A stretch of 60,233 bases of DNA, the filler included, from Globobulimina sp. (taxonomy: Eukaryota), in the NCBI GenBank assembly GCA_003354225.1. It is 13 parts of 13 records of this genome, joined end to end, with 100 filler letters (N's around TTAATTAATTAA, not from the genome) between each part and the next. Parts side by side here need not be neighbours in the genome. Positions count along the whole stretch, not along the records: positions 41,783 to 46,321 come from PIVH01001147.1; 12 more parts are not named here. One strand, written 5' to 3'. A program made the translations under genes and the position numbers. Numbering within the stretch: the first letter of the stretch is position 1; each line of letters starts with the position of its first letter. The notes below the pieces were generated by a model. The model was given only the letters and a program-made list of their open reading frames with translations, had not been told where the DNA came from and did not search any database. This document shows positions 1-60,233 of this stretch, in pieces.

Positions 1-527
1 TAATAATAATGAATGAATGAATAAATAGAAAAACCATCCAAAGACAGAGTAAAAGGATCTCGCGGATTACGTGGGAGAGGGAGAGGAAGAGGGAGAGGCA
101 GAAGAGGCGGACAAAGGAGGGGAAGGGGCGCCGGAAGAAGGAGACAATGATAAAAACAATTGATAAAACAAAACAACTCTCATTCATTGTATCTATCAAC
201 ACAGTCACAGTCATTCATTGTATTTAAGTAAATTAAGTTGTCGTGTCATTGCTTTTAACATATTATCAATTTCATGGTGAATATTTATTAATAAATGTAA
301 TATTTTGTTAGTTGCATAACTCTGGTATCGGATTTATACAACCAACCAAATCTTATATTTAATCAGTTTTTAATCTATAATGAAATAAGTACTTTAGGAT
401 TTGAAATCCTATGGAGATTTACATGCAGTGCAAGGATAATGTATACAATTTCAAAAGATAAGTGTTTCGAACAGGTCATATTCTAAAGTACTTAAAAAAC
501 GCTACTTGTGAACGAGTCTCCGTAATA

Positions 528-1751
528 ATGGGCAAATCTGTTTCCACCTCTTTAGAAGACGATGACGGAGGATTAATTCGGATAACACCAGGACGGACAC
601 CATCAGGGTCAACACCATCAAGGCCAACACCATCAAGGTCAACACCATCAGGACCAAAATTAAGTTTACAAGCTAAAGCACCACGTATACGTCGACAGCG
701 AACACGAGAACGGCCGCCATCATCAATATTCAAACCAAATCCATTCATTTTAGCATGTGGATATTTAAGAGATATTATTGCATTAAATGACATTCCAACA
801 AAAATTTGCATATTATGCAGCAATTATTATACACAAAAATATAACTCACTCAGTTTAGACTCAAATAATTCATTTAAAAAACAATTAATTATAAATAACA
901 TCGATGATTACTCATTTCATGATATATCAATGGGTCATAATACATTCATTGTGGGCTATACGCCGGTCATCAAACTATCATCCACTACAAATTTAAAAAT
1001 GGATTGGAATTCATCCATATATTTTGATAAAAAAATATTTTCAAATAAAAATAAAAATTGTACGGTGGTATTGACGGTATTTGGTGATATAAATATGGGT
1101 AAAAATACGCAATTATTATGTGGACATAATGGAAATATTTACATTCAATGTAACAATTTAATAATGAGAACGGGTTCGATTATAGCAACAACATCGGCTG
1201 ATAATGATAATGGTGATGCTAACAATGGACAGTTACATTTAGCATCAAAAACAAATTCAAAATCCGATTTAAAACGTTTTGGAAATATTTATATGGATAT
1301 AAAAAAATCATTGATTATGGATACAATGGCGACCATAAAGACAGGTAATATAAAAATTGTCTGTCAACAGGCAAAGATTGGAACGAAATCATCGATATCT
1401 GCATTACGCAAAAATGTAGAAATCAGTACAAAAAATGGTATAATTTGTGATGAGAATTTAAATAAAATATTTTATGCCAAAAATGAGAAAAAAATTGAGA
1501 ATAAAAATGAATTAAACAGTGATGTTTTAAAAATCAAAGCAAGAATAAAAGATAATGTTTCTTATAAATTAACAATGTTTGAAGGAGACGAGGATGAAGA
1601 ATTTGAGTGTTGTATTTGTTGGAATAACGAACCAAATATTATGATTAAACCATGTGGACATTCTACATTTTGTCAAGTTTGTATACTTGAATTAAATCCA
1701 AATGAATGTCCAATATGTCGGATTACCATAACTGGAACAAAAACATTTTAA
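528..1751 (+). CDS. C-terminal C3HC4 RING-finger protein (putative E3 ligase) with possible N-myristoylation
   Basis: CCICW...KPCGHSTFCQVC...CPICR RING motif; first ATG at 528 gives MGKSVS; TPS repeats near the N-terminus. Confidence 0.8.
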   Translation: MGKSVSTSLEDDDGGLIRITPGRTPSGSTPSRPTPSRSTPSGPKLSLQAKAPRIRRQRTRERPPSSIFKPNPFILACGYLRDIIALNDIPTKICILCSNYYTQKYNSLSLDSNNSFKKQLIINNIDDYSFHDISMGHNTFIVGYTPVIKLSSTTNLKMDWNSSIYFDKKIFSNKNKNCTVVLTVFGDINMGKNTQLLCGHNGNIYIQCNNLIMRTGSIIATTSADNDNGDANNGQLHLASKTNSKSDLKRFGNIYMDIKKSLIMDTMATIKTGNIKIVCQQAKIGTKSSISALRKNVEISTKNGIICDENLNKIFYAKNEKKIENKNELNSDVLKIKARIKDNVSYKLTMFEGDEDEEFECCICWNNEPNIMIKPCGHSTFCQVCILELNPNECPICRITITGTKTF

Positions 1752-2014
1752 GTTTATGGCTTTTTTTGTGTCTCTTGTATTTATGACTTAATTTATTTTT
1801 TATGTCAATAATTAATTAAACGATGAGTTCCGAGATAATCCGATCACTATAAAATTAGTGTCGGAGAAACAGCACAGAAACAATGGAAATAATTATTTCC
1901 TGAACATCTATCTAGTGGTAATTGAACACAATAACTTCAAAACACAATGCAAAAAAAAACGATTTTATTATAGAAAAAAGCCACTAAAACGCGAAAAGTA
2001 TCAAACAACAACAT

Positions 2015-2800
2015 TTATTGATAGGTTTCCCTTGCAATTGGTGGGTCAACAGGCACCTGATCCATATATGGCGGTGGAGCACTCGGATAATCATAGACTG
2101 CCTCAATATTATTGTTCATAGCACCTTCACCATTATCCACAACGTTTCTATTCAACGATTGATTTATTTTGTTCATGAATTTTTTAACATGCATTTGTTT
2201 TTGAATATGCATTCTGCTCAAATCATTTTCTGTGATAGTTAATATATCACCGATTGTTTCATATCCTTCTTTAATTAATATATCATAGTACTGATTCAAT
2301 CCAATTCCATTTAACCAATTAAATACAGCCATATTCTGTAGTGCCACTGCATTATTATTGTTATTCGCATATTGATATATCACTGGTATTGCCGCTATTG
2401 GCTGAGGCCTATTTAACGTATTTTGATTATTTGCAATTGCAGTATTCTCTGCTGCGTTATTCATAAAACGAGGATTTTGTACTTGCATTTTCTTGGATGA
2501 ACTGCATTTACAACATGCTAAACAAAGAAAGGGCAATGAATATCCAACAACGGGAACGAGCCAAACACCGAAAAGAAAATATGGAACTGATGGTACAGCA
2601 ATGAATGGTGTCGCAAATAGTGATTGGAAAATAAGGCAAATAAGTGTACATATTCCCCATTCTTTGGAAGAATAACATTGATGCCAAGCAGAATAGCATG
2701 TAGCCATGCCAGCAAATGCAAAAATACTCGTAAATACTCCCGCGCCAAAACCAATGGACAGAAATATAGTGGGATCTTCTATCTCTACAATTGGATCCAT
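2015..2800 (-). CDS. Membrane protein with SAM domain and C-terminal PPxY motif
   Basis: About three hydrophobic helices; WLNGIGLNQYYDILIKEGYETIGDILTITENDLSRMHI is SAM-like; PPPY near the end. Confidence 0.75.
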   Translation of the reverse strand: MDPIVEIEDPTIFLSIGFGAGVFTSIFAFAGMATCYSAWHQCYSSKEWGICTLICLIFQSLFATPFIAVPSVPYFLFGVWLVPVVGYSLPFLCLACCKCSSSKKMQVQNPRFMNNAAENTAIANNQNTLNRPQPIAAIPVIYQYANNNNNAVALQNMAVFNWLNGIGLNQYYDILIKEGYETIGDILTITENDLSRMHIQKQMHVKKFMNKINQSLNRNVVDNGEGAMNNNIEAVYDYPSAPPPYMDQVPVDPPIARETYQ

Positions 2801-3475
2801 TAACAAAATGTTTTTTTACTCGAGTCGGATCATCATTAACGTGTCCCATAGTCGGATCAGCACAACTTTAAACTAACAAATTATCTTACAATCAAATATA
2901 ACAAATACAAATGAATTATTCTTTAGCATTTATTGTGATCACTACATTTGCTATTCAATATTGCAATACCTCTGAATCTGATGAAAATGGCACAGAAATG
3001 GATGAAGTATCGGAATTCAGCATTACAAAGGAGATATGTTGCATCATTGGTGGCGAATTCATCATTACTGTCTGATCTGCATTGTATTTGCATGCAATCA
3101 AATCAACCTTTTGTTGTTAAAGCAATACAAATTATTATACAATATTTTTTACATTATAATATAGGAGGACTCATTCATGATACTATGGTGTTAATAATAT
3201 ACCACTCTACGCCATTCTGTGAGGTATAAAATATCGCAGTTTGTTTGCATGTAAACAAATTTTGCAAATGGATCCGGAAAACAATAAGTATAAATCCGGT
3301 GTTGTTGCGATAATAATAATAATAATAATATGTGATGATAGCTTAAAGAAAGCATATTATGAACAAGATTTGGGTTCAAATCCCAAACACCACTTTTATT
3401 ATTTTTATTTTATTCTAAAGCAGTTGATAAAAACAACAAAAATTCAAATGACACTTTTTTTTTTCTCATCTTCAT

Positions 3476-4544
3476 TTAAATTTTACATATTACTATTCGT
3501 GTTTCATTATATCCAGGATACATTTCAAGAATTTGTTCATCTGTATCAAAATAATTTGAATTAAATAATAAGGGTTTCTTAATATTTGATGGCGGATTGG
3601 CATCACGAACATGTAAACATCGATTATATTCATTATCTCCCCATAAATAATATTTGTTATCCGCTGTCTTAACAATATTATGATTCCCACCACATTTAAT
3701 ATCAATAATTGTTTCCTTTTTTAATGTTGCATTTGGTTGTGGTAAATATACAATTTCATCTGAACCATTACCACATTCATAATCCCCATTCCATCCAAAA
3801 CAATATACCTTATTTATTTATTTATTAAAATATATTTGTAAAAATAAGTAAACACAACACAAAAAGATCAAAACTTTGTTGTTTAATGATAGTAATATAT
3901 TATGTAAATAACCACAACATATTTTAGCAATTTTAATATTGTTTTGAATAAAATATTGTATTCTTGTTGGCAAATATCTATTATTATCATCGCCATGGCC
4001 TAAACTACCATATCCACCATGTCCCCACGACCAAACACCATAATTATCATCAATTGCTAAGGTATGCCAACATCCACAATATATATCCTTAAATTTTATT
4101 TTTATTTGAATTTCTTGAATATTTGGGGATGATTCAATATCTTCACCTAATCCTAAACCACCATAACCTCCATCATAACCAGCAACATATATTTTACCAT
4201 TTGTACTTAAAAATGTTGTATACCACTGAGCTGTGGCTACTTTTTGAATCGATAATGTTGTATTAATTGGTATCCATTTATTATTATATCTTTCATTTGT
4301 TTTTATACCAAATTGATTATTATAATTCCGTCCGACAGCATATAATTTATTCTCATTTGAAATACAAAATGAATGTCCTGATCCGCTTGGTGCTGCAAAT
4401 ATATTTTTTATTTTCATATCTTTTATTTGATGCCATATATTAATATTATTATAATGGCCAACACCTAATACACCCCTTCTATTATAACCGCAACATTCAT
4501 ATGTTTCATCATCAAATAAAATATATGCAGCTTCATAACAAGTA
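3476..4544 (-). CDS. RCC1-repeat protein, 5'-partial, one intron (3874-3809)
   Basis: CGCWHTLAI, VWSWGHGGYGSLGHG and CGYLHNILL repeats; splicing the GT..AG intron restores NNK|VYCFGWNGDYECG and the frame stays open to a stop at 3476. Confidence 0.85.
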
Positions 4545-4644
4545 NNNNNNNNNNNNNNNNNNNNNNNNNNNNNNNNNNNNNNNNNNNNTTAATTAATTAA
4601 NNNNNNNNNNNNNNNNNNNNNNNNNNNNNNNNNNNNNNNNNNNN

Positions 4645-5592
4645 AACGATGTCCACCGATCCCTCCCTCGCCGCTGTCTCTCTTTCTTTTTCTTCGGTTT
4701 TATCATGGTTCGAATTTGCATCACTTTCATGTGAATTTGTGGTGTCATTTTCTTTTAACTCCGCGATTAATTTATTCGGATTTAAAATCGCTTCTTTGTA
4801 TGCATCAAAAGTGTCGACGCTGTTGACACTTTCTTGTAATTTCGCGATCCAATCACCTAAACCTTTCCAATTGATATCAAATGTGTTGATTTTATATTGA
4901 ACTTTGGTTTTATGTAAACCAAAATCAATCCCTTCATACATCTCGAGAGCCGGAGTGTTGTTGATGGTAATCTTTCGATCACCAGTTTTGATCCATTTGT
5001 TCCACGATTTAATTGCAATGCGTGCAACGAATGATGCTAAATCAATAAATTCCGTAATCCCCGTCGGATTTGGATGGGATGATGTTCCTTTCAGGGTTTT
5101 TAATAACGTGTCAATTAAATTAAGCGTTGGATAATCAAGATTTTCTTCGAGATATACGGCTAATTTGGCGTCAAAAACGTTGAGAACGTTTGCTTTGACC
5201 ATTTTAATCATGTCCCAGCATTTAATTTGTCCCATTTCTGGAACCACTCTGCCATTCGCATCCGTTTGCGTCCATAGTGGATCTCCCGGGTCTTCCACGA
5301 TTAACGTTCCCTGCACACATTCGCGTAATGTTTTGTAATCCGTGGGATTGCCCCCTGTCACGATTTTGTATGCGATTCTTTCAATTTGATCTTCAGTTTT
5401 CTTGAATTCATTGAATTTGATTAGCAATTCAATGTCATCATAAAATTCTAAGAGTGCATCATAAATACTTGTGTTTGGCTCAGCTTGTCCTGGAGCGTGA
5501 GGCAAACGAATAGACGATACAATACTATTTGCGATCAATCTTTTCATATTGGTGCTTCGTAAGGCATTGCCAATATTGATTGATACCGACAT
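4645..5592 (-). CDS. Hypothetical protein, 3'-partial; possibly the gag-like ORF1 of the YR element
   Basis: Long intronless ORF from ATG 5592 running off the contig, 440 bp downstream of the YR gene on the same strand; no motif recognised. Confidence 0.5.
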
Positions 5593-6032
5593 CGATTACG
5601 GTTATAGTTGTTTAGCGTTTCTTGTCTAGACTGACTTCTTCTTGTTTGCTTATTGAAAAACGAAAACTTTTAAACTGATTCTAAAAAACTTGAAGATATT
5701 AAATATTAAAAACAACATAAGATATAACAATTAATTATAAACTCTCCCATAAAACCCTTGTTCCACGAATACAACATTGTGTTTTAACTCGAGATAAATT
5801 AATATGATTTAGTGAGAATGTGGGAAATGATAAGGATGCAATGGTAACTCGTATGGCAATGGTAACTCGTTATCGGTCGGGATAAATTTTTATTAAAATT
5901 TAATACAACATTGTTTTGGTTGTCAAAGAAAGAGAAACCAAAACAAAACATACAAACTTGACATAACTAATAACATACATTAACATACAAATAACTAACT
6001 TAATATAATAAAATATCCCTTCCGTGTAATCT

Positions 6033-7406
6033 TCATTTGTTTAATAATCCTAATTTTGTCTTATTATTATATTTATTAATAAAATAACTTTCTTCTTCTT
6101 CATCAAAGTCAAATTTATTACATATTTCAAATTTGGCAATGTATTTAGAATTGAAATAAATATGGCATAACTTTATCATTTCCCCTTCCGTGTAATTTAC
6201 ATAAATATAAAATGAATCCTTCAAAAACCATCTGCCAACCCATGCTATTAACCCTCTATCTACTCCACAACGAGTTAATTGTGACGCAAATCCTTTGCGT
6301 AAACCATGTGGTTTTCCTAAACGAGTTGCTTGAAAATAGCCAACATAATCAATTAATTTTCGATATATATTACGAAATTTATCTGTGGTCATAGGTACTT
6401 TTTTGTGTTGAAATAAGAAAGATTTCTTATTCCATGAATAATACTTTGAAAATTTCTTTGATAATATAGATAGTGTATGATATAAATCAAATAACATAAG
6501 AACTGGATCAATTGAATGATTTGATCTGCCCAATATAACAAACGCTGAGTGTCCTGTATTGCGCATTTTGCTGTTTTGTATATTCAATTGTATACTGTGT
6601 AAAGTGTGGGAATTAAGCGATTTGTTGTCAGGAATAATTGTAACTTCTCCTGAAATTGATACAATTCGATGAAAAATAGTAATATCACATTTGCGAATAC
6701 CGTATGAGTTGTTTTTCTTGTCAATGGGATGGAATACTTCTCCAATTCGCATACCTGAGACCGCCATGATATTAACTGCAGTCAATGACATTCTTATTGG
6801 CATACAAATTTTGTAAAATAAAATTTCTTCCTTCACAATGAGAAAAAATGCTGATTTTTGTCGGAAAATAATGGAATTTTGATCTGATTTGCTGTACAGT
6901 AAATCCTTTGTGACTTTGTTATTGAATCGAATCAAATGTTGTTTCGTGAATGGTAATGCTGCATTATTTGGATCGGATTTATTCTGTTTCTTACAATGAC
7001 TGATTACACTCATTAAAGCCGGATTTTCTGACCACGAAGTTGGAGTTAATGCTAATTTATTGTAATGATCAATTGCTGCTAATTTATATCTGATGGTGCT
7101 GTAACAATTTGGTTTAATCAAAATCATGGCCCAATGAACTATACAAACAATTAAATTGATATCCGGTGTCGGGAAAGTTAATATTTCTGATTTGGAAAAT
7201 CCTAAATTTGTTAAAGTATTGCAATAAATATAAAAATTCGATTGATATGTCTCTGATGTTGATAATTTTATGCCTCTTTCTAATGATTTGTTGTATCCAA
7301 TGGCATGAAGAGGTAAACGATCCCAAATTTGATGATTGTATATATTGTTTCTAAAACGACCTAAAATAATATAAATGTAATGTTTTGTGAAATAAATGAA
7401 CAACAA
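6033..7406 (-). CDS. Tyrosine recombinase (start uncertain)
   Basis: Catalytic set SGMRIGE (R), SKM (K), HGLRKG (HxxR), GRW (W), SFYIY (Y). Confidence 0.85.
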   Translation of the reverse strand: MLFIYFTKHYIYIILGRFRNNIYNHQIWDRLPLHAIGYNKSLERGIKLSTSETYQSNFYIYCNTLTNLGFSKSEILTFPTPDINLIVCIVHWAMILIKPNCYSTIRYKLAAIDHYNKLALTPTSWSENPALMSVISHCKKQNKSDPNNAALPFTKQHLIRFNNKVTKDLLYSKSDQNSIIFRQKSAFFLIVKEEILFYKICMPIRMSLTAVNIMAVSGMRIGEVFHPIDKKNNSYGIRKCDITIFHRIVSISGEVTIIPDNKSLNSHTLHSIQLNIQNSKMRNTGHSAFVILGRSNHSIDPVLMLFDLYHTLSILSKKFSKYYSWNKKSFLFQHKKVPMTTDKFRNIYRKLIDYVGYFQATRLGKPHGLRKGFASQLTRCGVDRGLIAWVGRWFLKDSFYIYVNYTEGEMIKLCHIYFNSKYIAKFEICNKFDFDEEEESYFINKYNNKTKLGLLNK

Positions 7407-7437
7407 ATTGATATAATTACATGTGACTCGAATTGAA

Positions 7438-9188
7438 TTATAATAATGACAAATCAGGATATTTAAATGGTGTTGGTTTGTTATCTATGTTTATGTTTGA
7501 ATGATGACAAAATTGTATAAAATCTTCAATGTCAAATCGTGATAATGCATCAGATAACGTGTTATCATTTGATTTAATATAAACTATCTTGGCTTTGATG
7601 TTATATTCAAAGCAAAACCAACATGTCCATCGAACACAATCCATTAAGAATATGTCATTCGTGTTTTTACTGATAAACACACCTTCACATGTTTTGTTAT
7701 CGCATCTTATAATTAATGAGCAGCCCTCAATGAAATCTGATTTGAAAGTATTTAATGCTGCGATGATAGCTAATGCTTCAAAGTGTGCTATGTGTTGCTG
7801 TTGGGAGTGAATAATCATCTTATTTTCATCTAAGAACTTATGATAAAAATCTAAATAAGCACTTGGGACTTGGTCAAAAGCCCACTTTCCTTCAAAAAAT
7901 GCACCAATACCTGGCTGCCAATATGGTTTTTCACCATTTGTCGCACCATCCGTATACAATAAGAATTCTTTCTTATTGAACGTTCCAACGACATCATAGA
8001 CACTCACTCTGTCACATTTATATGCGTATAATACCCAGAATTTGGCATCTTTGATATCATTGTTGTCAAAGTTAATTAAATGCGCATCTTCTCCATATTT
8101 CTGTTTATGTAAAGTTAATTTCATTCGAAAGCGACGTAGAAAAGCTGTGCCAGGCCACATTAAGGCAGCCATCCATGTTAATGATCCTAATAAGGATTCA
8201 AATTTATCACTCATCAGCATGCGGTAACAAATAATTATAATGAGCAATAATAATACTTTTTTCTTTTTGATTGGACCAGGTCCCACTGTCATGTCTGAAG
8301 AATCATAAATCAATCCACAGATTTCCATGATCCATGACAATAATTTTCTTTTTTTCAACTTTCTCAATGTATCCGCACGATTGTAAGAATTGAAAAAATA
8401 AGTTCATAATATCTGTCTCTCTCTGTCTGTTTGAAGTAGTGTCAGATTTGATGAATCCAACGTGATCATCAATATATACTGCATTTAATATTGATTCATT
8501 GGGTAATAAAAACGATTTGATCCATACTTGAAATGCTGCAATGAGCGTTTCTCCAAATTCTTGTGTGTGTTTGGATGCAGATTTGGATCCATATATATCG
8601 CGAGTATCACAGAAATAAATGTCAAAGAATTTATATCCCATAAATCGCCAATCTTCTTTGGCTATACCTAACTGACGGAATGCATCACTTCCGTCAGTCT
8701 TAAACATTAAGCAAAATGGACCTGCTCTAATCATAAAATTGCAGAATGATTTGCAAAGAGGGACATTCATTTTGTAGTTAATGGGAGGCGTTAATTCATT
8801 GATATTGTATGTCCAGTACGAGGAATATGATGCATGTCTACATATTCTCGCTTTACTGTGACGTTGAGTCCATAATGTAAGGGGTCCTCCAGTTGCTTTG
8901 TCGACTGCTACAATCTGAATAAAATTCTCAATAAATGAATTATGGCCTAAAAGTATACAAGCTGGGCCTACTTGACCTGCTTCAATGGCCGCTGCAAAGT
9001 TTGCGCCGATCTCAATCATTTCTAAAATTGTGAAATCTTTCATGATTTTGACCTGTTTATTCATTGGGAGACCATTGGGATTAATGCCAAGTTTCCATCC
9101 ATGTTTTACATTTTGAGTGATTTGATAGGTAAGATTTCTTAATTTGCGATTATTGCGCGGAATATGATTGTATAATTGATTGAAACTC
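7438..9188 (-). CDS. DIRS-type reverse transcriptase-RNase H, 5'-partial, with a +1 frame break near 8350
   Basis: KTDGSDAFRQL, YGSKSAS and YIDD in 8303-9188; LYTDGA, HIAHFEALA, RCDN and NTLSDALSR in 7438-8367; the frames meet at an A7 run. Confidence 0.85.
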
Positions 9189-9291
9189 NNNNNNNNNNNN
9201 NNNNNNNNNNNNNNNNNNNNNNNNNNNNNNNNTTAATTAATTAANNNNNNNNNNNNNNNNNNNNNNNNNNNNNNNNNNNNNNNNNNNNTTA

Positions 9292-10104
9292 ATGAATGAA
9301 TTTGGAGCAAAGGAAAAGGCTGCGATTAAGACACAAAATAATTTGAGGAATATACAGAAAAAACAAGCGAATGAATTAAATGATCAAAATAAAGAAATAA
9401 AAAAATTAAAAGAAATAATCAAAGCAAAGGAGAATGAAATAAATCAACAAATATTACTAATAAATGAAAAGAATAAAAAAGAAGAAGAAAAGAAAGAAAA
9501 TGAATTTGATTCAAAATCAATATTAAATGAAATAAATATATTGAAAGGGAATAATCATTGCATTGTTGATTTAAAAAATTCAATATTTACTACAAAAGGG
9601 GCAGTCAGTGGCAATACCTATGTAATATTAGAAATTCCGTGGTCAAAAGATACAAATGGAGGAATTCATGAGTTTAAATTAAAATGTTTACAAAGTGCAA
9701 CAAATTGTATATCCATTGGTATGGTAACAAATAGCAAAGCAAAAACTGAGAGTAGTAAATGGTTATTTAATGAAAAGGAATGTGGATTATCATACCAATT
9801 ATATGTTGGAGATAATTACACTGCAATCCGTCATCATCAAAATGGCAAACAAGAATATGGAGAGAAAGTTACCAAAAAAAGAAAATGGTTTTCTTTGAAG
9901 TATAACAGTTATCAAGCAAATGAGACAATGAGTCTGAGAGTAGATTTTAATAAATTGGAGTTATCATTTTTTATTAATTCATATAAAATGGGTACTATTA
10001 AAATTAAATCAAATACATATTATCCTGCTGTTGCATATGGTGTTTGGAATACACATTTTAAGAAATATGGTGTATTACAAATTAAAGTGTTGCGTTTAGA
10101 TTAA
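9292..10104 (+). CDS. Coiled-coil plus SPRY/B30.2-like domain protein (likely 5'-partial)
   Basis: K/E/Q-rich coil followed by GIHEFKLK...ISIGMV...VDFNKLELSFFIN...YYPAV. Confidence 0.6.
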   Translation: MNEFGAKEKAAIKTQNNLRNIQKKQANELNDQNKEIKKLKEIIKAKENEINQQILLINEKNKKEEEKKENEFDSKSILNEINILKGNNHCIVDLKNSIFTTKGAVSGNTYVILEIPWSKDTNGGIHEFKLKCLQSATNCISIGMVTNSKAKTESSKWLFNEKECGLSYQLYVGDNYTAIRHHQNGKQEYGEKVTKKRKWFSLKYNSYQANETMSLRVDFNKLELSFFINSYKMGTIKIKSNTYYPAVAYGVWNTHFKKYGVLQIKVLRLD

Positions 10105-10341
10105 ATATGTTTTTAGGATTTTTTCGTAGTGCAATGAAGTAGCTAAATACGCAATATCCAGGACCCACTGTGCATGAAAACAAATGGAGATCAATGCTGT
10201 CATTATTAACATGATAAAATGTGGTTATTTCATGTAATAATTTTATCACAAAATATAATCATAATCAGAGGAAGTCATAATCAGCACATTATGAGATTTT
10301 TGTACTCATAATCATAATCAGAGAAAGTAGCATCGATATCA

Positions 10342-12414
10342 ATGACCCGCTCAAATGAACAGACGCAAAAATGGCTGCGAGTGAATAAATTAATTGATGA
10401 TATTGATGAAAATGTATTGACAGAATGCTCAAATCAACTCGCAAAAACATTTGGTGGTCCCGAGAAATTACTGAATTTTGTTTCTCGATTTAGTAATGAC
10501 CAACAATTAGAAAATCTGCACAAAATGATCATAGCAAACAAAGTGAATTATGATGAAAAAAATAAACATGACAATGATTTTGAATTTGCAATGGATTCGG
10601 AATTCGAACAAGTACCAACCGCAAAGGCATGTTTTCCATCGTTACCGAATGAATTAATTAGCTGCATTTGTTCCTATTTAACGCGTGGTGCTGTTACAAC
10701 ATTTAAAATGGCATCAAGGCAAACTGCAATCGTATGTTTAGAGGAACAAACCAAAATTACTGTTTGTTCAATCAGTATGAATTATTTATGTGATAATGGC
10801 GGATTAAATTTACATTCCTTTGCTCAGCAACCAAGTGGCTCAAAATCAAGATATCATCAAAACGCCAGATTTTATACATTGATGGAAGAGTGGAGCAAAT
10901 GTATGGATATTCCAGAAAATTATGTATGGGCATTTCAAAATATTAATGCACCCAAAATATTCATTCATTCATTATCTCTGCAACTTTGCGATTCTAATTC
11001 GTTACGTTTGCAACCATTGCTACAATTTAGGCCTCAGGCCACTTACCACCAAAGTAGGCCCCACGGCACTTTTTTTATTGTTGACTCCCGAAAACTAGTG
11101 CTTATAAATCAAAATGGTGCACGAAAAATCAACAGTAATGATACCATCGCATCATTACAAGATTATAAGTTGATGGTCTTGGAATATTTTAACATAATAC
11201 AACAAGAAACAAGCGTTGTTCAACATTTATTGTATCATGATACTGTACAACTTAATGATATTTTAGAATACATTGAATTTAATTTTATTTATGTGGAGGG
11301 AATGGATAATCAATGGCATGCACAATTAACTATGTTATTGAAACAAATGGAGAGTGATCCACAACATCCAAAGTTAACACTATATTCTCATCGTCGCGCA
11401 AATTATCATAGTGATCGTTTCTATGTATTTCGTAATGGTGTCGTTGGAGGCAGTGCGTTATGTACATTCCAAATGAATGACAATCATCCATATTGTACCA
11501 GAGCCGATCTTTTTAATCCAATGTCTTTTAAAATACCACAACCAAATGGATTTTATACAAATATAAAAGCTTTTTGTGACACACGACAATTAGCTGTGAT
11601 GTTTCGAAGAAATTACTCCGATTTGGAAGCACACTTAAAAGACAAAGGCAAAATTTCAAAATCAACGCAAGATATAATTAAGAAGCTATGTTCTTCGAAT
11701 GGGCAATCAATGAAATTTAAAACAAAGGAAGCCAGCTCCCAAATTCGCATTAAAATCGCAAATTTATTTGATAATGTTATACCAGCTACAAATATAGAAC
11801 TATTTCGGGGTATTTCAAAGCGCAGAATTCCATGGACTTCGGAATTGCAACGCTTCCACAAAATTGAATTTGACATCGTGTCGTATGATACACAAAGATT
11901 TGAAGAAGATGATTGTGGGATGTATGAAGTCAAACTTTTTGCACCTGACATGTGCCCACACCCATATCTATCCAACCTGCCTACAGAGATTTTATTGAAA
12001 TATAAAACATCTTTTACTGCAAAAGAATTGATACTCAATGCATTGGAAACGGATGAAACTGAAAGGAAAAGGAGCGATGAAAATTATCAATTTGGAATAC
12101 GTTACATACTCACAGCTCACGTAGCTGATGCTGATGAATGTACGATGTCGAGAGCATTTAAAATGGAACAGAAATTGCTTCACAATGCAAATCAAAACAT
12201 AATTGACCGATATAATATATTTATGATTGCAACAAAACCACTCAACAATCCGTATCCGTCCATTTTTCTTAGAAAAATAGAAATCAAATTTGTAGCAAAT
12301 TACGTTGGAGATCGGTTTACGTCGAAGACAAATATTGATGAGGTGCAATATGTAGGAATGCCATTGGAAGTATGGGTCGATAAAAATGATACATTGCAAG
12401 ATGTTATTGATTAA
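10342..12414 (+). CDS. Hypothetical protein with F-box-like motif
   Basis: 690-aa ORF; FPSLPNELISCICSYL resembles an F-box. Confidence 0.55.
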   Translation: MTRSNEQTQKWLRVNKLIDDIDENVLTECSNQLAKTFGGPEKLLNFVSRFSNDQQLENLHKMIIANKVNYDEKNKHDNDFEFAMDSEFEQVPTAKACFPSLPNELISCICSYLTRGAVTTFKMASRQTAIVCLEEQTKITVCSISMNYLCDNGGLNLHSFAQQPSGSKSRYHQNARFYTLMEEWSKCMDIPENYVWAFQNINAPKIFIHSLSLQLCDSNSLRLQPLLQFRPQATYHQSRPHGTFFIVDSRKLVLINQNGARKINSNDTIASLQDYKLMVLEYFNIIQQETSVVQHLLYHDTVQLNDILEYIEFNFIYVEGMDNQWHAQLTMLLKQMESDPQHPKLTLYSHRRANYHSDRFYVFRNGVVGGSALCTFQMNDNHPYCTRADLFNPMSFKIPQPNGFYTNIKAFCDTRQLAVMFRRNYSDLEAHLKDKGKISKSTQDIIKKLCSSNGQSMKFKTKEASSQIRIKIANLFDNVIPATNIELFRGISKRRIPWTSELQRFHKIEFDIVSYDTQRFEEDDCGMYEVKLFAPDMCPHPYLSNLPTEILLKYKTSFTAKELILNALETDETERKRSDENYQFGIRYILTAHVADADECTMSRAFKMEQKLLHNANQNIIDRYNIFMIATKPLNNPYPSIFLRKIEIKFVANYVGDRFTSKTNIDEVQYVGMPLEVWVDKNDTLQDVID

Positions 12415-12737
12415 TATGTTGCAATTGGTACGCATCACGAAGCGAAAGATATTCAATATACATATCGAATAAAAGCAGATAAGAAAATTGTTTCAATCGC
12501 TAAAGGAAAACGAAACGAATACAAACCATATCGGAATTACAAAGAACGGATTGTAATCACGTTCAATGGCGACGTGTCTGGACTATATACATTTTCTCAA
12601 TGGATTCATAATTAATGTTTGTAGGAATTGCACAGTTTCAATCAGTTCTTCTGGATTTGTCTATTGAAGTTTCTGTTGGCACTGTGCGCTAACTAATAAT
12701 GTTAAAGAAACACCAAAAGCATTTTAAGTCCGTAACA

Positions 12738-13831
12738 TCACAAAAATTCAAACAATTTAGCTCCATATACACTTTGCCCTTTTCCAGATGAATCAGTGAT
12801 GCGTTTTTTAAGTTTTGCATCATGCTCAAACAAACTATGATAATTTAACACTGTATTCCATTTTTGAGATGAATCACGAATATCAAAATATTCCATATAC
12901 GACCAATCTTTCGTTGCTGCCGTCGCAACAATCGTAATAACTCCGTTGTTACTTTTCGCAAAATGTGTATTATGAATAACTGATATTAAAGGATATCCAA
13001 CGTGTTTATAATTTGTCTCTGGTAACAATGTCCATATATCCTTATGGAAATTATACATTTCAACAACTTTCGAGGCATAAAAGCCGCCGCCAACAAGCAA
13101 GTTACCTTCATTCTCATGCCATTGTACTACAGAATGTAATGTTCTGTTATGATTCATCATTTTCATTTCAGTCCATTTCTTTCTTTCAAAATCATATATT
13201 TCACAACAATTTGTACCGCCACCAACTGCAACCACACGGCTATCACTTTCAATTAAAATACACTGGAAATCACATCTTCTACGGTTCATAGCAGGGATAT
13301 CATCCTTCCATTTCAAACTATTTACATCACACTGCAGGTTTAAGGTATTACAGTCGATATATTCTACTTTCTTATGGTCAGTCCCAGGCATACAGCGACC
13401 ACCAAATATAATCAATCCGTTTTTATTCGAATATACCAAACCAACTGCCATTCTGTTATCCGTTACAGATGGCAATGTTATACATTTTCCGCATGCAATA
13501 TCATATACTATGTTAGGTGAAGAATATACGCCACGCTCAACACTTGCTATCCTGAATAATAATGGCCTGTCTTTGTTGTTGTTAATTCCAAACAATGCAT
13601 TGAATTTATTATCCTTTGCCATGCAATATGAAGCAGGACCTGCTTCTTTCCAAATATGTTCGTTTTTGGGATGCTGTCTGAGTTTTTTGTGCCAAATCTC
13701 ACCAGAAAGTGTAAAACCAAACTTTAATAATTGGGAATATTTTTTATTGGTTGATACAACAACGAGACCGTACTCTTTATGGAATTCGTAATATTGATAC
13801 ATTATACTGACAATGTCCAATGAGATAAATT
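12738..13831 (-). CDS. Kelch-repeat protein (5'-partial)
   Basis: IIFGG, VAVGGG..CEIYDFERKKW and LVGGG..VEMYNFHKDIW repeats. Confidence 0.8.
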
Positions 13832-14341
13832 NNNNNNNNNNNNNNNNNNNNNNNNNNNNNNNNNNNNNNNNNNNNTTAATTAATTAANNNNNNNNNNNNN
13901 NNNNNNNNNNNNNNNNNNNNNNNNNNNNNNNTTTGATTGGTTTTATACAATACATATTCTGTAATTTACGGTGGAGGGGAGGGAGGTGGCATAATTGTGT
14001 TAGATTTTTTATGCGAATTTGCGCGGATTGAAAACTAAAAAGAAACGGGCAAATTAAAAAAAAAGACCCTCCATATTCATATAGAAAGGCCAATCTCAAC
14101 ACGATAACAATGGGTAACACTCACTAATTGTACATATTTTAATAATCCCCATTCCCCCCCCCTTCATTCGTCGTTTAAAATCCTTAGGTAAAACTTTTCT
14201 TTCACCCCAAATATAATTATATTCTGCTGCATTTCCTCATAATCAAAATGAATAACCAATTTACCGACACGTAATGTTAATAAATTCTTAGAAACCGTAA
14301 CATTCTTTTTTTCTTTACATACTAATCAAAATAATAATAAT

Positions 14342-14620
14342 TTATTGAGTGCAAAGATTAAGTGAAAGGATATACAAACCAATTCTGTCAAATACGTTAT
14401 CGTCGTCGTATTCAACCATCGGTCCATCATTATCTTCTAATGGATGTTCATTTTTAATAATTTCATCATCTTTCATTTCTAATGGTTGTTGTTCATCATT
14501 GGGTTGGTTTGATTCTGTTCCCTCCGGATCATCATTTAATGTTACATCATCCAATGTTTCTGATGGTAGAACCAATGCCAATGATGCGATGGTTGCTAAT
14601 CTTAACATTTGTTGAGCCAT
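14342..14620 (-). CDS. Short acidic ORF or first exon of an unknown gene
   Basis: ATG-initiated D/E-rich ORF ending in intron-like AT-rich sequence; no downstream exon identified. Confidence 0.3.
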   Translation of the reverse strand: MAQQMLRLATIASLALVLPSETLDDVTLNDDPEGTESNQPNDEQQPLEMKDDEIIKNEHPLEDNDGPMVEYDDDNVFDRIGLYILSLNLCTQ

Positions 14621-15005
14621 AATGGGTTGGTGCGAAAATGTGACAATTTAATAAATTAATTTGCTGACGGCGAATTGAGTTCTAAATGAATTGTGATGGC
14701 TACGGTACTAAATGATACGATGGATTTGTATTGCGAAAATGCGAAGTCCTCGAAGGTCTGGTTGAAAGTTAAGTTGTTGTTTTGTGATTTGCGTGGATAT
14801 CTGTTTGAAACTGTATACATTATCCTTGCACTGCATACAAATTGTTCAAACACGCGGTGTTTCCAAAAGGTAGTATTCTAAAGTAATTATATAATGATAT
14901 TTTTCATACTTCATAGGAACTCACTAGAATCATATTTTTTGTTTTCAAAAAATCGAGATTGTCCTTGCACAACAAACATCGTTATTTACTCACAACAAAC
15001 ACATA

Positions 15006-16957
15006 ATGTCGTCATTCCTTTCAAATGTGTCACTAACATTGTATTTTCTACTTGTTGCGGTGAATAATCTGTCGGTATATGATGCCGCACTCTGGACTTT
15101 GACTGGTATTGCATATTTAGCAACTCCCAACTGCCCAACAAGTACTACATCGTGTCACAATATCAATGGTACCTCAGAAATCCAAAGATCATTCTCAACC
15201 ATTGGTTACAGTGATATTGTCATTCAATATGATTTGTTGTTGACAAATTATGAAATTGATGATTATTGCTGGCTCTTATACAGCACAGATGGCGTTAACT
15301 TCATAGATGGCGTTATTAATAAATACGGGATTGGCGATGCAGGAACTGCCCGAAATGCATTTTTACCGCCATCCTGTAATAATAACAATAACGTTCGTAT
15401 TAAATTTATGTCGAAAGCGTCATTGGATAATAAAGCGTGTTGGATTGACTCTATTAAGGTTTGGGGGAATACTCCGATGAATATACGCTATCCATCAGCA
15501 ATGACAATATATTCTGTGTGGGGATATGCTGAGGATTTCAATGATTGGATTTGGTCGGGAACATATGCAGGCTCTGTCCAATCACTTTATTGTTTGGGTT
15601 ATCCAGGCTGTGCAACATGTAGTTGTTTTGCAATTAATGGTGGTGCTACACCCGGTTCTATGTACAAAATAATACCAACTTCAGGTATATACGAACTTTT
15701 GCATAGTTAAATAATGCACTTTACTTCTGTTGAGGTACAATAGTACAGTGGTTCATCTGTTATTGTTTCTTTTTATAAATATATTTAATTCTGTGATTAT
15801 ACTCAGGTTTCACTCATATTTATGTGATATTCGCTATCAATGCAGCTCAACAAGAAGCGGGTGAATATTGCTATGGTGAATATACCATCGATTCAGGCAT
15901 AACGTGGTATGTTTATCCGTCTATAATATAATTACTTAGAAACAGAAATTATTGATTCAGGTATCCACTTAATCCTGGATTTAGTAACCATAACGATGGC
16001 CTACGAATGTTTTTTCTGGATTCATCATGTACCGATAATGTTGGCTTTGGTCTACGATTTAGAAACACTGCTAATTTGACCACCGACACGTGTTATATCG
16101 ATAATATTATCTTAAAAGGTGATTATGTCACACTATCACCAACTTCAATGCCGACAATCCACCCAACCTTTATTCCAACATTTAACCCAACTTTCTATCC
16201 AACCTTTATTCCAACATTTTATCAGACAATACATCCCACATTTATTCCAACATCCATTCCAACCGCAATGCCTACCACCAACCCGACGCAATCCACTGTT
16301 CATCCCACTATGACTCCAACTGATGTACCTTCATTTATTCCCACCGCAACAACACAAAATCCAACATCAATTCCGACTACATTTCCAACTATTTTCCCAA
16401 CTGTATTTCCAACCGTATTTCCCACCGTATTCCCCACTGTATTTCCAACTGCAATTCCAACAATGCTTCCAACTGCAGTCCCGTCAGTAAAGTTTACTGA
16501 TCATGAAAAAAAGGAAAATAGTGAATTCGAACGGATTTTGGTTTTTTTGTTAGTGGCGACTGCATTATTAACTGTTTGCGTGATTATGTTATTAATTATT
16601 GCATGTCGACATTGTAAAAAAAGAGAATTCGAAATTGGTTTAGAAAGCAGTCAAAGCGCAGAAATGAAAACCAGTGGATTTACACCGGGTGATTTTGGAG
16701 ATGAAGTGGTGGATGCCATAGAAAAACAAATTAAGATGAAACAAGAGAAAGTTACGCCGCTTTGTTCTGATGATCATGGTTTGATTGAGTTAACACAGAT
16801 TGATGGAAATGTGAATGGGGAAAATTGCAATTCAGTAAATGAAGGAAACAACAGCTCAAACTCAGATGGAGCAAATGATGACATGTATGTGTTAGGAAGT
16901 AATGCGACTGTTGGACACCCAAACGATGATATTTTGACTCCCATCGGATATAATTAA
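15006..16957 (+). CDS. Type I membrane protein with Cys-containing ectodomain and P/T-rich stalk; introns about 15685-15806 and 15907-15960
   Basis: Signal peptide, PTxx repeats, TM helix ILVFLLVATALLTVCVIMLLIIAC; GT..AG pairs bridge the two ORFs. Confidence 0.7.
16136..16482 (+). repeat. Coding 12-nt repeat encoding PTxx (PTVF, PTFI and similar)
   Basis: Degenerate ccNacN-based 12-mers in tandem. Confidence 0.8.
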
Positions 16958-17056
16958 ATATATTATAACAAAAATAGTAAATATATACATTATTTATTCT
17001 TGTATCATCAAATATTTTTGTCCTTGCACTGAAGAAAGTTTTTGAACTTCGAAACA

Positions 17057-18100
17057 ATGTCAGTTTTTAATGAGACAACAACATTATCGGCACTAAATGA
17101 GATGGAGTCATCCCCATTTACAGACAAAAAAGATTTACAATTTGTATTATTTTGTTTTCTATTTGGTTGTGCATTATTATTTTATCTGGCCGGTTCACCA
17201 TATTTTATCGGTTGGTTAACAAAACTAATTCTTCAACGTTTCATACTCAACAACTATTTCTTGGAAGATTATACGTTTGAGATTGGTACAGTTTCCATTG
17301 CGTGGCTATCAGGCACCATATTTGCACATAAAATCGAGATCAGAACGCAACAGTTCGTGGTACTCATCGTGGAGTCGCGTCTGTCCTTCTTTTGGTGGAC
17401 AAACCATATTCGATCCAATGACTCCTTCAAACACTTACAAGATGACAACAAACCGTACCGCGTACAATTGAAATTCGTCGGTTTGGAATGTATTTTATAT
17501 GCAAATAAGTCACGGTTCGATGCCTTACGAAATATCATTGAAAAACAACGAGAAAAGGAACAAAACGATCGATTCAAGACGCAATATACAAATATGTCAA
17601 ATAATAACACCTCTGATAACGAATTAGCAGATGCAATGGAACATAAATCGCCTTCCAATAACACCACAGCTGCAAAATCCTCGCCATACAGCAAATCACT
17701 GAAAGGCCAATGCCACAAACAACAGAGTATGGATCACGACGAAGATGACGACATTGAAGACGACCTCGACGATGATAATGATTTAGTGGACGTATCGTTG
17801 GGTAATGACAACACGTACCGCGAACAAACAAAATCATCCAAGAAACAAGAATCTGTGACAATGAGTGTCGATGAAAACAATGAATTGCTGAAAAATCGAA
17901 ACCATGAACAAAATGAGAATATAATCATCCACGAACTGAAGAAATTTGTCTCTGCCATTGCGCCGCATTGGTTTTTTGAGCTATGTCCAGTGACTCGGAT
18001 TGCTTTGGAAAAAGTGTGTGTTGTCATTGGTAACTTAAATGTGGAAAATTATTTAGTTGGCAGCTTTAAAGAAAGCGAAATGTTATTTTATACGGAAAAG
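17057..18100 (+). CDS. N-terminal part of a bridge-like lipid transfer protein (BLTP1/KIAA1109/Csf1 family)
   Basis: N-terminal TM helix, then ISIAWLSGTIFAHKI..., RLSFFWW and RVQLKFVGLECILYANKSRFDAL, recognised from memory of the family N-terminus. Confidence 0.7.
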
Positions 18101-18474
18101 AATGACACCGAGAAAGAGAACTACTATTGGATTCAGATGTACAAGCTGGCCTCGGCGATGCGGGAGAATGGTCCCATTCTCGACGTGATGGGGCCGTGGT
18201 ATCACTACACCTTCTGGCCCATGGTGTGGGGTGACCTGAACGTGCAGTTGATCTACTGGACGCATCTCACGGCGAACCGCATGTCGCTTGGAGAATCGCT
18301 GCCGAACAATCTCGACAAGTATGCCGCGAATCTGGCCAAGAATGTGCCTGCCCATTGGAAAGACAGTGCCGGACTTGCCGCGTCGTTTCCTCAGGATTGT
18401 CGTGCCGATGGTGGTCACGTGCCTCCGGATATGCTGGCATGGACGCTGCACAATTACTGGCTTCATTGTCAGTA
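18101..18474 (+). CDS. Fragment of a bacterial-type glycoside hydrolase (GH95-like alpha-L-fucosidase), joined in frame to the upstream ORF
   Basis: Abrupt GC rise; ENYYWIQMYKLASA..GPW..WP..W..LNVQL.YW motif. Confidence 0.6.
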
Positions 18475-18574
18475 NNNNNNNNNNNNNNNNNNNNNNNNNN
18501 NNNNNNNNNNNNNNNNNNTTAATTAATTAANNNNNNNNNNNNNNNNNNNNNNNNNNNNNNNNNNNNNNNNNNNN

Positions 18575-19648
18575 GTAGGATCTGTGCTTAAAATCGAATT
18601 CTAACAAAGTAAAAACGAAATATACTGAACTTGTGCTTGGATTAAGCGTTGGTGCCTTTGTTGGATTGATTGTCGGATCTATTGTGATATTTAATATTTG
18701 TGTATATATTTATATACATCGATTCAAGAAAAAGATAAAGTTATAACCAGCACTTGGGTCCATTGTTGGATTTACTGTTGGATTTGTTGTTGGATGCATT
18801 GTGGATATGGTTGGATGTAATGTTGGGTGCAAAGTTGGTGCGCATGTCGTTGGTGCAGAAGTAGGATTTGTTGGAGAAAGTGTTGTTCCATCAAACAGTC
18901 TCTGTATCTCCTCTTCATTCAAAACCCGATCATAAAAAGCATTATCAATTTTCCCGTTCCATTGATGGCTTTGAGTGTACTGTCCCGTCATTCGTTCAGC
19001 TTCAATCCCAATGCCAACGTACGAATAAATGTGTGTTTTACCCGTACCACGATTGCATGAATCGACAATTTGCCCATTTTGGTAAATTGAGGAGATGCCG
19101 TTTTTGCCATCATACACCGCGACAATGTGCGTCCATTGTCCAACAGGAAGAGAATTTGTCAATACATCGCAATTGATTGTATTTGAAATACTCATTCTCC
19201 ACTGTACCTTTCTGTATTTCTCATGTCCTGAACCAAGCCAATCACCAAAGGTGCTGAGAGAAAAAGATGTGCCTCCCGTGTCCTTTGCTGTTCCATCCCA
19301 TCCACTGAGTATATTCGGATACATTGGATCGTACGCAGCGAAGTTGTATGGCAACACCCATAGACTGATGCTCATTTGATCGATGTTGCTGATAACATCA
19401 CGCACAGAACTTATATCGATATATTTCCAATTCCCAAAAGAATATGCGCTCTGTTCTCCAAATCTGTCCGTTGTCAGTTGAGCAGAATGGACAATACCAT
19501 CATTGCCATTGATTATATCATTTGGATTTCCATCGAATGGATAGCACGCAACAAGGCCTTGCTGCACATTTGGAAATGAGTTCGATTGCACTCTCTTCAA
19601 CCACACTACAAATAACATCACAACACTCATCAGCAAAAACGGGCCCAT
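18575..19648 (-). CDS. Secreted LamG/ConA-like domain protein with P/T stalk (3'-partial, spliced)
   Basis: Signal peptide; GLVACYPFDGNPND, TTDRFGE, WTHIVAVYDG, GKID..YDRVL; PTxx repeats. Confidence 0.8.
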
Positions 19649-19799
19649 GATCGTTCTTATAATTCTAACTACAATTTGTCAAAACTTTTCTATTATAATG
19701 ATATGCAATAAGTGGTAATTCAATCACTTTATCACACATCCAACAAACAAAAATACAAATAAAAAAAAGAAAATAAAGAATATTGATGCATGCTTTAAT

Positions 19800-21736
19800 T
19801 TATATGCTAAATTCATTTAATTTGTTTGAATAAACAACATCATTTTCGACTTGATTATTATTTCCAATATGCGTCATTGTAACTGGATGATCAAAATCTA
19901 AAACATGTGAACATTGGATATCTTTTCTATTTGCATTGTTATGAAACATAATTTTAACATCAATCTCAAATGTACCCCATCCTCGTTTTTGTAATAAAAA
20001 TGGTGACTCCTTAACAATAATATCCGATGGTTGGAATGTAGGATGTAACTTATATTCAATCTCTTTAATTGTCTTTGATTTAACCATTTTATTCGCATTT
20101 ATTGACACAAACATCGTCCAAATATGATTATTATTGGTTTTATTGTTTGTACTCAATTCATGTAAATTACCAATATAAATATCTTCAAAATCAGTGTTTT
20201 TCTCATCATCTTTATCGTTTTTATATTCTTCAACCTCACCACCAATTTTCATGACACTCCATTCGGTTTTATACGGATCGTAACTCAAATTCAATACAAA
20301 TGCATCGGTATTCTCGTTCCAATATTTTTTAAAATCAATCATTAAATTTGGTTCATTATAATGTCCCATAAACCCTAACTCCAAATACATTTCATTCTCT
20401 CTTTACATAGTTACACATGCAATTTATGAAAGTGGTAATATTAAAGTTGCACTAATAAAGCATCATCAATCATTCATACAATTATTCAAGATGTGTATGA
20501 CAGAAACTGGTAATGCTTCATTATAACTCCATGCATCATACACTGTCAATAATTGCCATGCACACTTACCTTAAATTAACACTCTTTTTCACTTTAAACA
20601 TCTCCCCACCCAAACACTTACCTTTTTTCTCATACACTTTATCATTTTTAACAATTAATTTGATCAAAGATAATATATTATACGGCGTCCCATCACAATC
20701 AATTCCAAACACAGCAACAATATTCTTCACACAATTTATTTTGATATCAATATATCTTTGCAATTTCCAACTTGGTATTTTTAATTTTAATTTCCCCATC
20801 AAAGCAACCATCACATCGTCACATTTCGCATAGATACGAACATCACACAAACGGTCCATACTTGTTTTTTGTAGATTAACAATGCAAAATTTCCCATCTT
20901 GTTTCTCACCAACACTTTGCGGCAAATTCGCAGCCGGCGTTACTGTCAAAGAAGAACCTAAAACCAAACAACAATCTGATTTAGCCGCATTAGTCTCTGC
21001 TGGATCCCATGAATAATCATTTAACGACTCATTAAAACTATAAAATATAACCAACAAAACAAATTAAACAAAAACGTTTTCAAAAAATGCACACGTACTA
21101 AACTTAATTATCGTGTCATACAATACTTTCCCACATCCTTTAACCGTGCATTTTCTGTCCGTTTTATGATCGTGAACGTGATTCTTCCTTCTCCGCACAC
21201 GAAAATCGCGTAAATATTGTTTTCCGCATTTTTTGCAGAATTCTGTTTGTGTTGTATGTTGTTATAGGTGTTGTGCTGAAAAACGTTTTTTGTGTTATAC
21301 CTAAATTGGTGTTTCCATGTAATTCGCTGATTGCTTGTGGATTATAGCCAGATCTACGATGTAAACCATCACAATTTTGAGAGATGAGATATTTTAAAAT
21401 GTTTTGTTTATTTAATTCAACTAAAGCCATATGAGTTGGTGTTGGTATTGCATTTAATGTTGATTTGATATTTAATTTCTTTTGTGGTTTTACATCAATT
21501 CCTTTTTGTATGGCGGCTGCTTTGGCCCAGGCACCGACTCCTGTTGGTAATACTGTGTTTAATCCACTTCGGAAATCAGGGATTCCTGCAGATGTACTTA
21601 TTCCTGCGCCTGTAAACACTGTGAAATGTTTGGATTGCAATATTATATTTGCTAATTTTGTGATTTTTTGGTCTAATTGCTGGGGACTGTCAAAGAACTC
21701 TTTTTCTTCTTCTTTTGTTCGTGCGGTTGAAGCCAT
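19800..21736 (-). CDS. SIRT6/7-like sirtuin fused to a C-terminal YEATS domain; introns 21300-21243, 21103-21038, 20569-20401
   Basis: GAGISTSAGIPDFR, SQNCDGLH, ELHGN, two Cys pairs, LGSSL and IVNLQ; YEATS motifs HIWTMFV, YKLHPTF, PFLL..RGWGTFEI; all three GT..AG introns restore the frame. Confidence 0.85.
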
Positions 21737-22042
21737 TACAACTGCGGTTTGAGAATGGAAGCGTTGAAGAGTTTTGTGAAATGTAACAATGCAAAAAGTT
21801 TTTTTTTTTAATCATGATGGCTCAGTGGGTAAAAGAAGAGCCACTGCATATTAAGTCGTCGTTTGCCTACAAACAAAATTGATGTTATCAAAACAACATC
21901 AAACATAAAAAGTAAACAATCAAAAAAAGTAAACAATAAAAAAAGTGGGGAATTAATATTTTCTGACGTTGGGGAATTAATATTTTTTATACAGTAATAA
22001 ATTACAAATTAATTAAAGTCTGTCGAAAATAATTAATATTAT

Positions 22043-23117
22043 TTACTCGCTGACAACAACCTGCAATTCTCGCTCGTCGTTTGTCATTGGCGTTGTCGAA
22101 AAACATTCGCATTTACAACAATCCCTAACACAGCATCCAAAGCAATGCTGTACACAGACAGTCCAGCAGCATTTATGTGTGCCATAACACAATATCGCAT
22201 ATGGCGTTTTTGCAAATTTGAACGTTAAATACATACACAAAAAATTCACCAAAGTATCCAATTCCAATAACCATATCCCGACCGCATCAAACAAGGCGGC
22301 GGACAGAATGCTTGTCATCAAAGAAATGATGACCAAGTTGGTAGATTTCACGGCAATCTGTAAAAATACTAATTCTTTGCCACCATCCGAGCTGCCGGTC
22401 TGACTATGAGTATTCGACTGGGATTGCGATTGCGCGCTAGGCTCAGTTCTGGAAACTGTACGCACCGAATTCATGGACACCTCGATTCTCTGCAGATTGC
22501 CACTGAGAGCGGTCACCAATAATACCTTTCGAACATACAAACGCAATAAAATGACAGCAAAGGCTGTTTCGCCCACGAATAAGAACACTATTTTTACCAC
22601 AAAATGCACAGAGACGACATAAATATCTTCGATGCGGAGACAGTCACTCCACATTTGAACGGAATGCGGGTCGACGAGATTGGAGCCAGTGGTCACACTG
22701 TAAGGCAATGGGGCGGTTTCTGTGAGAAATGCGAGTATGATCGCAATGTAATAGACGGCGATGGAAATGGTTAATATCTTAAAATTTGAAGCTGATAACG
22801 CACAAAACGACAATTTAAACGTTTCGTACACGCGTTGCGAATAAAATAAATAGAGAAACAATTTGCCACTTAAATAAAAATAATAAGATTCCCAATAAAA
22901 ATGACACATCGCTGGGGAATTGATATGAGAATCTGGAGCAATGGCGGTGTACAGTTTGAATATGTTATACAATAAATATAATATTCCAGCGACTGTATAT
23001 GTTGTAAGGATGGATGATCTGCATTTGCATTTCGTTTTTTTTTTGCTAAATTCTCTGATTGTAATTAATAATGTCGGTGCAATAATTAATACTGCAAGAG
23101 ACGACACCACTGCTTCA
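22043..23117 (-). CDS. Seven-transmembrane GPCR-like protein (5'-partial)
   Basis: About seven hydrophobic helices and a Cys-rich tail. Confidence 0.6.
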
Positions 23118-23217
23118 NNNNNNNNNNNNNNNNNNNNNNNNNNNNNNNNNNNNNNNNNNNNTTAATTAATTAANNNNNNNNNNNNNNNNNNNNNNNNNNN
23201 NNNNNNNNNNNNNNNNN

Positions 23218-23900
23218 TCAGCAGGAAAATTGTTTTGGCTTTCTTGACAAAACTGACCATCAAAAACGCCGGAAATCATTTGGAGAATTGGTTTCAAAAT
23301 GGACACAAATACAGGATAGTTTTTACAGATCGGGGCAGCGAATTTGGTGGTTTATTTGATTCGAAAGTCAAAGAACTCGGCGCCAAACATAGATACAGTT
23401 CTACATATAGCGCTTCCAAAGTAGCGAAAGCCGAAAGAGCGATACGAACTTTAAGATCGATCATTTCGCGCGTTTTGGCCAACAACAAGAAGATGGATAA
23501 ATCGAAAGCTATTCGATTGGCGGTGGAATATTACAACAATACAGTAAACAGGAGTATCGGGATGAGCCCGAATGAGGCCGAAAAAAATCCTGGCAAGGTG
23601 TTACTGTATGTCATGAATATGCGACAAAAACAACTGAATAAATTGGGTACCGCGAGACCCGCCAAGTATAAAATTGGTGAAAAAGTGTACATAAAAAAGA
23701 ACAAAGCGGATAAGGGCACATTTTTTAAAACAGGTGATGTTACGATACTTCAAGAAGCTTTCAAAATAGATTCCATTGTTCATACGTCACCGTTCTTATC
23801 TTACAAATTGATAAGATTCAACGCACCATGGGGAACGGTCCCAGGTTCATTCCCAGAAAACCGGTTGATCAGAGCCAGTGACTTAAAAAATGGAGACTGA
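23218..23900 (+). CDS. Retroviral-type (rve) DDE integrase, Polinton type, 5'-partial
   Basis: TDRGSEF, AERAIRTLR, YNNTVNRSIGMSP and KYKIGEKV motifs. Confidence 0.9.
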
Positions 23901-24789
23901 TTTTTATTTATTTTTGGACGGAAAACAAGCTCATTTCGACAGAGACACCGGAATATATTATTTCAAAAATGTTATAGAAAATAAATTTCTAAACCCTCAA
24001 ATCGAGTGGCGCGCGGCCATGGTTCATTTGATAGTGCCGGGTTTGGAAGTGATCACAAACCAATGTTACATCGATGCTTTGGTTTTATCTCATGACCAAG
24101 AAACGATAGTGGCGCAGGAAAGGTTTACCTTCGATGACGAAACTACAATTTACAGTCCGACACAATTCGCTGTCGCTGTAAATGCAATCTTCAACAGCGA
24201 AAAATTTAAAAGTTTTTTCAATCCAGGAACCAGTTCCATTATAAAATTGGCTTACGACACGGCAAGAGAAAAGTTTTCATTGACCCTGTTATTTAAATCT
24301 GATTTGAAATTCGCTATTCGTTTTTCGGACAAGATGCAAGTAAAATTGGGCATGAAAGAGAATTTCGAACGTTCCGGACACAATTGGTTAAGACCTCAGC
24401 ATCCTAACACAAATGTCACATTCAGAGCCACGGACCCCCAATTGTTAGCCGACGGTGCGCAACTTATGTTTATCCACTTAAACGGTGCCCAAGATGAACC
24501 GGCACCTGGCGATCAAATGGGAGCCAGGGCACCAATTTTGGATGCAGTAAATTTGACAAATTACAGAGTGGCGTCCGACAGCTTAAACATTTACTATGGT
24601 CTGAATGGGTACATAGATTTTCGACCATCGAAGCCAATTTACAAGAGGATTAATTTGAGTCAAGTAAATATACTGCAGTTGAAATTGGCCAACGAGAATT
24701 TTGAACCAATCAGGTTCAGACAAGCGGCTTATCAGTCCATGAAGATAAGACTTCATTTTAAGCCTGGAAAAGCGATCAATTGGATATAG
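23890..24789 (+). CDS. Minor capsid protein (penton)
   Basis: DFYLFL.., EWRAAM, APILDAV, KPIYKRI, IRF..IRLHFK pattern typical of Polinton pentons; gene context. Confidence 0.7.
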   Translation: METDFYLFLDGKQAHFDRDTGIYYFKNVIENKFLNPQIEWRAAMVHLIVPGLEVITNQCYIDALVLSHDQETIVAQERFTFDDETTIYSPTQFAVAVNAIFNSEKFKSFFNPGTSSIIKLAYDTAREKFSLTLLFKSDLKFAIRFSDKMQVKLGMKENFERSGHNWLRPQHPNTNVTFRATDPQLLADGAQLMFIHLNGAQDEPAPGDQMGARAPILDAVNLTNYRVASDSLNIYYGLNGYIDFRPSKPIYKRINLSQVNILQLKLANENFEPIRFRQAAYQSMKIRLHFKPGKAINWI

Positions 24790-24828
24790 TGTAATTTGTT
24801 TCTCCCTTGTTAGTGGTCGCATTTGTAT

Positions 24829-25146
24829 ATGTCGGTTGAAAAAAGAAAGATTTTTCAAGCGGGAGGTTTGACCGAAGCCATAGATTATTTTCCAGACGAA
24901 CTAGTAGACGCAGATTGGGTTCATATAGAGGACACCAAAATAGATTTGGCACCTACGCCCCAAGAAGAACGGTTGATAGATATAAACGCTCAATTGGCGA
25001 GCGAAGAATTGGCCGAAGCCATTCCTAAAAGATTTCCGATTAAACGGAAAAAAGTAGAAAAATCCAAGAGTACTAGAAAAAGGGCAACCAGAGTTAACAC
25101 AAAAACAAAGCGAAAGCAAAAACCAAAAAAGAAAAATGGCAGATAA
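24829..25146 (+). CDS. Small basic putative virion core / DNA-condensing protein
   Basis: K/R-rich C-terminus; FQAGG|L resembles an adenain cleavage site; lies directly upstream of the MCP. Confidence 0.5.
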   Translation: MSVEKRKIFQAGGLTEAIDYFPDELVDADWVHIEDTKIDLAPTPQEERLIDINAQLASEELAEAIPKRFPIKRKKVEKSKSTRKRATRVNTKTKRKQKPKKKNGR

Positions 25147-26734
25147 AGTTCCAGAAAGTTTGGCGTATTACTTTAATGACATCAAAACTGTAGATATTTA
25201 TACACAAGTTAAACGCTACAATCAAAGCGCAGATAATTTTAATGACAGCACTTCCACACAAATCGAATTCAACATTCCGGAAGATAACTTTTCCATGACA
25301 CATCCTACTTTCTTTTTTGGAGCCAAGGTTCAAATAGTAGACAAAGATGGTAAAATATTGCCAGACAAAACAGCTATAGCGCCAATTAATTTCTTAGCTA
25401 CACAATTAGCTTCCGATATAACATTGAAAGTGAGTCGATATTTTTCTAACAAAAATTTTAGTTACAAAATATTTATTTTCTATAGATAGGAAACCAAGTA
25501 ATCGAAGGAGGTTCAGGTAATTTTTGGCTCAGATCTTATGTCGAACAACAATATGTTTGGAGTAAAGAAAGGAAAGAAGGCAGGAACCAAGAGCTCGCAA
25601 TTTATTGTAAGTGCAGAAAAAAATCGCTCAAGCAGTTGTACCATTATTTAATTTTACAGACAAAGATGCTGCCGGATCGTTCGACAATTTTACAATAGAG
25701 ACCGTCGACGACTTTCCGCCGAATCCAGGATTCGTTAAACGGCAATCAATTTTTAATAAAGGAGAAATTGTTCAAATTTTCCAGGAAATACCGTTCAATT
25801 TCAGTAAAGTGGGTCAGGATATTCCTCCAGGTGTTCCCATTACAATTACAATGCAAAGACAAGACCCCAAGGTTGACATAGTTTTTGATTGTATATTTCA
25901 AAATGTAAATGTTATTATTTGTTGCAGGTGTATTTGTGTTTTGATCCAGCGACAGCTAATGTCAACTATGCAAGAATAAAGTTGATCGACCCCAAAATTT
26001 ATTACACTCGTAAAAGATACTTACCAGTTTATATGGATGCCTTAAGACTACATATGGAGTCTGGAAACTATGGTATATTTCCCATGAAAAGAACGGCCGT
26101 TTTGGGACCCAGGCTGATTCCAAGCGGAGTTCCCTATTTCTCTTTTAAACCTATCGAAAATGGGCAAATTCCGATGGCGGCATTTTTGTTCTTCGTTCCC
26201 GAATCGGCCGCTTCTGGCAATTTCAATTCACATCCATTTCACTTTGACAACATGAATGTCAATAATATAACGGTGGATGTAAACGGAGTAGAAATGTCAA
26301 GGTTAGATCCAAAATGGGACCTGACATTGCCATCCCGCTCCAGTTGTCTGGAAATGTTTTTGCAACAGATACAAATTTTAACTGGGCTGGACAACGCTAT
26401 GACTACAAATGACATCGAATACAAGGATTTTGTTCGAGACTATGTGGTTTTTCCTATCAAATTTTGTCAAAATCAAATTAGTCGAGATTTTAAAGAGCCT
26501 TGCGGCGCAGGTGAAGTGCATATTCAGGTCAAATTCAATGCTCCTACAGCAAGATTGTAAGTTTTTCGATGAGCGCAAACAAAAGCTGCATTACATACAT
26601 AGTTTCCTTTCAGGACCAACGCATATTTATGGTGTGTGTTTCAATCGACTGTCTATTTAACGACTGGAGGGGTGACCAGAAGTTCATTCTTGCCTGACTC
26701 TGCGCATGATAGCTATGTTATCGAAAATCCTTGA
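25136..26734 (+). CDS. Double-jelly-roll major capsid protein, 458 aa, 5 exons (25136-25429, 25486-25606, 25660-25871, 25928-26556, 26614-26734)
   Basis: Four GT..AG introns give one continuous ORF with IEFNIP, IAPINFL, YYKDAAG, NPGFVKR, GNFNSHPFHF and GEVHIQVKF motifs. Confidence 0.85.
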
Positions 26735-26737
26735 ATT

Positions 26738-27211
26738 ATGGAAAACGAAATATTGGCCGAAATTTTAATGAAACTCAAAATAACGAAAAATTATTTTCGT
26801 GGTGTTTACAGGAGCTATAATTTAAATAAAGTGGAAATTGATTTATCAAATAAAAATTTTGTTATTGTAAACACAGCAAAGGCAACCGAAACTCGCGGAC
26901 ATTTTATATTATTTTACATATCGCCGAAAGCTAAATTTTACCTTGACAGTTTAAATGAAAGTGTTACAAGCTACTCTGAAAAAATATTCGACTTTTATGA
27001 GAAATTTGGTCCATTTGTGTCGCCACCATTCAGGGTTCAAAGTTTACGGTCAAATGTTTGTTCTTATTACATAATATTCTGGTGCGTGCAATTAGCGGGA
27101 AGCAAGAATTATACAAAGATCGATGCCTTGTATGAAAGCTTTGATGTTCACAAACTCCAGGCGAATGACACCTTAGTTACGAAATATGTTAGAAAATTGT
27201 TGAATGATTGA
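26738..27211 (+). CDS. Adenain-like maturation cysteine protease
   Basis: FRGVY, IVNT....GHF, YLDSL, VQS..SNVCSYY (His-Asp-Gln-Cys set). Confidence 0.85.
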   Translation: MENEILAEILMKLKITKNYFRGVYRSYNLNKVEIDLSNKNFVIVNTAKATETRGHFILFYISPKAKFYLDSLNESVTSYSEKIFDFYEKFGPFVSPPFRVQSLRSNVCSYYIIFWCVQLAGSKNYTKIDALYESFDVHKLQANDTLVTKYVRKLLND

Positions 27212-27759
27212 CACGACCAGATCCGCTGATAAATTCAATTTATTGTTAATTTACATTAGTCTAATAAAAGTATCTATGGAAGAATGTGTGTCGTTCGAAA
27301 ACGCTCTGCTGAGCGCGCCATTCAGTTGTATCATTGTTGGTAGATCAGGGCTGGGAAAAACCCATTTGTTAAAAAACATGTTCCTTAATTGGAATCGTCA
27401 CTTCTCAGAGAATGTAGGGGAAAAAATTGCCAAATTTTCTCTCTATTACAAAAGCTATCAAGATGTTTACGAAGAAATTCTAAGTTCATTACCTAAAAAC
27501 TGCATAATCAACTTAAGCAAAGAACTTCCACCCGATTTGACAGAGCTCACTAGTGGTTTCGACAAAAAATCAGGCAAATATCATGCTATTGTGTTCGATG
27601 ACTGGCAAACACAGATAGAGGAAAATAAATCATTACTAAAAATTTTTCTAAATCTTATCAGAGTGAACTGCAGACATAACAACATCATATTATGTGTAAG
27701 TTTTAATTTTATATGGTAAAGATTGCTGCAAAAAAAACTTTTTCAGCTCCTATTGCAAG
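27204..27759 (+). CDS. A32-like genome-packaging ATPase, 3'-partial, intron 27696-27746 (start 27204 or 27276)
   Basis: Walker A GRSGLGKT, Walker B IVFDD, RHNNI; splicing gives RHNNIILC|LLLQ. Confidence 0.85.
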
Positions 27760-27859
27760 NNNNNNNNNNNNNNNNNNNNNNNNNNNNNNNNNNNNNNNNN
27801 NNNTTAATTAATTAANNNNNNNNNNNNNNNNNNNNNNNNNNNNNNNNNNNNNNNNNNNN

Positions 27860-30800
27860 AATCCCTATGCGTTTCCATGGCACTGTAGGGGGTTGAATTA
27901 CAGTAACAGGCACTTTTGGAGGTGGCGCCGATTTGCTACTGGCTTGACAAGCACCACAATGTTTAACCGCATGTTCAATGTCACGGTCCATTCTTGGCCA
28001 CCAGAAAGTTTCGCGCAACTTTCTTTTCATTCTGACTATGCCAGGATGACCTGTATGACCAATTTGTAACACTTGTTTGCGCAGTGAAATAGGCATAACA
28101 ATGCGATCATTCTCCCGTGTTAGATAACCGTCTTCAACAGATAATGCATCGCGTATTTGGTAGTAAGGCAATAAATCAGCTGTCAGCTTGTGTTTAGCTG
28201 GCCAAGACGTACGCACCATACGCATGACATTTTGTAGTAAAACATCTGTTTTAGAGGCAGCTTTAATATCAGCTAGTGGGAGACCAGTTTCAGTAACACG
28301 TTTTATAACAATTTCGTCGTGAGCATCAACAACCGCAAGCTCTTTAGCCTTTAGTGATAGCCGAGACAAGGCATCGGCTACGGCGTTTTCTGAGCCTTTA
28401 CGGTACTCAGGCACGAAATCAAAAACAGAAAGTCTGTCAGCCCATCGCAAGTATTTGCTAGATTTTCGTTGATCAGCATTAGGGCCAACTAGCAACTTAG
28501 TGAGAGCCGAATGGTCTGTACGCAAAGTAAAAGTTCGGCCAAGTAAATATTTTTCGTAATATTCACAGCCCCATAGTGCACCAAGGAACTCTGTTTCGCC
28601 TACAGAAAGATTTCGTTCGCGTGGTTGCAAAGTATGAGATGCAAACGCAATAGGCACTTCCCGTCCGTTTTGCATTTGACTTAAGACTGCCCCAAGACCC
28701 ACATTTGATGCATCGACCGATAGAATGGATTCACAGTTAGGATCAAACACGAAAATTTTCAGCTTATCTGCTACCATACGTTTAAGTGTAGCGAACGATA
28801 ACTGACAGTGTTTATCCCATGTGAAAGGGACGTTTTTGCGCGTGAGTTTACGCAAGGGTTCAGCAAATGAGGCAAGATCCTCAAGAAAATCAGAGTAATA
28901 GTTGATCATGCCCAAAAAACTAAGAACTTGTTTCTTAGTTCGAGGTTGTGGAGCATCAACAATAGGTTTTACGTTTTTAGGGTCTGGCTTGATGCCTTCC
29001 CCTGAAACAACGTGACCCAAAAAAGTAATTTCCGTGGCGCCGAATATACATTTAGCCAGATTTAATCGAAAATCTTTAGCGGCAAGTTTTTCAAGTACAT
29101 TGCGCAAATTCCGATCATGCTCTTCGCGAGTAGCACCGAAAATCACAATATCGTCAATGTAAGGTAAAGCTCCAGAGCAACCTGCAAGAGTTTGAGCAAT
29201 TAAGCGCTGACAGACGGCTGCGGCGTCCTTTAAGCCCATAGGAAGGCGTTTGTAACAGCGCAAACCCTGATGTGTAAGAGTAGCTGTCAATTGACGGCTG
29301 ACAAGATCAAGCATTATGTGGAAAAATGCTTTCAAAATATCCAATTTGGAGAAAATTTTAGCACCTTTTAGCTCCAAAAACATTTCTTTGATGTTGGGCA
29401 GTGGATACCGATCAGGTATAACAAACTGATTTAGTGGTGATAAATCTGTGGTTACACGGTAGCTACCATCTGGCTTGGGTACCGTAACCATTTGGTGTTG
29501 CCAAAGAGATTTATCGACCGACTCCCAGACATCATTTTCCTCCATTTTAAGCACTTCCTGCTCCACATCATCACGTCGCGCAAGAGGCACCGGACGTAGT
29601 TTTTTAGCAGATGGACGTGCATCACCTGACAGTGTAATATGATGCTCATAGTCTGGAAAGCATCCGATTTTATCAGACAGTAATGTAGGAAAATGTTCCT
29701 TAATGAAGGCTTCATAGTCAAAAGTGTTGCTTTTGACAGCCCGTACTGTAGCGCTGCGGCTGACCAGTTGCAAAGGAACAATGACATTTTTACCAACCAC
29801 AGGTTCGCAGCTGTCGTTTGTGACATAAATGCGAATGTGCAGCATCCGTCCCTGAATGCTAATGTTTGCACTGAAATAACCAAGAACACCTGTGATGGGT
29901 GTGTCATCAAAATTAAGTAGTGGCTCACGCACTGACTTAAGTGGTTTGTCTGAGAAATGTTGGTAGTAAAGAGTCCGCGGGATAGTAGTGGCGTCTGAGC
30001 CAGTATCAAGCTGGGATTCTATACCAACAAAGTCACGCCGACCGAGTATAAACATGATTATAGAAAATTCGGCGGCTGATTTATCAATAGGAGCGGGCAT
30101 AACATGAGTGGCCTTTAGCTTAACAAATCGAACAGATCGTTTAGCTGATTGTTTGCCCTTGTCCCCTTTGGGTGATTTAAGACAACAGCGTGCATAATGA
30201 CCTACTGAACCACAGGAATCGCACGTAACATTGGCAGCAGGACATTCAGCCGATTTATATGCATGCGTTAAAGCACCACATCCCAAACAAGGTTTATGGC
30301 TGTCAGATGGAGCACCAGAGCCTTTCCGAGACTGACCTCCAGCCGCAGAGGAAGAGGAAGACGCACCAGATCGTACACCCGAATTAAAATTAGATTGAAA
30401 TTTAGGTTTGGGTTTATTTGGCAATGTCTTAGAGGCCCCAACTTTAGCGCTATGTCTAAAAGAACTACCCTGAATAACAGACAAATCAGTATTAGCACTC
30501 TCAATAGCATGAATCACTGTAACAAATCCATCTAAATTAAGTTCAGCCTTACGCAACAGTTCCTTTTTCGCTTCGGGATTGTAACATCCGATTGCAAGTT
30601 GAGTAGCCAACTGTTCGTTTTCTTGAGCACCAAACTGACAGTCAACAGATAATGCACGAATTTCTGTAAGATAGTCCTCGACAGTTTCAGACGATGACTG
30701 AGTCCTTGTATGGAAATCGTATCTTGCTCTCACAATACTGATCGCTCGCTGGAAATAGGTTCTGACAGCTGTGGAAAAGTTTGTATAAGTTTCATCTGCA

Positions 30801-31036
30801 ATATGTTCCACAATAGGTTGTGTCGAGAATTGTCGTCCACCTTCCTCGCCAAGTAATTGAAAAAGATAACGGTTTTTTCGTTGATTTGTAAGATGTTGAC
30901 CTTCTGGCAAAGTATCGTCAGTTAGATTAAGCCAATTGTCAAATCGGAAAAACCAGGAACGAAAATTAGGTGGAGATTCACCCGAATTGTCCCAATATGA
31001 TGGAGGTGGTGGGAGATGCAAACGAGCATTAGCCAT
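27860..31036 (-). CDS. Gag-Pol polyprotein, N-terminal part (gag, zinc knuckles, protease, RT, RNase H, integrase HHCC)
   Basis: CDSCGSVGHYARCC, LDTGS, YIDD, VDASNVG, TDHSAL, ADALSR, HTGHPG..CGAC. Confidence 0.95.
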
Positions 31037-31118
31037 TATGATGAAAACAGATAAAGAGACGACAGTAACCACATAAAATGATGATGATAATAGCCAAGTG
31101 GTAATCGAATCAAAGATG

Positions 31119-31126
31119 CGTCGCCA
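31119..31126 (-). promoter_or_regulatory. Primer-binding site TGGCGACG
   Basis: TGG-initiated motif 4 nt after the LTR 3' CA. Confidence 0.75.
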
Positions 31127-31130
31127 ATAA

Positions 31131-31408
31131 TGTGTTCTCGAGTGGCAAGTTTGTTGGGTTTTAATGTTTATTCATCAACAAGTAACAAGCCTAATATAGT
31201 CGACAAAACACAATAGAATCTAGTATAAATCGACCGGCCGCTCCGGACCAAGATCCAACGTAGACTGACTAACCTAGCTCAGCGGCTATCTACATTCAGC
31301 CTCAACATGTGCGCCCCACCAACACCTATATCTATACATAGGAAACGTTACTCATGTAAAAGGCATGCAAATACAATAGTGAACGTTGATGGGGTTGGGG
31401 CCAACACA
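31131..31408 (-). repeat. LTR (278 bp)
   Basis: TGTGTT...AACACA termini; preceded by a polypurine tract and followed by a primer-binding site. Confidence 0.85.
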
Positions 31409-31410
31409 TT

Positions 31411-31425
31411 ACCACCCTTCCCCCC
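31411..31425 (-). promoter_or_regulatory. Polypurine tract GGGGGGAAGGGTGGT
   Basis: Between the pol stop and the LTR 5' TG. Confidence 0.75.
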
Positions 31426-31438
31426 ATGAAAAGTGAAG

Positions 31439-32400
31439 TTATGGAGAGGGTGTGTAACGATCTGGCGGGTGTCCCTTAGTAGGGCGCGCGGAGCGCCGCG
31501 GTGTAGGACCAGGACCGGCCAGCTCAGGTACTGTACTTTCAACCGTAGCCCATTGTTGGTCAGGGTCATGATAACGCTTCATTTTCCGTGCGTTCCACTT
31601 TTGACCATCCGATAACAAATACGACCAATGTCCTAAGACTTGGACAACATTTAGAGGTGCCGAAAATGGAGATTGACCTTTTCGGACTGAAGGCAATTTA
31701 ACTTGAACTTTATCGCCTTTTTTAAAGGGACCACGATTAGTAGGCAAATTTTGTGAAACGACGCCTGGCACCAGCTGTTTTTCAGGAGCGTGTTCTTTCA
31801 CCTCTCCCTTGGTAAGGACTGGTTGAAATGCCAAACGCATTTTTCGACCCAAAAACATCTCGCCTGGACTCGCACCAGTAGGCGTAGCAGCTGTGGCACG
31901 GAAATGTTGCAAAAATTGGCGTATACCAATATCCCAGGGAGTGCGAGCAGCATGAAAAGCTTGCACATGGTGTTTTAAACTTCTGTTAAAAACTTCAACA
32001 ACCGCGTTTTCTTGTGGGTTGTACACGGCTGTGCGTATATGACGTATGTCCCTTGAGTGCAAGAATTCTGTAAATTCATGACTCACAAACTGAGGTCCAT
32101 TATCACTGACAAGTTCATCTGGGTTGCCATATCGAGCAAATATGTCAGACAACCAGGTGATTAGCCGTTCAGAAGTGATACTGCCAGTGAGCAACACTTC
32201 AGGAAATTTTGAGTGGTGATCGACAACCACAACAATGAAACGTTGATGTGTAGGAGCAACATCAAATGGACCTGTAATGTCAATCCCTATGCGTTTCCAT
32301 GGCACTGTAGGGGGTTGAATTACAGTAACAGGCACTTTTGGAGGTGGCGCCGATTTGCTACTGGCTTGACAAGCACCACAATGTTTAACCGCATGTTCAA
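31439..32400 (-). CDS. Gag-Pol C-terminal part (integrase DDE core); joins 27860 in frame to give 1339 aa
   Basis: IGIDITGP, VSDNGPQF, NAVVEVFNRSLK. Confidence 0.95.
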
Positions 32401-32700
32401 NNNNNNNNNNNNNNNNNNNNNNNNNNNNNNNNNNNNNNNNNNNNTTAATTAATTAANNNNNNNNNNNNNNNNNNNNNNNNNNNNNNNNNNNNNNNNNNNN
32501 TATAATTTTTCTCGCTTCGCTCGAAACTCTTGAGTTTCCTAGTATCAATTTTTTTCTAAAAATTTGTTCGACTTAAGGACAGATAATTCAACAATTCCTG
32601 ACTTAAGGACAGATGAGTTCGAAAGGTTACTGCAGCCTTGCGTGTTGAGGACTTGAGGTATTATATTAAAAATTAATAAGTCTTATTAACAGATACATTT

Positions 32701-35345
32701 TTACCATAACTCAGCAATAGATTGGCCACCAGTGGTAAAGGCAACTTCCTCCCGATGAAAACATAAAAAGTCGTTATATATGGATTGTTTATGCATTCTA
32801 TAATTTATGTCATCAAACTCCTGCCAATATTTTTCAATAAATTGATCAATATTCACCTCCTCCTCATCCTTATCATTGTCATTGTTAATTCCCTTAATAT
32901 TATAAACATTGATTTCATTTACTTTATGTTTTAATAAATTATTTGATCCTTTTTCCTCTAAAAACGCACAAACACATTTTATAAATTTATCATTCAACTC
33001 AACATTGCTAATAAACATTCGTTTTAAATTCGGAAATATATCACAAAATAATTGTAATTTAATATAACATATGTTGCTCCAAATCGTTTCTTCATTTGTT
33101 TTGGTATCATCGTCATATTCGTAAACATATTCATCCTCCGCCAATTTTATTTTCCTCTTATTTTTTTTCTCTTTTTTTTCTCGTTTTTCATCATAAAAAA
33201 AAGGTTTTAAAAATTTATATCCTTTTCGACAGAATGTCCCATCCATCACATCGCTGATCATCGCTTCGTGATTTATATCAATTTGAAGCACACTTTCTCG
33301 ATATCGATCGAATACTTTTTGAATATATTCCGGGATGGTCTCATCTAAGAATAATAATTTCAAAACAATATCATTTTGTGACAAGGAATGATACCACAGT
33401 CCGCGCACCATATTTTTTATTATATTTATGGCGGAAATATATTTATGATAATTGAATGACTGCGATGGGAAAATTATTGATTTTATATATAACGGTTTGT
33501 CATTCCCCACGAATATGCATTCCATTTCATTTGCATACTCAGACAACCAGCTACAATCAAAGTATTTGGCTGAATAATAATAAAACGAAGCACCAGAATT
33601 AAAATTAAGTATTAAAGTATTATCATCCACAATATCTAAGTTATTCACATCGGTCACATTATCGTCATTAAATTGTGTATTTAAGTCGACGTCATCCTCC
33701 TTTTGTGTCACAGTGATGGATTCTGATAAATACGGCGAACAAAAATATATCGCAACCGCTAACGACGAAGTACAACTTATCAAGATTGCAAATGTTGTTT
33801 TTCATTTTATTTCGCTATTTATCATTAAAATAAAATGAAAAACATTGCTGCACATTACCTCACTATGCTATTCACATAGACCCCGTTATAGATAAATACC
33901 ATTTGTTGACTGATCGCATGATAATAATTATTTATCTGTGATCGATACGCATTGACGCCTGTAGTGCCATAGCAGTGTGCAATGAATGTTAATATGGCAG
34001 GATGACAAAATAAAGATATTAATCACACACCGAAGACCTCAACCGCTTCCCTCAAATGTTTAGCAATGTGATGGAACACAGAATGTCTTATTTTCAATTC
34101 ACTGTCTGGTTCCTTCTCCCGTTTGAGATACGTCTCAGTCACCGCTCGTTGCAACTTATTAAAATTACAATACACAAACAATGCGAGTAAATGTTGGATT
34201 GTAATGAGTTCTCGTCTGCCAATGCCGTAATAGGGCCTGCCCAGTTTGTCTGTGCACATAATCTTTCTGCAATGAGCAGAACCCAAATAACACTCAGCTT
34301 TTTCCACCAAATCATTAAATTGCCGCAATGTAATCGAAGCAGGTTCATTTAATAACAATTCATCTTTCAAACCATCAAATTTGCTCTGGATATACCAATG
34401 TTCTCCGTCAAAATAGTCCCAGTATGAATACCTATTCCCAATGGTATATTTCCTCTCTTTCTCCCTGGTCTGACCAACATGAAAATGCTGCAAATCAGTC
34501 ACAAATTTATTATTTTCACGTAAGTCAAAGCCATTGATGCCATTTTGCGACTGATAAATGCTTAAATCAGTGATCACTTTCGATTTTTCATAGACAATTC
34601 GTTTGGTATTGCGCACAATGTCATCGTTGTGAGCTTTGTCCGCTTTCTCTTTGAATATCTCAGTGATGTCAGCAGCAGATAGCTCTTCGTGTAACTCGCC
34701 ATAACCGATATAGCCGTCCACTTTGAAATTCTTATTTGCATACTTCAAGTCGTCAGAGACATGCAACATATCTTGTTTTGAGATATCGAAACCCATTTCG
34801 TAAGTATGCAGAAAGTGACAATGGATTTTGTCTAAGATTTGGATTATATTTATTTCTTTGGAAGAGTCAAAACCAAAATATAATTTTCGACGAATGTTTT
34901 TTATTTCTTTGCTGTTATGCCGATCTCTGTAATTCCTCATCATTGCGGAGCAAAATGAGATTTTGCAATTTATTTTTAAATAATTGTAAATGTCTTCGAA
35001 TTGGTCATTGTGAGTGAATATAAGATGATGATAATCGTTTAATAGTTCGATGTTGTTATATTTATCACTGTTTAATTGGTGATTGATGATGGTGTACATG
35101 CCATTATTTATTGTTTTGGGTTCGTTGTCTAACGTCCATTTCATATATTTGGCTAAAATAAATTTTAATCGCAAGTATGTTTTACATTCACTGATTCCTA
35201 TGTTTTTCACTTTGCAGACGTTATAATATTCTTTGTGTGCGAAGATTTTGTCCCCTTCTTCTCTCTCCATATAATCGGGCAAAACTGTCAATCTATCCTC
35301 GACTCTTGTTGTTGCCGGCTCGTACATTCCTGCTGTGTTTCCCAT
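32701..35345 (-). CDS. Large spliced hypothetical protein (ORFs 34023-35345 and 32701-33783 are probably one gene)
   Basis: Two long co-directional ORFs separated by intron-like AT-rich sequence; MGNTAG start; exact splice sites not resolved. Confidence 0.55.
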
Positions 35346-35403
35346 GATGTTGGCTGAAAAACGTTCTACTTAACAAATTTTCAACAATTTTTAAACTATA
35401 ATC

Positions 35404-36460
35404 ATGGCAGCAGAAGGAAGGGATGAATGCTCATTGGGCGATTCAAATGATAAAGAATGCAGCCCACCAAAGTCAATACGAAGAAAAAACAAACAAAAAA
35501 ACAAAAGAAAGATCACAGATTCAAGCGACGACGATGATACTAAACAAGACTATGATTTAAGTAACAATCGAAACAAACCATTACAAAGAAGAAGAAAAAA
35601 ACAGATAAGTGAGATAACACCCAAACAAACAACAAACATTGCAACAAACGCAGTAAACAATAAAAAACGGAATCGCAATGAATTCGAGCATGCGTTTGAA
35701 GATGAAGCAGAACCGTATGATTTCCCAACCATTGATGAAATAGCTGAAAATATCCAACTATACGAGACGGAAATGGTTGAAATGACTGATACCGTTGCAA
35801 TTGGAAAGGAATACAAACAATTGACACAAACACATAATAACAATGCTGTTGGATGTCAAGAACCAGAATGTATGTTGACTCTCCATAGAAATAGCAAACA
35901 TTTAATAAGTAGCAAAACAAACAGGTAATTCAGTGACGATTTGTCCAATGTATTTGAAACATTTTGGTATAAATGTTTGTAGGGAATGTAAATGGAAAGG
36001 AAAATATAAATGTATCACGAAAACAAATGCAAAGAAACAGTACTTATTAAGTGAAGGTGATATTAATTCATTAAAATGTTGGATAAAGAGTATAAACCAA
36101 AATCGTAATATGAATAATAACAGCAATCGATGGGTACCAAAATATTTAAAATTGTATTTAATTTATCAACTGCAACAATTATCAGTGGAGAAATTTGGAT
36201 CGACGGAAGCCATCGAAGCGGAAAGAAAGAAACGGGAAGTTAATAAAATGCAGAGATCGATAAATAATGCACGGAAAAAACGAAAATTGCAAGTCGAATG
36301 TTTGGATGATATTGAGATTGATAAGAAAGTGGTGCAACAGCATGAGGCAAACATACATGTTCATACTTTTGGTGCAGCAGAATGTGTGAATCAGGATACT
36401 GATGAATGGAGCAAGGCGTGCAGTGAATGTGGCTATGTTGAAAGTTGGGAGGAATTTTGA
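35404..36460 (+). CDS. XPA: DNA repair protein XPA, intron 35870-35924
   Basis: Spliced C4 zinc finger (CQEPEC..VCREC), ITKTNAKKQYLL, LKLYL, and C-terminal HVHTFG..CSECG..WEEF. Confidence 0.85.
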
Positions 36461-36511
36461 TTTATTGTGATTTTTGTTGTGTAAGTTTATTTTAATTGTT
36501 GTGAATCAGTA

Positions 36512-36928
36512 ATGTCGTCTTCTAGGAATCGAGCAGGGAGGAAACGTGATAATAAGAAACAAAAAACATCAATAAAAGCAAAATCTAATACAAAGAAAGA
36601 TGATCAATCATTATGGAATAAAGCATGGAAAGGAATAGGAGATAATGAATGGATAAGAGAGGATGTCGCAAGTATAATCTATTGGATTCGACAGATTTTG
36701 TCATTAATAATTGGAATGATGTGGGGTCTTATCAAATTGGAGGGAATACTTGCTGCTTTATTATATTTTGTTGTGTGTATTTTTACATTGCAAGCGTATA
36801 AGTCTCAATGGGCAGTTCCTGATGAAGTATTTGACATTTTTGATGCTTTGAAAGAGGGATTTGTGCCGGCTTTGGGTCTATTTCTAATGGGATGGGTCTG
36901 CACATATTCGCTTGTTCATTATGATTGA
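36512..36928 (+). CDS. RAB5IF: Rab5ip-family membrane protein (RAB5IF/OPTI-like)
   Basis: IIYWIRQILSLIIGMMWG...KEGFVPALGLFLMGWVCTYS. Confidence 0.8.
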   Translation: MSSSRNRAGRKRDNKKQKTSIKAKSNTKKDDQSLWNKAWKGIGDNEWIREDVASIIYWIRQILSLIIGMMWGLIKLEGILAALLYFVVCIFTLQAYKSQWAVPDEVFDIFDALKEGFVPALGLFLMGWVCTYSLVHYD

Positions 36929-37141
36929 ACCAAAAAGAGTGGGTTTAATAATGATGAATTTTACACCTTCGATAGATATAATTGTTTTGAAGTTGTGAAG
37001 TAGTAATGATTCATCTAGAGCTGCAGGGATTTTATTATATCNNNNNNNNNNNNNNNNNNNNNNNNNNNNNNNNNNNNNNNNNNNNTTAATTAATTAANNN
37101 NNNNNNNNNNNNNNNNNNNNNNNNNNNNNNNNNNNNNNNNN

Positions 37142-38423
37142 GCATTTATCAAATGATATCAATGGTCGAATATTGGAATAATGACGAAAACGTTTTCAAT
37201 TTTCTTGATTTTAATAAAAAGGCATTGGAATATGATGAATTTGTTCGGGAAAATAATAGATTTGGTGATAAAAATACAGATATTTATATTGGTTGCACCG
37301 AAATAATATCTTTAGATTCTATGCCTTATATTATTGCACAAATAAATGATATTTCGATTGATGGATTTAAGAACTACATGAATGACTATTATATAAAATA
37401 CAACGATGAGATAATTGATGATATTCTTGATTATACAGAAATAAATGGAGGCAAAATAAATTATTTATTGTCACCAAATAGAAATTTATCATCCGTCAAT
37501 ACCATTATTGAAGAAGTACAAAATCTGAAATATAATGAATATGCAAATTTTCATTGTTGGATACCAACAATATTTGATATTGATCATTCAAAGAATGTAA
37601 ACATATGCGGTGATATACATAATTTAAATAAGTATAAATTTGGTAAATTATATAATCATTTTATACCGCATATTTTTAAGAAAATGCTACCTTCTTTCTC
37701 GAGAATCATGCAATTAAAATTAAGAAACATAAAATTAAAATGCGTTGTCCAAATAAAAGATTATGAATTGAATAGTAATGATATATTTGAAGGTGTGATA
37801 CACAAAGATGGTTTATTTGAGTTTATAAACGCAATCGGACTTTATTACTATCACATTGATACTAATCTAATTGGAGGTAATTTAGAGTTACATTCATTGG
37901 TTGAAAGCAATGATGGAAATACGACGCATGGCACAGAAATTAAAAAAAATGTATGATTCCAACAAAGGAAAATCGAATGATTGTATTTAATAATTTTGCA
38001 GCATATCATAGAGTGACAAAATTGTATTTACTGAATAATACAAAAAAAGGACATCGAAAAGTTATTATATTTTTTATTTTAGATCCTAAAAAAATCAATA
38101 ATTGTTTAGATACAACAGTAATAAAAACGAATATTCATTATCATATGATACAACTTGTAATGATATGGTTTAATATAAAAGGAAACAATAATTGCCAGTA
38201 TGCACAGTATGATGAAGAATATAATTATAATTCCGGATATCAGTGGTTGTTTGATATAATAACTATTTATTTAATCGGTGATAAACACTTTGTTCAAAAA
38301 ACAAAAGATTTATTTAGAAAATCAAGAAAAGTCTATAGGTATCAGAAATTTCGTTGTGATCGAACTTCAATGACACAAAGTGGTCACACAACGCGATACG
38401 TACACAAAGACCTCCATTATTGA
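37142..38423 (+). CDS. DUF4246-like 2OG-Fe(II) oxygenase fold protein, with a frame break at A8 run 37942-37949 (pseudogene or sequence error)
   Basis: EGVIHKDG, IGLYYY, GGNL in the first frame; RMIVFNN..HRV..GHRKVIIFFILDP in the next. Confidence 0.6.
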
Positions 38424-38512
38424 CAAACGACTAAAATAAGATAGTAACCAACATTTTATCACTCGAAAAAAGATAATCATAACAGACTGAAAAAACACTC
38501 TTGCAAATTGCA

Positions 38513-40817
38513 ATGGGTGCGGAACTAACTAGATGTTGCGGTGTGGACGATGACTATTACGAACGAATAAACATAACCAAAAAGGGTGAAGGTACGGTGC
38601 ATACAATAGAATTAATATATTCCTTACAAAAAAACCAAAAAAAACCAACAAAAAACAGAGGATGAACAACGCGACAGTGAACGCAAGAAAATTAAAAGAA
38701 AATTAAAAACAATCTTAGTTCATAAAGACCCAGAATTCGCGAAATATATTAAAACAGAAAAGTATGAGCGATTGCAAAATATCAGTGCCACCAAAGAAGA
38801 AAATCTCTTAACTGCATTTGTGAAAAACGAGTTAGCGAAAGAAATCACATGGGACATATTGCTAGCAATTGCATCCAAAAAATATGGCGAAATCGAATTA
38901 AAAAAGCTACGCTCCAAAAAACACACCAATTCCTTGACTGATACGGGCAACGACGACGAAAAAAAGCAGCCAGAGCAAGATACAAAAGACAGCAGCGACC
39001 ACAGCAACAGTTACCATGACAACAACCACAAATACAAGAATTTGAAAGACTGCAATGATATGTTACCATTATCGACCTTAACATTTCGGTTTGCTTGGAA
39101 CAAATTGTACAAAATGATTCGCCCGGAGAGCTTACAAGAATTAGAGGCTGAAATGCAAATTGCGGTGAATAAGAATAAGCGCATTCGTGCCATGGGCAGT
39201 CGCTATGCATGGACCAACGTGACATTTACCGATGGCTTATTGGTGGATTTATACAATTCAAGTCTGAACAAACCGAAATTAAATCTGGACAATACCTGTT
39301 TGAATAAGTACGGAAAAGAGCTAGATTTGCACTCCAATTTGTTACTGACAGAGTGCGGTGCGAATGTCAAGGAAATCCACGAGATATTGTGGCCAAAGGG
39401 GAGGCGCAGGTTTTTAGTCAATAAGCAACAGAAAGCGTATAAAATGATCCCTGACATCCCTGGCTTTGACGATATTTGTATCGGAGGCTTGATTCAAAGC
39501 GGTGGCTATGGCATTGGCACCCCGTATCATTACGGCTCATTCGGTAATCATATACGCTCGTTTTGTATGCTCATAGTCGACGACAAAAGAAAGGTACAGT
39601 ACGCAATTATGCACATCCTCGCACACAATATATACACTTATATATCTATGCAGGTTCGTAAGATTCAAGTGGAGCCATCGCCGGATAATGGCGCCATCCA
39701 TGACGCGTATAAATGGTGTCGAAAATACCCAAATATCCAATTGATACAAAATGACAGCATCTTCCATGCGTTGTTGGTGTGTTTGGGAACGTGCGGTGTG
39801 ATGTATTCCGTATTTATAGAGTTGATGGATGCGCATTACTTATATGAGCGCAGATATATGATGTCTTGGAAACAATTTAAGCACAAAAAATGGAAAGCCA
39901 TTGATAAGAAATGCAAAAATGGTGACATTGTACGTCTGCAACTATACATCTCGCCATATTTGACCTATGACAAAAGGTATCGAGAATCGCCACCAATTAT
40001 TATAAACACGTATGAATATACGGAAGAAATGCCCAAACACCAAACAAATGAAAGGGACACTGGCCATCATAGATCACGCGATACGGAGCGCGCCACCATA
40101 TTAGCATCGCTGTTGGCGACCAGATATGCCAATAAATGGCCTCGATTGGTACCATTTATCCTGCAAATGAGCATGGAATGTACCTGTCATTCTGGTGTCA
40201 GCATAGCTGCAGCAGATGCCATATTATATGGCAATTATAATATTATTCCGACGCACAAGTCGGGCTTTGGAATGAGCGCAGCCTCATTTACCGGGATTGG
40301 CGATGATTACATTCGATTATGCAATATATTGCGGGCCAAATGCAGCAAACAAATTATTACACAGCCGGTAGCGATCCGATTTAGCAATCCGGGATTTGGT
40401 TTATTGAATTTTACATATAATCAATCTTCGGTGATTTTGGAACAGTCATTGTATGACTTTCGGAATAGTATATACTTTGAACCCAATGAGATTGAAAATA
40501 AATCCACTTCGCCGTCATCACCGACATCATCGGATAATAATAATTCGACACAGCAACAATTACAAATATGTACGTCGACGACGCCGAAACTATGGCATAC
40601 TTTGTTTAAATTACAGGATTTGTGTATGGGTGAAAAGTATAAAGGAAAACCGCATTTGGGACTCTATTTTCACGTCGATCAAAATATTTGGAAAAACCAT
40701 AATCAATCCTTTACGGAGTTTATTGAGATTTATAAAAAATTTAATTCGCATAAGATATTTTGCAATGCATTTACAAAGGAATCTGGACTTGATAAGTATG
40801 CACACTTTGTACAATGA
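38513..40817 (+). CDS. FAD-linked oxidoreductase (ALO/gulonolactone oxidase-like), spliced
   Basis: IRAMGSRYAW, IGGLIQSGGYG, LGTCGVMY and GKPHLG; probable ATG 38513 (MGAELTRCC); in-frame intron near 39593-39652. Confidence 0.75.
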
Positions 40818-40963
40818 TTTTATTTTACTTTAGATGTTTGTACCTTTTATTCTTATTTTTTCGACACTTTTTTTTTTGCCTTTCATGTTATTTGTATAAT
40901 GTAGTGTTTCGGATAAATATTCACAAAATCGATTGACAGTTCAACTGTTTTTCTATCACTGGC

Positions 40964-41682
40964 ATGAAAGGAATGTGCAACAAAACTGGTAAAATCCAGA
41001 GACAATCTCCCAAACAAACACTTGAAAATGATGACAATAAATGTGTACAAAGTGACCATATAATAGAAATAAATGACGATTCAACATTAAAGCAATTTGA
41101 TTATAATCTATATTGGAAACGTGCAATTTCTGGTTATTGTACTCGTTGTGAAGGAAATATCCCATCTGATATAATAGCGGTAGTCGCATTGTATATGGTT
41201 CGAATGGAATATTTCTCAGCGTGTGGAACAAATCTTGAAATAAATAATGAATATCAACTTGTTTCTGTTTCTGGATATCCAGTGCATTCTGCGTTTGGTG
41301 CCTTATCTATATCATCAACAGATGAATGTGTATATAAATGGCATATTGATATAAAAAATCAAAATTCTATGATGGCCATTGGTATTGCATGCAATTTCAA
41401 CGACATTAATTCTGCGTTTCATTTGGATAATACGTGCATTAATTATGCATTTAACTGTTTCTCTGGTTATAAATGTTCAAGAGGTGACTACGAATTATAT
41501 GGCAGTGCATGTGGTCGTGGAGCAAACGATTGTGTTGAAATGATTGTTGATTTATATAGTAAAACTTTGTCCTATTCGATCAATAACAAACCAAAAAAAG
41601 TTGCTTACAAAGATATTGAAGTTGGTGAAGATATTAAATATGTTTTTTGCGTTGCAATGAGTGGAGATTCAGTTCGTAGAAT
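40964..41682 (+). CDS. SPRY/B30.2-like domain protein (3'-partial)
   Basis: YKWHIDI..MAIGI..VEMIVDL..KTLSYSIN. Confidence 0.6.
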
Positions 41683-41782
41683 NNNNNNNNNNNNNNNNNN
41701 NNNNNNNNNNNNNNNNNNNNNNNNNNTTAATTAATTAANNNNNNNNNNNNNNNNNNNNNNNNNNNNNNNNNNNNNNNNNNNN

Positions 41783-42590
41783 TATTTTGTTTTCGTACTC
41801 CCCAGGTCCATTTTCCTATAGTGTTATTGTCATTATTGCCTAAATTTAAATTACAAGTTTTGATGAAATCTCTTACTATGAAACCATTGTTGTTTATCGT
41901 ATCGTGGTTACCTATGATTCCGTGAATATCGTTGCCTATATGGCCGTTAAAATCTCCTACTATAATGATTTCGTAATTGTTAAATTGACACCAGTTAATA
42001 TGGGAATTTAGACGTTGATACAGTTCAGTGTTTATTGTATTAGCTTCATCAAAACTTTGATTTTTAAAATATACAGCACATATCGCAGTCGGACCGTTAT
42101 TTTGACATAATATCCAATTATATAAATTACTTACTGAATCGGTTGCCCCATCAATGTCCAATTTGGTTGGTTTCATGTGGTTTTTTCCCCATATGCTAAT
42201 TCCACCGGCACTGTTACCTATTTGTAATTTATGGAAACCAATATAGTTATCAAAATTTTGTATGTCTAAAGGTGATTTACATTTTGTTTCTACGCAACAG
42301 ATAATATCGGGTGATAGACAATTAATATTATTCAACATGATATCAATTTTATTTTTTATAGAACATATATTGTTATATAGCATAGATATAGTTTTATATT
42401 TAATATAGTTTCTAATTTCAGATTCTTGTCTTTGGTGATGATGGCTTTGAACCCCATTTTGATATCGTTGTTGAATATATTGATTTGGCATGATAATTGG
42501 CACAGTGATAATTGGCATTTGTTTATCGTTTATATCGTTATAAATTTTATCGTAATATCGTATTACATTGCCGTCCCTTTCTATCCCCCC
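41783..42590 (-). CDS. LINE A ORF2, APE endonuclease domain (3'-partial; -1 frame relative to ORF1, first ATG at 42518)
   Basis: YNNICSI, CCVET, AGGISI, VGDFNGH, WTW. Confidence 0.85.
42568..42590 (-). promoter_or_regulatory. Putative -1 programmed frameshift cassette: G_GGG_GGA, 6-nt spacer, GGGACGGCAA
   Basis: Same geometry and same downstream motif as in LINE B. Confidence 0.65.
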
Positions 42591-45500
42591 TGGCCTTGTG
42601 TTAGTAATTTATCGTGTATACCGTTCACCCAGCATAATATTCCCTCTCGCCAAATCTCGTTTGCTAAAATTTTCTTTCCATTATCGGTTAGATGAATACC
42701 AAATGTAAATGATTCCAGAGCACTTTCCATATCGATTCCTGTAGTATTGTGTAATTTCGTTGTTTCTTCGTCTATCGCATGTGCCAATTGTATCGCTCGG
42801 ACTGGAATTTTTTCTTGTTGACCAAAATGAACCATATCTTCAGCGAAAACTGCTTCGACTTTTTTGATGAATTTTAGATTTCCTGGATCAGTCGGGTTAA
42901 CCATATAGCCTCCTGATATTGGATGTGTGATATTGACTAATATAGCAGCTTTCGGATTTAATCTTCGTACTTCTCGTATTATCGACATTAATTTTTCTCG
43001 TAATTGATTATATCGTCTTGTAGTGTTTGCTTCAATATTGCCTTCTCGTCTGAAGTAAGCTAACATATCGGTAACATCCATAACTCCTTTTAGTATTATT
43101 ATCGTTTCGTCTCCTTCAATCATAGCTGGGACACAATATTGCATATTTCGCCAACGTTGACTCACTAGACCTTTACCCAAAGTTTTCGTACCAATATATA
43201 TCAAATATCGTCCCCAATTATTTTCAGCATATGCTTCAGTTAGTGCTTCTTCGAGACCAACTGCTGTCGAATCACCTCCAATAAAAATTCGGATACCTGG
43301 TAATCGTATTTTCGTATCATCTATCGCTGGTAACATATTATGTAGTCGTCTTTCGTTTATCGTTCGAAGTTTTAGTCCAGGTAATATCGGTGGTTTCGTA
43401 TCGTCTGCATATATTCTATTACATCTCGTACACCATCCCATATTGAAATCTTCAACGGTATCGACGCACGATTTTAGATGCTGGTGAGGTAAAATTTGTT
43501 TAAAGTCTATAGTTTTAGAATATAGTAGTTTCTTACCTACGGTATCTCTTGTTTCCTTAATAGCATTTCGTTTTCTCGTATTTTCGTCACGTTCTCGTTT
43601 TTCTGTTTCTGCGGATCGTCCCGATGATGCCACACTTCTAACGCTACCTGCTACAGAATCTTGTCGTTGTTGTTGTTCGATATTTGAAGATCCATAAATA
43701 CCATATAGTGCTCGGATCCTTTTATTTTTATCGCTATCAGAAAGGTTATCGAAATCTCGATGTTGTTGTACTAGTTGAGGAGTTCGTCTACTAATGTTCT
43801 CTGATTGTGATTGTCGTTGATATGGTTTTCCTCTGTCTCTGTCGGCTTGATATTGTGATGTTGTTGGAGATGTACTTGATGTCGGTCTTATTGGTATATA
43901 TTGAGATGTTGGTGAAATACTGGATATGGGTCTATCGCCACGTTGTTGTCGCCTTCTGTTGTCGTATTCCTCTCTAGTTTTTCGTATCCATGGTAAATTA
44001 TTGATATCGAAATCCACATCATATCGTTTATGGAACCATTCTATACGAATATTTCGTGAATCGATTTTTTCAAAAGATACTGGTCGTCGTTTAGAATGTT
44101 GTTTGGATAATATCGAAGCGAAAGATGCAAGATCGTCAACGGTTGGACCTATGTTAGATCCTATCGAATGTATCGACCAATATCGCATATACATCATGAA
44201 TTGAGCATTGGCTTTGTTTTTTGTTTGCTGATCTTGTTTATCGTAATGTGAGGCATAAAAAGAACAAAGTGATGTTAGTATCGCACCAAATCTATTGTTA
44301 TCGATATCGTAATCATTCTCAACTTCTAATGTCGTCATATATATCGTTGGGTCTGAACCGTCAAATCCAATGCCAATTTTTTTATCTAGTGATAGATATC
44401 GAATTCGTAGATCTTGTGTTTTACCTATTCGTCCTAATAGTACTTTGATTGTTTCGTTTTGATTTGTTCGTAACGTCCAAAAATCAGAGAATCGTTCTGA
44501 TATCCATTCAATATCGAATTTGTGTTTATGGTCGTTATAGTTAGATATCGGGATTTCGTTCATAATATAGTCATAATGATCGCTGTCCATTTGTTGTGAA
44601 AGTTCATATAGTAATTCTTCATCTTCACATTCTACGCACATGAGGACTTTGATATAGTGATCGAAGCTTTTGTATAGAAAACCACTTTCGTATGGGTGTT
44701 CGTATTTGTCTTGTATATCCTCGTCAATAGTTGGTCTCGATTTTGGATAAATGTCGCCAATATCGCAATGGTGATTTAGAGAGAAAATATCTTTTCGCAT
44801 ACTTCCTACTAACAAATCGTTACCTCCTCTGTCGGTTATTTCTTCAGTTTCACCTTCTTCTGATGCTTCCGAAGGTATCGTTTCAGTTTCCTTTTCTTGT
44901 TTTTCTTGTTTTGATAATCTGATTTCTAGTTTCTCGAGTTTATCGGATAATTTAACTATAGTATCGCTTAGTGTACGTACTGATTCTTTAGATGCCGATT
45001 CTATCGATAGTTCGTCAATTTCGCCTTTTAATTTCGTATTCCAACCTTGTAATTTCGTACTCCATGCAGATACATTATTTTGGACTTCAGTCAGTATCGC
45101 TACTGATGTTTTATCGTCTTCAGGCATATTGTTCTCAATATCGTTTAATTTAGTTTTAAGCAAGTCAATTTCGGTTCCTATAGTATCGGTATATTGTTCC
45201 CCTGCTATAAGATTTTGTGATATGAAAGATGAATTTATCGTGGTGAAATTCGTACCATTTGCAACAGATTCCATACTGTGGAAACATATCGTTAATAATT
45301 TCGATGTTAATTCCATACATAATTTCGAATTAGTTTCGAATAGATCACATATCGCTCTAACATCTGCCGATTCATTGTTTTTTAATATAGCTAGTTTATC
45401 GTTGAATTGTTGGAGAATATCGTATATATTTTGTCGTAATTCTCTACATGTAGCAATATCGTTTTTCAAATATAATCCAGAATAATGGATGAATTTAGTT

Positions 45501-46024
45501 CTTTCGTTAGGATATCGTTTTTCGGCTTCATTTAGATTTGATTTAGCAATGTCTTCGTCTTGTAAGTCCAAATTATATTGTATTTCGCCAGTACTATCGA
45601 TTTTTCCATTTTCGTAAATAGCAGCTACTTTTTCTAAGATATCGTATTCACCTCGATCTATCGTAAGATGTTCCATTGCTGTTATAGTATCCAAGATTTC
45701 AAATGGGATATCTGAAACAGAATTAGCGTCATTTATAGTCATATATCGTTTTTTGTTATCGTTTATAGTAGTAAAACTCTTAATATTGTCAATAATAATA
45801 CAATCGTCCTTTTTTCCAATATCGCTACTAAGATTTCGTACAATTTGTGATATCGGTTTCTTTTTACCGGTTGATTTCGGCTCTTTCTTTCGTGATCTCG
45901 AATATTTTTTACTATCGAGGGGACTTCTCTTAGGCGTAATATCGTCACTAGTTTCATTTCCCTTTTCACTACTCATATTTACCTTATTATATCGTATTAT
46001 TGTTTTGTCGACTTTATTTTCCAA
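42581..46024 (-). CDS. LINE A ORF1: coiled coil, R/S/Q-rich region and C-terminal SGNH/GDSL esterase-like domain
   Basis: IFIGGDS (block I), IILKGVMD (block III-like), GIHLTDNGKKILA (block V-like); first ATG at 45976. Confidence 0.7.
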   Translation of the reverse strand: MENKVDKTIIRYNKVNMSSEKGNETSDDITPKRSPLDSKKYSRSRKKEPKSTGKKKPISQIVRNLSSDIGKKDDCIIIDNIKSFTTINDNKKRYMTINDANSVSDIPFEILDTITAMEHLTIDRGEYDILEKVAAIYENGKIDSTGEIQYNLDLQDEDIAKSNLNEAEKRYPNERTKFIHYSGLYLKNDIATCRELRQNIYDILQQFNDKLAILKNNESADVRAICDLFETNSKLCMELTSKLLTICFHSMESVANGTNFTTINSSFISQNLIAGEQYTDTIGTEIDLLKTKLNDIENNMPEDDKTSVAILTEVQNNVSAWSTKLQGWNTKLKGEIDELSIESASKESVRTLSDTIVKLSDKLEKLEIRLSKQEKQEKETETIPSEASEEGETEEITDRGGNDLLVGSMRKDIFSLNHHCDIGDIYPKSRPTIDEDIQDKYEHPYESGFLYKSFDHYIKVLMCVECEDEELLYELSQQMDSDHYDYIMNEIPISNYNDHKHKFDIEWISERFSDFWTLRTNQNETIKVLLGRIGKTQDLRIRYLSLDKKIGIGFDGSDPTIYMTTLEVENDYDIDNNRFGAILTSLCSFYASHYDKQDQQTKNKANAQFMMYMRYWSIHSIGSNIGPTVDDLASFASILSKQHSKRRPVSFEKIDSRNIRIEWFHKRYDVDFDINNLPWIRKTREEYDNRRRQQRGDRPISSISPTSQYIPIRPTSSTSPTTSQYQADRDRGKPYQRQSQSENISRRTPQLVQQHRDFDNLSDSDKNKRIRALYGIYGSSNIEQQQRQDSVAGSVRSVASSGRSAETEKRERDENTRKRNAIKETRDTVGKKLLYSKTIDFKQILPHQHLKSCVDTVEDFNMGWCTRCNRIYADDTKPPILPGLKLRTINERRLHNMLPAIDDTKIRLPGIRIFIGGDSTAVGLEEALTEAYAENNWGRYLIYIGTKTLGKGLVSQRWRNMQYCVPAMIEGDETIIILKGVMDVTDMLAYFRREGNIEANTTRRYNQLREKLMSIIREVRRLNPKAAILVNITHPISGGYMVNPTDPGNLKFIKKVEAVFAEDMVHFGQQEKIPVRAIQLAHAIDEETTKLHNTTGIDMESALESFTFGIHLTDNGKKILANEIWREGILCWVNGIHDKLLTQGQGG

Positions 46025-46424
46025 ATTCTTTGGTTTCTTTTTAAAGCTTTGAGTTCACTTGCCACACAACCGATTTTTCGTACGCTTTTCTCTCCTATGG
46101 TTTCTCTGTCGTCAGACAAACCGCAGAATATTCCCAAACTTTCTACATGGTATTTTTTGTCGTTGTGGGTAGATATATCGTGTAGATTACGGTATTGTGT
46201 TGTTTTCATTTTACGTTGTGCAAGATTTGATGCATTTAATTTCGTTGTTGACGGTCTATATTTCTTAGTACGCATCGACGCTACTGACGCAATTTTTTGT
46301 TTGTTTAATTTGTGCCTGAAANNNNNNNNNNNNNNNNNNNNNNNNNNNNNNNNNNNNNNNNNNNNTTAATTAATTAANNNNNNNNNNNNNNNNNNNNNNN
46401 NNNNNNNNNNNNNNNNNNNNNGTA

Positions 46425-47744
46425 ATGGGAAACAAGTTGAGTGGGATTGCCAACCGCAAAGACAAAACCAAAGAAGTCCAACAGACACTTGACAACCTTC
46501 CAGGACTCGTTTGCGTCACTGATAATTTACCTGCGGCTGCGGCACCGTCTATCGATGAGGAATTAAAAACTAGTGAGCAATTTGAAGAATATTTCAAACA
46601 AATAATAAGGAAATGCATAGCGTGCAAGGCACAAAGTATTGACTTAATACCGCCAAACATGTCAGGATCTTCTATGCCATCCTTTAAATTCCCTTATACT
46701 TTGTTCAAAGAGTGTTCCTCAAACTTAGTGGAATTAAGTATAGTATGGCCGCAGCCGCAGCGTACTACACAAGATTCCAACGCAACCAATTCATTTCCAT
46801 CAGATATATTTGACCATTTACCAAATTTAAAAACTCTAAACTTAGGAAGATATTCATTGCCATATTTATCAGATAAAATAGGAAATTTAAGCAATTTAGA
46901 GTCATTATATTGTTATGGTTCACAAATTATGTGCTTTCCGCGTACAATGTTTAAATTGAAGAAACTTACTAAATTTGACCCGTATTGCTCGTATCAACTA
47001 CATTATCTTCCATATGAAATGAAAGAATGCCCATTGAAGGACTCGAGGATCTCAACTGGTGCCCTATGGAACAATTATAAAAATAAGCAGTTATTTGCAC
47101 CATTACCGCGCTATCCACACACATTTGTGGCTGAAATTAATGATTTTGTGTTCAATCAGCAACAGTTGAAAAGTTATATGTGTGGTAATTGTGCATTGAG
47201 CGATAATTTGAATGAGTTGATTTTTAGCTTTGCATTTGATAGTTGCCATTGTACCTTTTGTTCAATCTGCAAATGCAATATTATCAAAGAGTATGTTTAT
47301 TATATTTGGGTATTTGAAAGAATTGGAACGGATTCTGTTGGATTATTAGGGCGAATGTGTCCAAATTGTATTGAAAAACGTGTAAAAAGCAAAGATTTTA
47401 TTGCCAATAATAAGAAATGCGATGTTTCAGATGGAACGGGTTGGAGTGAAATTAATTGGAGTGAGAATGTTGGAGAAAATGAAAGATTTTTGTACAATAA
47501 AAAAGGAAAAACGACATCTGCAAAAACCAAATGTGTCTATGAAAGAAATGAAACAGATTTCTATAAAATTCCACCAATGCGAGTTTCATGGAAATATACA
47601 GGTTTTGAGTCAAGTGATTATAACATGCACAATGTAGTAAAGAGTTGGATTAAATTTTGGAGGTATAATTTGTTGATTGATTTTGAGGGCTATGAGTTAT
47701 GTACAAATACTCAAACTGATGAGGTTAATGTGATATTCATATAA
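46425..47744 (+). CDS. Leucine-rich repeat protein with Cys-rich C-terminal region
   Basis: LPNLKTLNL, IGNLSNLESLY, LKKLTKF; MGNKLS myristoylation-like start. Confidence 0.75.
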   Translation: MGNKLSGIANRKDKTKEVQQTLDNLPGLVCVTDNLPAAAAPSIDEELKTSEQFEEYFKQIIRKCIACKAQSIDLIPPNMSGSSMPSFKFPYTLFKECSSNLVELSIVWPQPQRTTQDSNATNSFPSDIFDHLPNLKTLNLGRYSLPYLSDKIGNLSNLESLYCYGSQIMCFPRTMFKLKKLTKFDPYCSYQLHYLPYEMKECPLKDSRISTGALWNNYKNKQLFAPLPRYPHTFVAEINDFVFNQQQLKSYMCGNCALSDNLNELIFSFAFDSCHCTFCSICKCNIIKEYVYYIWVFERIGTDSVGLLGRMCPNCIEKRVKSKDFIANNKKCDVSDGTGWSEINWSENVGENERFLYNKKGKTTSAKTKCVYERNETDFYKIPPMRVSWKYTGFESSDYNMHNVVKSWIKFWRYNLLIDFEGYELCTNTQTDEVNVIFI

Positions 47745-47782
47745 TAAAAACTCGTCGTTAAGACTGTATATTTATAATTAGG

Positions 47783-48967
47783 TCAATTTTGTAGAATAAA
47801 TGCCCAGTTAAATGCATCCACAGCACTGACCTGCGCGACACAAGCAATTGGTGTAGAAACCCAGGACGCATTCCAAACCGCAGAAAATTCCGCATAACAT
47901 TGCGGATTCATAGCATTTTGATATATTGCCTTCATTTGGTTATTCACAAACGATATAATTTCTTGTTTAATATTTGCATATTTATTAGTACTATCGGTTA
48001 AAATTACATTTTGATAAAAATACATCAAATATCTCATAAATATCCCTTTAAACTGTGATTGATCACCGCTTGATTCCACCGCTCTGTCTGATTCTTGTTC
48101 GTGTAATATATTATTTATGCCATTTTTCTGTGTCACTAAATTCTTCATCACAGATTGAATAATATTCCATGATACGTCCACAAAGCTCGCATTATGATTA
48201 TCAATCAAATACATTTCGGCTAAACCACCTAATATTACACCTTGATTATATAACCATTCTGTTTGATGATTGTTGTTACAATTTTGCTTATTTGAACTAT
48301 CCATTCCGTCATTAATTAACCACTGTTGATTTATCATTGATTTTCCTGCTAAATTACCGTTTTGATAAAACCAATTCCATAATAAATTGAATTCATTCCT
48401 ATATTTTACATCATTTGTAAGTTTATATAATTTGGCAGTATTCACCAAACCTTGTTCATTGGTTATTGCATTTTTATAATCATTTGGTTTCCAAAATAAA
48501 CCACCACCACAAGTTGATGTATCCCACGCATTTTGCCAAACATAATCGAAAAATTGCTGCGCTTTGGTTAAATATGTTTTGTCGCCTTTATATTCATATA
48601 AACGTATCATTGTTAACGACCACCATTGAATGTCGTCAAAACCTTGCTGGATTCGCGTGGTCTGAGCCTTTGTTACCTCATTGATTGTATTGATAATATC
48701 TTCGCCGCAGAGGTTTGATAACTGGCAGTAATTTATTAATCCTTCGACGGTATTTGCCCAATTCCACCAACCTCCATCATCGTTAAACTTTTGGGATCGT
48801 GAATTATAAAATAACTGTTGCACATTATTTACAGCACGACATGAGATATATTGATTTGATAATTTTAAATTGGCACATGCGGGCGGAACGGTTCCGTTAT
48901 TACAATAATTTTGAGCCGAGGCAATATTATATATTGCCAATAAACAAACAGCAAGAAAGGAAGGCAT
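47783..48967 (-). CDS. Secreted glycoside hydrolase family 76 (alpha-1,6-mannanase-like)
   Basis: FDDIQWW, CGGGLFW, YKNAITN, WLYNQGVILG, QFKGIF; signal peptide. Confidence 0.9.
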   Translation of the reverse strand: MPSFLAVCLLAIYNIASAQNYCNNGTVPPACANLKLSNQYISCRAVNNVQQLFYNSRSQKFNDDGGWWNWANTVEGLINYCQLSNLCGEDIINTINEVTKAQTTRIQQGFDDIQWWSLTMIRLYEYKGDKTYLTKAQQFFDYVWQNAWDTSTCGGGLFWKPNDYKNAITNEQGLVNTAKLYKLTNDVKYRNEFNLLWNWFYQNGNLAGKSMINQQWLINDGMDSSNKQNCNNNHQTEWLYNQGVILGGLAEMYLIDNHNASFVDVSWNIIQSVMKNLVTQKNGINNILHEQESDRAVESSGDQSQFKGIFMRYLMYFYQNVILTDSTNKYANIKQEIISFVNNQMKAIYQNAMNPQCYAEFSAVWNASWVSTPIACVAQVSAVDAFNWAFILQN

Positions 48968-49008
48968 TGCTCAGTGACAAGAATTGACTGGGTCTGGTAA
49001 CTACGAAG

Positions 49009-49704
49009 TTAACCAAAAATAACACTTTGCAATGATAAATAATTCTCATCATTGTGTGATTTTGAACCGATAAAATCGGCCCAAATGAGTATACCGTCAG
49101 ATTGCAATACATTGGCTGCAAAGTCACACACTTTCTCAAAATAATTTTGAACGTGATTTATTGCAATTTGACTAAAAACATGTGTATATTTATTATAATG
49201 TTTTTCATCCAAACCATCCACAAACGAATTACATTCAAATGTACATCTTTTTTGTAAGTCCGTATCATTTTCTTTTAGCAGCAATCTCATTGCTTCTTCA
49301 ATATGATATTCAGTTAAATCTATGCCTAACATATAACATTGAGTCAACTTTGATATTTCAATGGATGGGCCACCTTTACCACAACCAAAATCAATTACAT
49401 TTGAGGCGGAACTTATATTACTTTTAGCAATCATATATTTACTTAATTCTGACGCTGACTCAACGAATGATAATTTTGGCAATGACGAATCGAGTAAATG
49501 TGGGAAATAACCAGGATGAAAATTACTTTCTCCCCATAACTCATTGTATAATGATGCATTCTCACTATCACTATAATAATTGGTTATATTTGCATATTGA
49601 GATAATATGCTTTGAGAACATAAACAACGTCCATTTGCAGCCTTATTCATCAGTCTTGCTGAGTGACGTCTGGTTACTGTTTGTAGTGATTTTATTGATC
49701 TCAT
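49009..49704 (-). CDS. Class I SAM-dependent methyltransferase (possibly C-terminally truncated)
   Basis: LWGESNFHPGYF, VIDFGCGKG, LGIDLT, LQSDGILIWADF. Confidence 0.75.
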   Translation of the reverse strand: MRSIKSLQTVTRRHSARLMNKAANGRCLCSQSILSQYANITNYYSDSENASLYNELWGESNFHPGYFPHLLDSSLPKLSFVESASELSKYMIAKSNISSASNVIDFGCGKGGPSIEISKLTQCYMLGIDLTEYHIEEAMRLLLKENDTDLQKRCTFECNSFVDGLDEKHYNKYTHVFSQIAINHVQNYFEKVCDFAANVLQSDGILIWADFIGSKSHNDENYLSLQSVIFG

Positions 49705-50074
49705 TTTGACGCAGAATTAGTTTGATATGAAACTAATGAAAGATTATGAGAGAGTTAGAGTTAAACTAAAAGTTTTTTACAAGAAAAAAACAACGTATTT
49801 ATTAACGTTTCTATTGTGACTGTTAAACTACTGTCATTGTAGTCAGTGTCAAGATTTTGACAGTAAAGGTATTCAGAAGCAGCAAAAAGGCGACATTTAC
49901 AAAATTAAATATAAAGTAATTAAATAAACGGATCGCTATTTACAATTAAATATATAAATAAATAAATCAAATGTACTTAAATAAATGTTCTTAAATAAAT
50001 GAATGGTTCGGTTCGGATTCATATCAGTTTATAATATTGAGACTAATTCAGTCGTTTCTGTAATGTTACAGCAG

Positions 50075-50482
50075 TTATTCGGTAACAACTACTGGTTTAA
50101 TTTCAGAAGATAAGGTTGGTTTAGTCTCTTGTAATAAGATAGCTTCATTCAAAGCAGTTGCAACATCTGCGCATTCATCAATTAATAATTTAATTAATGG
50201 CTGACTTAACTCGATAACAATAAAATGGCCCGAATCATGCGCATCTTTTAAAGTTTTAACAGAAATATGTTGATTTACTGATTCTAAATCTGTTGCCAAA
50301 TCTATACTTATATCAGAAAAATCAACTAAATCAGTTATATTGACGCCATTCTGTAGATCATAAGTCTGTTTCTCACCTGATGTAATTTGATGTGTTCCTA
50401 AGTCAAATGGTAAAGTATTAGTTGCATCGAATTGAGCTTTGATTGATGGTGATTGAGCTGTGTTGTTTGATGTTTTTTTCAT
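50075..50482 (-). CDS. Hypothetical protein
   Basis: ORF with protein-like composition from MKKTSNN; no motif recognised. Confidence 0.35.
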   Translation of the reverse strand: MKKTSNNTAQSPSIKAQFDATNTLPFDLGTHQITSGEKQTYDLQNGVNITDLVDFSDISIDLATDLESVNQHISVKTLKDAHDSGHFIVIELSQPLIKLLIDECADVATALNEAILLQETKPTLSSEIKPVVVTE

Positions 50483-52501
50483 TTTGATATTATTAATGTT
50501 TAAGAATAGTAATAAATTAATTATAAGAAGTAAAGTTAATAATGAGTGAACATTATGAATCTCATAATTATCTGCCAATTTTATCATTTCTCTTGCATTC
50601 ACTCATAATTAGCGCCAAATCACAATCAATCTACATTAGCGTACAGATATAAAATATGGAAGAATTGAATTATTTTCGAATCATTCGCACTTTCTTACTG
50701 TTCAACTGTTAAAGCTACAGTTTTCAGCAAAAATGCCAAATGAAGATAGTTGAAATAATGAATGATTTAATAAAATTATTTAAGAAAAAATAATAATACA
50801 ATTTGATTTAATTTTGATTATAAGTGTTAAGGAGAGACGATATTTGTCGAACAATATCATCTGTTGCTGTTGCTGTTGCATTATTTCTTTGTTGTTGATT
50901 CGCAGCATTGTTATTTCTAATATTTGCGCCATGTTCATCCAGCTGTTCACATACATCCANNNNNNNNNNNNNNNNNNNNNNNNNNNNNNNNNNNNNNNNN
51001 NNNTTAATTAATTAANNNNNNNNNNNNNNNNNNNNNNNNNNNNNNNNNNNNNNNNNNNNTCGTAGCTAGCAGCAGCAGGCAGGGCAGCAACTTGCGCTAT
51101 TTTTGTTATTTTATTTATTTATATATATAAGATTTGAGGAAGAGCGGAAGAAAAAAAGAGAGAGATATGAATCCAATATACCAATTTTTAATAAAGAAGA
51201 AAGAATAAATAAATAAATAAACCAAATCAATCCATAAAATGACGTTGTCGAGACAGCCTCAGCCGAATTAGGAACCTGTCAGGCACTGAGTTATAAAGAG
51301 ACGAAAAGGCATGACCCCAAGTTTCGACTCTAGTTACTGTCAGTTAAAGGCGACAACGTGTATTTTGGCCAACGACGGTTGATATTTGAGCCAAAACACC
51401 TATCCGTAATATTCGCACCAAAATAATCAAAATTATAATCACCAAAACCATTTTATAATAACCATGCTGCATTTCAATGTCTCTGAAAAAAGTGTTAAGT
51501 TGAAGTTTTTGTTTGACTAAAAAAAAGCAAGATTTTTACATTTAACTACAGTCAATAGATTATATTTGTTGCTTATTATTTACGAATACTGTATGGATGC
51601 CATTAACAACCAATGCCATGGACAATGTTTCGTATGAAACAAAATCGGAAAAAAAGGAAAAGGGAAAGAAAATACAATTGAATATGGAAAGATAAACACA
51701 GTAAATTGATGTTGGATGTTATCATTAGTGAAATACAGAAAACGAGAATATCACACACCATATCAAAACATTTTTGTTTAACCACTGCTTTTTATGTTAA
51801 CACAGTGATAAGTCTTTATTGCTGGAAAAATTGGTGAGAAAAGTAAATTTCTTAAATATGAAGTTAGTCGAGTAAATGATGATATTATGATTGAACAAAA
51901 TAATTTATACTTGTTTTCAAAATATACTTTTGGGATTTTGGAACTCTGCGATTCTGTTTCTCTGCAACGAATTTGTTACCATAGAACGTTTTTGAGACAC
52001 AGCAATTCATTTGTATATTGATGCAAAGTTCTAAAAGTCCGGGAATTCCTAAAAACGACAATGATTATGAAAAGAAACTGAGCGACAATGATTTTGAAAA
52101 TTAGTATAATGCGAAATTTTGTTTATTCAGAAAATAATATTAATTGAATTACATTTTAAAAGTAATCTTTCATTTTTATGTTGCGTGCTGTTATGTATTT
52201 AAATTTCAATTGAGCGCAAAGCATTGCTGGTTGCTGGCAAAAACAATAATATCTAAGATCTTAAAAAAAAATAATCATCCCAATCACAACCGACAGCCAC
52301 CACAAACCCACCCTCCCGTTCCCTGCCAGCCACAACATAGCCCCCTGCCCGCCCCGCCAACCACAACACACCCGCACAGCCAGCCACAACCACTTGCAAT
52401 AATATCGAAATAACATTTATTTTGCTTAAGAAAAGAGAGTCCGAATGGGTAATTTTCTGCGTTTATAAAAAACAATCATACTTTTGTTATAGGCGATGAA
52501 T

Positions 52502-53482
52502 TCAGATTGAATATTTTTGCAACAAAAAGAAAACAAATGGTATTTCATAAAATTCGTTCCAAATATAAAAAATAATTGAAAATAATAAATGAAAAAAAAA
52601 GCAAAAAGCAACCAACCAAAAAATAACTTCCAAAAAGAATATTGATGTTCCAACTGCGACAACCAGCTCACAATGGTTTGATGTCCGATTCATTACTAAC
52701 AAAAAGCGATTCTCATTGACTTTCATATTGTGTTTCATCTTTAAAGTGCTGATCACTCCGATTTCTTGCGTATAAATATCACATTTTCGGATTTTAATAA
52801 TCCATTCATGACAGCCAGCATTTAACCCATTTGAGGACAACAAACATATTTTATCATTTAAAAAAGTAATCGAATCAAATGCCACCGCAAACTTTGGTTT
52901 CTTTTTCTTTTTCTTTTTCTTTTTTTCTTCAAATTTCTGATTCTGAACAATATGTTTGCGAATTATCACTGCGTCATTAGATTCTATATATTTTTCATCT
53001 GAATTTGCTTTTTTCTCTTCTGGAAAGGACGGTTTTTTCATACAAAAAAATTGCGGTGGATTCGCGATAACTATGGCTGGCGAATAAATATCTAATGATG
53101 GAGTAAAAGCATCGCCGTCATCCGAACTCGACTCGATCACCGTATCATCACTTCTCAGTCGATCGAGATGGAGTTTGGCGTCATTTAGTTTACTTTCATT
53201 ATTATTATAATCCGATTTTTTCAACGTTGCAGTAAATGGTAATGGTTGGCGATAAAACATATATTGGATATCTTTGGATGAAAATTGTTCAGATTGCATT
53301 ATTTTGTCGACTGCGACATCATTTATAGAAAGTAACACATCGCCAATCATAATTCCTAATTTAGCGCCAAGCGAATTTTCAATCACATTGAATGCAATAT
53401 TTTCCTTTTTACCGTCGTAGGAAATGAGAACAAATGCAACGCCTAACAGTCGTTGTGTGATTTCTACCGAATAGTTAGCCAT
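52502..53482 (-). CDS. PDZ-domain protein with the start of a SPRY-like domain; true coding likely ends or splices near 52700
   Basis: LGVAF..NVIENSLGAKLGIMIGDVLLSIND (PDZ); GCHEWIIKI..QEIGVI; the tail is low-complexity. Confidence 0.65.
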   Translation of the reverse strand: MANYSVEITQRLLGVAFVLISYDGKKENIAFNVIENSLGAKLGIMIGDVLLSINDVAVDKIMQSEQFSSKDIQYMFYRQPLPFTATLKKSDYNNNESKLNDAKLHLDRLRSDDTVIESSSDDGDAFTPSLDIYSPAIVIANPPQFFCMKKPSFPEEKKANSDEKYIESNDAVIIRKHIVQNQKFEEKKKKKKKKKPKFAVAFDSITFLNDKICLLSSNGLNAGCHEWIIKIRKCDIYTQEIGVISTLKMKHNMKVNENRFLLVMNRTSNHCELVVAVGTSIFFLEVIFWLVAFCFFFHLLFSIIFYIWNEFYEIPFVFFLLQKYSI

Positions 53483-53527
53483 AGTCAGTGACTCAGTAAA
53501 CAAAAAACAAAAAACAGTGACTAAAGA

Positions 53528-55090
53528 ATGGAATCTCTGTCCTCTTCCTCTTTACCGACTGAATCTGAATCGGATTCATCACTTATTAATCGGTCCGATG
53601 ATATGGAGAGAAGAATCGAATCAAACCCCGAACCAAAAATATTCACTTGGTACATTAATTTTGCATTCTGGACGCCTGGGCCGTACATTATTGTCGCTCT
53701 TTGGTTTTGCACCATTTTAGTTGGCATATTTTATGGCTTCGAAATGTTAAATTTGACAGAAATGGTTTTTAAAGCGCCAAATGGCACTGATGGCGCTAAG
53801 GCGGACGATCAAATGTTGCAACAATTCGAAGCCCGAGAAAATGAGCTGCAGCTTCTTTTATATTATAGCTGTTCAACATGCGGCGCAGTTACGTCATCTA
53901 CAAATTGGATATACAAAAATCAAAATTAAAAAATCATGCATCACCAAAATTTTTAAACAAAAAAGCAGGGAAATTCCGCCATTGAATTGATAGGTCCCAC
54001 AAAGAACGGAAGTAGCACTCCAACCATGCACACAATGTCGGACAAATTGCAAGAATGGCTGGCATCGCAGGGACCATTCGTGTCCTATTCGGACTATTAT
54101 ACAACCACAGCAATGTACAATGGCAGCAATGGCAACATGACCATGGTCGCAGATTTATTCTTCATCAGTGCTTCCAACGCGTCTGCTGTTGGCATCATCA
54201 CTTTTGATAACACCAAAGGAGAGACCGACAAGAACCGATTGGTGGACGACACGCACGACAAATGCAACGAAATCACGCACGAATACGGAGCTGGCACAAT
54301 TACAGTGGAACTGACTGGACTTAACGCATTGGTGAAAGCGATGGCTGACCAGTCCAGAACCGATGTGGGTGTCAACTGCATCATGTTGGTGCCGTTTGCT
54401 TTATGCGTCTTGGCATTGGTGATTCGATCGTGGCGGTTGATGCTGATACCGGTCATATGTTTTATCATTTCGATCTGTGCTTCTTTCTCCATTCTGCGAC
54501 CAGTTTAGTTCGCTTGTTCTATAATTATATGCATTTACGTTACATATTTGCTATTTGCTAAATTGTAGTTTGCCGAACATGTGCTAGCAATCTCTCCCTT
54601 TTGCCCAGCGATTATGATGGCACTTACGGTGGCGATGAGCATTGATTATTCCTTGTTTTTGTTGTCCAGATTTGTGGAGGAGACCCAACGTAAAAAGGCA
54701 ATGATGATCAAACACGAGACCCGCATAGCCATTACGCGTGAAGCTGTTCGGCAGAGTACGCGATGGAGCGGCAAAGTCATTGCCTTGTCCGGATGCATAT
54801 TATCATTAACGTTTTTTGGCTTACTTTTCTATAATGTCAATCTACTGCAATCTGTGGGTTTGGGTTGTGGCTTGGCGGTGATTTGCACCATTTTAGTCAA
54901 TTTGACCTGTACGCCGTCGCTCATATTGATTTTTCCAAACTTTTTCAACAAATTTGGATGGGCGGGCTGTCCCTGTGAGAAAATATCAATTTGTACGAGA
55001 AAAGAAAAGCATTCAAACCAACAATTGCTTATAAATGAAGCATCGGAGTCTGGCCAATCAGCGATATCAGTTTTGCGCTTTCAACAATAA
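53528..55090 (+). CDS. MMPL/RND-family membrane protein, spliced; only the N-terminal half is present
   Basis: VELTGLNAL, AMSIDYSLFLLSRFVEE, SGKVIALSG, LQSVGLG, NLTCTPSL spread over three ORFs separated by intron-like gaps. Confidence 0.8.
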
Positions 55091-55696
55091 CAGCACAATC
55101 TCGTCGTGTCCGCGATGACAGGCTTGGATTAATGGCGACCCATTGTCGCACTGGATAGGATGGGATAGGATGGGATTTATATAATTATTATTATTATTTA
55201 TTATCAACCAATTCGATCCGCAATCCGCCACACGCCATCGTCCTGATAATATTATATTTGTTACATTCACAAAACACAAAACAAAACAAAACAAAAACAT
55301 AATCAAAACGTATCTTGCTTTTCCAGGTCACATGATTTAAGACCGAGGCAGCTTACTACAGTTTTTCAACATATCTTAACATTTTGTGGCTTATTTAGAT
55401 GGCATGTACAAACAAAAGGGAATTATAATTTGATGATTAGGAAATTGCAATTAATTCTAACGTAATTTAATAACTCGTCGTAGCTAGCAGCAGCAGGCAG
55501 GGCAGCAACTTGCGCTATTTTTGTTATTTTATTTATTTATATATATAAGATTTGAGGAAGAGCGGAAGAAAAAAAGAGAGAGATATGAATCCAATANNNN
55601 NNNNNNNNNNNNNNNNNNNNNNNNNNNNNNNNNNNNNNNNTTAATTAATTAANNNNNNNNNNNNNNNNNNNNNNNNNNNNNNNNNNNNNNNNNNNN

Positions 55697-56367
55697 TATT
55701 AAGACATTTAGTTGATAAATATACGACTGAAACAGACAGCAGAGGGCGCAATTTATATCACGGAATATCATGCGTAAGTGCGCCGATTGTAACTGAAATA
55801 GATAATTTGAAAAAACAAATAATTGATTTAGAAGAAAGACTAAAAGATTTAACCACTAAATCTCAGTCCAGGTATGAATCTGAGTCAGATAAAACGAAAG
55901 CAGATGAAATATTATTAGATATTAAAGGAGTTATTAAGGGATCAGACAATGACAGGAGAAATTGGCAAAAAGCCAAAAATACTTTCTATGTCCGACCAAC
56001 TATACAATCACGAGTAAATTCAGTTCCTGAAAGGAAATATATGCAAAAATATGAAAAATTAACTAATAAGCCTGAATTGGAATTAAAATTACAAAAATGC
56101 GGGCGTGAAATATATCATGGAATATCATGTATATGTACACCCTTCGACAATGACTTATCAATTATGTCATGCTTCGATTATCATGTAGAATTATGCATTA
56201 GCTCCGAGTCAACATGGGCATATTGGGGAAAGCATTATAGACCTAATGGGTGGATTAATTCAATCTCAACATCCGATAATATTAATAAACATAGTACAGG
56301 AAGGATTAGATCGGCATTTAGAACAAGTAATAAATCATTAACATATGACCCTAGTAAGGGAAACTAG
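55697..56367 (+). CDS. LINE B ORF1 C-terminal part
   Basis: Open from the contig edge to TAG 56365-56367; coiled coil and a duplicated GRxxYHGISC motif. Confidence 0.7.
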
Positions 56368-56381
56368 CAAGGGACGGCAAA
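56358..56381 (+). promoter_or_regulatory. Putative -1 programmed frameshift cassette: G_GGA_AAC, 6-nt spacer, GGGACGGCAAA
   Basis: Canonical X_XXY_YYZ heptamer in ORF1 phase, directly before the stop; ORF2 is in the -1 frame. Confidence 0.75.
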
Positions 56382-59300
56382 ACCCGAATACACATTAATA
56401 TTAATAACGACGAAAGTAAAGAAAAAATTAAAGATGAAATTGAAACAATTAAAGATAGAAAAGAATTCAAAACTTTATCTATTTTATATAATAATATTTG
56501 TTCTATTAAAAATAAATTTGATTTGATTGATGAGAATATAAATAAATTAAAACCAATGTTGTTATGTTTTGTTGAAACTAGATTAAAAACTGTATTAGAT
56601 GTACATGACTATAATGAGTATGTCGGCTTCCATAAGATGCAAACAGGTAGGAAAACTGGTGGAATAAGTATATGGGGTCATGAAACTATCAAACCAACTA
56701 AACTAGATATTGACGGTTTTAATGATGACATTAGCAACCACTATTTATGGGTTTTATGCCAAAATGTAGGACCTGTAGCTATCTGTACTGTGTATTTCAA
56801 AAACCAAAGTAATAAAGATAATAATACACATTCATTCAACTTTGAATTAAGTCTTAGATTAATAAATCATATTAAATGGTGTATGAAACAAAACTATGAA
56901 ATCATCATAGTAGGTGATTTCAATGGTCATATTGGAAATGACATATATGGTATTAAAGGGAATCACGAAAACATAAATGATAATGGTTACTTAATAAGAG
57001 AATTTATTAAAAACTCCAATCTTATGCTTACAAATGATTCTGACAAAACGAAAGGCCTATGGACTTGGGGATTCCAAAAACAGAATACAAAACCTCAAAT
57101 ATTAGACCTTTTATTAAATTCTCATACGAGTAAAGTCAAATCTATGTATATAGATGAAACAAATACTCAATTAGGTACAGGAAATGCGGATCATTGTTTT
57201 ATCTATGCAGAATTTGACATTCTGCAAAATAAGAAAAACAAATCCGTTAATATTAATATTAATAATGACAAAAAGAGATGGAATATAACTGACGATATTA
57301 ATTGGAAACCATTCAAAGACAAATTAACTCAATTAGCAACAATTGAAGAAGAAGATATTGACGAAAATACTATATTGAATCATATAACAATTGCAGCCGA
57401 ACAAACAATTGGGTATAAAAAAAAACCCAATAAAAAAGCAAGACTGTCAATTAGAGCCAAAAAATTAAAATCAAAAATTACAGAATTAAGAAAGCAATTA
57501 AGACACGACAATGGTGACAAAAAGATATTATTAAAAGAACTATTTGAAACCATAAAAGATCAAAGAGAATTACGACAAAGATCTGAAATGGCAAGAGTAG
57601 AGAAGGCGCATAATAAATGGCTTGCTAATCCACGAAGAAAATTTCATCAATTATATAATACGATGAAACAATTAAAAAGAGGGATCAGAGAACCAGTAAC
57701 TTTATTAGATAATAATAAGGAACCAATATATGGTACCGAAAACAATAAAAATCATTTATCATCATTTTGGAACGATATTTTTACACTAGGCATCTGGCCT
57801 GAGGCAAACGACGAAATGAAACGAGTCGGATTAGATAATATAATAAAAGGAAATGACAGAATTGAATTAGAAAAAGATATAACAATTAAAGAATTAAATG
57901 AAGCCATATCCAGGCTAAAAAACGGCACTTCTGCAGGGACTACTAATATCCCTCCTGAATTCATAAAAAATTGGCCAGCAGAAATGAAAGAAAATGTGTT
58001 ATTACTCTTTAATAGATGGTATAATACAGGGTACTACCCAGATATTGGCAAAGTACAAGAAGTAACACTCTTACACAAAAAGGGATCAAAAAGTAAAATA
58101 ACAAACTACAGAACCCTGTGTTTAGGGTGTAATTTATGTAAAGTATATTTAACCATTCTCACAAAAAGATTAGAAAAAACAACTGAAGAGAAGAACATAT
58201 TAGGAAATATTCAACATGGATTTCGAGCCAATAAACGGATCGAAGACTGTATTTTGGTAATACAACATACAGTAATGAAAGCCAAAAGATTATCAAAAAT
58301 TAAGAAAAGCACCTTAGCTTTACTCGATATATGTAAAGCATATGATAGAGTATGGCGAAAGGGGCTGTGGAAAAAATTAAGAGACTATGGCTTCCCTGAA
58401 AAATTAGTGAGAGCTATAGAAAGTAGTTATCATAACCCACAAGCAGTAATATCGTTCCAAGACATAGTAACAGAAAAATTAGATATGGAAGTAGGTTTAA
58501 GACAAGGGTGTACAATGTCACCTAGCCTATGGAATCTATATATAGCTGACTTAGGCCGAGAAATAGAAAACAGTAATTTAGGAATTGAAATAGGATCTGA
58601 AGAATGCTCAAAAATAATTTCTGGTATATTCTTTGCAGATGACATGTTATTATTTGCCTCTTCAGAATACAATATGACAAAATTATTAAAAATAGTTGGC
58701 AATTATGCTCAACGTTGGAAAATTGAATTCTCAGGTCCCAAGAGTTTAATTATTCCTATGAAAAGAAATATAGATAGCGAAAAGCTATGGCAATTAGGAA
58801 CAATGTATATATCAGAATCTGACACTAAAACTATTAATATTAAAGAAGAGAAAGAAGCGAAATATCTAGGAATCACCATTGCCAAATCAGGAGTAGATAT
58901 ATTATCACAACATAGAAAGGAATTAGCTGTAAAAACAAGGAAGGAAGTATATAAATGCTTCCAACCAGCATCAGCAACAGCAAGACAAGCCGTATATGGC
59001 ACAAAAATTTGGACAACTTATGTACAACCAAAAGTACTACATGGTATCTCTGCTATAGAATATACCAATAATACTTTTAAAAAAGTTGAAGTCCAACAAA
59101 GAGAATTTATTAGAATGATAGCTAAACTTCCAAGACATACCCATAGAGCGGTATTATATGGAGAAACAGAAATTATGCCTATGCAAATGGAAGCAGATAA
59201 AAGGACAATTAATTATTTATCTCATGTACTAAAACTTAATAATAACAATTTAGTTAAAATAGCTATAAATGAACAATTAATAACTTTTTATAACTATCCA

Positions 59301-59897
59301 AGAAAAAAATCTTGGATTAATCATGCTATTAATTGTTGTAATAAATATAATATCGATTATAGATATATTCCATCTCCAAGTAAGATAAAAGAGGTTATTA
59401 AACAATCATGGATACTTGAATATAATTCCATGTTATTAAATGCACCTACATTAAGAATATATAAACATAAAACCATCCCAAAAATCAATAATAAATTAAA
59501 TCTACATAATGGGTCCGAATTCTGGCTGAAAGCAAAAGGAGGAACCTTATTACTGAATGATAGGAAACATAAACCCTGCACAAGATGTAATAGTAATGAA
59601 ATTGAGAATATTGAACATTTACTATGGTTCTGTACCGATAATTACAGTAATAATGATTATAAAAATAAAATACTCAATATTTGGGGATTATTACCCCAAG
59701 AAATTGAAGGATTAAAAAAACCAATAATAATTCCTAATACTCAAAATCAGTATATTGATGCAAGTATTAAATGGTTATTTGATGATGGCACTCCAGGATT
59801 GGTGATGAACCAAGCCGGACAAATCATCAAACTTCTATATAATATGCGCCCTGAAATAAAAGCATATAATATAATAATTAATGATAGTAACGATTAA
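56358..59897 (+). CDS. LINE B ORF2 (APE endonuclease, reverse transcriptase, CCHC knuckle); frame opens at 56358 with no ATG until 56556
   Basis: YNNICSI, VGDFNGH, ADH; QHGFR, LDICKAYD, GLRQGCTMSP, FADD, YLG; CTRC..ENIEHLLWFC. Confidence 0.92.
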   Translation, partial: GKLARDGKTRIHININNDESKEKIKDEIETIKDRKEFKTLSILYNNICSIKNKFDLIDENINKLKPMLLCFVETRLKTVLDVHDYNEYVGFHKMQTGRKTGGISIWGHETIKPTKLDIDGFNDDISNHYLWVLCQNVGPVAICTVYFKNQSNKDNNTHSFNFELSLRLINHIKWCMKQNYEIIIVGDFNGHIGNDIYGIKGNHENINDNGYLIREFIKNSNLMLTNDSDKTKGLWTWGFQKQNTKPQILDLLLNSHTSKVKSMYIDETNTQLGTGNADHCFIYAEFDILQNKKNKSVNININNDKKRWNITDDINWKPFKDKLTQLATIEEEDIDENTILNHITIAAEQTIGYKKKPNKKARLSIRAKKLKSKITELRKQLRHDNGDKKILLKELFETIKDQRELRQRSEMARVEKAHNKWLANPRRKFHQLYNTMKQLKRGIREPVTLLDNNKEPIYGTENNKNHLSSFWNDIFTLGIWPEANDEMKRVGLDNIIKGNDRIELEKDITIKELNEAISRLKNGTSAGTTNIPPEFIKNWPAEMKENVLLLFNRWYNTGYYPDIGKVQEVTLLHKKGSKSKITNYRTLCLGCNLCKVYLTILTKRLEKTTEEKNILGNIQHGFRANKRIEDCILVIQHTVMKAKRLSKIKKSTLALLDICKAYDRVWRKGLWKKLRDYGFPEKLVRAIESSYHNPQAVISFQDIVTEKLDMEVGLRQGCTMSPSLWNLYIADLGREIENSNLGIEIGSEECSKIISGIFFADDMLLFASSEYNMTKLLKIVGNYAQRWKIEFSGPKSLIIPMKRNIDSEKLWQLGTMYISESDTKTINIKEEKEAKYLGITIAKSGVDILSQHRKELAVKTRKEVYKCFQPASATARQAVYGTKIWTTYVQPKVLHGISAIEYTNNTFKKVEVQQREFIRMIAKLPRHTHRAVLYGETEIMPMQMEADKRTINYLSHVLKLNNNNLVKIAINEQLITFYNYPRKKSWINHAINCCNKYNIDYRYIPSPSKIKEVIKQSWILEYNSMLLNAPTLRIYKHKTIPKINNKLNLHNGSEFWLKAKGGTLLLNDRKHKPCTRCNSNEIENIEHLLWFCTDNYSNNDYKNKILNIWGLLPQEIEGLKKPIIIPNTQNQYIDASIKWLFDDGTPGLVMNQAGQIIKLLYNMRPEIKAYNIIINDSND

Positions 59898-60202
59898 CCA
59901 TTATTAATTAATGGATTTTCATGGATTTTCATGGATTCTCATCAAATTCACCTGTTTGACCACAAGGATGATGGAAATCAGATGAACAACAAATGACAAC
60001 CAGAGTCCCGATTGATCAAAACAGATGAGATGTTGAATGAATCCCAATACAATCAAGTGCCAAATGAATTATCTCTGTGAATATTATATTTCTATTTTTG
60101 TATTTCATATATTATTAACATGTAATTAATTAATGTGTATTAATATTTCACAAGCTATACTTATTTATTAAGTGCTTTCAAAATAAAATTTGCCGTCCCA
60201 AA

Positions 60203-60203
<1 letters not shown>

Positions 60204-60233
<30 letters not shown>
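60204..60233 (+). repeat. (TAC)n 3' tail or target microsatellite of LINE B
   Basis: ctaccactactactac... running to the contig end. Confidence 0.85.

Follow-up and report, generated by a model that had tools for sequence, protein, structure and literature searches.

A contig of about 4.5 kb from the Globobulimina sp. genome assembly GCA_003354225.1 (PIVH01001143.1, positions 23218-27759) quite probably holds a fragment of an integrated element of the Polinton/Maverick type, with virion genes that would need nuclear splicing. Its capsid protein (MCP) gene and its packaging ATPase gene are broken by short segments which, judged from the sequence, look like U2-type GT..AG spliceosomal introns, and the five-exon copy of the MCP gene looks constrained. 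The contig is one of 13 that are joined in the window, the stretch of 60,233 nucleotides, filler included, that was analysed as a whole and along which all positions are counted.

Gene content and type of the element

All features described here for the contig lie on the + strand, in the order integrase end, 299-codon ORF, small basic ORF, MCP, 157-codon ORF and A32-type packaging ATPase, and these genes abut or overlap with a virus-like spacing. This short contig includes neither end of the element. The contig start at 23218 cuts an integrase/transposase-like gene, of which a C-terminal fragment of 226 codons is left (23220..23900). Two PHROG families match this fragment, phrog_157 ("transposase") at E 1.7e-7 and phrog_956 at E 1.5e-5, and Pfam rve matches it at 15.4 bits, under the cut-off of 32.6; among PDB sequences it has no match. 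The integrase end is overlapped by 11 nt by the ATG of the 299-codon ORF (23890..24789), a putative "penton" for which Pfam and PHROG gave no family and a word-based search gave no homologue at E<=1e-3. The small basic ORF, of 105 codons (24829..25146), has a lysine/arginine-rich tail and an 11-nt overlap with the MCP ATG, and no significant family was found for it in Pfam or PHROG.

Downstream of the MCP gene lies the 157-codon ORF (26738..27211), a putative "protease" in which an order of His..Asp..Gln..Cys is visible by eye, a motif that would fit an adenain-like protease. Neither Pfam nor PHROG gave it a meaningful family match, and its sole match among PDB sequences, a 28-residue stretch of EGFR kinase, is taken as chance. 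An AATAAA hexamer, read from the sequence, stands at 27263..27268, between the stop of this ORF and the ATG of the ATPase gene. An Rfam scan of the contig gave 0 matches, a search of the whole window found no further MCP pieces elsewhere, and no polymerase domain turned up in those of the window's other ORFs that were scanned (19 ORFs and 32 ORFs), the contig of the element stopping at 27759.

The original prediction had named the element a Polinton-like virus with an intact virion module. The double jelly-roll (DJR) MCP and the A32 ATPase stand. The name itself is imprecise: the putative rve-type integrase fragment and the Atlas clusters closest to the MCP family, which are eukaryotic genome proteins from Mollusca and Arthropoda, point to the Polinton/Maverick type instead. 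To call the module intact goes too far, with the "penton" and the "protease" without families, the integrase a fragment under the cut-off and the ATPase cut by the contig end. Nor can the integrase be called intronless, since the gene is truncated.

A capsid gene in five proposed exons

The MCP gene starts at ATG 25136 with an exon of 98 codons (25136..25429), which is followed by intron 1 (25430..25485, 56 nt, phase 0, GTGAGT..TAG, GC 0.20). Exon 2 (25486..25606, 121 nt) ends at intron 2 (25607..25659, 53 nt, phase 1, GTAAGT..CAG, GC 0.32), the length of which is not divisible by 3, so that its retention would shift the frame. After exon 3 (25660..25871, 212 nt) comes intron 3 (25872..25927, 56 nt, phase 0, GC 0.23), with the acceptor CAG and the non-consensus donor GTTGAC; this donor is ambiguous, an in-frame alternative lying at 25881 (GTTTTT, 47 nt). 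Exon 4 (25928..26556, 629 nt) holds the C-terminal jelly roll, and reading through intron 4 (26557..26613, 57 nt, phase 2, GTAAGT..CAG, GC 0.37) leads to a stop in the second codon. The gene closes with exon 5 (26614..26734, 39 codons and TGA), which is placed by geometry alone.

Unspliced, the MCP frame hits a stop at 25487. Once the four segments are removed, an open frame of 458 codons, with no further stops or frameshifts, runs to the TGA at 26732-26734, which lies 3 nt before the ATG at 26738. The four introns had been predicted at exactly these coordinates, with the same lengths and with phases 0, 1, 0 and 2, and they checked out in the sequence; the uninterrupted protein of 458 residues, with its stop 3 nt before the next ATG, was likewise confirmed when the frame was recomputed. 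The donors, described beforehand as GTRAGT except for one GTTGAC, read GTGAGT, GTAAGT, GTTGAC and GTAAGT, and the acceptors, described as YAG, read TAG, CAG, CAG and CAG.

Homology and fold of the capsid protein

Profile A1, an HMM of 60 full-length, uninterrupted MCP homologues (400-480 aa as aligned), was run blind against every stop-to-stop piece of the contig, 224 in all. Just three pieces were significant, and they are collinear, at profile positions 30-106, 144-209 and 218-408 in frames +1, +2 and +1; the piece with exon 2 appears weakly at profile 108-140 in frame +0 (E 8.2). Taken one at a time, exon 1 aligns with profile 30-103 (E 1.5e-9 at Z=1, E 3.4e-7 in the scan of all ORF pieces), exon 2 with 106-136, which is the expected place, weakly by itself (E 0.021, Z=1), exon 3 with 145-208 (E 4e-12, Z=1), where the KD motif at the exon start is aligned from residue one, and exon 4 with 219-408 (E 1e-41). 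Exons 1-4 are collinear on the profile across three frame changes, and by these ranges almost no profile positions are lost and none is duplicated at junctions 1-3. Exon 5 does not match the A1 profile, that is, it has no detectable likeness to the C-terminus of the family. An old, shared intron at the exon 4 boundary was considered and dropped, the starts of short homologues being spread over profile 60-260 with no sharp peak.

The MCP family is predicted, on the basis of structure models, to fold as a double jelly-roll capsid protein. In the Foldseek PDB search, the model of family member P0010 (pLDDT 88.8) is matched best by the mavirus MCP (5e-14), followed by the MCPs of SGIV, PBCV-1 and Sputnik, all with E between 5e-14 and 5e-13. 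On the contig itself, exon 4 has 140 library matches at E<=1e-3, and its AF2 model (pLDDT 80.8) finds capsid or scaffold proteins at all of ranks 1-13 in VIA-align, aligned to the C-terminal jelly roll, with Z from 8.1 to 4.7, a range (8.1 or less) that VIA-align rates as middling. The same model has nothing in Foldseek at E<=1e-3, the best being PBCV-1 at 0.04, and profile A1 finds nothing meaningful among PDB sequences (best E 0.24). The N-terminal jelly roll of the contig's own MCP is seen through profile matches alone. The Pfam domain DJR-like_dom is present in 5 of the 60 homologues and, together with the fold of the family model and that of exon 4, it bears out the identification of the split gene as a DJR capsid gene.

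The packaging ATPase gene

The last gene on the contig had been taken for a packaging ATPase, and it is indeed of the A32 type: exon 1 (27276..27695, 140 codons), which carries Walker A and Walker B, matches Pfam Pox_A32 at 23.4 bits, above the cut-off of 22.8. The match covers only profile positions 7-128 of 242, the first half of the domain, and the gene must therefore continue past the in-frame stop. That stop, a TAA, lies inside the single interruption foreseen for this gene (27696..27746, 51 nt, phase 0, GTAAGT..CAG, GC 0.24), which was found in the sequence with these ends and this length. Exon 2 is represented by its first 13 nt (27747..27759), where the contig end cuts the gene. The "near" homologue search with the ATPase had P0147 as its sole find, and the "longer" search gave no matches.

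The interruptions as candidate introns

Restoration of the reading frame is not special by itself, because many frame-compatible GT or GC..AG pairs exist at each junction, namely 100, 90, 97 and 32 at junctions 1-4 under loose limits (20-300 nt). What singles out the proposed sites is the combination of GTRAGT hexamers that are all at donors, a uniform size and the collinearity of the exons with homologues. The + strand of the 4.5-kb contig has four GTRAGT hexamers, all four of which are proposed donors, against a mean of 2.5 anywhere in shuffled sequences. All five segments measure 51-57 nt, and their ends are GT..AG throughout, with GTRAGT in four and GTTGAC in one, and with the acceptor TAG in one and CAG in four. 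After removal of the segments, the frame is collinear with uninterrupted homologues at MCP junctions 1-3; for junction 4 and the ATPase junction, the basis is geometry and relatives. The GC content is 0.20-0.37 in the introns versus 0.34-0.43 in the exons. As for a branch point, CTAAC can be seen by eye in intron 1, distant from the acceptor, and the other four segments have no clear motif.

Related copies and signs of constraint

For the relatives P0141 and P0001, 194 of 208 aligned residues are identical and 205 of 208 similar, without gaps, and both sequences stop at one residue, the one at which intron 4 begins. Most of the 14 replacements (11) are conservative. P0147 is identical to the ATPase in 136 of 145 residues (94%), also without gaps; it reads through the stretch of the ATPase intron and then exits in a frame other than that of the contig, so that only the spliced reading fits both copies. 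At sequence level, the comparison shows that these two candidate intron sites, intron 4 and the ATPase intron, are conserved in relatives of 93-94% identity.

Run X1 gave 15 pieces that matched the contig, and runs X2 and X3 gave none. The X1 pieces have no joints and no indels on the contig, so no intron-less DNA form was seen among them, and none of the X1 records extends past the contig ends. Synonymous changes account for 9 of the 12 variant sites in X1 and for all four of those in the 299-codon ORF, counts taken from low-depth contigs (about 4-6) that possibly stem from the contig's own sample, and hence are not independent and may include some errors. With exon 4 as query, no related locus was confirmed in viral_contigs and metagenome_contigs; P0142 likewise found none in metagenome_contigs, and neither P0007 nor the 5-sequence alignment A3 found any in viral_contigs.

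Host and origin of the interruptions

The reading favoured here would place the fragment in the nuclear genome of a eukaryote that is rich in AT and has very short introns, with four U2-type introns in the MCP gene and at least one in the ATPase gene. With introns in both genes, nuclear transcription and the host spliceosome would be needed for a full-length capsid protein and a complete ATPase, and the five introns are presumed to be spliced in vivo. They may have been gained during long residence in a host lineage with short introns, and the copies would still be under selection for protein function.

It is rather improbable that the contig belongs to some small eukaryote sequenced along with the main organism of the record, a nematode or another micro-animal for instance, or to a free virus of such a eukaryote. 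Its tetranucleotide correlation with the pooled other contigs, 0.63, is below that of 8 of the 12 others (0.76-0.87) and exceeds that of 3 of the 12 (0.19-0.55), which is not decisive for the host; two of the three lower contigs have retroelement ORFs, and it may thus be as a mobile element that this contig deviates in composition. A foreign host would also fit the Mollusca and Arthropoda clusters that lie nearest to the MCP in the Atlas, as opposed to the fungal clusters found for a GH76 gene on another contig, and the five short-intron-like patterns on this contig, compared with 0-1 per strand elsewhere. However, another contig has an MMPL-domain gene with a break of ~60 nt between profile positions 187 and 195, and ORF-bridging candidates with interruptions of roughly 55 nt occur on other contigs at 12059-12113 (- strand) and 55774-55831 (+ strand). 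The low depth in X1 says nothing on this point.

The segments are very unlikely to be introner-like, that is, copies of an intron-generating transposon inserted after integration, as in the Maverick-Polinton-like proviruses of dinoflagellates. These proviruses, in the available portion of their description, resemble the element in being integrated, in having spliceosomal-type introns and in having kept capsid genes, and their introns are copies of transposon families (PMC11957031). The five segments of the contig are uniform in size, but they have no mutual similarity: their pair scores are -5 to 7, versus a mean of 1.0, an sd of 4.5 and a maximum of 15 in shuffled controls, and the many similar copies that are the hallmark of introners are not seen among the five. 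They are also much shorter than typical transposons, and, in contrast to the dinoflagellate introners, two of them are common to relatives that are 93-94% identical.

Hardly credible is a decayed pseudogene, in which the interruptions of a dead element would be random insertions or frameshifts that resemble introns: ORF callers find fragments only, chance supplies many frame-compatible GT/GC..AG pairs, the contig is a short piece cut off at both ends, and 96% of vertebrate Maverick loci are degraded as reported in the available text of PMC8097293, yet all five breaks are 51-57 nt long with GT..AG ends, four of them with the only GTRAGT hexamers of the strand, the profile continues across junctions 1-3, 458 codons run without other stops or frameshifts, the exons of relatives are gap-free with 11 of 14 replacements conservative, and 9 of the 12 low-depth variants are synonymous.

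Comparison with known elements and significance

An integrated Polinton/Maverick-type element with split virion genes, which is the reading kept here, has much in common with the Polintons/Mavericks of nematodes and vertebrates, namely a compact module with a DJR MCP, an ATPase of the A32/FtsK type and an integrase of the rve type (here a putative fragment). The MCP of a nematode Maverick, in the available part of its description, has mavirus, Sputnik and giant-virus capsids among its best structural matches, as does the family model here (10.1101/2022.07.12.499685). The difference lies in the introns. Core genes of vertebrate Mavericks are described as intronless (PMC8097293, available text), and in nematode Mavericks the core genes are intronless, with introns in cargo genes only (10.1101/2022.07.12.499685, available text), whereas here two core virion genes have what appear to be five short introns. 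The original prediction had held that described Polinton genes are mostly intronless, and this agrees with the available portions of four sources, in which core genes are treated as such (PMC8097293; 10.1101/2022.07.12.499685; PMC10120064; PMC9356565).

A further likeness is to endogenous giant-virus elements and to giant viruses of the nucleus that have spliceosomal introns, in which viral genes that reside in the nucleus or depend on it can carry host-type introns, as far as the available accounts go; they belong to another virus phylum and have much larger genomes. Adenoviruses are nuclear viruses with DJR capsids, a related packaging ATPase and a protease to which the putative one here may be related, and they need host splicing for their late structural mRNAs. 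It places leaders in front of intact coding bodies, whereas in the element described here it is the capsid coding sequence itself that is split into five exons.

It is conceivable, if doubtful, that the lineage is still active, with an encapsidated genome that bears introns in its capsid and packaging genes and with a production of particles that strictly needs nuclear splicing. If true, the virus would be tied to hosts that recognise introns of 51-57 nt, and surveys based on uninterrupted ORFs would miss a whole class of live elements. That splicing acts as a regulatory gate on particle production, as had also been proposed, is speculation.

Large surveys of integrated Polintons, PLVs and virophages use prokaryote-style ORF finders, on the ground, stated in the available text of both sources, that there are no introns (PMC10120064; PMC9356565). 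Such pipelines would score a five-exon capsid copy as debris and would thus undercount live or domesticated elements in hosts with short introns. The element may also serve as a concrete case for the question of how host-type introns enter a virus-like element and are retained there, and of whether they are a sign of long vertical residence, of nuclear expression or of host restriction.

Exon-intron structure of the capsid and ATPase genes

The element sequence is confined to one contig (23218-27759; 4,542 bases) of the window (1-60233), which is not a single locus but a series of 13 contigs of ~4.54 kb each. These are joined by 44 N, a 12-base linker with stops in all frames and another 44 N (spacers at 4545-4644, 9189-9288 etc.), and genes on either side of a spacer are therefore unlinked.

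In its unspliced form, the frame of the major capsid protein (MCP) gene stops at 25487. Removal of four segments from the plus strand yields a 458-codon open frame, which runs from the ATG at 25136 to a TGA (26732-26734) that precedes the next ATG (26738) by three bases. The segments are intron 1 (25430-25485, 56 nt, phase 0, donor GTGAGT, acceptor TAG), intron 2 (25607-25659, 53 nt, phase 1, GTAAGT, CAG), intron 3 (25872-25927, 56 nt, phase 0, GTTGAC, CAG) and intron 4 (26557-26613, 57 nt, phase 2, GTAAGT, CAG). A fifth intron (27696-27746, +, 51 nt, GTAAGT..CAG), which contains an in-frame TAA, interrupts the ATPase gene, and only 13 nt separate its end (27746) from that of the contig. Reconstruction of the frames and inspection of the splice sites found all coordinates and numbers of the original prediction, in which both genes are split by spliceosomal introns, to be correct.

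Frame restoration alone is not special, as many compatible pairs exist at each junction: under loose limits (donor GT or GC, acceptor AG, length 20-300 nt), junctions 1-4 of the MCP gene offer 100, 90, 97 and 32 frame-compatible pairs. The proposed sites are singled out by three independent features, namely GTRAGT donors, uniform length with low GC, and exon homology. All four GTRAGT hexamers on the plus strand of the contig are proposed donors (shuffled sequences have a mean of 2.5, at any place), and the five segments measure 51-57 nt with a GC content of 0.20-0.37, lower than the 0.34-0.43 of the exons. Intron 3 has a poor donor, GTTGAC, and an alternative in-frame donor lies at 25881.

Homology of the exons

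Exon 4 (209 residues) has 140 matches at E<=1e-3 among 1.84 billion representative proteins, one of them 94% identical and the others 20-39%; many are proteins of 400-470 aa, with exon 4 aligning near residues 220-410. When an HMM built from 60 uninterrupted homologues (A1; 399-472 aa) was run on all 224 stop-to-stop pieces from both strands of the contig, only three were significant: 25211-25435 (+) in the exon 1 region (profile 30-106, E 3.4e-7, frame +1), 25659-25871 (+) in the exon 3 region (profile 144-209, E 8.6e-10, frame +2) and 25961-26551 (+) in the exon 4 region (profile 218-408, E 2.5e-39, frame +1). In the same 224-piece scan, the exon 2 piece gives a weak match where expected (profile 108-140, frame +0, E 8.2). 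Taken singly, exons 1-4 cover profile positions 30-103, 106-136, 145-208 and 219-408; the profile is therefore crossed once and in order, with almost no loss at junctions 1-3 and with three changes of frame. The lysine-aspartate motif said to be rebuilt across junction 2 is indeed aligned in the A1 profile, starting at residue 1 of exon 3. Exon 5 (39 codons) has no match to this profile and is proposed solely from the open frame, which closes just short of the following gene.

Close relatives were compared at the intron sites. The proteins P0141 and P0001, a single sequence on two contigs, align to exon 4 without gaps (194/208 identical, 205/208 similar), and their last residue falls at the exact point where intron 4 begins. 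P0147 aligns to ATPase exon 1 and the residues immediately after it, also gap-free, with 136 of 145 positions matching; it then meets no stop in the intron stretch and exits in a frame other than that of the window's read-through. The lengths of the two ATPase introns must therefore differ by a non-multiple of three, next to a gap-free exon, and, judging from the protein letters of the relative, the spliced reading alone would fit both copies. At least two introns would be older than the 6-7% protein divergence from these relatives. A distant MCP homologue of 167 aa (P0131) ends at profile ~408, as do exon 4 in the window and P0141/P0001, which could reflect a contig end or an intron site common to a distant lineage. 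In X1, the only sequencing run with pieces matching the contig, 9 of 12 single-base variants are synonymous, which is weak support given the low depth and the chance that the run is the source sample.

Fold of the capsid protein

No Pfam model matches the MCP exons, and DJR-like_dom matches 5 of the 60 homologues. The AlphaFold2 model of one homologue (P0010), made with A1, has a mean pLDDT of 88.8. Searched against the PDB with Foldseek, it comes closest to the MCPs of mavirus (5e-14), Singapore grouper iridovirus, PBCV-1 and Sputnik; the family is clearly a double jelly roll. The model of exon 4, folded with 57 relatives (pLDDT 80.8), retrieves nothing with Foldseek at E<=1e-3 (best PBCV-1, 0.04). 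In an exhaustive VIA-align comparison, ranks 1-13 are all capsid or scaffold proteins, with Z values, middling by the tool's own note, of 8.1 for EhV-201, 7.4 for PBCV-1, 7.2 for faustovirus, 7.1 for ASFV p72, 7.0 for adenovirus hexon, 6.3 for Sputnik, 6.1 for mavirus and 5.1 for PRD1 P3; in each of these matches, exon 4 is aligned to the C-terminal jelly roll. The fold of the window copy therefore rests mainly on homology to the double jelly roll family. Among protein clusters of the Atlas resource, those nearest to exon 4 are eukaryotic with DJR-like_dom (Mollusca, Arthropoda), followed by NCLDV and virophage capsid clusters.

Neighbouring genes

ATPase exon 1 scores 23.4 bits against Pfam Pox_A32 (gathering score 22.8) and covers only positions 7-128 of the 242 of the profile, so the gene must extend past the stop in its frame. 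Of the integrase, the contig start leaves a C-terminal fragment of 226 codons, which lies under the Pfam rve cut-off and has PHROG transposase matches (E 1.7e-7 and 1.5e-5). The 299-codon ORF called a penton (23890-24789) has no Pfam or PHROG family and no homologue was found for it; the 157-codon ORF called a protease (26738-27211) lacks Pfam and PHROG family support. A short phmmer match (28-37 residues, within residues 92-128) of the latter to the EGFR kinase domain, with E to 4e-8 for one chain and ~2e-3 for others, was taken as chance likeness of a short hydrophobic stretch. The original prediction is confirmed in its observation of split genes and their intron sites, and its interpretation is partly supported: the double jelly roll capsid and the A32-type ATPase stand, and the names penton and protease are guesses from position.

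A small plus-strand ORF of 105 codons with a basic tail lies between the 299-codon ORF and the MCP gene. Overlaps of 11 nt join the integrase to the 299-codon ORF and the 105-codon ORF to the MCP gene, which is 3 nt from the next ORF; such abutting and overlapping genes are a virus-like layout. An AATAAA hexamer (27263-27268), which precedes the ATPase ATG by 8 nt and follows the stop of the preceding ORF by ~50 nt, may be a poly(A) signal for capsid-side transcripts.

Host context

The other contigs carry eukaryotic genes (RING, Kelch, YEATS, SIR2, RCC1, SAM, XPA, EMC6, GH76, MMPL) as well as retroelements, and introns of similar size occur there, as had been proposed. An MMPL-domain gene (53957-55087, +) consists of two ORFs (profile 59-187 and 195-305) lying ~60 nt apart; the gap, a homology-supported short intron, has a TAG acceptor and a GTTTAG-type donor that is weak. 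Two GTRAGT..YAG segments fall in the same size class and are candidates for host introns: 12059-12113 (-, 55 nt), bridging open frames of 126 and 147 codons, and 55774-55831 (+, 58 nt), bridging frames of 14 and 177 codons. The former overlaps a 698-codon ORF on the opposite strand.

The tetranucleotide correlation of the element contig with the pooled rest (0.63) is below that of 8 and above that of 3 of the other 12 contigs, and 2 of these 3 carry retroelement ORFs. The most deviant profile (0.19 versus the rest) belongs to contig 41783-46321, whose 1157-codon ORF has no Pfam family. Retroelement ORFs at 27863-31171 (-), 31442-32398 (-) and 56358-59894 (+) comprise a Ty3/gypsy-type pol (RVT_1, RNase H, integrase zinc domain), an ORF with an rve core and an RVT_1 ORF of 1179 codons. 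An uninterrupted GH76 (alpha-1,6-mannanase) gene (47786-48970, -) has fungal nearest Atlas clusters (Ascomycota, Basidiomycota), which hints at the record's main organism or else at gene transfer. The nearest clusters of the MCP, in contrast, are animal, and an animal host for the element is possible.

Origin and significance of the introns

ORFs of intact vertebrate Mavericks are described as intronless (PMC8097293), nematode Mavericks are said to have introns in cargo genes only, with intronless core genes (10.1101/2022.07.12.499685), protist surveys rely on ORF-only gene calling since endogenous viruses "do not contain introns" (PMC10120064; PMC9356565), and a term search of Krupovic et al. 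2014 (PMC4028283) finds the words intron, exon and splic- absent. Whereas the core genes of vertebrate and nematode Mavericks are described as intronless, the capsid and ATPase genes here carry five short introns. The closest precedent in the literature searched is the presence of introners in dinoflagellate Maverick-Polinton-like proviruses (PMC11957031). Full-text searches of main articles, few of them from subscription journals, found no description of ordinary short introns interrupting the capsid gene of a Polinton or PLV, and within this coverage the split-capsid Polinton-type element would be novel.

Comparison of the five introns reveals no mutual similarity that would mark them as copies of one another, evidence against a burst of introners in the recent past. 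Most likely, the contig covers part of a Polinton/Maverick-type element that has integrated. Its introns, we think, were acquired while the element resided for a long time in a lineage with short introns, and would now be ordinary gene parts. Full-length capsid and packaging proteins would then be produced only from spliced nuclear transcripts, and splicing may, speculatively, have a regulatory role.

Follow-up and report, generated by a model that had tools for sequence, protein, structure and literature searches.

Organization of the elements

The window, a stretch of 60,233 nucleotides from Globobulimina sp., consists of 13 separate contigs of approximately 4.54 kb each, linked by N44-TTAATTAATTAA-N44. 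Two of them carry the elements named here LINE A and LINE B, and no further copies were retrieved from the window by tblastn and blastn. The LINE A contig (41783-46321, minus strand; boundaries taken from the N44-linker pattern and the ORFs) comprises a 5' leader, ORF1, the junction and the beginning of ORF2, and LINE B occupies the contig at 55697-60233; being on different unlinked contigs, they are independent loci. The study was computational and covered four elements, these two and the relatives L001 and L002, with intact ORFs in all elements examined. Regarding their classification, they possess an N-terminal apurinic/apyrimidinic-type endonuclease (APE) and a reverse transcriptase in ORF2, an ORF1 upstream and a 3' tail (A-runs of A3, A5 and A8 across the elements), and, judging by these features, LINE A and LINE B are members of a group of APE-type LINEs (non-LTR retrotransposons).

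LINE A ORF1 (42581-46054, minus strand) spans 1157 codons from stop to stop, its last coding base being 42584 and its stop codon the TAG at 42583-42581. The ORF2 frame (41783-42608, minus strand), which holds an N-terminal linker and the APE endonuclease domain, is open from 42608 (ITNTRPGGIERDGN...) in the -1 frame relative to ORF1, overlapping it by 28 nt, and ends at the contig edge, a truncation caused by the contig end and not by decay. It shares 60% amino acid identity over 213 aa with LINE B ORF2 (E 4e-85). The first ATG in the ORF2 frame, a possible alternative start already pointed out from the sequence alone, is indeed present at 42516-42518 (minus strand), 65 nt past the stop, and ahead of it lies an out-of-frame ATG-TAA mini-ORF, 15 nt past the stop.

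LINE B is found on the plus strand, where the C-terminal part of ORF1 (55699-56367, 222 codons) is open at the contig start and finishes with the stop TAG at 56365-56367. Its ORF2 (56358-59897, 1179 codons) comprises the APE endonuclease and reverse transcriptase, seen in Pfam as RVT_1 (E 1.5e-29) and, short of the Pfam cutoff, as Exo_endo_phos_2 (E 1e-4). In the PDB it has hits, with E-values between 2e-21 and 6e-11, to R2 and LINE-1 ORF2 proteins. Directly behind a TAA of the -1 frame (56355-56357), ORF2 becomes open at 56358 (GKLARDGK...), therefore the overlap is 10 nt. A conserved LYNN motif marks the start of ORF2 homology among the elements, and ahead of this motif and the APE domain LINE B has no in-frame ATG and one out-of-frame ATG. 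Lacking an early in-frame ATG, it needs either recoding or non-AUG initiation for ORF2.

Three unrelated ORF1 types occur in the LINE family examined. The ORF1 of LINE A is 30.5% identical to that of L001 over 1085 aa (E 6e-135), and their junction-to-APE linkers give only a weak coding match, anchored on the APE start; the LINE B ORF1 shows no similarity to the ORF1 of LINE A, L001 or L002. The C-terminal region of LINE A ORF1 resembles a GDSL/SGNH esterase (Pfam Lipase_GDSL_2, E 0.0095; its 16.9 bits fall short of the cutoff, 32.9), and blocks with the residues GDS and GIHLTxNGKKILANEIWRE are conserved between LINE A and L001. This esterase-like region had no match in the PDB by single-sequence or profile search, and the whole L001 ORF1 had none in Pfam at E 0.001. 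Esterase-type ORF1 proteins, with an SGNH/GDSL esterase domain, are known in LINEs (PMC3905857).

The ORF1-ORF2 junction

The junction of LINE B (56356-56380) reads aaG GGA AAC TAG CAA GGGACGGCAA and that of LINE A (42590-42568, minus strand) caG GGG GGA TAG AAA GGGACGGCAA, having in common TAG-N-AAGGGACGGCAA and an ORF2 in the -1 frame. The pattern TAGNAAGGGACGGCAA, allowing up to two mismatches, has three matches in the window against 0.08 expected, and at least three were reached in 0 of 100 shuffles. The island amounts to 12 exact nucleotides, 7 of them G or C, and the longest identical run within the homologous part of the two ORF2s is 10 nt of A and T only. Nucleotide similarity between LINE A and LINE B starts at approximately 100 nt (B) and 190 nt (A) past the stop, reaching 67.5% over 628 nt; the flanks of the island cannot be aligned, and BLASTP gives no similarity between the two ORF1s (best E 0.39). 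The sequence-only reading had described the same recoding cassette in both elements, beside ORF1 C-termini and flanks that were not recognisably alike and with the LINE A ORF2 open through the junction in the -1 frame; its sequences, coordinates and frame were verified.

Regarding the slip sites, LINE A has the candidate G_GGG_GGA in the ORF1 frame (42584-42590, minus strand), abutting the stop. It formally fits X_XXY_YYZ, and the earlier caveat that a G-run heptamer is atypical still stands; G-triplets in the A site slip poorly in eukaryotic test systems. LINE B carries the canonical X_XXY_YYZ heptamer G_GGA_AAC in the ORF1 frame (56358-56364, plus strand), ranked among the most shift-prone heptamers (PMC5009743), and L001 has the imperfect fit G_GAA_AAC, whose G_GA occurs naturally as a variant of X_XX (PMC5009743). 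In these three of the four elements the -1 frame carries ORF2 and has no stop as far back as the heptamer, which lies inside the ORF1/ORF2 overlap (19 nt in L001). The distance from heptamer to island is also the same, 6 nt, consisting of TAGAAA in LINE A (42578-42583, minus strand, including the ORF1 stop), TAGCAA in LINE B and TATTAA in L001.

The island is also constrained at the nucleotide level rather than as protein, as had been proposed, because the RDG codons AGG-GAC-GGC are rare, with a joint probability of 0.0019 under the elements' own codon usage, and because L001 replaces the island Gly codon by Asn (GGC to AAC) with matching changes 3.9 kb away. The ORF2 frame thus reads RDG in LINE A and LINE B and RDN in L001, the next residue being K, N or N. 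The exact island GGGACGGCAA occurs in none of the five relative loci.

A local stimulator was searched for by folding the 120 nt from the heptamer, and no structure beyond shuffled controls was found (z -0.44 in A, +0.51 in B and +0.37 in L001). In L001 and L002, Rfam matches were absent up to an E-value of 1. Over positions 41783-60233 of the window, the sole Rfam match, to SNORD99 on another contig, scored 25 bits where the gathering score is 60 and was taken as chance.

Predicted pairing between the junction and the 3' terminus

In LINE B, the 11-mer GGGACGGCAAA of the island (56371-56381, plus strand) is exactly complementary to TTTGCCGTCCC (60189-60199, plus strand), the final bases of the 3' UTR, forming a predicted 11-bp core of -19.7 kcal/mol; TTTGCCGTCCC is followed by AAA, C and (TAC)n up to the contig end, and its position is homologous, by alignment, to TTGTTGTCCC of L001. 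In the latter element, with GGGACAACAA at the junction and TTGTTGTCCC at the 3' tip, the 18-mer at 6399-6416 is exactly complementary to 10295-10312, giving 18 perfect base pairs. When the 3' UTR was shuffled, a run of 18 was seen in 0 of 5000 cases for L001 (maximum 13). LINE B has a second complementary segment, AATACACATTAAT (56387-56399, plus strand), pairing with ATTAATGTGTATT of the 3' UTR (60129-60141, plus strand), and a run of this length, 13, appeared in 3 of 5000 shuffles; this segment is less certain than the core because it is AT-rich. A conserved hairpin, ACTTATTTATTAAGT in LINE B (60159-60173, plus strand), was recognized in the same 3' UTR by alignment and by folding of the 3' end alone, its counterpart in L001 and L002 being ACTTATATTATAAGT.

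The preference of both strands for each other was seen in the two directions. Among downstream 60-nt windows, the best partner of the junction is the 3' end, both in LINE B (rank 1/372, z -4.4) and in L001 (rank 1/387, z -6.8), and the best partner of the 3'-terminal 25 nt is the junction, again in LINE B (rank 1/871 windows, z -5.3) and L001 (rank 1/2033 windows, z -8.2). Moreover, the change from GG to AA at the junction between LINE B and L001 is matched by CC to TT at homologous positions of the otherwise alignable 3' end, where two G-C pairs of LINE B are A-U pairs in L001; this covariation consists of two adjacent transition pairs, transitions being the commonest substitutions, in the only two elements with both duplex strands present. 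The core energies agree with it, since the cognate pairs reach -19.7 (LINE B) and -25.1 (L001) kcal/mol, compared with -14.8 and -8.9 for the swapped pairs. The match covers 11 nt in LINE B and 18 nt in L001, extending in different directions, and the predicted duplex starts 6 nt past the heptamer in both, the island of LINE A standing at an equal distance. Stimulatory structures are usually located approximately 5-9 nt past the heptamer.

LINE A contributes the predicted 5' strand of such a duplex, the island GGGACGGCAA at 42568-42577 (minus strand). Its 3' end is beyond the contig, and its duplex is therefore predicted only; the complement of GGGACGGC was not found on the LINE A contig, and the three occurrences of this 8-mer in the window correspond to the two junctions and the LINE B 3' tip. 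The off-contig 3' end of LINE A would be expected to carry TTGCCGTCCC. Three other loci are uninformative about the duplex, as L003 is without a 3' end, L004 is without ORF1 and L005 gives a weak endonuclease-like match only. The protein relatives P0001-P0003 begin at ATGs, two of the three inside the APE domain, hence the junction is not visible in them.

A candidate readthrough layout in a relative

L002 follows a different organization, with ORF1 and ORF2 in one frame and parted by a single stop, TTA TAA CAA TTA. Between this stop and the APE domain lie 56 open codons, with no in-frame ATG and six out-of-frame ATGs. The type I readthrough signal of tobacco mosaic virus is a stop followed by CAR-YYA, and CARYYA works with UAA too (PMC3542737). 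L002 has this stop-CARYYA motif with an open downstream frame, and its stop context is, from its sequence, a candidate signal of the readthrough type. Both systems share the single stop, the CAA UUA that follows and the open frame; however, the L002 stop is UAA and belongs to a LINE, while the virus, a plant virus, usually has UAG (PMC3542737).

The island is absent at the L002 junction, and the longest exact complementary run is 6, equalled in 4789 of 5000 shuffles. The best partner of the 3' tip is not the junction, and that of the junction is an AU-rich stretch of the 3' UTR (-15.8 kcal/mol, rank 1/375, z -3.5). With no exact run above chance and a 3' tip that prefers another partner, a duplex in L002 was judged absent or unproven. 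Both layouts, frameshift and readthrough, are found within ORF2s that are 55-62% identical, and neither the family-wide mechanism nor the constant ORF2 phase among relatives anticipated by the sequence-only reading holds.

Proposed mechanism and alternative explanations

From the observed sequences, frames, complementarity, compensatory change between LINE B and L001 and absence of local structure, we infer duplex formation in the RNA, frameshift stimulation and the regulatory logic that follows. In the group of LINE A and LINE B, ORF1 and ORF2 would be fused by programmed -1 frameshifting stimulated by a duplex between the junction and the 3' terminus, a reading to which we give a probability of roughly 0.55. 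The ribosome would slip at the heptamer closing ORF1, G_GGA_AAC in LINE B, G_GAA_AAC in L001 and G_GGG_GGA in LINE A, and the stimulator would be a duplex beginning 6 nt past it and not a local hairpin or pseudoknot. One strand would be the island (GGGACGGCAA in LINE A and LINE B); the other, at a distance of about 3.8 kb within the same RNA, would be the final 11-18 nt of the 3' UTR. The product would be an ORF1-ORF2 fusion carrying the endonuclease and reverse transcriptase. As the 3' tip is the starting place of target-primed reverse transcription, the pairing would make the synthesis of ORF2 dependent on a 3' end that is intact, and the ORF2 protein, on engaging the tip, could undo it. The chances seem evenly balanced for the full proposal, in which the 3'-terminal 11-18 nt of a LINE act as a cis antisense strand driving the -1 frameshift, an intact 3' end is required and ORF2 switches itself off.

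The duplex could also be real and serve some other purpose, such as circularisation, 3'-end protection, template choice or packaging, or termination control, with ORF2 being translated by reinitiation or internal initiation, which we consider rather improbable. Complementarity and covariation are silent on function, and a conventional ORF2 start is possible in LINE A and L001, since in both of them the ORF2 frame offers ATGs past the stop and ahead of the APE domain. In addition, a downstream RNA structure affects ORF2 initiation at the UAAUG overlap of SART1 (PMC3894237), and unusual initiation was deemed likelier than bypassing for mammalian LINE-1 (PMC5009743). However, the APE domain of LINE B is preceded by no in-frame ATG and by one out of frame, the ORF2 frame of LINE A, LINE B and L001 reaches back to the heptamer without a stop, and another role gives no reason for a duplex 6 nt past a heptamer within an overlap of 10-28 nt in all three elements.

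A local cassette sufficient in itself, heptamer-TAG-NAAGGGACGGCAA, acting family-wide through local structure or ribosome pairing, agrees with the identical island in LINE A and LINE B despite unrelated ORF1s and with their common spacing and -1 phase. What stood of this cassette reading is a real island, independent of ORF1 and at a fixed 6-nt spacing from the heptamer; what did not is that it would be sufficient alone, as local-structure z-scores range from -0.44 to +0.96, within the shuffled controls, and the core is one strand of a predicted duplex with the 3' tip. A fixed ribosome-pairing motif is also disfavoured because L001 alters two island bases and its 3' tip is altered along with them, and L002 has another ORF2 phase and no island, making a local, family-wide cassette quite unlikely.

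The same inverted copies might be sites for a double-stranded DNA-binding protein, for example at an internal promoter at the junction and a 3' antisense promoter. A reverse-complement repeat is equally two opposed copies of one DNA motif, and the joint change in L001 would fit co-evolution with the binding protein. However, a subgenomic ORF2 transcript would still require a start codon, absent in LINE B, the fixed 6-nt distance from the heptamer is left without explanation, and matches of 11 and 18 nt extending in different directions suit a helix of kept stability and not a fixed site, leaving paired DNA sites very improbable. Finally, conservation for a required R-D-G peptide at the ORF2 N-terminus, or chance and decay in dead copies, is hardly credible: RDG is read in the ORF2 frame of both LINE A and LINE B, but L001, the one informative relative, has RDN with a variable next residue, the opposite of a fixed RDG with freely varying third codon positions, the codons are rare, the pattern matches are far above chance, all ORFs are intact and coding cannot explain a reverse complement at the 3' tip.

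Comparison with known systems

[quoted passage not shown] The -1-frame LINE elements are similar to these viruses in having a heptamer that ends the first ORF, a -1-frame ORF for the polymerase, a stretch beside the shift site that pairs, by prediction in the LINEs, with the 3' UTR approximately 4 kb away and a distant partner located where the polymerase starts copying (PMC5893793). The viruses are plus-strand RNA plant viruses with experimentally shown interactions, whereas the LINEs are cellular elements with predicted pairing; furthermore, the viral interaction is a short kissing contact that strengthens a local stem-loop, while no stem-loop above shuffles lies beside the LINE shift site to receive the distant sequence, and the distant strand would itself form a helix of 11-18 bp (PMC5893793). 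As a predicted signal, that of the LINEs would work like the BYDV type, but it is not a member by architecture or host.

The use of a plain helix has a precedent in antisense systems, where RNA oligonucleotides of 12-18 nt annealed past the slip site lead to maximal frameshifting in vitro (PMC3001050). As with antisense RNA and LNA oligonucleotides, a plain linear duplex would suffice, and the 11 and 18 bp described here agree with the optimum length, 12-18 nt (PMC3001050, PMC1616946). However, the oligonucleotide systems are artificial and act in trans, while the LINE antisense strand would come in cis from the element's own 3' end (PMC3001050).

Regarding other retrotransposons, the ORF2 of SART1 is translated through stop-start coupling at UAAUG, in which a structure located downstream takes part (PMC3894237), and for Paramecium LINE groups either +1 frameshifting or reinitiation, or readthrough of the ORF1 stop, was inferred (PMC5405496). 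Together with LINE-1 and the present elements, they are bicistronic APE-type LINEs without an ordinary route for ORF2 translation (PMC3894237, PMC5405496, PMC5009743), and the recoding type varies within one genome among the Paramecium groups, likewise between L002 and LINE A, LINE B and L001 (PMC5405496). A -1 heptamer or pairing with the 3' end is not described for SART1, Paramecium LINEs or LINE-1 in the accessible text of these sources (PMC3894237, PMC5405496, PMC5009743). An ORF1-ORF2 fusion would be unusual in a LINE, because the word frameshift is absent from the accessible part of a review of non-LTR protein biogenesis, where ORF2 initiation is an open question (PMC3894237), and LINE ORF2 translation is treated in this way elsewhere too (PMC5009743).

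The arrangement also recalls the gag-pol of retroviruses and LTR retrotransposons, in which a structural or RNA-binding first ORF is fused at a set ratio to an enzymatic second ORF, read in the -1 frame, by way of a heptamer where the two overlap; the differences are the local pseudoknots or hairpins of gag-pol and its occurrence in another element class with another integration mechanism (PMC5009743). No long-range frameshift stimulator was found reported in retrotransposons, in a literature search mostly outside subscription journals, and in the surveyed literature, as far as accessible, -1 frameshifting driven by pairing with the RNA's own 3' end has been seen so far only in plant RNA viruses.

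Implications

If true, the pairing would for the first time extend long-distance recoding signals beyond plus-strand RNA viruses, and it would explain in a new way the translation of ORF2 in some LINEs. Such a mechanism would suggest convergence, as in both cases ribosome and polymerase run in opposite directions on one RNA. As a short linear helix that differs naturally in two relatives, it is amenable to swap and rescue. With two recoding layouts and three unrelated ORF1 types, this LINE family is a compact example of modular LINE evolution. In the elements with the duplex, the pairing would give a physical basis for linking the production of reverse transcriptase to whether the template 3' end is intact and in use and, if true, reverse transcriptase would be made only from RNAs with an intact 3' end.

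Sequence Context and Candidate Recoding Junctions

The window, 60,233 bases long, does not represent a single locus but consists of 13 segments in descending length, from 4544 down to 4537 bases, where pairs of 44-N runs around TTAATTAATTAA recur approximately every 4.64 kb (N44-TTAATTAATTAA-N44). Each segment is a contig of its own, the linkers between them carrying stops in all six frames, and features on different segments are physically unlinked. As LINE A (minus strand, contig 41783-46321) and LINE B (plus strand, contig 55697-60233), two APE-type LINEs, are on separate contigs, they represent independent loci; the end of ORF2 in LINE A is set by the contig end.

On the minus strand, the LINE A junction reads caG GGG GGA TAG AAA GGGACGGCAA, the ORF1 (46054-42584, 1157 codons) being followed by its stop at 42583-42581 and by the island, a short conserved sequence downstream of the slip heptamer, at 42577-42568. 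The LINE B junction, on the plus strand, reads aaG GGA AAC TAG CAA GGGACGGCAA; here, the ORF1 stop occupies 56365-56367, and the island follows at 56371-56380. The motif common to both LINEs, as proposed by the sequence-only reading, is thus present in both strings, and the pattern TAGNAAGGGACGGCAA, allowing up to 2 mismatches, matches three times in the window against 0.08 expected. The ORF2 frame is -1 relative to ORF1 and open through the junction, as had also been stated, from 42608 in LINE A and from 56358 in LINE B; because the latter opens directly after a -1-frame TAA, the overlap in LINE B comprises only the heptamer and the stop. The claimed dissimilarity of the surroundings was borne out as well, since the two ORF1 are unrelated (best E-value 0.39) and nucleotide similarity (67.5%) starts only about 100-190 nt past the stops. 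Within the homologous ORF2 stretch, the longest identical run has 10 nt and contains only A/T, and the island has 12 exact nt, 7 of them G/C.

Regarding possible starts of ORF2, LINE A offers an ATG in the ORF2 frame at 42518, with an ATG-TAA in another frame ahead of it; this minimal ORF (42564-42569, minus strand) starts 15 nt past the ORF1 stop and overlaps the island at its 3' edge. In LINE B, no ATG in the ORF2 frame comes before the conserved LYNN motif, where the ORF2 homology among the elements starts.

Relatives and ORF1 Types

A protein search with the LINE B ORF2 gave three close relatives (62, 55 and 55% identity), whose predicted N-termini begin at ATGs, leaving the junction outside them. 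The DNA of two of them was obtained from one contig scan, from which three further loci were left out as too distant or incomplete: L001 (10,408 nt; ORF1 657-6398, ORF2 frame 6380-10129) and L002 (5,392 nt; ORF1 177-1496, ORF2 1497-5075). The ORF2 pairwise identity among the four elements is 55-62%, being 60% over 213 aa, from the APE domain onward, between LINE A and LINE B. The LINE A ORF1 matches that of L001 (30.5% over 1085 aa, E 6e-135), and those of LINE B and L002 have no match within this set. As this is the only match, one ORF2 lineage carries three ORF1 types, mutually unrelated, located at 42584-46054 (minus) and L001 657-6395, at 55699-56364 (plus), and at L002 177-1493, in agreement with the modular, reticulate ORF1 evolution that the title of PMC4120745 names. 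The boundary of ORF1 exchange is the recoding junction. The L001 ORF1 (1913 codons) has an N-terminus about 750 codons longer than that of LINE A, and about 40 of its residues (ESKDKE.NTILKELISIATNTNPVIDNTTNTETKTFISN) are repeated in tandem, almost perfectly, at about 1500-2100 of L001. A distant LINE from another MAG (L003, 25% identity) has its ORF2 in the -1 frame with an ORF1 overlap of about 180 nt (1204-1384), its 3' end lying beyond the contig.

The source record of L001 and L002 is titled as a gammaproteobacterial MAG. Their contigs and the window (27860-31072, 47783-48967, 38772-40817 and 462-1751) have 30-44% GC and carry LINEs, a Ty3/gypsy-type pol (RT, RNase H, integrase zinc domain), a GH76 glycosidase, an ALO-like FAD oxidase and a RING finger, and thus look like DNA of a eukaryote, possibly a fungus, that was binned as bacterial. 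In addition, a 457-codon ORF at 6033-7406 (minus) weakly matches tyrosine recombinases (Phage_integrase E 2.3e-5, falling slightly short of the cutoff) and may belong to a Crypton- or DIRS-like element.

Predicted Pairing of the Junction with the 3' Terminus

The third match of the pattern (60190-60205, minus strand) shows the island in reverse complement and forms the end of the 3' UTR of LINE B itself (...AAAATTTGCCGTCCCAAAC, then (TAC)n to the contig end), and the 8-mer GGGACGGC occurs three times in the window, at the two junctions and at this 3' tip. In L001, the junction reads CGG GAA AAC TAT TAA GGGACAACAATTTTACTT, and the 3' UTR ends in ...AAGTAAAATTGTTGTCCCAAAAA, its exact 18-nt reverse complement (10295-10312). 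The 3' ends of LINE B, L001 and L002 can be aligned through a common hairpin followed by ...AAAAT(T)TG[CC/TT]GTCCC and a short A-run, diverging beyond; since the alignment ends past the A-run, the island complement belongs to the element as its final portion. From LINE B to L001, GG at the junction becomes AA, matched by CC to TT at the aligned 3' positions.

None of 5000 dinucleotide shuffles of the L001 3' UTR reached 18 nt (maximum 13). The longest run in LINE B, 13 nt, is a second, AT-rich segment (56387-56399 with 60129-60141), reached in 3/5000 shuffles, and that of L002 is 6 nt, reached in 4789/5000, thus no significant duplex. By duplex energy, the 60-nt junction window pairs best, among all downstream windows, with the 3'-terminal region in both LINE B (rank 1/372, z -4.4) and L001 (rank 1/387, z -6.8); reciprocally, the junction is the best upstream partner of the 3'-terminal 25 nt (rank 1/871, z -5.3, and rank 1/2033, z -8.2, respectively). 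In L002, the 3' tip pairs best not with the junction but with a weak site close to where the contig starts. The core duplexes reach -19.7 kcal/mol (LINE B, 11 bp) and -25.1 kcal/mol (L001, 18 bp), compared to -14.8 and -8.9 kcal/mol when the partners are swapped, and a cofold of junction and 3' end is 28-30 kcal/mol more stable than the two separate folds. Nothing local competes, as the folds of 120 nt from the heptamer have z of -0.44 (A), +0.51 (B), +0.37 (L001) and +0.96 (L002). Rfam (E up to 1) gave no match in L001 or L002, and in 41783-60233 of the window nothing but a SNORD99 match that fell below the threshold and lies on another contig. We consider the pairing of the junction with the 3' tip to be a selected RNA feature, with a probability of about 0.85.

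The complement of GGGACGGC was not found on the LINE A contig, where the 3' end of LINE A is absent; its duplex is therefore a prediction, in which LINE A-type elements would end in ...TTGCCGTCCC-A(n) as the 3' partner. The second pair of LINE B has the antiparallel order with which it could continue the main helix past the 3' hairpin, giving a three-way junction; no clear counterpart of this AT-rich pair was seen in L001. The hairpin, ACTTAT(A/T)TTAT(A/T)AAGT, is kept in LINE B (60159-60173), L001 (about 10265-10279) and L002 (about 5330-5344), immediately 5' of the terminal pairing strand, and may be a recognition element of the reverse transcriptase. LINE B ends (60200-60233) with AAA-C and the (TAC)n run, either element tail or target; L001 ends in A5 and L002 in A8, with unrelated sequence beyond.

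Proposed Role in -1 Frameshifting

The island would pair with the 3' terminus of the element in a long-range helix whose position suits the stimulation of a -1 frameshift into ORF2. It begins exactly 6 nt past the heptamer in LINE A (GGGGGGA/TAGAAA), LINE B (GGGAAAC/TAGCAA) and L001 (GGAAAAC/TATTAA), the heptamer lying in the ORF1 frame inside the short overlap. The sequences predict the trans-frame peptides GQGG-IERDGN (LINE A), SKGN-LARDGK (LINE B) and LREN-LLRDNN (L001). According to the available portion of PMC5009743, G_GGA_AAC is listed with the heptamers most prone to shifting, and G_GA is documented as a variant of the first part that occurs naturally. RNA oligonucleotides of 12-18 nt, forming a simple duplex downstream of the slip site, are described as giving maximal frameshifting in vitro (PMC3001050, accessible part). 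Within their respective codon families, the island codons AGG, GAC and GGC have shares of 5.7%, 27% and 12% in these elements (joint probability 0.0019), and L001 has Asn in place of the island's Gly; judged by its sequence, the island is constrained at the RNA level.

Optimal -1 frameshifting in BYDV, RCNMV and PEMV2 requires that the region of the shift site pair with the 3' UTR (PMC5893793, in the text available); however, these viral precedents have a local stem-loop, absent from the junctions of LINE A, LINE B and L001, which speaks against frameshifting here. Also against it, both duplex strands are visible in only two elements (LINE B and L001), and the covariation amounts to two adjacent transition pairs. 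Both caveats raised earlier on LINE A hold, its G-only heptamer (G_GGG_GGA) being atypical and its ATG at 42518 being in frame; L001 has in-frame ATGs as well. Weighing these points, that the pairing drives -1 frameshifting is slightly favored.

The mechanism had been proposed as family-wide, which it is not: the ORF2 of L002 is in frame with ORF1, with neither the island at the junction nor a significant duplex, and the ORF2 phase therefore varies among relatives, being -1 in LINE A, LINE B and L001. Such variation was the refuting condition given with the sequence-only reading. At 1485-1510 of L002, both ORFs share one frame with a single TAA between them, followed by CAA TTA, and 56 open codons lead to the APE domain, with no in-frame and six out-of-frame ATGs. 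This TAA-CAA-TTA fits the type I readthrough context of the tobacco mosaic virus type (stop-CAR-YYA), said to work with UAA too in the accessible text of PMC3542737. Recoding in this LINE group looks general, in two forms, the duplex accompanying the -1 layout.

Implications for LINE Translation

Frameshifts have been proposed for overlapping ORFs in older LINE papers. A literature search, with subscription journals mostly outside its reach, turned up no paper in which a retrotransposon has a frameshift stimulator acting at long range. In the available part of a review on non-LTR protein biogenesis, the word frameshift is absent and ORF2 initiation is an open question (PMC3894237), and for Paramecium LINE groups, +1 frameshifting or reinitiation, or readthrough, has been deduced from consensus sequences (PMC5405496, as far as its accessible text goes). 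The junction observation holds and is of greater interest than the sequence-only reading had stated, the best explanation being that the island is a strand of a long-range helix.

Follow-up and report, generated by a model that had tools for sequence, protein, structure and literature searches.

LINE B probably carries a long-distance −1 frameshift stimulator that would act like the one in barley yellow dwarf virus (BYDV), which is the best reading we found for the sequence of this non-LTR retrotransposon. ORF2 would be produced fused to ORF1, through programmed −1 frameshifting of ribosomes at G_GGA_AAC. The predicted stimulator is an intramolecular duplex starting 6 nt past the heptamer, not a local hairpin or pseudoknot. 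The other strand of the duplex, 3.8 kb away, would consist of the final 11 nt that precede the tail in the transcript. A second helix of 13 bp would extend the duplex in LINE B, with a conserved 3′ hairpin between the two.

Structure of LINE B and its ORF1/ORF2 junction

The stretch of DNA analysed here (the window, 60,233 nt) consists of 13 separate contigs of approximately 4.5 kb each, with N-linkers between them. LINE B occupies one contig, and the element is therefore cut at both ends. Its features are as follows.

55699–56367, + strand: ORF1, 3′ part (open frame 55645–56367; 5′ end lost at the contig edge)
56358–59897, + strand: ORF2 (endonuclease and reverse transcriptase), 1179 codons, −1 frame
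56358–56364, + strand: slippery heptamer G_GGA_AAC, phased with ORF1; its first base is the start of the open ORF2 (−1) frame
56365–56370, + strand: 6-nt spacer TAGCAA, including the ORF1 stop codon
56371–56381, + strand: helix 1, 5′ arm, GGGACGGCAAA
56387–56399, + strand: helix 2, 5′ arm, AATACACATTAAT, specific to LINE B
60129–60141, + strand: helix 2, 3′ arm, ATTAATGTGTATT, in the 3′ UTR and unchanged in the copy L030
60152–60177, + strand: 3′ UTR hairpin AAGC-TAT-ACTTA-TTTAT-TAAGT-GCTT, with its core in five of five available family 3′ ends
60182–60187, + strand: polyadenylation-type hexamer AATAAA, just upstream of the helix 1 3′ arm
60189–60199, + strand: helix 1, 3′ arm, TTTGCCGTCCC, the last bases before the tail
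60200–60233, + strand: AAAC, then TAC CAC (TAC)n, into the contig end; tail or target-site microsatellite

Judged by its sequence, LINE B is an APE-type non-LTR retrotransposon. ORF2 encodes an apurinic-type endonuclease followed by a reverse transcriptase; RVT_1 was matched at E = 1.5e-29 and Exo_endo_phos_2 at E = 1e-4, the latter below the Pfam cut-off, and PF03372/PF14529 were found in close homologues of this ORF2. The element has a defined 3′ end with a tail, which within the family is A5–A8 or AAAC(TAC)n, and diverged genomic copies are numerous in run X1 and in G001. No Pfam family was matched by LINE B ORF1, and this ORF1 was unrelated to those of LINE A and L022, two other elements considered below.

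ORF1 reads AAG GGA AAC TAG, which puts the heptamer in the X_XXY_YYZ phase, and stops at TAG 56365–56367. The ORF2 frame opens exactly at 56358, with a TAA (56355–56357) directly before it. According to the translation, the first AUG of the ORF2 frame is within the endonuclease domain, past the first endonuclease motif. Thus, an ORF1-ORF2 fusion would be needed, as separate initiation would yield a truncated enzyme.

The original prediction stated that GGGACGGCAAA starts exactly 6 nt past the heptamer and that no comparably strong local hairpin follows. Both statements were confirmed. The heptamer ends at 56364 and the motif starts at 56371. The 100 nt after the heptamer fold at about −2.8 kcal/mol in LINE B (z = 0.06 versus shuffles), −8.6 kcal/mol in its relative L020 (z = 0.64) and −10.9 kcal/mol in LINE A (z = −0.15), and z is thus about 0 in each element.

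The two arms of helix 1 (56371–56381 and 60189–60199) are exact reverse complements 3.8 kb apart, and all that the original prediction said of their sequences holds. In the 60-kb window, 0.58 sequences of the GGGACGGCAAA type (11-mer, up to 1 mismatch) are expected and three occur, namely in both LINE B arms and at the LINE A junction. RNAduplex analysis of a 30-nt junction window of LINE B against the last 40 nt gave −23.9 kcal/mol (z = −6.0), and 0 of 4322 other windows of the element were as good. The runner-up was close (−22.8 kcal/mol), and its partner was the 3′ hairpin, not the terminal motif.

Helix 2, absent from the original prediction, is a second perfect complement of 13 nt that is colinear with helix 1. 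The conserved 3′ hairpin sits between the 3′ arms of the two helices. A homologue of helix 2 was sought in L020 and none was found. Helix 2 may be specific to this lineage or due to chance, for which a hand estimate from base composition gives about 1e-3.

The 3′ motif had been placed between AATAAA and a (TAC)n tail. Its position was correct. As for (TAC)n, it is probably not how LINE B usually ends, because L030, a 97%-identical copy, has AAAAAA (A6) in place of AAAC(TAC)n. Among the family 3′ ends, the hexamer is AATAAA in B, B′, D and F, and AGTAAA in C.

Compensatory changes in L020 and junction geometry

A single 11-mer inverted match in an AT-rich element of 4.5 kb is not rare (58 inverted pairs are listed), which speaks for chance complementarity. 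The relative L020 has an ORF2 62% identical to that of LINE B. Only in LINE B and L020 does one contig contain both arms (LINE A lacks its 3′ end), and all compared sequences come from two assemblies that are probably related. No target-site duplication was found at L020.

The L020 junction carries GGGACAACAATTTTACTT in the same place and phase as in LINE B. Its junction (6399–6416) is a perfect 18-nt complement of 10295–10312, the last bases before the A-tail, 3.9 kb apart. The junction and 3′ terminus are GGGACAACAA... and ...TTGTTGTCCC in L020 as against GGGACGGCAA and TTGCCGTCCC in LINE B. Relative to helix 1 of LINE B, pairs 6 and 7 are changed from G-C to A-U and pair 11 from A-U to U-A. 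Among the 11 shared pairs, 3 are changed on both sides, 8 are unchanged and 0 are broken. The original prediction had named covariation between the two motifs as the test of the pairing, and this test is passed with three compensated pairs and an extension to 18 bp in L020.

The chance of 18 matches at these pre-specified positions in L020 is about 5e-11, based on composition. Across the 10.4-kb locus, nothing complements the L020 3′ terminus as well as the junction does (14/14, next best 10/14). RNAduplex analysis of the L020 junction and 3′ terminus gave −26.6 kcal/mol (z = −7.8), a value reached by 0 of 9532 other windows. These sequence comparisons strongly support selection on the long-range pairing.

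Chance complementarity is effectively refuted by L020: in this independent element, the two positions match over 18 bp with other, compensating bases, and the match ranks first among 9532 windows. The junction motif is also conserved at 10 of 10 positions in LINE A, the rest of the linker there being unalignable. We give chance next to no probability, in agreement with the earlier view that the match was unlikely to be accidental.

As a separate observation, the AGUAAA hexamer lies within the L020 duplex, a difficulty if 3′ processing is directed by this hexamer.

The LINE A features in the window are as follows.

42567–42590, − strand: junction, with G_GGG_GGA (42590–42584), TAG (42583–42581), AAA and GGGACGGCAAT (42577–42567)
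42581–45976, − strand: ORF1, 1131 codons plus TAG; C-terminal part GDSL/SGNH-esterase-like
41783–42608, − strand: ORF2 frame (−1), open from 42608; the contig end cuts within the endonuclease domain

LINE A ORF2 is 57% identical to residues 16–243 of LINE B ORF2. The element, its 3′ end cut off, retains the heptamer position, the TAG, the spacing and GGGACGGCAA. PF13472 was matched weakly in LINE A ORF1 (E = 0.009, below the cut-off). L020 ORF1 had no Pfam match and is homologous to LINE A ORF1 (E = 1e-135).

ORF2 is in the −1 frame and overlaps ORF1 in LINE B (10 nt), L020 (19 nt) and LINE A (28 nt). The heptamer phase and the 6-nt gap to the motif are identical in all three elements with a −1-frame ORF2, reading G_GGA_AAC TAGCAA GGGAC in LINE B, G_GAA_AAC TATTAA GGGAC in L020 and G_GGG_GGA TAGAAA GGGAC in LINE A. 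The gap is kept although the L020 stop codon is shifted by one codon and no alignment is possible in the linker beyond the motif. The stimulator of a −1 frameshift is expected 5–9 nt past the heptamer, and the predicted duplex would lie at 6 nt in 3/3 elements, with the 3′ terminus and not a local sequence as its partner.

The LINE B heptamer is canonical for X_XXY_YYZ; that of LINE A fits and is of the all-G type, and that of L020 re-pairs in the P site only via a middle G:U. Two of the three heptamers (L020 and LINE A) are thus not textbook examples. All-G heptamers such as G_GGG_GGA reportedly shifted poorly in reticulocyte lysate.

Readthrough-type relatives and the role of the pairing

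In the sister elements L022 and L021, ORF1 and ORF2 are in one frame with a single stop codon between them. The stop contexts are UAA CAA UUA in L022 and UGA CUA G in L021, which we take to be known leaky readthrough contexts, and ORF2 of both elements is presumably expressed by stop-codon readthrough. The junction motif was absent from both. L022 shares the conserved 3′ hairpin and the ORF2 family with the frameshift-type elements; the 3′ end of L021 is missing. When a complement of the L022 3′ terminus was sought across the element, none was found (best 9/14), and its RNAduplex value of −8.9 kcal/mol was equalled or bettered by 519 of 5192 windows. The ORF2 tree gave no resolution on whether the frameshifting elements are a single clade, and the link between pairing and recoding mode thus rests on few independent events. 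Close relatives that use −1 frameshifting or stop-codon readthrough would constitute a natural experiment on the exchange of recoding modes.

These relatives bear on what the pairing is for. The duplex may be real and selected but serve reverse transcription, through template selection or cyclisation, and have no part in frameshifting. The duplex and the 3′ hairpin would then be recognised by the reverse transcriptase, or would mark RNAs with the whole ORF2, and the adjacency to the heptamer would be secondary. The 3′ arm is indeed the very end of the template, beside the hairpin with its core in 5/5 3′ ends, an arrangement typical of LINEs with a reverse transcriptase that recognises the 3′ end of its own element. 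Covariation demonstrates pairing and says nothing of its purpose. We consider this role unlikely because it leaves unexplained why the 5′ arm starts exactly 6 nt past an in-phase heptamer in 3/3 elements, why L022, with the same hairpin and ORF2 family, uses readthrough and has neither complement nor motif, and why L021 is likewise of the readthrough type without the junction motif. In addition, no other frameshift stimulator is present.

Pairing could instead govern how the 3′ end is processed or how stable the RNA is, for example if the duplex hid the poly(A) signal or the cleavage site or shielded the end; frameshifting would then need no structure. The location of the helix 1 3′ arm between AATAAA and the tail fits such a role, as does the inclusion of AGTAAA in the L020 duplex. 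Processing gives no reason for a partner at a fixed 6-nt distance from a heptamer, and L022 and L031 keep AATAAA and an A-tail with a different terminal motif; L022, for which the junction is available, has no partner. We regard this explanation as very improbable. Slighter still is the probability of a DNA-level role, in which the arms in the cDNA could pair into a panhandle while the second strand is made or the element integrates. Complementarity in RNA is, as a matter of logic, necessarily mirrored in the first-strand cDNA, but the phase and spacing to the heptamer and the absence of pairing in the readthrough-type relatives would be unexplained.

Two questions on LINEs are long-standing: how a small, controlled dose of ORF2 is obtained, and why ORF2 protein prefers its encoding RNA (cis-preference). 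Under the frameshift reading, a ribosome whose P and A sites are occupied by the heptamer would meet the duplex at the mRNA entrance, pause and slip. One strand of the duplex is the extreme 3′ end, and ORF2 protein would therefore come only from RNAs that are full-length and intact at the 3′ end. By binding or beginning to copy there, a reverse transcriptase would open the duplex and shut off further ORF2 synthesis. The result would be a switch from translation to template, comparable to the 'traffic control' proposed for BYDV. If so, the second half of the frameshift signal would be the 3′ end of the template, and the answer to both questions would be encoded in the sequence. The arrangement might be the physical basis of cis-preference and of the point at which translation gives way to reverse transcription.

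A wider proposal is tentative. A kilobase-range frameshift switch may have evolved in a eukaryotic retrotransposon, independently of plant RNA viruses; reverse transcriptase would be made only from intact RNA, beside the priming end, its binding or copying would melt the duplex and turn mRNA into template, and frameshifting and readthrough would be interchangeable means of ORF2 dosing inside one family. Long-distance recoding signals, a feature of a few genera of plant RNA viruses, would then also exist in cellular mobile elements.

Comparison with known recoding systems

To our knowledge, frameshifting helped by pairing with a distant 3′ end has so far been found only in some plant RNA viruses. 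In BYDV, red clover necrotic mosaic virus and pea enation mosaic virus RNA 2, −1 frameshifting likewise leads to the polymerase. BYDV has a zero-frame stop codon directly after the heptamer, as in LINE B. Kilobase-range pairing with covariation, a property of the Luteovirus/Dianthovirus/Umbravirus element, was found here over 3.8 kb in LINE B and 3.9 kb in L020. In contrast to that element, LINE B, L020 and LINE A have no local bulged stem-loop at the shift site. The distant partner of the ALIL pseudoknot, an apical loop on a 3′ stem-loop, also has no counterpart, the partner here being a linear terminal segment downstream of the 3′ hairpin. Unlike in BYDV, the whole stimulator would be a linear duplex of 11–18 bp with the unlooped extreme 3′ terminus, and the element resides in a nuclear non-LTR retrotransposon instead of an RNA virus.

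For the viruses with long-distance frameshifting, a review describes a proposal in which polymerase, coming from the 3′ end, disrupts the pairing and frees the RNA of ribosomes (PMC5009743). The same review describes bipartite recoding signals in carnation Italian ringspot virus and tobacco necrosis virus D, with a partner approximately 4 kb away, for polymerase expression (PMC5009743). Those tombusvirid signals stimulate stop-codon readthrough, whereas the readthrough-type L022 shows no long-range complement.

RNA oligonucleotides annealed downstream of a slippery site suffice for −1 frameshifting, best at 12–18 nt, according to PMC3001050, and +1 shifting is also inducible by antisense oligonucleotides, according to PMC1616946. 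The predicted LINE stimulator is likewise a plain duplex, with natural lengths of 11 bp (plus 13) and 18 bp. The oligonucleotides are artificial and act in trans, whereas the 'antisense' strand of the LINE is the 3′ end of the same RNA.

L1, HeT-A, TART, SART1 and elements with 2A-like sequences share the problem of obtaining little ORF2 protein from a bicistronic LINE RNA. SART1 reportedly uses UAAUG coupling for ORF2 expression. PMC5009743 states that ORF2 of human L1 is not expressed by ribosome bypassing and lists a gag frameshift in HeT-A, and also TART. 2A-like sequences, described in PMC3708506, are another route of LINE expression. None of these systems combines a heptamer with a kilobase-range RNA partner, and our search of the full-text literature found no prior description of a LINE with both.

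In 'stringent' LINEs of the L2/CR1 type, the reverse transcriptase recognises a 3′ UTR stem-loop of its own element. ORF1 with an esterase-like domain is described for CR1/L2-group elements in PMC3905857 and PMC4120745. The present elements share with this group a conserved hairpin near the 3′ end, and the putatively esterase-like ORF1 of relatives (a weak Pfam match in LINE A) may be a second similarity; they are candidate members of the group. The pairing of the terminal arm with the ORF1/ORF2 junction is an addition to the L2/CR1 model.

Proposed frameshift junction and 3′ terminus of LINE B

The window of 60,233 bases is not continuous genomic DNA and consists of 13 contigs of ~4.5 kb each, arranged longest first and joined by N44-TTAATTAATTAA-N44 linkers (N runs at 4545-4644, 9189-9288 and so on to 55597-55696). 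Adjoining pieces are not genomic neighbours. It was originally predicted that the frameshift site of LINE B pairs with the 3′ end of the same element. The sequence statements behind this prediction were checked by position in the window and were all correct.

Features of LINE A and LINE B in the window
41783-46321, contig carrying LINE A, a relative of LINE B on the minus strand
55697-60233, plus strand, LINE B, last contig of the window
56358-64, plus strand, LINE B heptamer GGGAAAC
56365-70, plus strand, LINE B spacer TAGCAA
56371-81, plus strand, LINE B junction motif GGGACGGCAAA
60182-87, plus strand, LINE B hexamer AATAAA
60189-99, plus strand, LINE B 3′ arm TTTGCCGTCCC, followed by AAAC(TAC)n up to the contig edge

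ORF1 of LINE B ends with the codons AAG GGA AAC TAG, which places the heptamer in the zero frame as G_GGA_AAC. ORF2 is in the −1 frame, comprises 1179 codons, and opens exactly at 56358, right behind a TAA. It matched RVT_1 (E=1.5e-29), and the endonuclease match was weak. The first AUG of ORF2 is located downstream of the first conserved endonuclease motif, and the complete enzyme therefore requires an ORF1-ORF2 fusion. Transcriptional slippage on homopolymer runs was set aside as an alternative to ribosomal slippage, as the runs in LINE B are only G3 and A3.

No strong local hairpin follows the heptamer, as had originally been noted: the 100 nt downstream gave −2.8 kcal/mol (z = 0.06 vs shuffles). 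In addition to the pairing of 56371-81 with 60189-99 (helix 1), LINE B contains a perfect 13-nt complement colinear with it (helix 2, 56387-99 with 60129-41). When the two regions were co-folded, the 47-nt stretch separating the 3′ arms folded into a hairpin, and the dimer reached −40.2 kcal/mol, with −2.7 and −8.7 for the parts alone. Helix 2 was not conserved in L020, the relative described below.

Relatives of LINE B and covariation of the pairing

Only three matches of a protein search were close homologues, at 62, 55, and 55% identity; the best of the others among the 30 matches listed reached 27%. The contig scan of prokaryote genomes identified three close relatives, L020 (62%), L021 (59%), and L022 (55%), on contigs that are evidently eukaryotic and binned with a gammaproteobacterial MAG (G001). 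These contigs are AT-rich, and G001 probably contains eukaryotic host DNA binned with the bacterium. Searching G001 revealed two more 3′ ends, L030, whose ORF2 is 97% identical to that of LINE B, and L031, a 47% relative. As G001 carries a 97%-identical copy of LINE B, it probably shares a host with the source of the window. DNA searches of G001 for further junctions gave nothing beyond L020-L022, and among 101 genomes related to G001 the only match was G001 itself.

More distant sequences were also searched. The metagenome scan gave five loci, all distant (24-35% identity), and none of the five contained the junction motif. Among seven distant loci from the metagenome and prokaryote contig scans, five retained both the junction and the 3′ region; no complement of at least 10 nt between the two was present in these five, and one 9-mer was found. 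The protein scan of viral contigs detected no LINE relative, and the 14 matches of a viral-contig pattern scan were on phage-type contigs and were taken as chance. An atlas search returned only generic endonuclease/reverse transcriptase clusters, without taxa. A fraction of 0.80 of the sequence words was present in one DNA-type run and 0.06 in one marine metagenome, and no RNA run among those listed contained them.

L020 was used for comparison with LINE B; these are the only two elements with both arms on a single contig, and all compared sequences come from two assemblies that are probably related. ORF1 of L020 is an open frame of 1913 codons ending with CGG GAA AAC TAT TAA, and its ORF2 is in the −1 frame. 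The sequence immediately 3′ of the TAA (6399-6416, GGGACAACAATTTTACTT) and the final bases ahead of the A-tail (10295-10312, AAGTAAAATTGTTGTCCC) are perfect 18-nt reverse complements, 3.9 kb apart. Covariation in relatives was the check proposed with the original prediction, and L020 differs from LINE B by three two-sided changes that leave all 11 shared pairs intact. Position by position, pairs 1-5 and 8-10 are the same in both elements; LINE B has G-C and L020 has A-T at pairs 6 and 7, and LINE B has A-T and L020 has T-A at pair 11. The pairing of L020 runs seven positions further, where LINE B is unpaired. No segment of the 10.4-kb locus other than the junction is a good partner for the L020 terminus (14/14 vs 10/14 for the next best). 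Tandem repeats of ~50-60 bp are located upstream of ORF1 (L020:130-560) and could be 5′ UTR promoter monomers as in other LINEs.

We evaluated the pairing with RNAduplex using a 30-nt junction window and the last 40 nt of each element. L020 gave −26.6 kcal/mol (z = −7.8), and none of 9532 other windows was as good. LINE B gave −23.9 (z = −6.0), again with no window as good among 4322 others; one window reached −22.8 via pairing with the hairpin, not with the terminal motif.

The junctions of the three elements with a −1 frame ORF2 were compared by motif-anchored alignment.

Junctions of the −1 frame elements
LINE B, G_GGA_AAC TAG CAA then GGGACGGCAAA
L020, G_GAA_AAC TAT TAA then GGGACAACAAT
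LINE A, G_GGG_GGA TAG AAA then GGGACGGCAAT

All three share one zero-frame phase, one heptamer position, and a 6-nt gap, and the stop codon of L020 is shifted by one codon relative to LINE A and LINE B. The heptamers of two of the three are non-canonical. The ORF2 linker 3′ of the motif varies in length among them and could not be aligned, and none of the three showed local structure beyond that of shuffles. The complement of the LINE A motif is absent from the available part of LINE A, which fits a partner in the absent 3′ part. The 3′ end of LINE A is predicted to be ATTGCCGTCCC before an A-rich tail.

These sequences are best read as a signal for −1 programmed frameshifting that would be stimulated by a duplex of the junction with the 3′ terminus of the same RNA. 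ORF2 would then be produced solely from RNA with an intact 3′ end, the nascent reverse transcriptase would be kept close to the priming end, and ORF2 synthesis would stop once the 3′ end is bound or copied. A plain duplex suffices as a stimulator: annealed RNA oligonucleotides of 12-18 nt gave maximal frameshifting (PMC3001050). Among natural systems, that of barley yellow dwarf virus comes closest, and the LINE signal would work alike. However, the LINE signal has no local stem-loop and its partner is a linear terminal segment; thus, it is not a member of the same structural class. In the main texts of openly accessible articles, no non-LTR retrotransposon was described with a long-range frameshift signal, and the passages covered of a 2016 recoding review (PMC5009743) name only HeT-A, TART, and L1 for these elements.

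Readthrough-type relatives and ORF1 types

L022 and L021 carry ORF1 and ORF2 in one frame with a single stop codon between them.

Stop contexts of the readthrough-type elements
L022:1494-1502, UAA CAA UUA
L021:600-606, UGA CUA G

These match the tobacco mosaic virus-type and UGA-CUAG readthrough contexts, respectively. In their translations, neither element has an AUG ahead of the endonuclease motifs, and neither junction contains the GGGAC motif. Nothing in the element is complementary to the terminus of L022 (TTGAACTGACC); the best candidate scored 9/14 at −8.9 kcal/mol, and 519 of 5192 windows were as good. No long-range partner of the L022 readthrough site rose above background. L021 shows the readthrough arrangement despite having the ORF1 type of LINE A and L020. 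These comparisons indicate that long-range pairing tracks frameshifting, not the ORF1 type or the family as a whole. From its sequences, the family appears to make ORF2 by either stop-codon readthrough or −1 frameshifting. It is predicted that intact −1 members all pair with their own terminus and that readthrough members, including the 3′ end of L021, do not. No description of readthrough for a LINE ORF2 was found in the literature searched. The ORF2 tree joined LINE A and L020 (support 94/96) and left LINE B, L022, L021, and the protein P0002 unresolved.

ORF1 regions of the family
Window 42581-45976, minus strand, LINE A
L020:657-6398
L021:3-602
Window 55699-56367, LINE B
L022:177-1496

ORF1 is modular in the family. 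A large version with an esterase-like C-terminus is common to LINE A, L020, and L021; ORF1 of LINE A is homologous to that of L020 (E=1e-135), and ORF1 of L021 is of the same esterase-like type (E=1e-24). ORF1 of LINE B had no match to LINE A. The ORF1 ends of LINE B and L022 are unrelated, the latter being coiled-coil-like. The motif R-x-(L/I)-Y-H-G-I-S-C occurs twice in LINE B ORF1 (55745-55790 and 56100-56140), and no Pfam family was matched.

3′ ends of the family and a satellite

The hairpin core ACTTATWTWWTAAGT is common to all five available 3′ ends, and in each it is followed in order by A(A/G)TAAA, 10-11 nt of terminal motif (TTGTACTGACC in L031), and a short A-rich tail. A pattern scan for the hairpin gave five exact matches, four LINE 3′ ends and one chance match. 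L030 and LINE B differ at 44 of 314 aligned 3′ UTR columns, none of them in either arm or the hairpin; this adds little for the arms, as the last ~85 nt are conserved as a whole. The sequencing run X1 contains many diverged copies of the element. Among the differences listed for these copies, with 653 more beyond them, none was inside either arm. In one ~81%-identical relative in this run (record 7), the alignment covers the end of ORF2, lacks the following 254 nt of 3′ UTR, and resumes at 60152 (window 59897-60152). This alignment hints that the last ~40 nt are kept across subfamilies and the remaining 3′ UTR is not.

The tail of L030 is A6 (L030:1144-1150), and LINE B ends at the contig edge with AAAC TAC CAC (TAC)n (60200-60233). 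Thus, the triplet repeat at the end of LINE B may be a microsatellite of the insertion target, not the usual templated tail. No target-site duplication of at least 9 nt was found for L020.

A scan for the pattern TARNNNGGGACNNCAA gave no match. Pattern TTGNNGTCCCAAA had 10 matches in G001, two at LINE ends, two in long contigs, and six in an unrelated 33-bp satellite. This satellite (consensus ~TTTCAACTTGCAGTCCCTTAAGAAACCTGTCCA) is present at L034, L035, and L036 on G001 contigs C82, C421, and C489. Its resemblance to the LINE 3′ motif is by chance. Its arrays are head-to-tail, with inverted arrays on one contig.

Follow-up and report, generated by a model that had tools for sequence, protein, structure and literature searches.

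How can the second open reading frame of a retrotransposon be translated when it starts inside the end of the first one, in another frame and without an ATG? This question is raised by LINE B, an element of Globobulimina sp. (assembly GCA_003354225.1) found in a window of 60,233 nt, i.e., the whole stretch of DNA that was analysed, in which 13 separate contigs (4544-4537 nt) are set apart by spacers of the form N44-TTAATTAATTAA-N44. One whole contig of 4537 nt corresponds to LINE B, and the 5' part of ORF1 is cut off by the contig start. Its sequence marks LINE B as a non-LTR retrotransposon of the APE type, with an APE and reverse transcriptase ORF2, an upstream ORF1, and a 3' UTR with a simple-repeat tail; all its coordinates refer to the plus strand. 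The remaining part of ORF1 (55697-56367) is open to the contig start and ends in ..PSKGN TAG. ORF2 (56358-59897) is in the -1 frame and has 1179 codons that encode the endonuclease, the reverse transcriptase and a C-terminal Cys/His motif; it is followed by the 3' UTR (59898-60209) and a (TAC)n tail (60210-60233), inside which the contig stops. The reverse transcriptase was recognized by RVT_1 with an E value of 1.5e-29, and the Exo_endo_phos_2 match (E 1e-4, 22.6 bits) was under the Pfam cut-off of 27.4. A total of 57190 proteins matched ORF2 at E<=1e-3, the best ones being of LINE ORF2 length. The ORF1 part gave no Pfam family above cut-off and no matches in a homologue search at its longer lengths, and an Rfam search of the element gave no match at E<=1.

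At the junction, the ORF1 frame reads CCT AGT AAG GGA AAC TAG, and the last two ORF1 codons are part of the heptamer G_GGA_AAC (56358-56364), which is in the ORF1 frame and is abutted by the stop codon TAG (56365-56367). The ORF2 frame is shut by a TAA just 5' of the heptamer (56355-56357), and from 56358 it reads GGG AAA CTA GCA AGG GAC GGC. The overlap of both frames is 10 nt, and this admits one X_XXY_YYZ position, which is the one occupied by G_GGA_AAC. Both the ORF1 end and the opening of ORF2 at the heptamer had been described in the initial annotation, and they were confirmed here. No ATG was found in the first 66 codons of ORF2, and the earliest one in frame, at 56556 (residue 67), is past the motif KTLSILYNN (residues 38-46). 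The frames, the heptamer and the missing ATG can be read directly from the sequence. It had also been claimed that a start at this ATG would truncate the endonuclease, and in agreement, weak exonuclease III matches (residues 3-129 of chain 2voa versus query 41-170, E 0.68; best E 0.041) put residue ~41 at the beginning of the nuclease fold, so that a start at M67 would cost the first strand. The missing ATG alone does not demand frameshifting, because L1 translates ORF2 without needing its AUG (PMC1965478; PMC5009743).

The heptamer satisfies the canonical rule for -1 slippery sites, X_XXY_YYZ with Y = A/U and Z not G (PMC5382211), and SRV-1, PEG10, PNMA3, PNMA5 and RTL3 all shift at GGGAAAC (PMC2995055, PMC11299033); its description as canonical was correct. 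Across the window's four LINE ORFs, the background of in-frame XXXYYYZ was 21/2806 for any heptamer and 6/2806 for canonical ones, and the chance of finding one at the single admissible position was roughly 0.2-0.7%, a significance that is inflated because the junction had been chosen in the initial annotation for its heptamer.

Four sequencing runs (X1-X4) were compared, all as Logan contigs. The LINE B junction was spanned by a single 585-nt contig of run X1, covering 55932-56516 with 7 substitutions and 0 gaps, and the six substitutions listed were all within 56245-56313. This contig is not independent support, because X1 may be the window's own sample. The depth was ~8.5 across ORF1 and the junction, corresponding to about one copy, versus 26-190 over ORF2. 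Run X2, a marine metagenome (0.12 of words), contained short ORF2 pieces, none of them at the LINE B junction, and all matches in runs X3 and X4 were AT-rich stretches of 18-40 nt.

A second element of the window, LINE A, has the same arrangement on the minus strand. Its ORF1 (42581-46054, 1157 codons) ends in caG GGG GGA TAG, and has a weak GDSL-esterase-like C-terminal part (Lipase_GDSL_2, E 9.8e-4, under cut-off), for which a homologue search with residues 760-1157 gave no matches. The start of ORF2, in the -1 frame (41783-42608), is cut by the contig end; it is 57% identical to residues 16-243 of LINE B ORF2, and across 205 APE codons, the amino-acid identity is 61%. The heptamer of LINE A, G_GGG_GGA (42584-42590), followed by TAG (42583-42581), is at the same position as that of LINE B. 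Both elements have in common a heptamer-type site, an adjoining TAG and ORF2 in the -1 frame, despite unrelated ORF1s, for which no similarity was detected. The LINE A heptamer is an XXXYYYZ in form only, since Y = G is barred by the canonical rule (PMC5382211). There is no ATG at the ORF1 stop of LINE A, and an in-frame ATG is found ~24 codons downstream of the heptamer.

Both junctions also carry an identical block of 12 nt, AAGGGACGGCAA, at 56369-56380 in LINE B and at 42568-42579 (minus strand) in LINE A, where GGGACGGCAA is 6 nt from the heptamer, as in LINE B. When the stop codon is counted, TAG.AAGGGACGGCAA is identical at 15/16 nt. The block is the longest nucleotide identity between both elements, versus a maximum of 9 nt in the conserved APE domain, and in ORF2 it is read as AGG GAC GGC, which are rare codons (AGG in 5/49 Arg, GAC in 22/59 Asp and GGC in 10/56 Gly). 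Because the run of 12 nt exceeds any in the conserved domain and is written in rare codons, the conserved motif, itself directly visible in both sequences, reads as a nucleotide element rather than a peptide. With loose tolerance, the motif was no more frequent than expected by chance: a 16-mer had 3 matches versus 0.91 expected, a count reached in 11/100 shuffles, and an 11-mer with <=2 mismatches had 5 matches versus 5.8 expected. The pattern TAGNAAGGGACGGCAA was found in 14 viral and 120 prokaryotic stretches, and these matches are attributed to chance because none of the 134 loci encodes an ORF2 relative.

Next, we analyzed the RNA downstream of the heptamer. No local stimulator was predicted in LINE A or LINE B by pseudoknot-free minimum free energy folds of the 76-123 nt downstream, compared with shuffles; the z values were -0.50 and +0.11 for LINE B, and -0.62 and -1.08 for LINE A. 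The junction of LINE B is complementary to the element's own 3' end, 3.8 kb apart, in two nested helices of 11 and 13 bp beside the (TAC)n tail. Helix 1 has its 5' arm, GGGACGGCAAA, at 56371-56381, beginning 6 nt past the heptamer, and its 3' arm, UUUGCCGUCCC, at 60189-60199, which is unpaired in the local fold and has the tail 10 nt further on. Helix 2 pairs AAUACACAUUAAU (I22, 56387-56399) with 60129-60141, inside the 3' UTR. The two 3' arms are separated by 60142-60188, where a small hairpin of its own is predicted, and the loops between the helices, of 5 and 49 nt, are unrelated. In addition, the ORF1 stop is predicted to pair with CUA at 60203-60205. This complementarity, which is an observation on the sequence itself, was absent from the initial annotation, and it is a more unusual feature than the heptamer.

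When the junction and the 3' end were cofolded, 40 intermolecular pairs were predicted, with -45.5 kcal/mol versus -7.1 and -7.7 for the separate pieces. The junction was the best partner of the 3' end among 435 windows; the ddG was -29.8 for junction windows, and the other 422/435 had a mean of -6.4 (sd 3.2), with a best value of -18.3. The observed duplex energy was attained by 3/2000 dinucleotide shuffles of the 3' UTR, and both helices were present in the minimum free energy fold of the whole 4537-nt element. Stimulators of -1 frameshifting sit 5-9 nt downstream of the shift site, according to two studies (PMC5382211; PMC1616946), and the 6-nt spacing of helix 1 falls within this range. 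Helix 2 is AT-rich, and its 3' UTR stretch has further imperfect partners (I3, I6 and I18). Both duplex arms were seen in one element only, LINE B; LINE A keeps the 5' arm of helix 1, and its 3' end is outside the contig. A diverged relative in X1 has a 3' UTR without 59898-60151, and thus without the 3' arm of helix 2, and retains 60152 onward.

Collectively, these data suggest that LINE B ORF2 is probably reached by programmed -1 frameshifting at G_GGA_AAC, likely stimulated by the 3'-end duplex. Most ribosomes would halt at the adjacent UAG and yield the ORF1 protein, and a minority would slip back one base to generate ..PSKGN-LARDGK.., an ORF1-ORF2 fusion made in the manner of Gag-Pol. The likely stimulator, instead of a local hairpin, would be a duplex in which the RNA from 6 nt past the heptamer onward pairs, over a distance of 3.8 kb, with the 3' end of LINE B itself, next to the (TAC)n tail, where reverse transcription would start. 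What we infer is that ribosomes do slip here, that both arms pair inside the cell, and that this pairing promotes slippage. The frameshift reading offered in the initial annotation has therefore gained a second LINE, a shared motif and a 3'-end helix in its favor, and the non-canonical heptamer of LINE A speaks against it.

This arrangement is similar to that of the luteovirus BYDV, the dianthovirus RCNMV and the umbravirus PEMV2, where an X_XXY_YYZ shift is needed to reach the polymerase and, as predicted for LINE B, there is pairing with a 3'-proximal sequence. The shift sites of BYDV and RCNMV are also directly followed by UAG. Optimal -1 shifting in these three viruses needs pairing between the shift-site region and a 3' region, ~4 kb apart in BYDV (PMC5893793). 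The distant viral sequence pairs with the bulge or loop of a local stem-loop, whereas in LINE B the RNA is linear, with no stem-loop predicted, and the predicted long-range duplex of 11 + 13 bp would itself be the obstacle. Moreover, these are RNA viruses, and LINE B is a retrotransposon copied by reverse transcription. That an annealed strand just past the shift site suffices to induce frameshifting, with the spacing setting the direction, is stated in earlier work (PMC1616946; PMC3001050), where synthetic oligonucleotides were given in trans; the antisense strand of LINE B would be the RNA's own 3' end. The exact heptamer of LINE B is used for fusion of a structural protein with an enzyme in SRV-1 gag-pro, PEG10, PNMA3, PNMA5 and RTL3, but there the structure 5-8 nt downstream is a local pseudoknot or stem-loop (PMC2995055, PMC11299033), and these signals belong to LTR-type elements or domesticated genes thereof.

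Among LINEs, Dictyostelium TRE5-A and TRE3-A, which like LINE B are of the APE-RT type and have an ORF1 that overlaps ORF2, were previously stated to use a -1 frameshift; the accessible part of their description contains no heptamer, stimulator, experiment or 3'-end pairing (PMC5911963). More generally, the portions of the literature available to us state LINE frameshifting without a described signal, and a search found no link between the 3' end and frameshifting in LINEs, most subscription journals being outside its coverage. L1, SART1 and Zorro3 have a bicistronic RNA like LINE B, from which ORF1 and small amounts of the ORF2 product are made. In these elements, the ORFs are separate or of the stop-start kind, and ORF2 has an AUG, whereas LINE B lacks such an AUG and has a -1 overlap with a slippery site. 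In SART1, the coupling is by a UAAUG stop-start. The AUG of ORF2 is required in Zorro3 and dispensable in L1 (PMC1965478).

The initial annotation had stated that characterised LINEs make ORF2 by termination-reinitiation, and this is incomplete in view of TRE5-A and TRE3-A, but reinitiation or unconventional initiation is indeed discussed for L1 and related LINEs in two papers (PMC1965478; PMC5009743). A similar AUG-independent process in LINE B, in which ribosomes halt at the UAG and restart nearby on a non-AUG codon of ORF2 to give separate proteins and no fusion, is in our opinion rather unlikely. It would agree with the position of the ORF1 stop right where the ORF2 frame opens, with the weak near-cognate codons ATA, ATT and AGG found in frame within 56358-56460, and with LINE A, where the poor heptamer and the downstream ATG suit a mechanism with no slip; the 3'-end duplex, if formed, would then hold the post-termination ribosome in place. 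However, reinitiation predicts neither a canonical heptamer in the sole admissible position of LINE B nor a site of the heptamer type in the matching position of LINE A, and a stop-start overlap such as UAAUG is absent in both elements. Furthermore, footprint geometry suggests that a ribosome with the UAG in its A site would already be past much of helix 1, which would be melted because this helix begins 3 nt past the stop. Stop-codon readthrough was rejected, as the product would stay in the ORF1 frame and not enter that of ORF2; UAG CAA in LINE B resembles the start of the type I readthrough context (PMC3542737), and LINE A has UAG AAA. A 2A-like peptide was also rejected, as no NPGP motif was found in the linker of LINE A or LINE B.

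The complementarity could be real and have another role, such as circularising the RNA for packaging or for reverse transcription, or letting the reverse transcriptase choose its template, or be the relic of an old inverted duplication, ORF2 being reached by frameshifting or reinitiation independently of it. Reverse transcriptases of stringent-type LINEs recognise their RNA near the 3' end, and the 3' arm of helix 1 is beside the tail, in such a region. In addition, the minus strand of the LINE B 3' end reads TAG TTT GGGACGGCAAA, with the TAG spaced as at the junction, so that it resembles an inverted copy of it, and one relative is without the helix 2 arm. We consider such a role improbable, since the helix begins 6 nt past the heptamer, as is typical of -1 stimulators, and inverted duplication alone leaves unexplained both the 12-mer of LINE A in rare codons and the perfect islands of 11 and 13 nt amid unrelated loops. 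An inverted chimera arising in amplification or assembly was rejected, as one long exact inverted copy would be expected, and not islands of this kind with unequal loops. That these are dead copies, or that the junction is an assembly or sequencing error, the active master having both ORFs in one frame or an ATG-started ORF2, would fit with the depth of about one copy over ORF1 and the junction and with the Met that more distant relatives apparently have, but is very improbable: offset, stop position and motif are common to two elements with differences at 39% of their APE residues, the frames are long (1179 codons for LINE B ORF2 and 1157 for LINE A ORF1), and a separately assembled contig, possibly from the same sample, spans the junction with no gaps. 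Even less credit is given to transcriptional slippage on the G/A run, which would add a base to some mRNAs and bring ORF2 into frame. LINE A contains six consecutive G, but the run in LINE B is only GGG AAA, too short for known slippage sites, and the feature common to both elements is a codon-phased XXXYYYZ, not a homopolymer.

Among protein relatives of ORF2, those with 49% (P0002) and 47% (P0003) identity are called from a Met past the first motif, and the more distant P0036 (44%) and P0007 (42%) apparently have a Met of their own ahead of the nuclease. Of 259 pattern matches in a protein-guided scan of metagenome contigs, 6 loci were confirmed, all with 21-35% identity, and in a similar scan of viral contigs, 0/123 were confirmed as ORF2 relatives. 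In L004, a distant metagenomic LINE, ORF2 is in the -1 frame with an overlap of 139 nt, where the sole XXXYYYZ, G_GGU_UUU, is in frame, an outcome with an estimated chance probability of ~0.2. This junction shares no exact complement of at least 7 nt with the 3' region; among 444 windows, that of the junction ranked 4th, by purine/pyrimidine pairing only, and a local hairpin had a z of -2.43, equalled in 4/200 shuffles. The heptamer is out of frame in L001, and in L005 ORF2 is in +1.

The low ORF2 output from a bicistronic LINE RNA is a long-standing open point, and the mechanism of L1 ORF2 translation is called 'unknown and novel' in a review (PMC5009743). Here, one contig displays a whole putative signal: the heptamer, the adjoining stop, a conserved RNA block and a 3'-end partner at the right spacing. 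If the 3'-end pairing is functional, long-distance control of frameshifting, hitherto demonstrated in certain plant RNA viruses only, would extend to retrotransposons, and ORF2 synthesis would be physically tied to the start site of reverse transcription. A further possibility, which we raise tentatively and regard as doubtful, is that with the 3' end as stimulator, ORF2 protein would be made only from RNAs with an intact, unoccupied 3' end, so that translation would give way to copying by a built-in switch: with the 3' end occupied by ORF2 protein or by the start of reverse transcription, the duplex would open and frameshifting would end. If true, this switch would yield about one ORF2 protein per RNA, could help explain cis-preference, and would be the retrotransposon counterpart of the control of ribosome and replicase traffic proposed for BYDV.

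The junction of LINE B, an APE-RT non-LTR retrotransposon on the plus strand of the last of the 13 contigs (55697-60233), was found as the initial annotation had described it when proposing a -1 frameshift. ORF1, cut at the contig start, ends in ..CCT AGT AAG GGA AAC TAG (stop at 56365-56367), and the ORF2 frame is shut by a TAA at 56355-56357 and open from 56358 to 59897 (1179 codons), leaving a 10-nt overlap that holds the heptamer G_GGA_AAC at 56358-56364. This overlap admits exactly one X_XXY_YYZ position, and the heptamer occupies it; in the four LINE ORFs of the window, any XXXYYYZ was found at 21 of 2806 in-frame positions, and a canonical one at 6. GGGAAAC is also the shift site of SRV-1 (PMC2995055) and of PEG10, PNMA3, PNMA5 and RTL3 (PMC11299033). 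ORF2 matched RVT_1 (E 1.5e-29) and, below threshold, Exo_endo_phos_2 (E 1e-4), and in weak exonuclease III alignments the nuclease fold began near residue 41. The frame has no ATG before the one at residue 67, so that initiation there would truncate the nuclease, as had been argued. Gene finders also began two relatives, P0002 (49% identity) and P0003 (47%), at a Met past the first motif, and the more distant P0036 and P0007 appear to carry their own Met. Reinitiation that needs no ORF2 AUG is a candidate alternative route, since L1 is a LINE in which ORF2 translation can dispense with the ORF2 AUG (PMC5009743; PMC1965478).

The junction is also spanned by one Logan contig of sequencing run X1, which may be the window's own sample; this contig covers 55932-56516 without a gap and differs by 7 substitutions, of which the six that are listed all lie within the ORF1 tail (56245-56313). 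Contig depth in X1 along 55697-60233 was ~8.5 for ORF1 and the junction and increased to 26-190 for ORF2, as would be expected if related copies that are 5'-truncated or contain ORF2 only are many and full-length ones few. The ORF1 tail (55699-56364, plus strand) carries a YHGISC motif repeated twice, and the protein search detected no relative of it.

The window (60,233 bases) consists of 13 complete contigs, arranged by length from 4544 to 4537 nt and not forming one locus, joined by N44-TTAATTAATTAA-N44 spacers (e.g., 4545-4644 and 55597-55696) across which no feature can be read. Most contigs are AT-rich (GC ~30-37%), and long eukaryote-type ORFs include Kelch, RING, PDZ, GH76, Ty3-type pol and a tyrosine-recombinase ORF; the last, at 6036-7484 on the minus strand, has a weak phage-integrase match (E 2.8e-5) and is possibly a Crypton- or DIRS-like element. 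Two contigs (27860-32400 and 51060-55596) each have the same 119 nt at head and tail, which suggests either a repeat or an assembly-graph path that is circular or tandem. One of them, with 44% GC, is a Ty3-type pol, and the other has PDZ- and transporter-like ORFs.

A tblastn search with LINE B ORF2 detected one further relative in the window, LINE A, which matched at 57% over 228 residues and lies in the tenth contig on the minus strand (42458-41784). Its ORF1 (42581-46054, minus strand) is unusually long, at 1157 codons, with coiled-coil-like parts and a weakly GDSL-esterase-like C-terminal part (Lipase_GDSL_2, E 9.8e-4, profile 3-177 of 178). The protein search found no homologue of this ORF1, and no similarity to LINE B ORF1 was found; an exchange of ORF1 seems to have taken place between these two LINEs, which have ORF2 and the junction in common. 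The LINE A junction is built like that of LINE B, ..CAG GGG GGA TAG, its ORF2 likewise lying in the -1 frame, and at the position of the LINE B heptamer stands the XXXYYYZ pattern G_GGG_GGA, directly followed by TAG. The 13 nt after the stop read.AAGGGACGGCAA in both elements, so that with TAG 15 of 16 nt are identical. The identical run of 12 nt here sits where the two proteins otherwise fail to align, and the conserved nuclease domain, whose 205 aligned codons are 61% identical in amino acids and 65% in nucleotides, has no identical run longer than 9. In the ORF2 frame, this block reads AGG GAC GGC, minority codons in LINE B ORF2 (5/49 Arg, 22/59 Asp and 10/56 Gly, respectively), and AGG accounts for 0/6 and 2/73 Arg in the LINE A ORFs. 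Since the run is longer than that of the conserved domain and uses rare codons, we conclude that the block is conserved at the nucleotide level and not as the peptide RDG. Searches for the block at loose mismatch settings gave motif counts in the window not above chance.

A third match to the block was found on the opposite strand in the LINE B 3' UTR (60190-60205), just upstream of the (TAC)n tail within which the contig ends. In the plus-strand RNA, UUUGCCGUCCC (60189-60199) is a perfect complement of GGGACGGCAAA (56371-56381), the predicted helix 1, and 56387-56399 is a perfect 13-nt complement of 60129-60141, the predicted helix 2. The helices are nested in the order expected for a single interrupted helix, with a junction-side loop of 5 nt and a 3'-side loop of 47 nt, the latter predicted to fold into its own hairpin. 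Cofolding gave 40 intermolecular pairs at -45.5 kcal/mol vs. -7.1 and -7.7 for the separate pieces. When the element was scanned in 435 windows of 66 nt, those at the junction paired best with the 3'-terminal 101 nt (ddG -29.8), compared with a mean of -6.4 (sd 3.2, best -18.3) for the 422 away from it. Dinucleotide shuffling of the 3' UTR matched the observed duplex energy in 3 of 2000 trials. Both helices were present when all 4537 nt of the element were folded to minimum energy, closing a 3.7-kb domain. Helix 2 is AT-rich, and further, imperfect partners exist for its 3' arm. Both arms were seen in LINE B only, the LINE A 3' end falling beyond its contig. A diverged relative in X1, ~81% identical across the end of ORF2, lacks 254 nt of 3' UTR (59898-60151) yet retains 60152 onward, which points to the final part of the 3' UTR as the conserved one. 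Folds against shuffles revealed no convincing local structure after the heptamer in LINE A or B (z -0.50, +0.11, -0.62 and -1.08), and Rfam gave no match on the LINE B element. Helix 1 begins 6 nt downstream of the heptamer, and the spacing of -1 stimulators has been given as 5-9 nt (PMC5382211), 5-8 nt (PMC11299033) and about 6-9 nt (PMC1616946); in the last of these sources, annealing of a strand downstream of the shift site was also shown to be enough to induce frameshifting.

Frameshifting in a LINE is not new in itself, because Dictyostelium TRE5-A and TRE3-A have been described as using a -1 frameshift for ORF2 (PMC5911963), and +1 frameshifting or reinitiation was suggested for Paramecium LINEs (PMC5405496). 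For BYDV, RCNMV and PEMV2 it is established that frameshifting requires base pairing to the 3' region (PMC5893793); in these viruses the distant sequence docks onto a bulged stem-loop that forms locally, whereas none is predicted in LINE B. In the literature on LINE frameshifting, of which our coverage was incomplete, no paper was found tying the ORF1/ORF2 junction to the 3' end. Among metagenomic LINE contigs with a visible junction, the heptamer of L001 is out of frame and ORF2 of L005 is in +1. In the distant L004, ORF2 is in the -1 frame relative to a 447-codon ORF1 and overlaps it by 139 nt (1255-1393); the only XXXYYYZ of this overlap is G_GGU_UUU at 1303, in frame and followed by a hairpin (z -2.43); no clear long-range complement was found between its junction and 3' region.

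Collectively, -1 frameshifting is probably the best explanation for LINE B ORF2 expression, and the long-range duplex is, more tentatively, a candidate functional stimulator. The frames, the heptamer, the lack of an early ATG, the conserved block and the complementarity with its spacing can be read from the sequence, whereas the slip itself, duplex formation in vivo and stimulation of the slip by the duplex are inferred. For LINE A, tandem re-pairing (GGG to GGG, GGA to GGG) is formally possible, with Y = G outside the canonical rule, and a slip in the P site, while the A site holds UAG, would be compatible with both elements. In the mechanism proposed for LINE B, ribosomes on ORF1 that arrive at GGA-AAC would have the first pair of helix 1 at their leading edge; some of them would slip to GGG-AAA and read on CUA GCA AGG.. 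to make an ORF1-ORF2 fusion, and the remainder would stop at UAG.
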